Shown here: positions 1-34,382 of the stretch, piece by piece | Layout of the letters: the number at the start of each line of letters is the position of its first letter | How positions within the stretch are numbered: position 1 is the first letter of the stretch | Origin: a bacterium | GTDB taxonomy: Bacteria; Zhuqueibacterota; Zhuqueibacteria; Oceanimicrobiales; Oceanimicrobiaceae | Assembly (NCBI GenBank): GCA_046757025.1 | Contig: JBHHXN010000043.1 | Location: 1-34,382 of the forward strand | DNA: 34,382 bases | Reading direction: 5' to 3' | Notes under the pieces: generated by a model | What the model was told of the DNA's origin: nothing | Databases searched by the model: none | Seen by the model: only the letters and a program-made list of their open reading frames with translations | Made by a program: the position numbers and the translations under genes

Positions 1-67
1 CTGTTGTTTTTACGTCATGCTTCGACTCCGCTCAGCATGAAGACGCTCGTTTTCGTTCAATCACTAA
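1..67. mobile_element. Right end of MITE-like element (copy A), truncated by window edge
   Basis: 49-67 GTTTTCGTTCAATCACTAA is the exact reverse complement of 6141-6159; interior TTGTTTTTACGTCATGCTT...CTCAGCATGAAG matches the interior of the copy at 30541-30698. Confidence 0.75.
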
Positions 68-192
68 TTATCACCCATTGCGCTTTTACAGGAACATTCA
101 AACTACCTTTTCAGTAAACAAAGTTAATTTGGATTGGGCATTTTACCATCGCTTAATTCAATTCATTCAAAGAACTATTTGGAGCACAAAAC

Positions 193-1182
193 GTGACAAA
201 TTTTTTAACAAAGTTGTTTGTTGTTGCCGGGGTACTCGTCATTTCCACAATCATCTTTTTGCTGATGTCGGAAAATCAGGCGCTAAAAGAAGATATTCTA
301 AATCGTTCTCTGCGGCTTTTGGGTGAGCAATTTATTTTGTTGGTGCCGGCACCGCAAGATAAATCAATGGTGTATAAAAAGTGGCAGGATTTTACAGAGA
401 AAGTCAGAAAGGGTCAAGTGCCAACCCAAAAAGTTGAGCGCGTGGCCGTGAGTATCTTAAATGCCAGCAATTTAAACAAAAACTTCTCCCGTGAAGATGC
501 GGAAACGATTTTGCAATTGGCGTTTAATGAATCGCCCATTATTCCACTGGAAGCATCTGCGCCGATAATCGTTCACAGCGCCAGTAGGACGGTAAACGGG
601 GAGCATAAAATGAACACGGCGGATGAATCGGATGCGAAAACCTCTACCGTAGTTATGAATCAATCGGATGGTAATCTTGAAATCCGACTCGAAAAGCTGG
701 GCGAGGAATTGGAAACCGTCTATGCCTTTAATCAAAAAGTCAAAGAATCGTGTGCCGCGGACACGAGTTATCGGCGCGTGTTCATGCAAAATATGCGCTA
801 TCAACTGGACGATGGCATTCGGATAAAAGCGGATGTCGTTTTGAAAAAGAAATTACAGAATGAAGGAACGCAAAAGCTATATGAACGACTGGCTGATTTG
901 GAGAAAAAAAAGCTCATCGAATGGGATGCCGATTTTTCCACCAAACTCATCTTACAGCGACAAAAAACCAGGTATAAATTGGATTCCTTAAAAATGTTGT
1001 TGAGTTTGCAGCAAATTCAGAATGGCGATACTTTGAAGATCACCATCAATGATCCTCAGACAGAAAAAACACTGCGTGCTCTTGAAAAATTACACGACTG
1101 GCACGTGATCAAAGCGGAAGAAATCGAAAAAATCGTCATGAAGAATTTACATAAAACCGACAAAAAATCTAATACCAATTGA
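193..1182 (+). CDS. Hypothetical protein with N-terminal membrane anchor, helical/charged remainder
   Basis: 329-aa ORF, GTG start, hydrophobic LFVVAGVLVISTIIFLLM; no family recognised. Confidence 0.75.
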   Translation: MTNFLTKLFVVAGVLVISTIIFLLMSENQALKEDILNRSLRLLGEQFILLVPAPQDKSMVYKKWQDFTEKVRKGQVPTQKVERVAVSILNASNLNKNFSREDAETILQLAFNESPIIPLEASAPIIVHSASRTVNGEHKMNTADESDAKTSTVVMNQSDGNLEIRLEKLGEELETVYAFNQKVKESCAADTSYRRVFMQNMRYQLDDGIRIKADVVLKKKLQNEGTQKLYERLADLEKKKLIEWDADFSTKLILQRQKTRYKLDSLKMLLSLQQIQNGDTLKITINDPQTEKTLRALEKLHDWHVIKAEEIEKIVMKNLHKTDKKSNTN

Positions 1183-1209
1183 AGCTTGCAGGCAAGTTAA
1201 CACCATTAT

Positions 1210-1235
1210 GTCATTTCTGTGAATGCCGAAATGAC
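1210..1235. repeat. REP-like palindrome
   Basis: GTCATTTC (1210-1217) / GAAATGAC (1228-1235) inverted repeat just after the upstream stop codon. Confidence 0.5.
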
Positions 1236-1307
1236 GGGCGCAGTCCGTGGCAGAAATGTTCTTAATTTTCTGTAAAACCTCACGAATGATGGGGGAGTCA
1301 ATCAATC

Positions 1308-1334
1308 TCGTTCCCAAATTTTATTTGGAAACGA
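1308..1334. repeat. REP-like palindrome
   Basis: TCGTTCCCAAAT / ATTTGGAAACGA, 11 of 12 pairs, 3-nt loop. Confidence 0.5.
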
Positions 1335-1383
1335 TTGGGTGTCCCACAATGACTGATCGTTTTACAATTTTCTCAAAAATTTC

Positions 1384-1412
1384 TTGACAATTAAACTCGT
1401 ATTAATTATATT
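1384..1412 (+). promoter_or_regulatory. sigma70 promoter of the aromatic supraoperon
   Basis: TTGACA (1384-1389), 17-nt spacer, TATATT (1407-1412); about 40 nt upstream of leader ATG. Confidence 0.85.
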
Positions 1413-1453
1413 GCCCACTTGTTAAAATTAAAACATCAAAACTAAATAAAATT

Positions 1454-1543
1454 ATGAACCGTATTCTTTCTACAAAGTATTATTGGCGTTATTGGTATTT
1501 TTTTAGCCATAGTGGGAAGAATACATCTGCAGGCCCGTCGTGA
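1454..1543 (+). CDS. Attenuator leader peptide MNRILSTKYYWRYWYFFSHSGKNTSAGPS (Tyr/Trp/Phe control codons)
   Basis: ATG 1454 to TGA 1541-1543; codons 9-17 encode YYWRYWYFF (8 of 9 aromatic); lies between promoter and terminator upstream of trpE. Confidence 0.9.
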   Translation: MNRILSTKYYWRYWYFFSHSGKNTSAGPS

Positions 1544-1584
1544 TAGAATAATATTCAATAACGCATTTGTGCTCAACCCACTAT
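1509..1584 (+). promoter_or_regulatory. Attenuator antiterminator hairpin
   Basis: ATAGTGGG (1509-1516) pairs with CCCACTAT (1577-1584), the 5' arm of the terminator; imperfect pairing continues in the same register between 1519-1530 and 1563-1574. Confidence 0.8.
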
Positions 1585-1614
1585 ACAAAAAACGTATAGT
1601 GGGTTTTTTATTTT
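1575..1614 (+). terminator. Intrinsic terminator (attenuator) upstream of trpE
   Basis: AACCCACTATAC-AAAAAAC-GTATAGTGGGTT perfect 12-bp stem running into TTTTATTTT; ends 13 nt before trpE ATG. Confidence 0.9.
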
Positions 1615-1627
1615 ATAGAGGAATTGA

Positions 1628-3103
1628 ATGTATTATCTACCATTTCGTGAATTTGAAGAGCTTTCGAAAAAGGGCAACGTCGTGCCCGTTTACGGTCGTT
1701 TTCTGGCTGATCTTTTGACACCGGTTTCGGCTTTTCTGCAACTGCAAACGGCTTCGAAGCGCGCCTTTTTACTGGAGAGCGTGGAAGGAGGCGAAAAAAC
1801 CGCCCGCTTTTCTTTTCTGGGTTGTCAACCGTTTTTGACGCTTCAGGCTGTGGAAACCGAAATTAAAATACAGCAAAATGGCCGGGTTGAAATGCTGCAG
1901 GGAGATATCTACGAATACCTGAAACAACTGTTTAGTAAATATCGGGCTGTGCACCCAGCCGAGTTGCCGCGCTTTATCGGCGGCGCCGTCGGTTATTTTG
2001 GTTACGAAACCGTGAAGCTGATTGAAAACCTCCCTGGAAACACGGTTACCCATTCTGACTGGCCCGATGCCTGTTTTATGCTTTTCGATTCGGTGCTGGC
2101 GTTTGACCATCTCACGCACCAAATCTACATCATCGCCAATGTCTTTCTGGAGGAGTCGTCCGATTCCCTACAAGCAAAATATGAAACCGCCCGAGCGAAA
2201 ATCGCTGAAATACAGAACATCCTTGTACGAGAAGCGGTAATTGAATCGCCCCCAAAATCGCCGAATTCAAAAGCCACTTCCAATTTCACTGAAGAGAGAT
2301 TTAAGCAAGCTGTGCTAAAGGCGAAAAAGTACATCGAGGCGGGCGACATTTTTCAGGTGGTGCTCTCGCAAAAATTTCAAAAAGAAATTCACGCTGCTCC
2401 GTTTGATATCTATCGTGCGCTGCGGGTGATCAATCCCTCGCCATATTTGTATTTTTTGCAGATGGATGATCTGTGCATTATCGGCTCGTCGCCGGAGCTT
2501 TTAGTGCGGGTGGAGGCCGGCGTCATCGACGTTCGGCCCATCGCCGGCACGCGCCCCCGCGGCCAGAATGAAGCCGAGGAGCAGCGGCTCATGCAGGATT
2601 TGCGTCACGATGAAAAGGAAACCGCCGAACATCTGATGCTGGTGGATCTCGGGCGCAATGACGTGGGCCGAGTCAGTGAGTATGGCTCGGTGGAAGTGAA
2701 TGAATTCATGAACATTGAAAAGTATTCGCACGTGATGCACCTGGTTTCCAATGTGCGCGGTAAAATGCTGGCCGGATACAGCGCCATCGATGTGCTGCGA
2801 GCCTGCTTTCCTGCGGGCACGGTCTCCGGTGCACCCAAAATCCGCGCTATGGAGATCATCAGCGAGCTGGAACCCGAGCGACGCGGCGTTTATGCTGGGG
2901 CATTGGGGTATCTCGATTTTTCTGGCAATTTAGATACGTGCATCGCCATCCGTACCATCATTACCTGTCATGGGCAGGCTTATTTTCAGGCTGGTGCCGG
3001 TATCGTCGCCGACTCGGCGCCGCAGAAAGAGTACCGCGAAACCATCCACAAAGCAGCTGCTTTGCAGGCCGCCATCGATTTTGCAGAAAGAGGTCTGGAA
3101 TGA
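1628..3103 (+). CDS. trpE: Anthranilate synthase component I
   Basis: LLES and NPSPY Trp-feedback motifs, PIAGTRPRG, EHLMLVDLGRND, PAGTVSGAPK; GAGGA RBS; first gene of trp cluster. Confidence 0.96.
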   Translation: MYYLPFREFEELSKKGNVVPVYGRFLADLLTPVSAFLQLQTASKRAFLLESVEGGEKTARFSFLGCQPFLTLQAVETEIKIQQNGRVEMLQGDIYEYLKQLFSKYRAVHPAELPRFIGGAVGYFGYETVKLIENLPGNTVTHSDWPDACFMLFDSVLAFDHLTHQIYIIANVFLEESSDSLQAKYETARAKIAEIQNILVREAVIESPPKSPNSKATSNFTEERFKQAVLKAKKYIEAGDIFQVVLSQKFQKEIHAAPFDIYRALRVINPSPYLYFLQMDDLCIIGSSPELLVRVEAGVIDVRPIAGTRPRGQNEAEEQRLMQDLRHDEKETAEHLMLVDLGRNDVGRVSEYGSVEVNEFMNIEKYSHVMHLVSNVRGKMLAGYSAIDVLRACFPAGTVSGAPKIRAMEIISELEPERRGVYAGALGYLDFSGNLDTCIAIRTIITCHGQAYFQAGAGIVADSAPQKEYRETIHKAAALQAAIDFAERGLE

Positions 3104-3705
3104 TTTTGATCATCGATAATTACGATTCGTTCACTTTCAACCTGGTGCAGTATTTAGGCGAGCTAAATGCAGAATTGCACGTGGTGCGCAATGACAAAAT
3201 CGATTTGGCGACGGTGAAACAGCTCAATCCTGCCGGCATGGTCATTTCGCCCGGACCGGGACGCCCGGAAAACGCCGGCATCTCGGTGGCGCTGATTCAG
3301 GAGCTGGCGCAGTTCATACCGATTCTGGGTGTGTGTCTGGGGCATCAAGCGCTGGCCGTGGCTTTTCATGGGCGAGTGGTACCGGCTCCGCTGCTGGTAC
3401 ACGGAAAGACTTCGAAGATTTATCATCAAAAGCAGGGAATTTTCAGCGGACTGGTAAACCCCTTTGTGGCCACGCGCTACCATTCGTTGGTGGTGGAGCG
3501 GGCTACCCTACCTGCAGAATGGCAGGTCACGGCTGAAACGGAGGATAAAATCATCATGGCCATACAGCACAGAACGTATCCTGCATTTGGAGTGCAATTT
3601 CATCCGGAGTCCATTCTAACCGTTGTTGGCAAAAAGCTACTGAAAAATTTTTTAGATATTTGTTCGAAATCAAAAGGAGCAAATGATGATTCAAGAAGCC
3701 ATTAA
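3100..3705 (+). CDS. trpG: Anthranilate synthase component II (glutamine amidotransferase)
   Basis: Start reassigned to ATG 3100 (ATGA overlap with trpE): MILIIDNYDSFT, SPGPG, GVCLGHQ, RYHSL, QFHPES. Confidence 0.95.
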   Translation: MILIIDNYDSFTFNLVQYLGELNAELHVVRNDKIDLATVKQLNPAGMVISPGPGRPENAGISVALIQELAQFIPILGVCLGHQALAVAFHGRVVPAPLLVHGKTSKIYHQKQGIFSGLVNPFVATRYHSLVVERATLPAEWQVTAETEDKIIMAIQHRTYPAFGVQFHPESILTVVGKKLLKNFLDICSKSKGANDDSRSH

Positions 3706-4705
3706 GACGGCGATTGCCGGCGAGAATTTATCCCGGCAACAGGCGCACGCAACTATGACCGCCATCATGCAAGGCGAAGCCACGCCGGCTCAAATCGCGG
3801 CGTTTTTGATCGCCGAAAAGCTGAAAGGAGAGACCTTTCAGGAGATCGCAGGCTTTGCTCAGGCCATGCGCGAGCAGGCGGCGCGGGTTGAAACCCGGCA
3901 CAAAAATGCCATCGACATGTGTGGCACGGGCGGCGATGGTTTGGGCACGTTCAACATCTCGACTGTGGCAGCCCTGGTCGTGGCTGCCGGCGGCGTACCC
4001 GTGGCCAAGCACGGCAACCGTTCGGTTTCCAGCAAAAGCGGCAGCGCCGACTTGCTGGAGGCGCTGGGGGTGAAAATCGACCTCAATGCCGAACAGGCAG
4101 GCGCCTGTCTGGAGGCGGTTGGGTTTGCATTTCTATTTGCACCAGTTTTGCATCCGGCCATGAAACATGCCACCGGACCGCGCAAGGAGATTGGCGTCCG
4201 AACCGTGTTTAACATTTTAGGACCGCTCACCAATCCCGCTGGGGTGAAACGACAAGTACTGGGGGTCTATGATGCGCAACTGGCGCACCTCATGGCCGAA
4301 GTGCTGCGCGAGTTAGCATCCGAGCATGTGCTGGTTATTCACAGCGAAGAGGGCATGGACGAGGTGTCCACGCAAAAGCCCACGCTGGTGGTGGAATTAA
4401 AACAGCAAAAAATCACTGAGCAAAAATTGCCGCCTGAAAATTTTGGCCGTTTCGAACAAAATAACGATGGCATCTTGGGCGGCTCACCGGCTGAAAATGC
4501 ACAAATTGCCTTGAATATTCTAAAAGGCGGCAAGAGTGCCGCCCGCGGCCTGGTGCTGGTCAACGCCGCCTGCGGATTTGTGGTGGGCGAAAAATGTAAG
4601 ACCTTTCTCGAAGGCACGGAGTTAGCCCGGCAGGCCATTGACTCGGGCGCCGCACTAGCCAAATTACAGGCACTCATTGAATTTACCAACGACGTCGCAT
4701 TATGA
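3683..4705 (+). CDS. trpD: Anthranilate phosphoribosyltransferase
   Basis: DMCGTGGDG, FNIST, KHGNRSVSSKSGSAD, RTVFNILGPL, GMDE. Confidence 0.96.
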   Translation: MMIQEAIKTAIAGENLSRQQAHATMTAIMQGEATPAQIAAFLIAEKLKGETFQEIAGFAQAMREQAARVETRHKNAIDMCGTGGDGLGTFNISTVAALVVAAGGVPVAKHGNRSVSSKSGSADLLEALGVKIDLNAEQAGACLEAVGFAFLFAPVLHPAMKHATGPRKEIGVRTVFNILGPLTNPAGVKRQVLGVYDAQLAHLMAEVLRELASEHVLVIHSEEGMDEVSTQKPTLVVELKQQKITEQKLPPENFGRFEQNNDGILGGSPAENAQIALNILKGGKSAARGLVLVNAACGFVVGEKCKTFLEGTELARQAIDSGAALAKLQALIEFTNDVAL

Positions 4706-5499
4706 AAACGATTTTAAATGAAATAGTCGGGCACAAAGCGGAAGAAATTCGTCTGCGCAAACAGAAAATGCCCGTTGCAGAGCTCTTAAGTTTGTGTCAC
4801 TATGTGCCTACGCCGCGTTCGTTCACAGCAGGATTGAAAGACGAGCCGACTGTTCAGGTGATCGCCGAAATAAAAAAAGCTTCTCCTTCGGCCGGGTTGA
4901 TTCGTACTGATTTCGTGCCGGAAGCGCTGGCAGAGGCTTACGAAAACAACGGCGCTCGTGCGGTCTCAATAATAACCGATGAAAAATATTTCCAGGGTAG
5001 TTTAAACCACATTCACTCGGTTCGTCAGGTGATCGAGCTGCCAATTTTGCGAAAAGACTTTATTCTAGATTCGTACCAGGTGGTGGAAGCACGGGCGTAT
5101 GGCGCTGACCTGGTGTTGTTGATTCTAAATTTACTGACGGATTCGCAATGCACGGATTTGGTGGACGCGGTACAGGAATTCCGCATGGAATTCCTGGTGG
5201 AGATTCATACACCAGCCGAGGTAGAGCGGGCAGTGAAAATGGGATTCAATTTGATCGGAATCAACAATCGCAATCTCGACACCTTTGAGGTGGATGTGGC
5301 AACCACTGATAAATTGCTGCAAGACCTCCCCCGGGAAATCACCGTGGTTTCGGAAAGCGGCATCAAAAACCGCCAGCATGTGCAGCGTTTGGGAGAATTG
5401 GGAGTTGATGCGGTGCTCATTGGAGAGACCCTCATGCGGCAAATTGATGTGGGAGCGGCGCTCACGCATTTTACAGGAGTCCCGAAATGGTCAAGATAA
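4702..5499 (+). CDS. trpC: Indole-3-glycerol phosphate synthase
   Basis: IAEIKKASPS, LRKDF, GINNRNL, VSESG, LIGE. Confidence 0.96.
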   Translation: MKTILNEIVGHKAEEIRLRKQKMPVAELLSLCHYVPTPRSFTAGLKDEPTVQVIAEIKKASPSAGLIRTDFVPEALAEAYENNGARAVSIITDEKYFQGSLNHIHSVRQVIELPILRKDFILDSYQVVEARAYGADLVLLILNLLTDSQCTDLVDAVQEFRMEFLVEIHTPAEVERAVKMGFNLIGINNRNLDTFEVDVATTDKLLQDLPREITVVSESGIKNRQHVQRLGELGVDAVLIGETLMRQIDVGAALTHFTGVPKWSR

Positions 5500-6113
5500 A
5501 AATCTGCGGCATCACCAATTATGAGGACGCACAAATGGCCTGCGCTCTGGGTGCCGATGCAATCGGATTTATTTTTTACCCGTCCAGTCCAAGATATATT
5601 CCACCGGCCGCCGCCAGCAAGATTATAAATAAATTACCGCCTTTTGTAACCAAAGTTGGGGTTTTTGTCAACATGCGTCTGAGCGAAGTGGAAGAGTTGG
5701 TTGTCACTTTAAACTTAAATTTAGTGCAGTTGCACGGCGAGGAGTCGCCTGAGTATTGCAGCCGGCTGGCCTTTCCTTGCCTGAAAGCGGTCCGGCTCCA
5801 GAAGGAATTCGACTTAGCACAGCTATCTCGGTTTAGGACAGCCGGGTTTCTGCTGGACACCTTTGATAATCAGCGTCTGGGCGGCACGGGAAAAACGTTT
5901 GATTGGAGCTTGGCCAGAAGAGCGGTCGGGTACGGACCCATCGTGCTCGCGGGTGGGCTTACAGCGGAAAATGTCGCACAGGCCATCCAAACCGCTGAGC
6001 CGTATGGTGTGGATGTTTGCAGCGGGGTGGAGGCCGCACCCGGCAAAAAGGATGCGCAAAAACTTGGTTTGTTCTTTGAAGAAATACGAAAGTACGAGCA
6101 AAATCATAAATAA
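5487..6113 (+). CDS. trpF: Phosphoribosylanthranilate isomerase
   Basis: KICGIT, SPR, QLHGEE, GGTGKTFDW, LAGGL, GVDVCSGVE. Confidence 0.96.
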   Translation: MVKIKICGITNYEDAQMACALGADAIGFIFYPSSPRYIPPAAASKIINKLPPFVTKVGVFVNMRLSEVEELVVTLNLNLVQLHGEESPEYCSRLAFPCLKAVRLQKEFDLAQLSRFRTAGFLLDTFDNQRLGGTGKTFDWSLARRAVGYGPIVLAGGLTAENVAQAIQTAEPYGVDVCSGVEAAPGKKDAQKLGLFFEEIRKYEQNHK

Positions 6114-6140
6114 TTGTGTTGATTGAATACTTATTCTTGA

Positions 6141-6300
6141 TTAGTGATTGAACGAAAACTCGAGAAATGCGCGATTTAAAAATCTCTTCGCGAATGAGTC
6201 CCTTCAACAAAGCTCAGGACAGGCCTCGCCGAGTCGAGTAGGAAATCACCCTCGGCAGGAGGCCTTCGGGAAGATTGGGTCGTTTTCGTTCAAACACTAA
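6141..6300. mobile_element. MITE-like element copy B (160 bp) between trpF and trpB
   Basis: Terminal inverted repeats TTAGTGATTGAACGAAAAC / GTTTTCGTTCAAACACTAA (18/19); interior aligns with reverse complement of 20236-20372. Confidence 0.8.
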
Positions 6301-6324
6301 TTATTTACTTTAATCGTTCAAATC

Positions 6325-7557
6325 ATGAAAAATCAACTTCACAAATTTTTACCCGATCGTAACGGCTATTTTGGAGAATACGGCGGCAAATTTATTCCAG
6401 AAATTCTGGTTCCGGCCGTCACCGAGTTGGAAGATGCTTACCAGCAATTATTCGAAGATGTGGATTTCCAAAAGGAGCTGCAAACGCTTTTGGCGCAGTA
6501 TTCTGGCCGGCCCACTCCGCTAACTTTTGCGGATCGTTTAAGCGGTCAGTTGAGTGGCGCCAAAATTTTTCTCAAACGCGAAGATCTGAATCATACCGGC
6601 GCGCATAAGATAAACAACGCCCTCGGCCAAATCCTTCTGGCGCGCTGGATGGGAAAAAAGCGTATCATCGCCGAAACCGGCGCCGGTCAACATGGTGTGG
6701 CAGTGGCCACAGTAGCGGCTAAATTTGGTATGCCCTGCCTGATTTACATGGGGGAAGAAGACATGCAACGGCAGAAGCTCAACGTATTTAGAATGGAACT
6801 CCTGGGAGCGCAGGTGGTGCAGGTGACCTCCGGCAGCCGCACCTTGAAAGACGCCATCAACGAAGCCATCCGGGATTGGGTCACCAACGTGTCGGACACC
6901 TTCTATTTGATTGGCTCGGTCGTAGGGCCGCACCCGTATCCGCGTATCGTGCGGGATTTTCAATCGGTTATCGGAAAGGAAACTCGCGAGCAATTCCTGC
7001 AACTGGCCGGGAAACTGCCGGAGCACATATTCGCGTGCGTGGGTGGCGGCAGCAATGCCATGGGGATGTTTTTTCCGTTTCTGGATGACCGCCCCGTAAA
7101 CCTGATTGGAGTTGAAGGCGGCGGTCACGGCGTGCCTTCTCAGCCCCATGCGGCGACGCTATGCGCCGGCCAACCCGGAGTCCTGCACGGCGCATTGACC
7201 TATTTGCTGCAAAACACCCACGGCCAGATCAAGCAGGCGCATTCTATTTCCGCCGGTCTGGATTACCCGGGCGTGGGCCCCGAACACAGTTTTTTGAAAG
7301 ACTCCGGCCGCGTGCAATACACGTCGGTTACGGACACAGAAGCTTTGCATGCGTTCTATTTGTTATCTAAAACCGAAGGCATCATTCCTGCTCTGGAAAG
7401 CGCCCACGCTCTGGCACAGGTCGTGAAAATGGCGCCGACGCTCTCAACTGAGGAAAGCATCGTCGTGTGCCTGTCCGGCAGAGGCGATAAAGATGTGGAG
7501 CTGGTAAAAGAGTTGGATGCAAAACATCCTGAATTGAACGTTTCATCAACCATTTAA
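6325..7557 (+). CDS. trpB: Tryptophan synthase beta chain
   Basis: [16 protein letters not shown] (PLP Lys), [36 protein letters not shown]. Confidence 0.98.
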
Positions 7558-7569
7558 TCAAACTCAAAA

Positions 7570-8370
7570 ATGAACAGACTGAAAAAGGTAATTCAAACGC
7601 AACTGCAGCAACGGCAAAAAGTGTTGTCGATTTACCTGACAGCGGGTTACCCAAAAATGGAGAGCGCCGTGGATTTAATTTGTACCGTGGCAGAAGCCGG
7701 CGCAGATTTTGTTGAGCTGGGGGCGCCGTTCTCCGATCCCCTGGCCGACGGACCCATCATTCAGCAGGCCTCGCAAACCGCGTTGGATAACGGCATGTCT
7801 CTCGCAGAGATTTTTTTGCAAGTAGAAAAAGTGCGGGAAAAAAGTGCCGTCCCCATCGTTTTGATGAGTTACTTAAATCCCTTATTATCCTATGGACTGA
7901 AAAATTTGATAAAGGTGGCCACCTCTGTGGGAATAGATGGATTCATCATTCCGGATCTCATTCCAGAAGAATTTACAAAATTCAAGGAGTCGTTTGCTAA
8001 TTCGGAACTGGGACTTAATTTTTTGATATCCCCGAACACACCGTCTGAACGCGTACGATGGATCGATAATTTGACCAGCGATTTCATTTATTGTGTCTCC
8101 GCTGTAGGCGTCACCGGCCCGAGGGGCGACATTTTTGGGGAGGTGGGTCCCTATTTAGACAGAGTGGCAAAATTAGTCAAGCACCCTTACTTTGTCGGGT
8201 TCGGGATTTCTTCTTCGGACGACGCACGCATGGTGGCGCCGCATTGTCACGGGGTGATTGTGGGCAGCGCTGTAATCGACATTATGGCAAAATGTTCTGA
8301 GCATGAAATCATGTTGAAGCAGGTGAAAACTTTCGTTAAAAACATTAAAAATGCAATAACTGGAGACTGA
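7570..8370 (+). CDS. trpA: Tryptophan synthase alpha chain
   Basis: ELGAPFSDPLADGPIIQ, GVTG, VGFGIS, GVIVGSA. Confidence 0.97.
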   Translation: MNRLKKVIQTQLQQRQKVLSIYLTAGYPKMESAVDLICTVAEAGADFVELGAPFSDPLADGPIIQQASQTALDNGMSLAEIFLQVEKVREKSAVPIVLMSYLNPLLSYGLKNLIKVATSVGIDGFIIPDLIPEEFTKFKESFANSELGLNFLISPNTPSERVRWIDNLTSDFIYCVSAVGVTGPRGDIFGEVGPYLDRVAKLVKHPYFVGFGISSSDDARMVAPHCHGVIVGSAVIDIMAKCSEHEIMLKQVKTFVKNIKNAITGD

Positions 8371-8371
8371 A

Positions 8372-8668
8372 ATGGATATTGAAGATTGGCGTACAAAAAT
8401 CGACGAAATCGATCTGAAATTGTTGAAGCTGCTCAATGAAAGAGCGCTTTATTCAATCGAAATCGGAAAAATCAAAAAACAGAAAGATCTGCCAATTTAT
8501 TCACCGGAAAGAGAAGTCGCCATAATCGCCAGGATGGTGCGCGAAAACAAAGGGCCGTTAGGCAATGACGGGGTGCGCAGATTGTTTGAAAGAATCATTG
8601 ATGAATCTCGCAAATTAGAGAAAGATTTTTTCTTGAAAAATAAAAATAATACAAAAAAGGAGAAATGA
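8372..8668 (+). CDS. Monofunctional chorismate mutase (AroQ class)
   Basis: WRTKIDEIDLKLLKLLNER, IGKIK, PERE, IIDESR pattern; 98 aa; operon context. Confidence 0.9.
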   Translation: MDIEDWRTKIDEIDLKLLKLLNERALYSIEIGKIKKQKDLPIYSPEREVAIIARMVRENKGPLGNDGVRRLFERIIDESRKLEKDFFLKNKNNTKKEK

Positions 8669-8669
8669 A

Positions 8670-9683
8670 ATGGTTGTGGTGATGGAAGAACACGCGACTG
8701 AAAACGACATTCAAAAAGTCATATCAAAATTGACTGAAATGAATTTTGATGTGCATCGTTCCACCGGCGTCAATCAAACCGTGTTAGGAGCCGTTGGCGA
8801 TAAGCGGGGGCTGGACACTCGCATCCTGGAACTGCTGCAGGGTGTACACAAAGTCATCCGGATTACCGAGCCGTTTAAATTGACCAGCCGTACCTTTCAA
8901 CCTCAAAATACCATCATTAAAATCAAAGACGTCGAAATTGGCGGAAACAAACTGGTGATGATGGCGGGCCCTTGTTCTGTGGAAGATGAGGTGCAAATTC
9001 GCAAAATTGCCCGTATCGTTCAAAAAGCCGGCGCCAAAGTGTTACGCGGGGGGGCGTTTAAACCGCGCACTTCGCCTTACAGCTTCCAGGGACTTGGCGA
9101 GGAAGGTCTGAAATATCTGCAAAAGGCCGCTCAGGAAAATGACCTGATCTGCATTTCCGAAGTGATGGAGAGCCAATACATTCCCATGATGGTTGAGTAC
9201 GTGGATATTTTGCAGGTAGGCGCCCGCAACATGCAAAACTTTTCGCTCCTGCGCGACCTGGGAAAAATTCACAAGCCCGTGCTTTTGAAACGCGGCATGT
9301 CTGCCACTATCGAAGAATTGTTGATGGCAGCGGAATACATCATGGCCGGCGGCAACTTCGAAGTGATTCTTTGCGAGCGCGGTATTCGCACCTTTGAGAA
9401 TTATACACGCAACACGCTGGATATCTCGGCCATTCCCATCGTGAAAAAATTAAGTCATCTGCCCATCATTGCCGATCCCAGTCACGCTACTGGCCGGCGG
9501 GACAAAGTGCCGCCCATGGCACGCGCAGCGGTCGCCGCCGGCGCCGATGGCTTGATAGTGGAGGTGCACCACAATCCCGAACTGGCGCTTTCGGATGGCG
9601 CGCAATCGCTCTACCCGGAACAATTTGAACAGCTCATGAAAGAGCTGGAAATCATCGCCCGCGCCGTGGATAAGCTCTGGTGA
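8670..9683 (+). CDS. aroF: DAHP synthase type I-beta with N-terminal regulatory domain
   Basis: [52 protein letters not shown]; about 65-aa N-terminal extension as in Thermotoga-type enzymes. Confidence 0.95.
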
Positions 9684-9689
9684 TTTTGC

Positions 9690-9718
9690 TTGCTACTTAC
9701 CGAGGAGTTGCGTATAAT
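9690..9718 (+). promoter_or_regulatory. Candidate internal sigma70 promoter upstream of tyrA
   Basis: TTGCTA (9690-9695), 17-nt spacer, TATAAT (9713-9718) in the 56-nt aroF-tyrA gap. Confidence 0.65.
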
Positions 9719-9739
9719 TTAAAAAATACGACTTGAAAA

Positions 9740-10837
9740 ATGAAATTTGAAAACGTGGCCATTGTTGGTCTGGGTTTAATCGGAGGTTCTCTGGCGGCGG
9801 CATTTAAGCGCAAAAAAGCGGTGGGGCATATCACTGGGATCGATTACGGCGAGGTAGTGGTCAAAGGTCAATCCATGGGTTTGATCGATCGCGGTTGTGC
9901 TCCAGAGCAGCTAGATAGGGGAGTAGCCGCAGCAGATTTGGTTATATTAGCCACGCCCATTTCCGATATTTTGAAATGGCTGCCAGAAGTGGGAAGTCGT
10001 GCCAAATCTGGCGCACTCATCACCGATGTGGGCAGCACCAAAGTTGCAATCACCGAATGTGCGGCGCAGCATTTACCTCCAGGGATTCACTTTCTGGGCG
10101 GACATCCCATGACGGGTGCTGAGCACCGGGGCGTGGCGCACGCGGATGCTTTTTTGTTCGAAAATGCGGTGTTTGTAATTACCGAAAATGACGTGGTTCC
10201 GGAAGACCTCGTTTATGGCTACGTCGAACTCTTAGAAAGCATCGGGGCGAAAGTCCTCTTTCTGTCTGCACATCTGCACGACAAAATCGCGGCGGTGGTA
10301 AGTCATCTACCGCAACTTCTGGCCATTACACTCATGAAATATGCCGCCGCGTGCAGCCAGCAAAATTCCGCTTATTTGAAATTGGCCGCGGGCGGATTCC
10401 GGGATATGACCCGGGTGGCTTCCAGTCCCTACGAAATCTGGCACGATATTTTAGCCACCAATCGCGACCACATCGATGGCGCCATTGAACGATTTATCAA
10501 GGAACTGGAAAATCTGCGCCGCTTGATGAATCAGAGCGAGCTGGAATCGGAATTTATCGCGGCGGCGCACAACCGTCTTTCCATCCCCACGGATACCCGC
10601 GGTTTCATCAAACCGCACTTCGACGTCACCGTGGTGGTGGAAGACAAACCCGGCGTAATTTCCTCCATCGCCGCCATTCTCGCTGAGCAAAATATCAACA
10701 TCAAAGACATCGAAATTTTAAAAGTGCGCGAAGGGGATGCCGGTACCCTGCGCCTGGCTTTCGAGAGCCGTCGCAACCGGCAGCAGGCCATGCAATTGCT
10801 CTCATCCAGCGGCTATCAGGTCTCAAAACGAGAATGA
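9740..10837 (+). CDS. tyrA: Prephenate/arogenate dehydrogenase with C-terminal ACT domain
   Basis: GLGLIGGS, DVGSTK, GGHPMTG, HD..VSHLPQL, GFRDMTRVA; ACT-like EDKPGVISSIAAILAEQNINI. Confidence 0.94.
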   Translation: MKFENVAIVGLGLIGGSLAAAFKRKKAVGHITGIDYGEVVVKGQSMGLIDRGCAPEQLDRGVAAADLVILATPISDILKWLPEVGSRAKSGALITDVGSTKVAITECAAQHLPPGIHFLGGHPMTGAEHRGVAHADAFLFENAVFVITENDVVPEDLVYGYVELLESIGAKVLFLSAHLHDKIAAVVSHLPQLLAITLMKYAAACSQQNSAYLKLAAGGFRDMTRVASSPYEIWHDILATNRDHIDGAIERFIKELENLRRLMNQSELESEFIAAAHNRLSIPTDTRGFIKPHFDVTVVVEDKPGVISSIAAILAEQNINIKDIEILKVREGDAGTLRLAFESRRNRQQAMQLLSSSGYQVSKRE

Positions 10838-10858
10838 GTTGAAATCGGGATTCCCATC

Positions 10859-12142
10859 ATGGACCAGATCATTTCTCCTGCCAAATATCTTTCAGGTTGC
10901 ATCCGGCTTCCGGGCGATAAATCCATTTCGCATCGTGCGTTGATGATGGCAGCCATTGCCGAAGGTACGACAGAAATCGAAAATCTTTCTACCGGAAAAG
11001 ATGTGCAAAGCACGGCTAATTGCCTGCGTCAGTTGGGGGTTAAAGTGAAACAAAAAGCAGGGGTGGTTCAGGTGGTTGGCAGAGGATTAGACGGTTTGGT
11101 CAAACCGGATGCGACCCTCGACGTGGGCAACTCTGGTACCACCATGCGTTTACTCGCGGGTATTTTAGCCGGGCACGCGTTTACTTCAACCATCCGAGGC
11201 GATGCTTCTATTCAGCGGCGCCCAATGTCTCGCATCGTCAAACCATTACGGCAAATGGGAGCCGATGTACAAGCTGTGAAAGGGGAATTCGCTCCCCTGA
11301 GGATCACGGGCGGGAATTTGCGCGCCATTTCTTATCGCATGCCGGTGGCCAGCGCACAGTTGAAATCCTGTATTTTGTTCGCCGGCCTGTACGCCGACGG
11401 CACCACTGAAGTCATCGAGCCTTCCCTTACCCGAGATCATACCGAAAGGATGCTGCAAACATTCGGTGCGCAATTGAACAAAGACGGTCTCAAATCGTCC
11501 GTTTCAGCTCGGCCGCAATTGCGGGCTCAAAAAATATTCGTTCCGGGTGATTTATCGTCTGCGGCCTTTTTTATCGCCGCCGGCATTCTGGGAGCTGAAT
11601 CTGAGCTGCTCATAGAAAATGTGGGAATAAACCCGACTCGCAAAGCTTTCCTGACGATTCTGTGTGACCTGGGGGCGCGGATTGAAATTATCAATGTGGC
11701 CAGCATGAACAATGAACTGGTCGCGGATATTCTTGTACAAAGTTCAAAATTAAAGGGCCTCCGCATTCCTCCGGAAAAGGTACCACAAGTGATCGACGAG
11801 CTGCCCGTGCTGGCGGTGTTGGCTACGCAAGCTGAGGGCTCCACAGAAATCCGCGGAGCCGGCGAACTGCGATTTAAAGAGTCAGATCGCTTGCGAGCGG
11901 TATCCCGTAATTTGCATAAAATGGGCGCCGAGGTTGAGGAGTTAGAGGACGGTTGGATCGTTCATGGACCGGTGCAATTACAAGGTGCTGAATTGGACAG
12001 TTACCACGATCATCGCATCGCTATGGCTTTTACCGTGGCCGCACTCACGGCCCGCGGTCCCTCAAAAATCCGCCATGCCGACTGTGCCCAAATCAGTTTT
12101 CCTGAATTTTATGACCTTCTCCAAAGGGTTCGAAATGATTGA
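10859..12142 (+). CDS. aroA: EPSP synthase (class II-type motifs)
   Basis: PGDKSISHR, GNSGTTMR, SAQLKS, RDHTE, NPTR, KESDR, DHRIAM. Confidence 0.97.
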   Translation: MDQIISPAKYLSGCIRLPGDKSISHRALMMAAIAEGTTEIENLSTGKDVQSTANCLRQLGVKVKQKAGVVQVVGRGLDGLVKPDATLDVGNSGTTMRLLAGILAGHAFTSTIRGDASIQRRPMSRIVKPLRQMGADVQAVKGEFAPLRITGGNLRAISYRMPVASAQLKSCILFAGLYADGTTEVIEPSLTRDHTERMLQTFGAQLNKDGLKSSVSARPQLRAQKIFVPGDLSSAAFFIAAGILGAESELLIENVGINPTRKAFLTILCDLGARIEIINVASMNNELVADILVQSSKLKGLRIPPEKVPQVIDELPVLAVLATQAEGSTEIRGAGELRFKESDRLRAVSRNLHKMGAEVEELEDGWIVHGPVQLQGAELDSYHDHRIAMAFTVAALTARGPSKIRHADCAQISFPEFYDLLQRVRND

Positions 12143-13016
12143 GCAAACCCCGATTTTGCTGGCTTTGATCGGAGATCCGGTGCAGCACTCAGTTTCGCCG
12201 TACATGCATTCCTTTTTTTTACATATTCTCAAGCGGCCGGGCTGTTATCATCTATTTCCCACCAAAAAGGAAACACTTGCTGAGGTCGTTGCGGGTATGA
12301 AAGCGCTAAGTTTCAGCGGGTTTAATATCACCATCCCGCACAAAGAAACCATCCTGCCATTATTGGATGAAATCGACGCCGATGCTCAAACCATCGGAGC
12401 GGTGAATGCGGTGGTCATTCGAGACCGAAAACTGTTTGGATTTAATACGGACTGCCTAGGATTTGCCCGGGTTTTAAACCACCATCAGGTGCAAATCCAA
12501 AACCAATCGGTGGTGGTGTTAGGCGCGGGCGGAGCTGCCAGAGCGGTATGTGTGCATTTAATTCGGGCAGGCGTCAAAAAAATCGACCTTTTTAATCGCA
12601 GCCAAATTCGCATGATACAACTGCAGACTTCGTTGACACGTAAAACCGGCTTTACTCGCTTTTCTCTCAATGAACTGTCCGACTCGAGTCTTGATCAGGC
12701 GCTCACCCACAGCCAGGTGATCATCAACACCACTTCTGCCGGCATGTGGCCGCAAATTGAAGACAGCCCATATTCATTTGAAATCGATGGCGCCGGCCTT
12801 GTGGCAATTGATTTGATCTACAATCCACTGGAAACCGCCTTTTTACGGGCAGCGAAACATGCCGGCGCAAGCATCATCGATGGACTGGATATGTTGATTT
12901 TACAGGGGGTGGCATCTTTCAAACTCTGGACGAACTGTTCAATTGATTTAAAAATGAATTATTCTAAATTAAGAACACTTTTAATAAAAAGACTAACCGT
13001 AGATGGCACGAATTAA
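12135..13016 (+). CDS. aroE: Shikimate dehydrogenase
   Basis: Start reassigned to ATG 12135 overlapping aroA end: GDPVQHSVSP, NITIPHK, GAVN, NTD, GAGGAAR, DLIYNP, GLDMLILQG. Confidence 0.94.
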   Translation: MIEQTPILLALIGDPVQHSVSPYMHSFFLHILKRPGCYHLFPTKKETLAEVVAGMKALSFSGFNITIPHKETILPLLDEIDADAQTIGAVNAVVIRDRKLFGFNTDCLGFARVLNHHQVQIQNQSVVVLGAGGAARAVCVHLIRAGVKKIDLFNRSQIRMIQLQTSLTRKTGFTRFSLNELSDSSLDQALTHSQVIINTTSAGMWPQIEDSPYSFEIDGAGLVAIDLIYNPLETAFLRAAKHAGASIIDGLDMLILQGVASFKLWTNCSIDLKMNYSKLRTLLIKRLTVDGTN

Positions 13017-14199
13017 ATTTTTAACCGCCGGGGAATCTCACGGCCTGGGGCTGGTGGGAATTATGGAAGGTCTGCCAGCCGGCTTGACAATCAGCGAAGA
13101 AGAAATTTACCTCGAGCTGCAGCGTCGGCAAAAGGGACATGGCCGGGGCGGACGCATGAAAATTGAATCCGATCGCGCTCAAATATTGTCCGGGGTGCGA
13201 TTTGGAGAAACCACCGGCGGCCCCATCGCACTCTTAGTAGCCAACAAAGACTGGAAGAACTGGCAGGGAAAAATGTCGGTCGAGCCCATTATCCAGCCTG
13301 TGCAAAAGGTGACGGTGCCACGACCAGGACACGCGGATTTGGCCGGCGCCATCAAATACGGCCATGCAGATATTCGCAATGTTTTGGAAAGGGCCAGCGC
13401 CCGGGAAACTGCCATGCGCGTCGCGCTGGGCACTATCGCCCGAAAATTACTGGCGGAATTCGATATTAAAATTGTCAGCCACGTGGTGCAAATTCATTCA
13501 GTGAAAAGCGAGTTTAGCGCTGTGAAGGCCGGCAAACAAGACACCTGTTCCGGAATTCGACTGGATAGAATCAATCACCTGGCAGAGGCTTCTCCCGTAC
13601 GCTGTTTGGACGACGCGCTTTCCCATAAAATGATGGCCGTCATCGACGAAGCCAAAAAACAAAAAAACACTGTGGGCGGCGTATTTGAAGTGATCGCCCT
13701 GAATCTGCCGGTGGGATTGGGAAGTTATGTGCACTGGCACCGCAAACTGGACGCCCGTCTGGCCCAAGCGGTCATGAGCATCCCCGCCATCAAAGGCGTG
13801 GAAATCGGCGCCGGCTTTGAGTCAGTCGGGGAATTTGGTTCGCAGGTGCACGATCCGATCTACTATGATCAGGAAAACCAAAACTACTACCGCTCGCGCA
13901 ATTCTGCAGGCGGACTGGAAGGCGGCGTCACCAACGGCATGCCGCTGGTTGTGAGGGCGGCCATGAAACCGATTTCCACGCTCATGCAGCCGCTGGATTC
14001 CGTGGATATGCACACGAAAGAAAAAACACCAGCACACATCGAACGCAGCGACGTGTGCGCGGTTCCGGCCGCTTCGGTCATCGGCGAAGCGGTGGTCGCC
14101 CTGACTCTGGCAGACGTTTTCGCCGAAAAATATGGTGGTGATTCTCTTTCTGAAATGCAGTCAAACTACCAGGAGAGCCGCAAGCGCGCCCATGGCTGA
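13003..14199 (+). CDS. aroC: Chorismate synthase
   Basis: TAGESHG, RPGHADL, ERASARETA, SIPAIKGVE, GGLEGG, MKPI, RSD. Confidence 0.97.
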   Translation: MARIKFLTAGESHGLGLVGIMEGLPAGLTISEEEIYLELQRRQKGHGRGGRMKIESDRAQILSGVRFGETTGGPIALLVANKDWKNWQGKMSVEPIIQPVQKVTVPRPGHADLAGAIKYGHADIRNVLERASARETAMRVALGTIARKLLAEFDIKIVSHVVQIHSVKSEFSAVKAGKQDTCSGIRLDRINHLAEASPVRCLDDALSHKMMAVIDEAKKQKNTVGGVFEVIALNLPVGLGSYVHWHRKLDARLAQAVMSIPAIKGVEIGAGFESVGEFGSQVHDPIYYDQENQNYYRSRNSAGGLEGGVTNGMPLVVRAAMKPISTLMQPLDSVDMHTKEKTPAHIERSDVCAVPAASVIGEAVVALTLADVFAEKYGGDSLSEMQSNYQESRKRAHG

Positions 14200-14719
14200 G
14201 AAAAATATTTACCTCGTTGGATTTATGGCGTCCGGCAAAACCACGGTCGGCCAAATATTGGCGCGAAAATTAAACAGAAGATTTATCGATACCGATGCGC
14301 TCATCGAGCAAGAAACGGGCTTGACTATATCTGCTGTTTTTCAAAACAAAGGCGAGATTTTTTTCAGAGAACTGGAACAGGAGGTGGTTAAAAAAGTGGC
14401 ACAGGAAACGGGCGCGGTGGTTGCCATGGGAGGGGGTGTGGTGCTGAAACTGGAAAACTGGTCATGCATTCAGAGCAGCGGTATCTCAATTTATCTGAAA
14501 TGGCCGTTACAGTACTTGCTGCCGAGGTTGGTGCAAACCGATTCGCGACCGTTGATTCATCATACGGATCCGATAAAACGAATTGCGGCCCTTGAAAAAT
14601 TGTTCACCGAGCGTCAGGCGTTTTATGAAAAAGCCGATTTTACCATCGTTTGTAAACCTCATTTTACTCCGGATTCATTAGCAGCTAAATTGATCTTGCG
14701 GTTAAAAGAAAGTTTATGA
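14192..14719 (+). CDS. aroK: Shikimate kinase
   Basis: Start reassigned to ATG 14192: NIYLVGFMASGKTT (Walker A), DTD, GE.FFRELE, GGG, RPL. Confidence 0.94.
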   Translation: MAEKNIYLVGFMASGKTTVGQILARKLNRRFIDTDALIEQETGLTISAVFQNKGEIFFRELEQEVVKKVAQETGAVVAMGGGVVLKLENWSCIQSSGISIYLKWPLQYLLPRLVQTDSRPLIHHTDPIKRIAALEKLFTERQAFYEKADFTIVCKPHFTPDSLAAKLILRLKESL

Positions 14720-15576
14720 AAAAAATATTGATCATTCACGGACCCAATTTGAATCTCCTGGGAGAGAGAGAGCCTGAAATTTATGGGCATCTTCCACTGG
14801 ATGACATCAATCACACCCTCGTCAAGTTTGCAGAAAACATGCAAATCAGCACCAAAACCTTTCAGACTAACCACGAAGGTCAGCTCATCGATTTCATTCA
14901 TGACCACCGCAAATGGGCCGACGGTGTGATTATAAATCCAGGGGCGTTTACGCATTATAGCTACGCCCTCCGGGATGCCATTGCCGCGGTTGACTTGCCC
15001 ACGGTAGAAGTTCATTTGTCAGACATTCAAAAACGGGAAGCGTTTCGCAGACACTCCGTGATCAAGGATGTGTGCGTAAAACAAATCTCTGGTCTCGGAC
15101 ATGTGGGCTATTTGCGCGCTTTGGAATATCTTGTCGGTCACCACGTGGTTCAGGTCATTGCTCAGACTAAATTAACCATTAGGGATTTCGACCAGATTTT
15201 GAAAGAAGCCGTTAAATTATTAAAAGACCGTTTTCCAAAATATTCCTGGGTGGGAATTTATCTGGTACAAGGTCCGGAATTAGTGCTGCACAACTATTTA
15301 GGCAAGCCAACTCCGCACCGGCGAATTCCCATCGGCAAAGGCATTTGCGGGGCGGCTGTTGCCGAGAAACAAACGATCCTAGTTCAGGACGTCAACGCCG
15401 ACCCGCGGTATCTGGCCTGCAGCCTCGAGACACAATCAGAAATGGTGGTGCCTATCTGGAAAGGCAAATCCATCGTTGGCGAGATCGACATCGATAGCGA
15501 CTTGCGGGATATTTTTCATGACGGTGATCGTGAAATATTAGAAAAATGCGCGGGAATGTTATCCGACATTTTTTAA
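14716..15576 (+). CDS. aroQ: Type II 3-dehydroquinate dehydratase fused to C-terminal fRMsr-like GAF domain
   Basis: Residues about 1-140: HGPNLNLLGEREPEIYG, INPGAFTHYS, EVHLS; residues about 155-286: WVGIYL, GKGICG, YLACS, SEMVVP, GEIDIDS. Confidence 0.92.
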   Translation: MKKILIIHGPNLNLLGEREPEIYGHLPLDDINHTLVKFAENMQISTKTFQTNHEGQLIDFIHDHRKWADGVIINPGAFTHYSYALRDAIAAVDLPTVEVHLSDIQKREAFRRHSVIKDVCVKQISGLGHVGYLRALEYLVGHHVVQVIAQTKLTIRDFDQILKEAVKLLKDRFPKYSWVGIYLVQGPELVLHNYLGKPTPHRRIPIGKGICGAAVAEKQTILVQDVNADPRYLACSLETQSEMVVPIWKGKSIVGEIDIDSDLRDIFHDGDREILEKCAGMLSDIF

Positions 15577-15721
15577 CGTCAGCGTGGCTTGCGACAGGTT
15601 TGCAATGAAAAGCATACAATTTGTCATTTACCCACTAATGGCGAATAAAACCTGTCATGATTAATTTCGAAGTTGGCATTAAGCTCATAAAAAACAAACT
15701 ATCAAATTTAATGAACAATTA

Positions 15722-15737
15722 TGGTATAAAAGTTGCA
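15722..15737 (+). promoter_or_regulatory. Candidate sigma54 (-24/-12) promoter of lon
   Basis: TGGTATAAAAGTTGCA matches TGGCACN5TTGCW with exact GG-N10-GC spacing, about 60 nt upstream of ATG. Confidence 0.65.
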
Positions 15738-15796
15738 GAATGGGTGGATTTACTGGAGTAAATTGACTAAATGACAAAAAATATAGGAACACAAAA

Positions 15797-18220
15797 ATGA
15801 GTGAAGACAAGTCAAAAACGAGTGAAATGGATGAATTGTCTGAGGAAAATCACGTGGAAGAGATAGAAGATTCTGAGAAAAAAGAAGAAATTGATTTTAA
15901 ACTACCGCAGGTGTTGCCGATTTTGCCGTTGAGAAATACGGTGGTTTTCCCGCAGCAAATTTTGCCTATTTCCGTTGGCCGCGAGAAATCGATCAAATTG
16001 ATCGAAGACGCCATGAGCGAAACCAAATTGATCACACTGGTAGCTCAACAAAACGGTGACATCGACAAACCCGTGCCGAAAGATTTATTTTCCTGGGGAA
16101 CCATTGCCACCATCATCAAAGTGTTTAAAATGCCGGATGGCACCCAGAGTGTGATGATTCAGGGGCTGCGCAGAGTCAAAGTTATCGACTATACTCAAAT
16201 TGAGCCGTATTTTAAAGCTCTGGTGCAGCCCGAAAATGAAACTTACATGGAAGGTGTGGACATCGACGCGCTGGTGGGGAATCTGCGCGATCTATTTCAA
16301 AAAGTGGTGGGGTTGGCGAATTATTTAACTCCTGAACACGTCATGTTGGTGACCAACACCGATTCTCCCGGCCGCCTTGCCGATATCATCGCCTGGAATT
16401 TGAATATTAGCACCGCTGAAAAACAGTCTATTCTGGAAATCGTCGATATCAAGAAACGGCTCGAAAAGCTCACCTATTTGCTCACTAAAGAATTGCAGAT
16501 TCTGGAGTTGGGAAGCAAGATTCAATCAGAAGTGCAGGGCGAGATCAACAAAACGCAGCGAGAATATTACCTTAGAGAACAGCTTAAAGCTATCAAACGA
16601 GAATTGGGCGACGAACAGGACGAGCGCACCGTCGAGATCAATGAATTGCGTAAAAAGATTAAAGAAAGCAAGATGCCCAGGGAGGTGGAAGAAGTTGCGG
16701 AGAAAGAGCTAGATCGGCTTTCTAAAATGCCGCCGGCCGCGGCAGAATATACGGTTGCCCGCACTTACCTGGATTGGTTGATCGAGGTGCCATGGAGCAA
16801 AAGTACTGAAGACAACCTCGATGTGCACGATGCGCAGAAAGTTCTGGATGAAGATCATTACGATCTGGATAAAGTCAAAAAACGAATCATCGAATATTTA
16901 GCGGTACGCAAATTGAAAAAGGATATGAAAGGACCGATTTTGTGTTTTGTCGGACCTCCCGGTGTGGGTAAAACCTCTCTCGGTAAGTCTATTGCCCGGG
17001 CACTCGGGCGGAAATTTATACGCATTTCGCTCGGCGGTGTGCGCGACGAGGCAGAAATCCGAGGGCACCGCAGGACTTACATCGGTGCTTTGCCCGGACG
17101 CATTATTCAGGGCTTGAAAAAAGTGCAATCCTGTAATCCGGTGTTTATGTTGGATGAAATCGATAAAGTCGGGATGGATTTTCGCGGTGATCCTTCCTCC
17201 GCGCTTTTAGAAGTTCTGGATCCGGAGCAGAACTTTTCGTTTTCCGATCATTATCTGGAAGTCCCATTTGATCTGTCGCAAGTGATGTTTATTGCCACAG
17301 CCAATTTAGCCGATCCCATCATCCCCGCTTTAAAGGATCGGATGGAAATTATTGAGCTGCCAGGCTATACAGAAGAAGATAAGTTGAAAATCGCGCAAAA
17401 GTATCTGATCCCGAAACAACTTGAAGAGCACGGCTTGAATGAAAGTCAATTGAAGTTCGAAGAAGAAGCCATTCTCAGTGTAATTCACTCCTACACAAAG
17501 GAAGCGGGCGTCCGAAATTTAGAACGTGAGCTGGCGTCGGTCTGTCGCGGAGTGGCGCGTGAAGTGGTAGAAGGCAAAACCGAATCCAAAACCATTAAAT
17601 CTGAAATGCTGGATAAATATCTGGGACCCATCAAATTCTTTTCGGAAGTAGCAGAAAGAACCGCCAGGCCTGGGGTAGCCACGGGTTTGGCCTGGACGCC
17701 TGTGGGCGGCGATATCTTATTTATCGAAGCCACAAAGATGCCCGGTAAAGGCGAGCTCATTCTCACCGGTTCCCTTGGCGATGTGATGAAAGAATCGGCC
17801 CGGGCAGCTTTGAGTTACATCCAGTCAAAAGCCGCTGAGTTTGAAATCGATGATGATATATTTAAAAAATACGATATCCATATTCATGTACCGGCCGGGG
17901 CTATTCCGAAAGACGGTCCCTCAGCAGGAGTCACCATTTTCACGACACTGGTCTCCTTACTGACAAACAAATTGGTCAAAAATGATGTGGCGATGACCGG
18001 TGAAATCACCTTGCGAGGACTGGTTCTGCCCATTGGCGGCATCAAAGAAAAAGTGCTTGCCGCCAATCGAGCGGGTATAAAAAAAGTGATTCTGCCCGAA
18101 AAAAATAAAAAGGATTTGGAAGAAATACCCGAAGTCATTCGTAAAAATGTGGAGCTTTGTTTTGTAAAAGACATGGATGGCGTCATGAAACACGCCATTG
18201 CGGGTGGAAAATCGTTCTAA
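15797..18220 (+). CDS. lon: ATP-dependent Lon protease
   Basis: LPLRN..VFP N-domain, GPPGVGKT, LDEIDK, PKDGPSAG (catalytic Ser), GGIKEK (catalytic Lys). Confidence 0.98.
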   Translation: MSEDKSKTSEMDELSEENHVEEIEDSEKKEEIDFKLPQVLPILPLRNTVVFPQQILPISVGREKSIKLIEDAMSETKLITLVAQQNGDIDKPVPKDLFSWGTIATIIKVFKMPDGTQSVMIQGLRRVKVIDYTQIEPYFKALVQPENETYMEGVDIDALVGNLRDLFQKVVGLANYLTPEHVMLVTNTDSPGRLADIIAWNLNISTAEKQSILEIVDIKKRLEKLTYLLTKELQILELGSKIQSEVQGEINKTQREYYLREQLKAIKRELGDEQDERTVEINELRKKIKESKMPREVEEVAEKELDRLSKMPPAAAEYTVARTYLDWLIEVPWSKSTEDNLDVHDAQKVLDEDHYDLDKVKKRIIEYLAVRKLKKDMKGPILCFVGPPGVGKTSLGKSIARALGRKFIRISLGGVRDEAEIRGHRRTYIGALPGRIIQGLKKVQSCNPVFMLDEIDKVGMDFRGDPSSALLEVLDPEQNFSFSDHYLEVPFDLSQVMFIATANLADPIIPALKDRMEIIELPGYTEEDKLKIAQKYLIPKQLEEHGLNESQLKFEEEAILSVIHSYTKEAGVRNLERELASVCRGVAREVVEGKTESKTIKSEMLDKYLGPIKFFSEVAERTARPGVATGLAWTPVGGDILFIEATKMPGKGELILTGSLGDVMKESARAALSYIQSKAAEFEIDDDIFKKYDIHIHVPAGAIPKDGPSAGVTIFTTLVSLLTNKLVKNDVAMTGEITLRGLVLPIGGIKEKVLAANRAGIKKVILPEKNKKDLEEIPEVIRKNVELCFVKDMDGVMKHAIAGGKSF

Positions 18221-18307
18221 ATTGTATCAAGAAAATCAAATTGCATCAACAGAATACATTTATTAATAAATAGTAAAAGAATATACATATTGTTTATTTA
18301 TCATAAA

Positions 18308-18362
18308 AAACAATAACTTGCCTCAGTTTTTTGGCCTCAATGAATTTGGCACAGAGTTTGAT
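18308..18362 (+). promoter_or_regulatory. Candidate sigma54 promoter with upstream IHF-like site
   Basis: TGGCACAGAGTTTGAT (18347-18362): consensus -24 box, -12 box TTGA instead of TTGC; AAACAATAACTTG (18308-18320) resembles WATCAAN4TTR in an AT-rich tract. Confidence 0.5.
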
Positions 18363-18423
18363 TAAGTTGTAGGAACAATCAATTTTTCAAATTCATTCAC
18401 CCATTACCACTTCTTTGAGGCCT

Positions 18424-18948
18424 ATGAAAGAACTACTCTATTTCTCCTCATCAGATTTAATGATCCAGGTACAATATCACCAAAAGGATAATTCCTTGCA
18501 TTATTATTCGCATCGAAATTTGACCTTTGGTGAACGCGTTATCGTAGAGCAGTACCTGCTGACGAATATTGCCGTTAAAACGGATTATTATAAGAAATCG
18601 CCGGCAATATTAAATTATTTGGGTTTAGATAAAAAATTGATCAAGGAACTGAACCAATTTCATCTAAAAAACACCATTAAAAATTTGAAGGACAAAGACC
18701 AGGATGTGGACAATTCTGTCAAAGATTTGATCGACCGATCGATGTTGAATTATTATTTTGAACAAATTGGCAACGTAATCCTGGAAATACGCAACATCAT
18801 TAAAGATCCATCCCCGCACAATCAAATTAATGATTACAAAGACCAATTAGAAAAATTAATTCAGGCTTATAATCTTTATTCGGAACGCAAAGTGACGTAT
18901 CAGGATGTGTTGCCAAAAGAATTGATTCCCTTTTTCGAACAAGTTTAA
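18424..18948 (+). CDS. Hypothetical cytoplasmic protein
   Basis: Open frame; ATG 18424 preferred over TTG 18415 (GAGG just upstream); no family recognised. Confidence 0.7.
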   Translation: MKELLYFSSSDLMIQVQYHQKDNSLHYYSHRNLTFGERVIVEQYLLTNIAVKTDYYKKSPAILNYLGLDKKLIKELNQFHLKNTIKNLKDKDQDVDNSVKDLIDRSMLNYYFEQIGNVILEIRNIIKDPSPHNQINDYKDQLEKLIQAYNLYSERKVTYQDVLPKELIPFFEQV

Positions 18949-18981
18949 AATAGTCCACGAAACATTTTATAGGAGATTTAT

Positions 18982-20235
18982 ATGAATAGGAAATTCACTA
19001 AATTGTTGTTAATATTAACTCTTTGTTTGTTTGTACCTGTTTCCTATTCGCAGACTGCGGCAAATAAATGGAGTGTTGGTTTGAATGTCGGGGGACAAAA
19101 ACTTTATGGAGACGGCAGCACAACCAATGTCGGACTGGGACCCGGATTTGAAGGATTGGTTTCCTACAAAGTCTTGAGATTTATTGATTTGTCTTTTGCA
19201 TTGGGTTACAGCATGCTAAAGTATGATCGCCCAGGCAAGATAAATAGTTTTACCGATATTATCAATTCAGATGTCAAAGGAATTTTTGAGATTTATTCAA
19301 AAGGGATATTCCGTCCTTATATAACCCTCGGTTTGGGATTGTTGAACGTTCGTGTAGGCGGAATCAGTGGTCGTTTTTGGGAAGAATCGGTTTTTGGCGG
19401 AGGCGGCGTTAAATTTCTGATAAATTCACGATTTACAGCCATGCTTGGCGCTGACTACCGCATGACAAATGGCGATGCGCTTGACCTCACAAATGGCGGC
19501 GCAAACGACGGCTACCTCAATGTACGGAGCGGTGTGAACTACAACTTGTCACGCGCTGCGGCGGATGACGAACAGCCCGATGTTATCGCCAGCGAACGAG
19601 CGCCGTTATTTGAAGTAGAAGATGAGCCCGTTACCAACGAATTGCAAAATGACTATCCCGTGAACGGTGAATTAGAAACCCAAAATATGGAAGAGTACGT
19701 TAAATTAAAATCACGGATCGATGCTTTGACAGAAAGCGTGGACAAGAAAGAAAATGAAATTGACCGGCTTCGAAATGATCTGACAACCAGAAAACGGCAG
19801 TTAACCTCTATGGAGACGAAAGCAGCCAGGCAGCCAGCGATACCGCTTTCAAAGCGGTCGTCCATGTCGGGATTTTCTGAAATCTACGAACAAGCCTTGA
19901 CCAACTATTACAACAAAAGTTATCAAGATGCCAATTCACTGTTCGGGATGCTGCTGCAGAAATTTCCTCAACATTCTCTGGCAAGCAATTGTCAATATTG
20001 GATTGCCCAAAGCCTGCTGGCTATGAACCGTTACCAGGAAGCGATTGCGGCGTTTAACAAGGTTTTGAGCTATCGAAGGTCATTAAAAAAAGATGATGCT
20101 TTGTTTTTGTTGGGCAAAGCTTACTTGAAAATCGGTTCGGGAGAAAAGGCCAAACAAACATTTTCGCGCTTGATTCAAGATTATCCCAGAAGTGAATTTA
20201 TCAAAGATGCCATGGATTATGTCGCAAAGTTATAA
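18982..20235 (+). CDS. Outer-membrane beta-barrel + coiled coil + CpoB(YbgF)-like TPR protein
   Basis: AGGAG RBS; signal peptide; amphipathic strands (WSVGLNVGG, RPYITLGLG, YLNVRSGVNYNL); heptad segment; TPRs with FPQHSLASNCQYW and KKDDALFLLG. Confidence 0.8.
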   Translation: MNRKFTKLLLILTLCLFVPVSYSQTAANKWSVGLNVGGQKLYGDGSTTNVGLGPGFEGLVSYKVLRFIDLSFALGYSMLKYDRPGKINSFTDIINSDVKGIFEIYSKGIFRPYITLGLGLLNVRVGGISGRFWEESVFGGGGVKFLINSRFTAMLGADYRMTNGDALDLTNGGANDGYLNVRSGVNYNLSRAAADDEQPDVIASERAPLFEVEDEPVTNELQNDYPVNGELETQNMEEYVKLKSRIDALTESVDKKENEIDRLRNDLTTRKRQLTSMETKAARQPAIPLSKRSSMSGFSEIYEQALTNYYNKSYQDANSLFGMLLQKFPQHSLASNCQYWIAQSLLAMNRYQEAIAAFNKVLSYRRSLKKDDALFLLGKAYLKIGSGEKAKQTFSRLIQDYPRSEFIKDAMDYVAKL

Positions 20236-20372
20236 TTAGTGTCTGAACGAAAACTACCCTATCTCTCCAGAGGCCTCCTGGCCGTGGGTCAATTTCTACG
20301 TGGCTCAGCGGGGACGCCTTCGCGAAGAGGTTTAGAAATCGCGCATTTCTATAGTTTTCGTCCAGACACTAA
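20236..20372. mobile_element. MITE-like element copy C (137 bp), inverted relative to copy B
   Basis: TTAGTGTCTGAACGAAAACT / AGTTTTCGTCCAGACACTAA termini; interior collinear with 6141-6300 apart from an approximately 24-nt indel. Confidence 0.8.
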
Positions 20373-20622
20373 GTTGCGCTTATCCCGGCTCAGCCTTAAT
20401 CTCCAAAACCTCCAGGACTCATTTCTGGTGGTTTTTTTTTGTAATTTTGATTTCACTCAATTAATATCTTGATTTTTTAATTTTTTTTTGTAAAATTACT
20501 TAATCTAATTCAAATCGTTGTATCCTTCAATTCATGTCAACAAACATTGCAAAATACTGCTTAACACGACAAAATTAAGCCTTCATAGTCATTCATTTTA
20601 ATTATCGTCAGGGACATTGTAT

Positions 20623-22620
20623 ATGAACAATTTAAGCGTACTTATTGCTGGCACCAGCAGTTCTTATCTTGAGATATCCAAAAAAATGTTGAAATTTCAT
20701 TACAATGAGTGTGAAGTAGATTTCGCGTATTCCGGCAATGAATGTATTAACAAAGTCAATAACAATTTATATGACCTGGTTTTGTTTGATTATTACCTGG
20801 GCGACATCAACGGACACGATGTCATCGATACGTTAAGAATGCAGGGAAACAAAGTTCCGCTGATCATGTTGACTGAAGAAGGGGAGGACGAAATCGCAAG
20901 TCAGGCCATCGAAAAAGGCGCATCGGATTATATCATGAAAGTACGGGGCTACCTGACCGCCTTGCCGATTACGGTTAGAAATATCTTGGAAAGAGCTCAT
21001 GTCAACGAAGCAGCCAAACCGTTGATACCGGCGCTAAAAATCAAACACACAAAAAACGGAAAAGAGGGAAGTTTTATTTTAGATCGCAGCGGGCGCATCC
21101 TGTCCGTAAATAATCGCATGGAAGAACTTACCGATTACAGCGAAGATGAATTGACCGAGCTAAACTTATTTGATCTCCTGCCAAAAGAAGAAACCCAGTC
21201 ATTCACTAATTGGCTGAACTCCTCTGATGAAAATGGCAATCCCGTTCAATCATTTAAAACAGAAATTATCAGCAAGACCGGCAATAAAATTCTTTTGGAG
21301 ATCAATCTTTCTGCCATTAAGGATGAAAATCAGCAAGTGGTCAGTTTTCGCGGCAAAGCTGAAAACGTTCTAGATGAGAAAAGTACGCATGTAGTTCCGG
21401 AGAGCAGAGTCGATCAACTCAACATGATCAACCAGGTTTCTCAAATCATCGTCACAAGTTATTATGAACCGTTCAATGTTTTTCTTGAACAAATTGCGGA
21501 GTTATGCTGCCAAACATTTCGTTTTAAACGCGCTACCATCGCCCTTTTGGATAAGCGAAAAAAGGTCTTCATCAAGCAAGCGATGGTCGGTTACCCAGGC
21601 GCACCGCCCGCAAATGGTCAGAATATGGAAGTTCCACTGGAAGTTATCCAGAGGGTATTCGCCAACCGATTTCGAGTGAAGGTCATCTACTACAACCAGG
21701 TACAGCGCGAGCCGGCCAGCTACCTCAACGCCAAATTTCCGGAACGCCGCACTCAAAAAAGAAGGCTGCCTTCGCAATGGCACAAACGCGATTTGATTCT
21801 ACTGAACTTGATGAATAGCGAAGGGCAGACCTACGGTTATATTTCATTAGATAATCCCATCGAAAACAACTCACCGACCCGCAATACCTTTGAAAATCTC
21901 GAACTTTTTGGGCAATTGGTTTCCACGGCCATTGAAAATTATTATCAGTTTTCAACGCTGGAAAAGCGCTCGCGACGATTGAAGCAAATGCTGGTGACCA
22001 GCAACATTTTCAAATTGTATTTGAGTTTGAAAGAACTGTTGCAGGAGGTGGCCTGGGCCATCAAATTTTCAATGGACTTCAATTTTGTGGGGTTGGGACT
22101 CATCAGTAAGTCCAGTGGCAATTTGGAGCTGAAAGCAGTGGCTTGCGATGATAAAATCAAACAAGAGCATCTGTTGGGCATGCAATTGCCATTGAAGTCG
22201 TTTTCCAAATTATTTCGCAGCGAGTATTTGCGCAGTAAATCTTATTTAGTCGTAAAAGATGAAGAAGTTTTGCATCCCATCAAACACATTTATTATGGGG
22301 CCGGCTATGGCGAGGATAGCGAGCAACAGTGGCGGCCGTGGTACTTTTTGCTTGTGCCCATCAAATCTCGCGAAGGCAAGGTTATCGGTGTTTTAATGGT
22401 GGACGATCCCGTGAATAAAAAACTACCGCTGAAAGATTCCATCCGCACTCTGGAAATATTGGCCAATCAGGTGGCTGTTGCCATCGACAACCGCATCCTC
22501 TACATCCAGGCTCAAAAACGTATTGAGGAGCTTAAAGCGCAATTGCCTGACGCCATCCACGAAGTTCCAAACCCCCAAAACTCAGGTCTCAGCCATTTTG
22601 TCGGTAAAATTTTCAAGTGA
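20623..22620 (+). CDS. Signal transduction protein REC-PAS-GAF-GAF without recognisable output domain
   Basis: REC (DLVLFDY, IMLT, DYIMK), PAS (FILDRSGRILSVN..TDYSEDEL), two GAF-like segments ending STAIEN and AVAIDN; ATG 20623 or TTG 20617. Confidence 0.8.
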   Translation: MNNLSVLIAGTSSSYLEISKKMLKFHYNECEVDFAYSGNECINKVNNNLYDLVLFDYYLGDINGHDVIDTLRMQGNKVPLIMLTEEGEDEIASQAIEKGASDYIMKVRGYLTALPITVRNILERAHVNEAAKPLIPALKIKHTKNGKEGSFILDRSGRILSVNNRMEELTDYSEDELTELNLFDLLPKEETQSFTNWLNSSDENGNPVQSFKTEIISKTGNKILLEINLSAIKDENQQVVSFRGKAENVLDEKSTHVVPESRVDQLNMINQVSQIIVTSYYEPFNVFLEQIAELCCQTFRFKRATIALLDKRKKVFIKQAMVGYPGAPPANGQNMEVPLEVIQRVFANRFRVKVIYYNQVQREPASYLNAKFPERRTQKRRLPSQWHKRDLILLNLMNSEGQTYGYISLDNPIENNSPTRNTFENLELFGQLVSTAIENYYQFSTLEKRSRRLKQMLVTSNIFKLYLSLKELLQEVAWAIKFSMDFNFVGLGLISKSSGNLELKAVACDDKIKQEHLLGMQLPLKSFSKLFRSEYLRSKSYLVVKDEEVLHPIKHIYYGAGYGEDSEQQWRPWYFLLVPIKSREGKVIGVLMVDDPVNKKLPLKDSIRTLEILANQVAVAIDNRILYIQAQKRIEELKAQLPDAIHEVPNPQNSGLSHFVGKIFK

Positions 22621-22809
22621 TAAAGCTGTAAACTCAGTCACTCATTTTACAGCGTGGGGAGACCGTATTTCTGTGCCAATTATAGCTCATTATCCAAGTG
22701 TCCTTTCTGTTGCCATACTTCCACTTGGCTTTTTCCCCTCTTGATAAAATGATAAAAATCCCCGTGTTTGACTTTGCACACAGCCTCTTTAACTAGCAAA
22801 CAATTTCTC

Positions 22810-22838
22810 TTGACTTCAACGGGGCAATTTATTACTTT
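22810..22838 (+). promoter_or_regulatory. Candidate sigma70 promoter
   Basis: TTGACT (22810-22815), 17-nt spacer, TACTTT (22833-22838). Confidence 0.6.
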
Positions 22839-22846
22839 ACGCACAA

Positions 22847-23085
22847 AATTATTGGAATAAATGGTTCGTGATGGATATTTAATTGTCGTATAACGACAAG
22901 AATACGGCTATTCAGTTAGCCTTCTTAAGGAACCTTTTGATGTTGTTCAGAGACCGATGTGAGCCTCTCGAAAGGATTAATTCCACAATTGAAGAATCTC
23001 TGAGGCCCCAACTTTATTCACTCTGTCAAATTGAGTGGTATGAGATTCTTCGCGATTACGCAGATCGGGATCATTCAGAATGACG
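22847..23085 (+). ncRNA. Candidate structured RNA / long 5' leader, family not recognised
   Basis: Begins at predicted TSS; dense nested stems including TTGTCGT/ACGACAA, GGCTA/TAGCC, CCTTTTGA/TCGAAAGG, GAAGAATCTC/GAGATTCTTC. Confidence 0.35.
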
Positions 23086-23161
23086 AATTTGAAGACGTGC
23101 TGAGCTAACAGAATAAGCTTATGATTAGTATAAATTTCAGACATTAAAATCAAAAATACAT

Positions 23162-24421
23162 TTGTTTTTACCACTTAAACGGTTTTCTTTTTATTCAGGA
23201 CTGATCTGTATTTTATTCATAGCGTGCACAGATCGCGATAGAACAAACCCACTGGATCCCAAAAATCCGGAAACCCTGGGTCGTCCCACCGGCGTCACCG
23301 TTATTTCAAATTTAGACACCGTAAAATTAAGCTGGAATTTCATATCATTAAATGACCTGGTGGGTTATCGAATCTATCGCAAAGCACAATTGCAACAGCC
23401 GTTTCAACCAATTGAACTGGTTGCCTCTGAAAAAACCACCTTTCTCGATCTGGATGTCGATTTCGATGTGGATTACACTTATAAGATAACGGCTGTAGGC
23501 AATGATTACGAAAGTCCGCCATCGGATTCTGTAAAGATAGCCCCTGGCCCAACTTATAATTGGGCAGGCAATAATCTCGCCAGTCAATTGATAAAATTAA
23601 CGCATGATGCTCGTCATCAAATTATAACGAGGACGGGTTTTTTCCCCATCGTCGATATCGAAGTCAACTCGAAACGCCGGGAAGTCTGGGTGATCGAGAA
23701 CCTCGATGAAGAGATCGGGAACGCCATTCGCGTAACAAGCGGCGGCGAGGTCCTGCGCCCTTTTGTTGAATTTACCTCGCCAGTGGATGCGGCGCTCGAT
23801 TTAAATTCAGGTGCACTCTGGGTTGCCGATGAAATAGCCAGCCAAGTGGCGAAAGTCGATTCAATTGGGCAGAATCTGTTTACGATTGTAGATTTCTTAG
23901 CACCGGTCGCAGTCTCGGTGGATCAGAACAGCGGCGATTGCTGGGTCGTGGACAGGCTGGCGAATAAAATTGCTCGCATCAACCGTGATGGCACGCAAGT
24001 AGTGTTTTCACCGGAAAATTTTGATTCCCCCACAAGTTTAGCGGTGAATTCATCGCAGGGGCATGTGTGGGTAGCAGACAAACAGCAGGTTTACCGTGTG
24101 AACAATGACGGGATTATTGAACTGCAATTGGCAGTGGCGGCATCGAAAATTGCGATCAATGAAAACACAAACGATATCTGGATAATCAATCTTACAAAAA
24201 CCAATGTTAGCAAATGGGATGAAACCGGTACAAAAATGTTTGAGGTGAATGAATTTACCTCAGCCGAGGCTTTGTCCATCAATTCGTTTAATAACAGTTG
24301 CCTGGTAGCAGATTCGAAAAATAACCGCCTGGTGCGAATATCTGAAGATGGCAAAATTCTGAATCGTTTTGAACAAATTAGCGCACCTACTGCGGTGGCG
24401 GTTCAAAATCCTTTCGATTAA
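23162..24421 (+). CDS. Lipoprotein with FN3-like domain and NHL-type beta-propeller
   Basis: Lipobox LFIA-C; FN3-like VKLSW..GYRIYR..YTYKITAV..ES; repeats P..[LV]AV....G..WVAD. Confidence 0.85.
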   Translation: MFLPLKRFSFYSGLICILFIACTDRDRTNPLDPKNPETLGRPTGVTVISNLDTVKLSWNFISLNDLVGYRIYRKAQLQQPFQPIELVASEKTTFLDLDVDFDVDYTYKITAVGNDYESPPSDSVKIAPGPTYNWAGNNLASQLIKLTHDARHQIITRTGFFPIVDIEVNSKRREVWVIENLDEEIGNAIRVTSGGEVLRPFVEFTSPVDAALDLNSGALWVADEIASQVAKVDSIGQNLFTIVDFLAPVAVSVDQNSGDCWVVDRLANKIARINRDGTQVVFSPENFDSPTSLAVNSSQGHVWVADKQQVYRVNNDGIIELQLAVAASKIAINENTNDIWIINLTKTNVSKWDETGTKMFEVNEFTSAEALSINSFNNSCLVADSKNNRLVRISEDGKILNRFEQISAPTAVAVQNPFD

Positions 24422-24557
24422 TCTGTGAATAAAATGGTTTTCGAACGCGATCGAGTATGACGCATTAAAACAGTTTGTTTTTGGAATCCCCATTTTTTCA
24501 ATATTTACCCAAATTTAATTGTAAACGACTTTTTGTAATCGCCACTAAATTGAATTC

Positions 24558-26657
24558 ATGCATTCACGTAAACAGACAAGCATTCAACTGATTGCCGCAT
24601 TTGTTTTACTGGGAATCCTGATTTTTTTTGATTTCCTTTTTTATTTAAACGGTAAATTTCCTGCAGGCGTCAAATATTTACGGGAAATATTTATCCTGAT
24701 GACGATGACGGCCTTCTATCCTGTCATTAAAAGGAACCGTTTCATTGAAAACAAAGACGTCTTGACGAAATTGAAAGGTCTCTACATTGCGATTGCAGGG
24801 ATTTATACCAGCTACGTGCTTTTAAAAATCGGTTTAGGACCCATTTCTCGAATCATCAAAATCAAAAGTCGCTCCCCCGACATTTTATTTGGCTCGTTTG
24901 GGTCTTTTTTTTACAGCATGATTTTTTCACTTTTTACTGCGGTGATTTTGATCAACGCATTTTTGCTCCTGAAGGATCTTATTTTTATTAAAAGAAAACG
25001 TTCATCCTCGCGAAATTTTATCCTGCTGGTGAGTTTTTTGTGTCTGCACATTGTCATTGTAAATTTAAAAGAATTGACGCTGCCCTCTAATTTTCATTTG
25101 TTTCGTAATGAAATGGTCGGCGAGACGATTTTTTATATTTTAATCGTGTTGATGGTGGTGAACTCCTTCCGCAATTCGTGGGTGAATTATTTAAACAAAA
25201 GTCAAAAGATAAACTGTCTGTGGCTTGGCATTCCTTTGTTTGTGGGTGCGATTATCCTGGAATCGTATATTATTCGCGATCCGGCTTTGCAAGCGTACAG
25301 CGTTTCCCTGGCCGGTTTAACCGAAAACATGGGTCTTTTCTTGAATATTTATATAGGAATGAGCTTTATTAGCTTGTTGCTGCACCTGCCAACCGCAGGC
25401 ATTTTTGATCGCAAAATACGCGAGATTGAATCATTACACGATTTAAGCCGTACACTACCCTTTGTATTTGATTCAAACAAAATTATACAAATAATCACAA
25501 AAAATGCTGCCGCCGCCATGAACTCTGATGCATTGTGGTTGCAGATGACGGAAACCCCTTCCAGGTCGTCGCAAGTACTGACCTCCTCGAGGATAAAAGG
25601 GCACAATACTCTTGCTTTGCAGCAAAAGCCGGCTGATGAATTGGATGATTGGATCGTGCAAAACAAGCAATCGGTATTGATAAATGAAACGGCGAAAGAT
25701 CCCCGATGTGAGTCCCTGAAAAAATGGCATCATAGTATAAATTCCATTGTGGGTGTCCCGCTGGTTTCGAAAAATGGCGTTACTTGTATTTTATATTCCG
25801 GTAAAATCGAAACTTTTGCTTATGATGAAGAAGATCGAATTTTGCTGCAGGCGTTTGCCAATCAGGCCTCCATTGCGCTGGAAAATGCGCGATTGATGGA
25901 GGAATTGGTGGCAAAAGAGCGATTTGAACAGGAGCTGAAAATCGCCCAGGATGCACAAAAAAAGTTGCTGCCCAAAAGCATGCCGCGCATTCGCGGGTTG
26001 GACGTGGACGCCATAAGCATCACGGCCAATGAGGTAGGAGGGGATTACTATGATTTCTACAAACTGGAAGAGAAATTGGCCGTCGCAGTGGGCGATGTCT
26101 CCGGCAAAGGTGCGAAAGCCGCCTTCTACATGGCGGAATTGAAGGGAATCATCGAATCGTTGAGCAACATTTACACTTCACCAAAAGAGCTGATGGTCCA
26201 TATAAACCAATCCCTGTGCCGAAATTTAGATCGAACCTCTTTCATCAGTCTAATTTATTCGATCATCGATCCGATAAAAAAAGAGCTGATATTTGCCCGG
26301 GCCGGTCATTGCCCGCTGTTGATTTGCTCTGGAAAGAATGGGGAAACGCAATTTTTAGAGCCGCCAGGGTTGGGGCTGGGGCTGGAATACAGTGTCCTAT
26401 TTGCTGAAACTCTCGTGGAGGAAAAACTCAAACTAAATACAGGGGATGTTTTGATTTTTTACACCGATGGGGTGATCGAAGCCAGAAATGTGGAAAAAAA
26501 GGAATTTGAGCAGAACCGTCTTAGAAAACTGGTCGCTGAAAATTATCGCTCGAGCGCTTCGCAGATCAAAGAGTTGTTGGTCAAAGAAATACAAGATTTT
26601 GTAGGAAAAGCAAAATCTCACGACGATTTAACTTTTATTGTGGCAAAAGTCAATTGA
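24558..26657 (+). CDS. Multi-TM GAF-PP2C (SpoIIE/RsbU-type) phosphatase
   Basis: About 8 hydrophobic segments in first 280 aa, GAF ending ANQASIALEN, PP2C motifs VGGDYYD, GDVSGKG, YTDG, HDDLT. Confidence 0.92.
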   Translation: MHSRKQTSIQLIAAFVLLGILIFFDFLFYLNGKFPAGVKYLREIFILMTMTAFYPVIKRNRFIENKDVLTKLKGLYIAIAGIYTSYVLLKIGLGPISRIIKIKSRSPDILFGSFGSFFYSMIFSLFTAVILINAFLLLKDLIFIKRKRSSSRNFILLVSFLCLHIVIVNLKELTLPSNFHLFRNEMVGETIFYILIVLMVVNSFRNSWVNYLNKSQKINCLWLGIPLFVGAIILESYIIRDPALQAYSVSLAGLTENMGLFLNIYIGMSFISLLLHLPTAGIFDRKIREIESLHDLSRTLPFVFDSNKIIQIITKNAAAAMNSDALWLQMTETPSRSSQVLTSSRIKGHNTLALQQKPADELDDWIVQNKQSVLINETAKDPRCESLKKWHHSINSIVGVPLVSKNGVTCILYSGKIETFAYDEEDRILLQAFANQASIALENARLMEELVAKERFEQELKIAQDAQKKLLPKSMPRIRGLDVDAISITANEVGGDYYDFYKLEEKLAVAVGDVSGKGAKAAFYMAELKGIIESLSNIYTSPKELMVHINQSLCRNLDRTSFISLIYSIIDPIKKELIFARAGHCPLLICSGKNGETQFLEPPGLGLGLEYSVLFAETLVEEKLKLNTGDVLIFYTDGVIEARNVEKKEFEQNRLRKLVAENYRSSASQIKELLVKEIQDFVGKAKSHDDLTFIVAKVN

Positions 26658-26831
26658 TTTTCTTATATTTACTAAATTTTAAAAAATGTTTGTTGCAGGG
26701 TGGATTGATTTATTCAATAGAATTCTGCAAAATTGGGTGTGCAACAGTTGGGTTGCAGCAGGCTGAAACCTGAGCACCCCTCCGTAATTTCATTTTACAG
26801 AAGCCTATTATTCATTGTAAAGGAGGATTAA

Positions 26832-27182
26832 ATGGAAGGGTTTGAAGTTACTAAGAGTGAAAATGATGGAATCTCGATATTATACATTAAGGGATACTTA
26901 GATGCCCATACTGCACAGGATTTGGAAAACGCCTTTCAGCAATTAGTTGACGCCAAAAAATATAATATTGTGGTAAATTTCAAAGATTTAAATTATATAA
27001 GTAGCGCGGGTCTGGGAGTGTTCATGGGTTTTATTGAAGACATTCGCAAGAATGGTGGAGACATTAAATTGACAAATATGAAACCGAAAATATACCGAGT
27101 CTTTGATCTTTTGGGATTTCCAACGCTATATGACATTTTGGAAGAAGAAGAGAAAGCTTTGTCGAAATTCAAGGTATTGTAA
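26832..27182 (+). CDS. STAS anti-sigma factor antagonist (RsbV/SpoIIAA-like)
   Basis: AGGAGG RBS; GYLDAHTA, YISSAGLG (phospho-Ser motif), FDLLG. Confidence 0.93.
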   Translation: MEGFEVTKSENDGISILYIKGYLDAHTAQDLENAFQQLVDAKKYNIVVNFKDLNYISSAGLGVFMGFIEDIRKNGGDIKLTNMKPKIYRVFDLLGFPTLYDILEEEEKALSKFKVL

Positions 27183-27247
27183 ATCAGACAGGGTGTTGAT
27201 TATGAAATTAGAAGACAAAAATAAGAATTCAATGGTGCCCAAAAAAG

Positions 27248-27724
27248 GTGGTGAATATCTTGCCTGAGAAGATTCAAAACAAATACCATTTAAAATTGCC
27301 CAGCCAATCCGAAAATCTGTCGATTGTTCGAGAATTGGTGGCAAAGGTGGCTAGTAAAGTCGGATTTAATAAAGATGATGTAAGCAAAATAGAATTAGCT
27401 GTGGATGAAGCTTGCGCAAATGTCATCAAACACGCTTATGGAAAAAATTCTAAAAATTTTATCGATGTCATCATCAAAATTGATAACAAGAAATTAATGG
27501 TGACCGTCACCGACAGCGGAAAAGGTTTCAACCCGAAAGACATTAAAATTCCGGACATGAAAGACTATTTGTCTGAAATGCGGGTGGGAGGACTCGGTCT
27601 TTATTTAATAGAAACATTGATGGATAAAGTCGACTTCAATGTCAAACCCGGAATTAAAAATCAAGTTAAAATGATCAAATATCTGAATAAAGGTCAGTCT
27701 GGAAAGCAGGCCGTTTCAAGTTAA
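27248..27724 (+). CDS. Anti-sigma factor / serine kinase (RsbW-like HATPase)
   Basis: LAVDEACANVIKHAY (N box), DSGKGF (G1), GGLGLYLI (G2); start could be TTG 27260. Confidence 0.92.
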   Translation: MVNILPEKIQNKYHLKLPSQSENLSIVRELVAKVASKVGFNKDDVSKIELAVDEACANVIKHAYGKNSKNFIDVIIKIDNKKLMVTVTDSGKGFNPKDIKIPDMKDYLSEMRVGGLGLYLIETLMDKVDFNVKPGIKNQVKMIKYLNKGQSGKQAVSS

Positions 27725-27758
27725 ATTAATCTAATAACTATTACGCACCCTTACGCTT

Positions 27759-29510
27759 GTGCCTGGTCGAACAAAAAACAAATCAAGTTTTTCACAATTA
27801 GACGAAAAACTCTACGAATTACAAGCGCTTTTTGATCTGAGTAAAGCGTTAAATTCCTCCTTAAATTTACAAACCATTCTCGACACCATTCTATTAACTC
27901 CCATGGGGAAAATGTTGATTTCAAAGGGAGTGGTGTTGATTGCTAACGGTAGCAAAGGATACGTTATCCAATCCTTTAAAGGACTTTCTAAAGCGCTGCT
28001 GGGTACGAAAATCTACGTGGATGGCTGCCCCAGCGGACCGACATTTACGGCGCAGCTAAATCCTTCGCCCTGGCAGGCGTTTTTCCAGAAGAATGAAATC
28101 GAGCTGATTATTCCAATTTTACACGATGGGAAGAGTCTGGGTATAATCGGATATGGCAGGAAAATTTTAGGATCCGAATTTACCGATTCCGAGCTGGAAT
28201 ATTTACACTCCCTTTCAAACATTGCCGCAACCGCCGTGCAAAATGGACTCATCTTCCAGGAGTTAAATGACGTCAACCGGCAGTTGGACAAAAAAGTCCA
28301 GGAGCTCAACACCTTGTTTGAGATTGGCAAAGAACTCAATTCCACACTGGAAACGAATACGGTGGTCAATCTTTTAGCCTATTCCATCATGGGCGAGATG
28401 ATGGTTAACCGCTGCCTGGTTTTTTTGTGTGACGACGACGTCATGAGTTTAAAATTAAAAAAAGGTTTTCAGAGTGAAGAAGAATTAGATTTTAACAGCA
28501 AAGCGGAATTTTTAAATGCATTAAACCAGGTTGAACAACCCTTGCTTTTGAATGAAGTCGAAGACGAACAAAATGAGCACTTTTCGAATTTAAGCCATAT
28601 CGCCATTTCGGTGCTGATTCCCATGCGGATTCAGAATGAAACCAAAGGCGTCATCGCTCTCGGAGAAAAAATCACCAAGCTCCCTTTTACCAAAGAAGAG
28701 CTGGACTTTCTGACGACTCTGGGCAATTTGTCCATGATTTCCATCGAAAATGCCAGACTGTTTGAAGAGACTTTAGAGAAACAACGCCTTGAAGAAGAGT
28801 TGCAAATTGCCAGCGATATTCAACGAAAATTGTTGCCCAGCCAGTGCCCAGAAATCGAAAACTATGAAGTGGCAGCGGTAAACATTCCTTCCCGCCAGGT
28901 GGGCGGCGATTATTATGATTGTATTAAAATCGATGATCAAAAATACGCATTTTGCATTGCCGACGTTTCTGGAAAAGGTGCTCCAGCCGCTTTATTGATG
29001 TCAAATCTACAAGCCAGTTTGCATGTACTATTGAACACCAAGTTAAACATCGATGAAATCACCTCACGCATCAACAATCTCATCTATCAAAACACTTCCT
29101 ATGATAAATTTATCACCTATTTCATCGGAATTTTGGATTTAAAAAACCGAACATTTACTTCGGTGAATGCTGGACATAACCCGCCATATTTGTTCCATAA
29201 AGACCGTTCTTTTCAAACCTTTAACGAGGGCGGGCTCATCCTGGGCATGATGCCTAATATTCCCTATGATACCGAAACGACCCAACTTAAGAGCGGAGAC
29301 TGCCTGGTCATGTTTACAGATGGAGTTTCGGAAGCCATGAATGCAAAAGAAGAAGAGTTTGAGGAAAAAAGAATCGAAGAGTGTGTTATTCAGAATTATC
29401 AATCGTCAGCGGAAAATATTTTAAACAGTTTGATAGAGTCAGTAAAAGAATTCTCTAAAGGACAGCCACAGGCAGATGATATAACGATTTTGGTAATTAA
29501 ACTACTGTAA
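27759..29510 (+). CDS. Cytoplasmic GAF-GAF-PP2C (RsbU-type) phosphatase
   Basis: Two GAF segments (ending ATAVQN, MISIEN), PP2C motifs VGGDYYD, ADVSGKG, NAGH, FTDG, ADDIT. Confidence 0.92.
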   Translation: MPGRTKNKSSFSQLDEKLYELQALFDLSKALNSSLNLQTILDTILLTPMGKMLISKGVVLIANGSKGYVIQSFKGLSKALLGTKIYVDGCPSGPTFTAQLNPSPWQAFFQKNEIELIIPILHDGKSLGIIGYGRKILGSEFTDSELEYLHSLSNIAATAVQNGLIFQELNDVNRQLDKKVQELNTLFEIGKELNSTLETNTVVNLLAYSIMGEMMVNRCLVFLCDDDVMSLKLKKGFQSEEELDFNSKAEFLNALNQVEQPLLLNEVEDEQNEHFSNLSHIAISVLIPMRIQNETKGVIALGEKITKLPFTKEELDFLTTLGNLSMISIENARLFEETLEKQRLEEELQIASDIQRKLLPSQCPEIENYEVAAVNIPSRQVGGDYYDCIKIDDQKYAFCIADVSGKGAPAALLMSNLQASLHVLLNTKLNIDEITSRINNLIYQNTSYDKFITYFIGILDLKNRTFTSVNAGHNPPYLFHKDRSFQTFNEGGLILGMMPNIPYDTETTQLKSGDCLVMFTDGVSEAMNAKEEEFEEKRIEECVIQNYQSSAENILNSLIESVKEFSKGQPQADDITILVIKLL

Positions 29511-29614
29511 TAGGTGAAAGTCAGGATTGATAATTTGCAACTGACATCAGGGACTGATTGAAATGCCCTGCTGTTCTGCTATTCTAAACGAAAATTTATG
29601 GGTAACTCCCGCCC

Positions 29615-30220
29615 AATAATCCGCTCCTTCAACCCAAAGAGATCACATTCTTTTATGCGAAGAGGCTCTCAACGGCGTCTTTATTTTCCAGAAGCGTGTC
29701 GCTTACTTTGTAAAGGGTATTCAGCGAAAGACGGTAAAATCGCACCCCAACAGCTCATCGAGACCGCTGATGGCCTGGCGCTCGTCCCCCGGCCTGACCA
29801 GCAGACCGATGAGTAACAGAGACGCCACCTCCACCTCACGGTCGCTGAAGTCACAGTCGTGTAATCACTGCTTGAACTCAAGTCTTTTAAAATAAGCTAA
29901 CGACCCATATTCTGTGCCAACGCTTCTGAGTCTTGAATGGCTGAGTGAAACTAAATCGATCGATTCATAGGGCTTTTCATCGCCCTCCCGGTACTCGGCT
30001 TTATATTTTCTGAGCAGCTTTTGGGCATATTGGGTGGCGAGGCGTTCGGTCTCAGGATTTCCAGCAAAAAGTTTTTCCTGACCCCGCAGGACTTCCTCAA
30101 TCCGTTTGGCAAAAGCAGCCATTCAGATTCAACCAGGCTAAGTTTACCCAGATTGAGCAAGAATTTTTGTCTTAGGCCGTTCTCGGTTCTGAACGACTCC
30201 ACCAGGTATTGGTAAATACA
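29615..30220 (-). pseudogene. Degraded IS1634-family-like transposase, N-terminal part
   Basis: Collinear fragments across frameshifts and stops: YQYLVESFRTENGLRQKFLLNLG / AKRIEE..IDLVSLSHSRLRSVGTE / FSDREVEVASLLLIG..RPG / SGLDELLGCDF / LYKVSDTLLENKDAVE / ECDLFGLKERII. Confidence 0.75.
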
Positions 30221-30299
30221 TTGACAAATATTAAACATAGATATTGATGTTAAGTACTTTTTCACTAGTTATTAGCCACTTTTTAACGGTTTTCACAGC

Positions 30300-30491
30300 C
30301 CCTGTGGTAAACATGGGATAAGACCCTTCGCTTTGAAACCCTTGATAGCTAAACCCGCCAAACTGTCGAAAAATAGGTCTTCCTTTGTAAATTTCTAACC
30401 CATCAAATATTCGCTCTCCATGAGCAATAAACATCCCGGCGTCTGTATCGATCACGACTTTAGCAAATGCTAATAAGTACGATTTTTTCAA
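30300..30491 (-). pseudogene. Fragment of CapA (PGA_cap) family metallophosphoesterase
   Basis: FAKVVIDTDAGMFIAHGERIFDGLEIYKGRPIFRQFGGF resembles family consensus A..IDAGAD..IGHHPH..Q.IE.YKG.PI.YSLGNF with key residues degraded. Confidence 0.6.
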
Positions 30492-30508
30492 TTTCCTGTG
30501 ATTTTATT

Positions 30509-30537
30509 TTGCTCTTAAGAAAAGAAACTATTATATT
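30509..30537 (+). promoter_or_regulatory. Candidate sigma70 promoter for the REC-PP2C / radical SAM unit
   Basis: TTGCTC (30509-30514), 17-nt spacer, TATATT (30532-30537); AT-rich context lowers specificity. Confidence 0.45.
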
Positions 30538-30540
30538 AGA

Positions 30541-30698
30541 TAGTGCCTGACCGAAATGTACATGAACCTTCACTCTGAGTCCTTCGACAAGCTCAGGATT
30601 GATTCGTCGAAGGATGATAAGCTCTTGTTTTTACATCATGCTTGCCCGAATTTACTTCGGGACTCAGCATGAAGGCTTCCGTTTTCGGTCAGACATTA
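30541..30698. mobile_element. MITE-like element copy D with nested REP-like motifs
   Basis: TAGTGCCTGACCGAAA / TTTCGGTCAGACATTA termini; contains CCTTCGACAAGCTCAGGA (30581-30598) and CATGCT..CCCGAA/TTCGGG..AGCATG hairpin; 3' part matches copy A. Confidence 0.75.
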
Positions 30699-30751
30699 AA
30701 TGGATTATAATATATTAAAATGAACAATCGTACTGGGAACCAATAAGGATT

Positions 30752-31897
30752 ATGGCTACTATTTTAGTTGTTGACGACGAAAAATCAATTACCTTCTTGC
30801 TGTCTGAAGTATTGAAAAAGGACGGTCATTTTGTTAAAGAGCTCTCCGACGGGAAATTAGTGAGCGATGAGCTGCACCATAGAAATTATGATCTGGTGGT
30901 TTCTGATTTGCACATGCGGGAGAAAGGCGGAATAGAGGTGCTGAAAATAGTGAAGGATCACGATGAAAGTACCGAGGTGTTGATTTTGACCGGTCACGGT
31001 ACTGTAGCCACAGCAGTTGAAGCCATGAAGCTGGGCGCTTTTGAATATTTAACCAAGCCCATCGACATGGAAGAATTCCGTCTGAAAGTTCAGAAAGCGC
31101 TGGAAAGAAGAAATTTCAAGATCCAAATTGAAAAACAGCAGAAGGAATTGATCGCCTACCAGGAAATGATCAAAAAGGATTTGAGTCTGGCAGAGCACGT
31201 GCAAACAAGTTTGGTACCGGCGCCGATAAGCCTGCCTAACATCGATGTACATGTAAAATACATGCCCATGATCGGAGTGGGCGGTGATTTCGCCGATATC
31301 TATTTTGATGGCGAGGAAAACGTGTATTTAACTCTGGTGGACGTAACTGGGCATGGCATTACCGCGGCGCTGCTGGTGAACAGAATTTGCAGCGAGATTC
31401 GAAACCTGGTGCGGGAGCAGAAAAATCCGCGCGCTATTTTGAACGACGTAAACAATTTGATTTTTGATGCCTTTGAAGGCACTGCCATGTTTTTAACCAT
31501 GTTTTCCGCCGTGATAAATTTGAGAAAGGGCACCATAACCTATGCGGGCAGCGCCCATCCGGCGGTGATTTTATGGAAAAGCCGAGAAAATAAATTTGTG
31601 AAATTGGAATCGCAGAATGTCATCATCGGTTACGAAAAAAGAGACGAAAATAAATTCGATCAGGATATCGTCATGATGGGACCGGAAGACAAAATCATCA
31701 TGTACACGGACGGAATCATTGAAGCAGAAGATACCAAAGGTAAGCAATTGGGTATTGATGGATTTATCAACTTCTTCAAGCCGAGTATTTATTTATCCGT
31801 TGATGAAATCATCGAAACCATTTTAAGTGGCATCCATGAATTTTCCCCTAAACCGCTAAAGGATGATGTGTATCTCATCGTCGCCGGTATGAAATAA
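30752..31897 (+). CDS. Response-regulator PP2C phosphatase (REC + SpoIIE domain)
   Basis: Canonical REC (ILVVDDE, SDLHM, LTGHG, LTKP); PP2C VGGDFAD, DVTGHG, YTDG, KDD. Confidence 0.92.
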   Translation: MATILVVDDEKSITFLLSEVLKKDGHFVKELSDGKLVSDELHHRNYDLVVSDLHMREKGGIEVLKIVKDHDESTEVLILTGHGTVATAVEAMKLGAFEYLTKPIDMEEFRLKVQKALERRNFKIQIEKQQKELIAYQEMIKKDLSLAEHVQTSLVPAPISLPNIDVHVKYMPMIGVGGDFADIYFDGEENVYLTLVDVTGHGITAALLVNRICSEIRNLVREQKNPRAILNDVNNLIFDAFEGTAMFLTMFSAVINLRKGTITYAGSAHPAVILWKSRENKFVKLESQNVIIGYEKRDENKFDQDIVMMGPEDKIIMYTDGIIEAEDTKGKQLGIDGFINFFKPSIYLSVDEIIETILSGIHEFSPKPLKDDVYLIVAGMK

Positions 31898-31903
31898 ATC
31901 TAA

Positions 31904-33397
31904 ATGAATAATAGAATTCTTCTGATAAATCCCTGGATCACGGATTTTGCGGCGTACGACTTCTGGCTGCGTCCGTTGGGCCTTTTGTACGTGGCCGGCA
32001 TGTTGCGCAAATACTCTTACGATGTTGCTTTAATTGATTGCATGGATCGGCACGATTCGGATTTATTGCGTTACCAGGGAATCTCTCAACCGTTAAACAA
32101 ATACTACACTACGGGCAAGTTTTACCGGGAAGTTATCCCGAAACCGCAAGTTTACCAGAACGTTCCCAGAAATTACGCCCGCTATGGATTGCCGTTCAAT
32201 TTATTTCGAAAGAAATTGATCGAAAGCCGCAAGCCGGCAGTCGTGCTAATGACCTCAGGCATGACCTACTGGTATCCGGGCGTGCAATTGGCGGTGCGGG
32301 AAATACGCAACGTGTATGCAGATGCGCCCATCGTGTTAGGGGGTATCTATCCCACATTGTGCAAAGAGCATGCGATTAATACGAGCGGTGTGGATTATGT
32401 GATTTCCGGGGAAGGCGAGCTGGCTGCGCTGAAGATGGTGGATTCGTTAACTCACCACAAACGGTCTTATGATGAATTTAGCAGCGATTTAGACGAATTG
32501 CCGTTTCCTGCCTATGATCTGTACGAAAATCTGAATTTTGCAGCCATTTTAACCTCTCGTGGCTGTCCCTTGAAATGCACTTTTTGCGCCTCCAATTTAG
32601 TCGCGGGTGCGTATCGCTGGCGTTCACCGACCTGTGTTGTCGATGAGCTGAGGTTTTTGCATTCACAATTGCAAATCGATGAATTCGCTTTTTACGATGA
32701 TGCGCTTTTGACCAATTTTAAAAATCATCTTGCGCTCATTTTAGACTCGGTAATCGAGCAGAACTGGAGAATACATTTTCATACGCCAAATGGACTGCAA
32801 TCCCGTTTGATTACCAGCGAAGTTGCTGAAAAGATGTTCAAATCGGGCTTCAAAACCCTTCGCTTGAGTTATGAATCCGGCAACCCGCACCGACAGATAG
32901 ACATCTGCAACAAAGTGAATGACGAAACCTTTGTGCAGGCAGTTCAAAATTTGTATGACGCCGGCTACCGGCACGGTGAGCTGGATGCGTATGTAATTAT
33001 GGCCTTGCCGGGGCAAAGCATTGAAGAAATATTGTGGAGCATGGCGTTTGTGCATAGGTATGGCGTTAAAATCAGGCTGGCAGCGTTTTCACCTATTCCG
33101 GGCACGGTAGAGTGGCAGAGGGCTGTTTCGATTTATGGTTTCCCGGCGGATGCCGATCCATTATTATCCAATAACTCCATTTTGCCCATTAAAGCGAGAG
33201 GCGCCACTTTCAGAACATTTGAGAAAATTTCACAAATGGCACAAAATTTAAATATTAATTTGGCAAAATGTATGATAGAAAAGGACACCAGAAGTTTGGT
33301 TAGAATGATGAAAAACCAATTCAGCCGTTTAGAATTGACTGGTGTGGAATCCCCGGTGGTGAAGGATGAGCTGAAACCCCAAGTGACACTCGAATAA
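31904..33397 (+). CDS. Cobalamin-binding-domain radical SAM protein
   Basis: LLINP..PLGLLYVAG, IVLGGIYPT, GEGE (B12-binding domain); SRGCPLKCTFC (CxxxCxxC), FYDD. Confidence 0.9.
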   Translation: MNNRILLINPWITDFAAYDFWLRPLGLLYVAGMLRKYSYDVALIDCMDRHDSDLLRYQGISQPLNKYYTTGKFYREVIPKPQVYQNVPRNYARYGLPFNLFRKKLIESRKPAVVLMTSGMTYWYPGVQLAVREIRNVYADAPIVLGGIYPTLCKEHAINTSGVDYVISGEGELAALKMVDSLTHHKRSYDEFSSDLDELPFPAYDLYENLNFAAILTSRGCPLKCTFCASNLVAGAYRWRSPTCVVDELRFLHSQLQIDEFAFYDDALLTNFKNHLALILDSVIEQNWRIHFHTPNGLQSRLITSEVAEKMFKSGFKTLRLSYESGNPHRQIDICNKVNDETFVQAVQNLYDAGYRHGELDAYVIMALPGQSIEEILWSMAFVHRYGVKIRLAAFSPIPGTVEWQRAVSIYGFPADADPLLSNNSILPIKARGATFRTFEKISQMAQNLNINLAKCMIEKDTRSLVRMMKNQFSRLELTGVESPVVKDELKPQVTLE

Positions 33398-33470
33398 ATT
33401 GTAAAATAAAAAGTAGCATTAGGAGAATCATCCATTGCTGCCGAAAGAAATTTCCAGGTAAATTTAATAG

Positions 33471-34370
33471 ATGAACGAACACACTCCATTTGATGAGGAC
33501 TTTTATCGCCGGTATTATTCGAAGAGAAGATTTCGAATTTTCGAGAAATTAAACAGCGACAATCCAAAAATAAATCTTTACTTATTTATTGCCACGTGTT
33601 TTACTACGTTCATGACCGGCTGGCTGCAACATGGCTACTGGCAGGCGGGTTTGTGGTACGGCGGCTCGATAATTGCAATTCTGCTCGCCCATGAGATGGG
33701 GCACTATTGGATGTGCAAAAAGTACGGAATTCAGGCGACGCTGCCCTTTTTTATCCCATTTCCTCTGCCAAATTTGAACCCGTTTGGCACCATGGGCGCC
33801 GTAATAAAAATGGAGGCGCGCATTCCCAGCCGCAAAGCTTTGTTCGACGTAGCCATTGCTGGACCGCTGGCGGGTCTCGTCATCACCATTCCAGCAATCT
33901 ATTTTGGTCTGCAGCTATCTGAGGTTATTGAAGTTCGACCCGACACGTCGGTGGGGACGATGCTGGGTGAGTCGATTTTATTTGCGCAAATTTCTAAGTG
34001 GGCCATCGGTTCGTTGCCGGAAGGGCAGGATGTCCTGCTCCATCCCATGGCGTTTGCTGGCTGGGCTGGCTTGTTCGTAACCGCCCTCAATTTGTTGCCC
34101 ATCGGCCAATTGGATGGCGGGCATATCGTGTATGCCATTCTGGGGAAAAACCACAAATACGTGGCCACGGCAGCGTTGGTGGGCTTTGCCTATATTTGCA
34201 TTCGCATTTACCCGGGCTGGGTCTTATTGCTGGCGCTCATCATCTGGTTTGGGTACCGGCATCCTCCGACGTTAGATGAAACCCCCGTTGATGGCAACCG
34301 ATTTATGCTCGGCATTTTTACAATGATTCTGTTTGTGCTGTCGTTTACTCCTCGGCCTTTCATTTTTTAG
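33471..34370 (+). CDS. Site-2 protease (M50 intramembrane metalloprotease)
   Basis: HEMGH, AGPLAG, NLLPIGQLDGG, multiple TM segments. Confidence 0.93.
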   Translation: MNEHTPFDEDFYRRYYSKRRFRIFEKLNSDNPKINLYLFIATCFTTFMTGWLQHGYWQAGLWYGGSIIAILLAHEMGHYWMCKKYGIQATLPFFIPFPLPNLNPFGTMGAVIKMEARIPSRKALFDVAIAGPLAGLVITIPAIYFGLQLSEVIEVRPDTSVGTMLGESILFAQISKWAIGSLPEGQDVLLHPMAFAGWAGLFVTALNLLPIGQLDGGHIVYAILGKNHKYVATAALVGFAYICIRIYPGWVLLLALIIWFGYRHPPTLDETPVDGNRFMLGIFTMILFVLSFTPRPFIF

Positions 34371-34382
34371 CCAGAATTATTC

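Follow-up and report, generated by a model that had tools for sequence, protein, structure and literature searches.

Which aromatic amino acids govern entry into a combined tryptophan, shikimate and tyrosine operon? The window, a 34,382-nt stretch of bacterial DNA, raises this question where a short leader rich in aromatic codons precedes trpE. An earlier note, made from the sequence alone, had proposed that one leader integrates the charging of all three aromatic tRNAs. Our best explanation is a ribosome-mediated transcription attenuator in which Trp and Tyr are the main inputs and Phe is probably a weaker third, a reading to which we assign a probability of roughly two in three. At the level of sequence, the anatomy of the leader, its conservation, its covariation and the agreement of its Tyr codons with operon content lend good support to ribosome-mediated attenuation that takes more than one aromatic input.

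Architecture of the trpE leader

A sigma-70-type promoter candidate (TTGACA-17-TATATT) lies on the plus strand at 1384 to 1412, with 11 of 12 matches to the consensus. In 31 of 32 homologous leaders, a promoter match of at least 9/12 lies no more than 110 nt from the leader start; in shuffles the proportion is 17%. The leader ORF on the same strand (29 codons; 1454 to 1543), recognized from the sequence and its homologues, has no Shine-Dalgarno sequence visible upstream of its start on inspection. Codons 9 to 17 (1478 to 1504) read YYWRYWYFF, that is, four Tyr, two Trp, one Arg and two Phe codons in conserved slots. This aromatic run is more than chance: in a genome-wide census of 45,931 short ORFs, 104 contain at least six aromatic codons in 10, only the leader ORF contains eight, and, under the rule used in the census, it alone among the aromatic-rich ORFs is followed by a terminator. 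The folding z-score of the leader is -3.15.

Three competing helices can be drawn in this transcript, all on the plus strand. In the MFE structure of the nascent transcript, and as a consensus helix, segment 1 (1461 to 1473) forms 13 pairs with 1512 to 1524 and encloses the control codons in the loop. This 1:2 helix, for which a pause and anti-antiterminator role is predicted, was overlooked in the earlier note, and it would complete a trpL-type layout. Segment 2 (1509 to 1524) lies within ORF codons 19 to 24 and supplies either the 3' strand of the 1:2 helix or, through 1509 to 1516, the 5' strand of the antiterminator, which has eight perfect pairs with 1577 to 1584 and an imperfect inward extension. 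The latter stretch, segment 3, is common to the antiterminator and the 5' arm of the intrinsic terminator, which with its U tract occupies 1575 to 1614. The terminator stem (1575 to 1605) has 12 pairs, 5 of them G-C, and a loop of 7, with a U run at 1604 to 1609 plus 1611 to 1614. By sequence, a Shine-Dalgarno-like site of trpE follows at 1617 to 1622, outside the terminator stem. The promoter, the 29-codon ORF with its YYWRYWYFF run, the 12-bp terminator with a U tract and the mutually exclusive antiterminator had all been described in the earlier note, and each was borne out at these positions.

Other arrangements were rejected. Translational attenuation was set aside because the trpE ribosome-binding site is outside the hairpins. 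A long helix between the control codons and the stretch after the stop codon involves a region that is unconserved in relatives, and it was therefore treated as specific to this genome.

We modeled the stall window by folding with four ribosome footprints masked in turn, reaching 9, 12, 14 or 16 nt from the P site. With the ribosome at codons 11 to 15, the probability of the antiterminator is 0.94 to 0.98 for all four footprints. The corresponding values are 0.18 to 0.94 at Tyr9, 0.77 to 0.98 at Tyr10, 0.62 to 0.98 at Phe16 and 0.14 to 0.98 at Phe17, and 0 for a ribosome at codon 20 onward; one Phe codon of this leader is thus within the modeled window and the other is borderline. In this folding model, then, a stall at the control codons frees the antiterminator and further movement blocks it. 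The same masking turns the antiterminator on across the aromatic block in 29 of 31 homologues and off two codons further on. The aromatic block stops abruptly at the modeled edge: across the 20 supraoperon leaders, none of the 140 codons in the next seven slots is aromatic. For the full transcript at equilibrium the terminator always wins, so the choice between antiterminator and terminator must presumably be kinetic. The equilibrium model also gives the antiterminator in the absence of any ribosome in 13 of the 31 homologues, and in 2 of them it does not produce the antiterminator at all.

In the mechanism that we propose, transcription would start at about 1419, and the 1:2 helix would form and make RNA polymerase pause; a ribosome that opens the helix would end the pause. 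A stall at codons 9 to 15 (Tyr, Trp or Arg), and probably at Phe16, would leave segment 2 available for pairing with segment 3, and transcription would continue into trpE-aroQ. A ribosome that has moved past about codon 18 to 20 would cover segment 2, the terminator would form and transcription would end near 1610. Since segment 2 is inside the ORF, switching off would be set by the position of the ribosome in mid-ORF rather than by its arrival at the stop codon. We infer the pausing at the 1:2 helix, the translation of the leader and the response to uncharged tRNA.

Rfam gave no match for the leader region at the gathering score and nothing meaningful at E values up to 10, where the best relevant hit was the trpB motif RF04312 (20.4 bits versus 59). 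Four leaders searched with the NCBIfam leader-peptide HMMs matched no family at E values up to 10, and neither TrpR, a TRAP gene nor a T-box RNA was found in the 95%-complete genome. A genome-wide scan of tRNA genes lists two for tRNA-Tyr and one each for tRNA-Trp and tRNA-Phe, plus a selenocysteine tRNA.

Leaders of related genomes and their operons

Two named relatives of TyrA come from candidate division KSB1, which makes KSB1/Zhuqueibacterota the likely lineage; both names appear together in PMC11683472. Within the phylum, trpE is present in 102 of 167 genomes, this one included. We examined the loci of 80 of the 101 other genomes and this one (81 loci), leaving out two unpublished genomes, contig-edge or partial hits and a number of distant loci. 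Leaders were sought in the 69 loci where trpE heads its cluster; in the other 12, trpE sits within a different gene order. A leader was called where a short ORF had at least two Trp codons in its best 12-codon window, and by this rule, which favors aromatic windows and so inflates absolute counts in every group, 64 of the 69 loci have one: 20/20 trp+aro+tyrA supraoperons, 28/31 clusters without tyrA and 16/18 truncated loci.

On a trpE tree built by a quick method, 32 loci of families f1, f2, f3, f8 and f10 form one clade (SH-aLRT, 95) and share the terminator core. We aligned 31 homologous leader RNAs, omitting G018 as a near copy of G002. The antiterminator covaries at six pairs, with 24 cells changed on both sides (0/500 shuffles) and 78% pairing versus 34 to 46% in slid controls; the terminator has 41 cells changed on both sides (0/500 shuffles); and the 1:2 helix covaries more weakly (15 cells, 4/500 shuffles; slid controls, 45 to 64%), all of these controls being inflated by kinship among the aligned homologues. 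The antiterminator strand and the terminator arm vary in step across families. As judged by eye, gaps in the coding part 5' of segment 2 are multiples of three, with the exception of a 1-nt shift directly before segment 2 in G002, G018 and G019, and across five families the frame stays open and the aromatic block keeps a fixed register to segment 2. The conserved aromatic codon runs and covarying stems that the earlier note would have looked for upstream of trpE in relatives are both present, and in sequence the promoter, leader ORF, antiterminator and terminator are conserved, the 1:2 helix less clearly so.

Tyr codons track the content of the downstream operon. At least two are present in 19/20 supraoperon leaders versus 4/28 leaders of operons without tyrA, counts that include kin and are not independent. 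Of the 180 control-zone codons in the 20 supraoperon leaders, 71 specify Tyr, which is kept through both of its codons (62 TAT and 9 TAC), 56 specify Trp and 15 specify Phe; the 36 control codons of four homologous leaders from trp-only operons include 9 for Trp, a single one for Tyr and none for Phe. No Tyr codon occurs in the leaders of the three clusters in which trpA is followed by aroF alone. The exceptions are the supraoperon leader of G012, with one Tyr codon, and the leaders of G107 and three f18 genomes, which have two or three Tyr codons ahead of clusters without tyrA; a metagenome locus (L148) is a similar counter-case. The f18 leaders (L127, L128 and L129) are Trp runs ending in Tyr, located ahead of trpEG alone or of a trp-only operon.

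The Tyr-poor leaders of trp-only operons fall at several places in the 32-locus clade (G158; G032; G049; and G058 with G037). Supported branches yield four independent pairs; averaged over pairings, 3.9 of the 4 link Tyr to the supraoperon and none points the other way (P = 0.125, where fewer than six pairs cannot reach 0.05), on a tree that cannot separate gain from loss. Tyr is a second amino acid whose codons lie within the predicted control zone and appear matched to operon content.

Beyond these genomes, a trpE scan of genome contigs gave five distant loci (Omnitrophota, Opitutales and Puniceicoccaceae), and a metagenome scan that covered 1 of 64 parts gave distant trpE sequences of at most 56% identity. 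Eight of 68 loci with upstream DNA, a set that includes the distant Omnitrophota, Opitutales and Puniceicoccaceae loci and is too small for more independent contrasts, have a leader followed by a terminator, and one of the eight precedes a supraoperon (two Trp, three Tyr and two Phe codons). Among families f7, f9 and f11 (L062 to L068), several trp-only leaders have tandem terminator-like hairpins ahead of trpE, as seen by eye.

Phenylalanine as a possible input and the competing readings

Among codons other than Trp and Tyr, Phe makes up 15/53 in the control zone versus 30/415 outside it. It also exceeds the other one-step neighbors of Tyr codons in the zone (Phe, 15; Ser, 2; Cys, 1; His, 3; Asn, 3; Asp, 0), and this excess, together with the enrichment, argues for selection or tolerance. 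The slot of Phe16 is Tyr in 15/20 supraoperon leaders, so Phe16 is likely inside the control zone, while Phe17 occupies a relaxed edge slot. The idea that both Phe codons are too near segment 2 to count was rejected for Phe16 on the basis of mask folding and slot conservation. By eye, 5/20 supraoperon leaders have no Phe in the control zone (slots 0 to 9); G017 and G013 provide examples of Phe-free supraoperon leaders. At least one Phe is found in 17/20 supraoperon leaders versus 14/28 leaders of operons without tyrA, and at least two in 9/20 versus 6/28, so Phe separates the operon types poorly; in the independent pairs it goes with the supraoperon in 2.7 to 3.0 of 4. No Phe-specific gene is present in the operon. 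Phe is probably a genuine input to the trunk pathway, although a minor and optional one. The proposal of one leader integrating three aromatic tRNAs therefore stands for multiple inputs, through anatomy, conservation, covariation and the Tyr-operon match, and holds in part for Phe, which is enriched in the zone but missing from 5/20 leaders, poor at separating the groups, placed at the 3' edge of the window and without a gene of its own.

Of 31 relatives searched for pheA, 25 gave a hit, in each case on a separate contig. Among 13 pheA loci of the same family, of which one is masked, one partial and two are fusions, 7 have their own Phe-rich ORF followed by a hairpin, judged by eye, and a U run. 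In family f1, the Phe-rich leader ORF and hairpin are conserved in L093 to L100 (pheA of G018, G005, G006, G013, G001, G011, G002 and G004); some of these leaders mix in Tyr codons, and they are a separate candidate attenuator family. The pheA gene of the present genome (L071/L146, on contig C151) has a terminator-like hairpin directly upstream and is followed by an aminotransferase-like gene. Its leader ORF contains two Trp codons and a single codon each for Phe and Tyr, with no clear Phe run.

How equal are the inputs? If the attenuator were fully trivalent, Phe limitation would derepress it as strongly as Trp or Tyr limitation. The Tyr-favoring slot of Phe16, its modeled antiterminator probability and the 15 Phe codons far above other neighbors of Tyr codons fit such a reading, as does the fact that DAHP synthase, the shikimate genes and chorismate mutase also serve Phe synthesis. 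We nevertheless consider it unlikely, because Phe accounts for only 15/180 control codons (Tyr, 71; Trp, 56) and is lacking in a quarter of the leaders, Phe17 is borderline, Phe flanks Trp runs in operons without tyrA as well, and pheA is elsewhere, often with its own Phe-rich leader. At the other extreme, Trp codons alone would count, as in an ordinary Trp attenuator, with Tyr and Phe codons kept for a U-rich, weakly structured RNA or by drift. The two-Trp rule did find leaders in 64/69 loci, every aromatic codon begins with U, the f18 leaders carry Tyr without tyrA, and the Corynebacterium glutamicum aroR leader indicates that Tyr codons can be silent (accessible text of PMC11802643). This reading is somewhat less probable again: leaders of the same terminator family without the aro/tyrA block have a single Tyr among 36 control codons against 71/180, at several separate places in the trpE tree, and Tyr is retained through both TAT and TAC.

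The remaining alternatives change what is sensed or whether the ORF is read. One is nascent-peptide arrest of the TnaC type, in which a free aromatic metabolite would be sensed within the exit tunnel, or a response to the A37 modification of the tRNA instead of its charging. The aromatic control codons all start with U, and the tRNAs that read them belong to the MiaA-modified class. An E. coli miaA mutant derepresses pheA, according to the accessible portion of PMC3082878. Against peptide arrest, base pairing explains the conservation beyond the aromatic block, the order of aromatic residues varies freely, and G002, G018 and G019 keep the segment 2 nucleotides in a shifted frame, so that conservation at segment 2 does not concern the encoded peptide sequence. 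Sensing of tRNA modification would amount to a secondary input to the same switch rather than another switch. We regard this pair as improbable. Least probable of all is an untranslated RNA switch controlled by a protein or ligand, or a fixed terminator, with the ORF incidental. It agrees with the lack of a Shine-Dalgarno sequence at the leader start and the dominance of the terminator at equilibrium, but it does not account for a frame and an aromatic register kept across five families, and neither an Rfam match at the gathering score nor TRAP or a T-box was found.

The Trp-plus-Tyr attenuator may be extended to a broader proposal that we hold tentatively, a little short of even odds: all three aromatic tRNAs would be read with graded weights (Tyr, Trp, then Phe), the codon list would have been recast time and again as the trp operon acquired or shed the aro/tyrA block, and pheA would keep a separate Phe leader. 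If true, graded reading would make this a sensor programmed by its codons, with inputs that change in evolution along with operon content, and a member of the very small group of leader-peptide Tyr sensors, for which direct evidence is thin (one mixed report and a few predictions). The lineage offers matched natural variants on one RNA scaffold, with Trp-only, Trp+Tyr and Trp+Tyr+Phe leaders matching gene content, and this series makes the weight per codon number and position directly testable. It also bears on how regulation follows operon fusion or loss and on the design of a compact aromatic amino-acid biosensor.

Known systems and the surrounding genes

The leader resembles E. coli trpL (RF00513) in having a Trp-codon ORF before trpE, 2:3 and 3:4 helices together with a predicted 1:2 helix, and an intrinsic terminator (accessible text of PMC1183508), as well as an Arg codon beside a Trp codon. 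Unlike trpL, it has nine control codons dominated by Tyr, no Rfam match and no TrpR found in its genome; segment 2 is within the ORF, the 1:2 loop encloses the control codons, and a 15-gene trp+aro+tyrA cluster lies downstream. The thr and ilvGMEDA leaders of E. coli carry a multivalent mix of codons. Both operons are described as attenuated in the available part of PMC1183508. They share with the present leader the use of codons for more than one end product, but here the products are aromatic rather than aspartate-family or branched-chain amino acids, and the likeness is drawn without a sequence comparison.

The closest mixed precedent is the experimentally studied aroR leader of C. glutamicum, which encodes Phe-Tyr-Phe before aroF, a DAHP synthase gene (PMC11802643, PMC4046766 and PMC7356990, each as far as accessible). 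One of these sources, a review, reports no Tyr response in its accessible text (PMC11802643), so the presence of a codon does not prove a response; another source describes control by Phe and Tyr. Like our leader, aroR mixes aromatic codons ahead of a DAHP synthase gene; unlike it, aroR has no Trp codon and is separate from the trp operon. Predicted systems include an "attenuator sensing tyr-tRNA" at Shewanella aroF (PMC2659441, Table 3), uORFC-13-1 at Acholeplasma aroF (PMC8632094) and putative attenuators before tyrA supraoperons, including that of Desulfovibrio vulgaris (PMC1173090, Table 7). In the accessible portions of these sources, the predictions likewise concern Tyr or shikimate genes, and one supraoperon adjoins the trp operon, but no leader with both Trp and Tyr codons and no match between codons and operon is described. 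The accessible text of PMC3082878 and PMC4833913 contains no mixed aromatic leader. The papers open to search yielded no Trp+Tyr leader, no three-way leader and no attenuator in this phylum, in agreement with the earlier note, whose author knew of no characterized three-way aromatic attenuator. The mechanism is classical, and the mix of Trp and Tyr codons is new relative to that literature.

All 15 genes downstream (1628 to 15576) are on the plus strand: trpE, trpG, trpD, trpC and trpF (1628 to 6113), trpB, trpA, a chorismate mutase gene and the DAHP synthase gene aroF (6325 to 9683), and tyrA (prephenate dehydrogenase-ACT), aroA, aroE, aroC, aroK and aroQ (9740 to 15576). We infer that they are co-transcribed, although a repeat splits trpF from trpB and a promoter-like site stands ahead of tyrA. 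The repeat, a palindromic element at approximately 6131 to 6300 on the plus strand, is likely MITE- or REP-like, and blastn of the genome returns some 70 nearly full-length matches to it; it spans about 160 nt, folds strongly (z, -3.8) and has partial copies near positions 1 to 70 of the window. The candidate internal promoter (9690 to 9718, plus strand; 10/12 matches) has a counterpart of at least 9/12 between aroF and tyrA in 4/16 relatives, all of family f1, and may partly uncouple tyrA-aroQ from the leader or give basal expression. Both aroB and pheA are absent from the supraoperon and located on other contigs.

The aroQ gene (14716 to 15576) encodes a type II dehydroquinase with a C-terminal domain of about 140 amino acids, which by eye we take to be GAF-like. 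In every full-length supraoperon relative that extends as far as aroQ, a match to this domain comes after aroQ, usually with lon next. Further downstream, positions 24558 to 31897 hold a cluster read by eye as partner-switching genes, with several PP2C-like phosphatases bearing GAF or receiver domains, an anti-sigma antagonist and an anti-sigma kinase.

Two further loci of this genome resemble leaders, their downstream genes being named by eye. On contig C6 (L144, 231 to 341), five His codons stand in a row within an ORF of 36 codons, and a terminator and then a hisG-like gene come after it; this candidate His attenuator suggests use of the leader-peptide strategy elsewhere in the organism. 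On contig C36 (L145, 209 to 334), a short ORF with three consecutive Cys codons and a fourth, followed by a hairpin and a U run, lies about 250 nt before a cysteine-synthase-like gene and is a candidate Cys leader-peptide attenuator.
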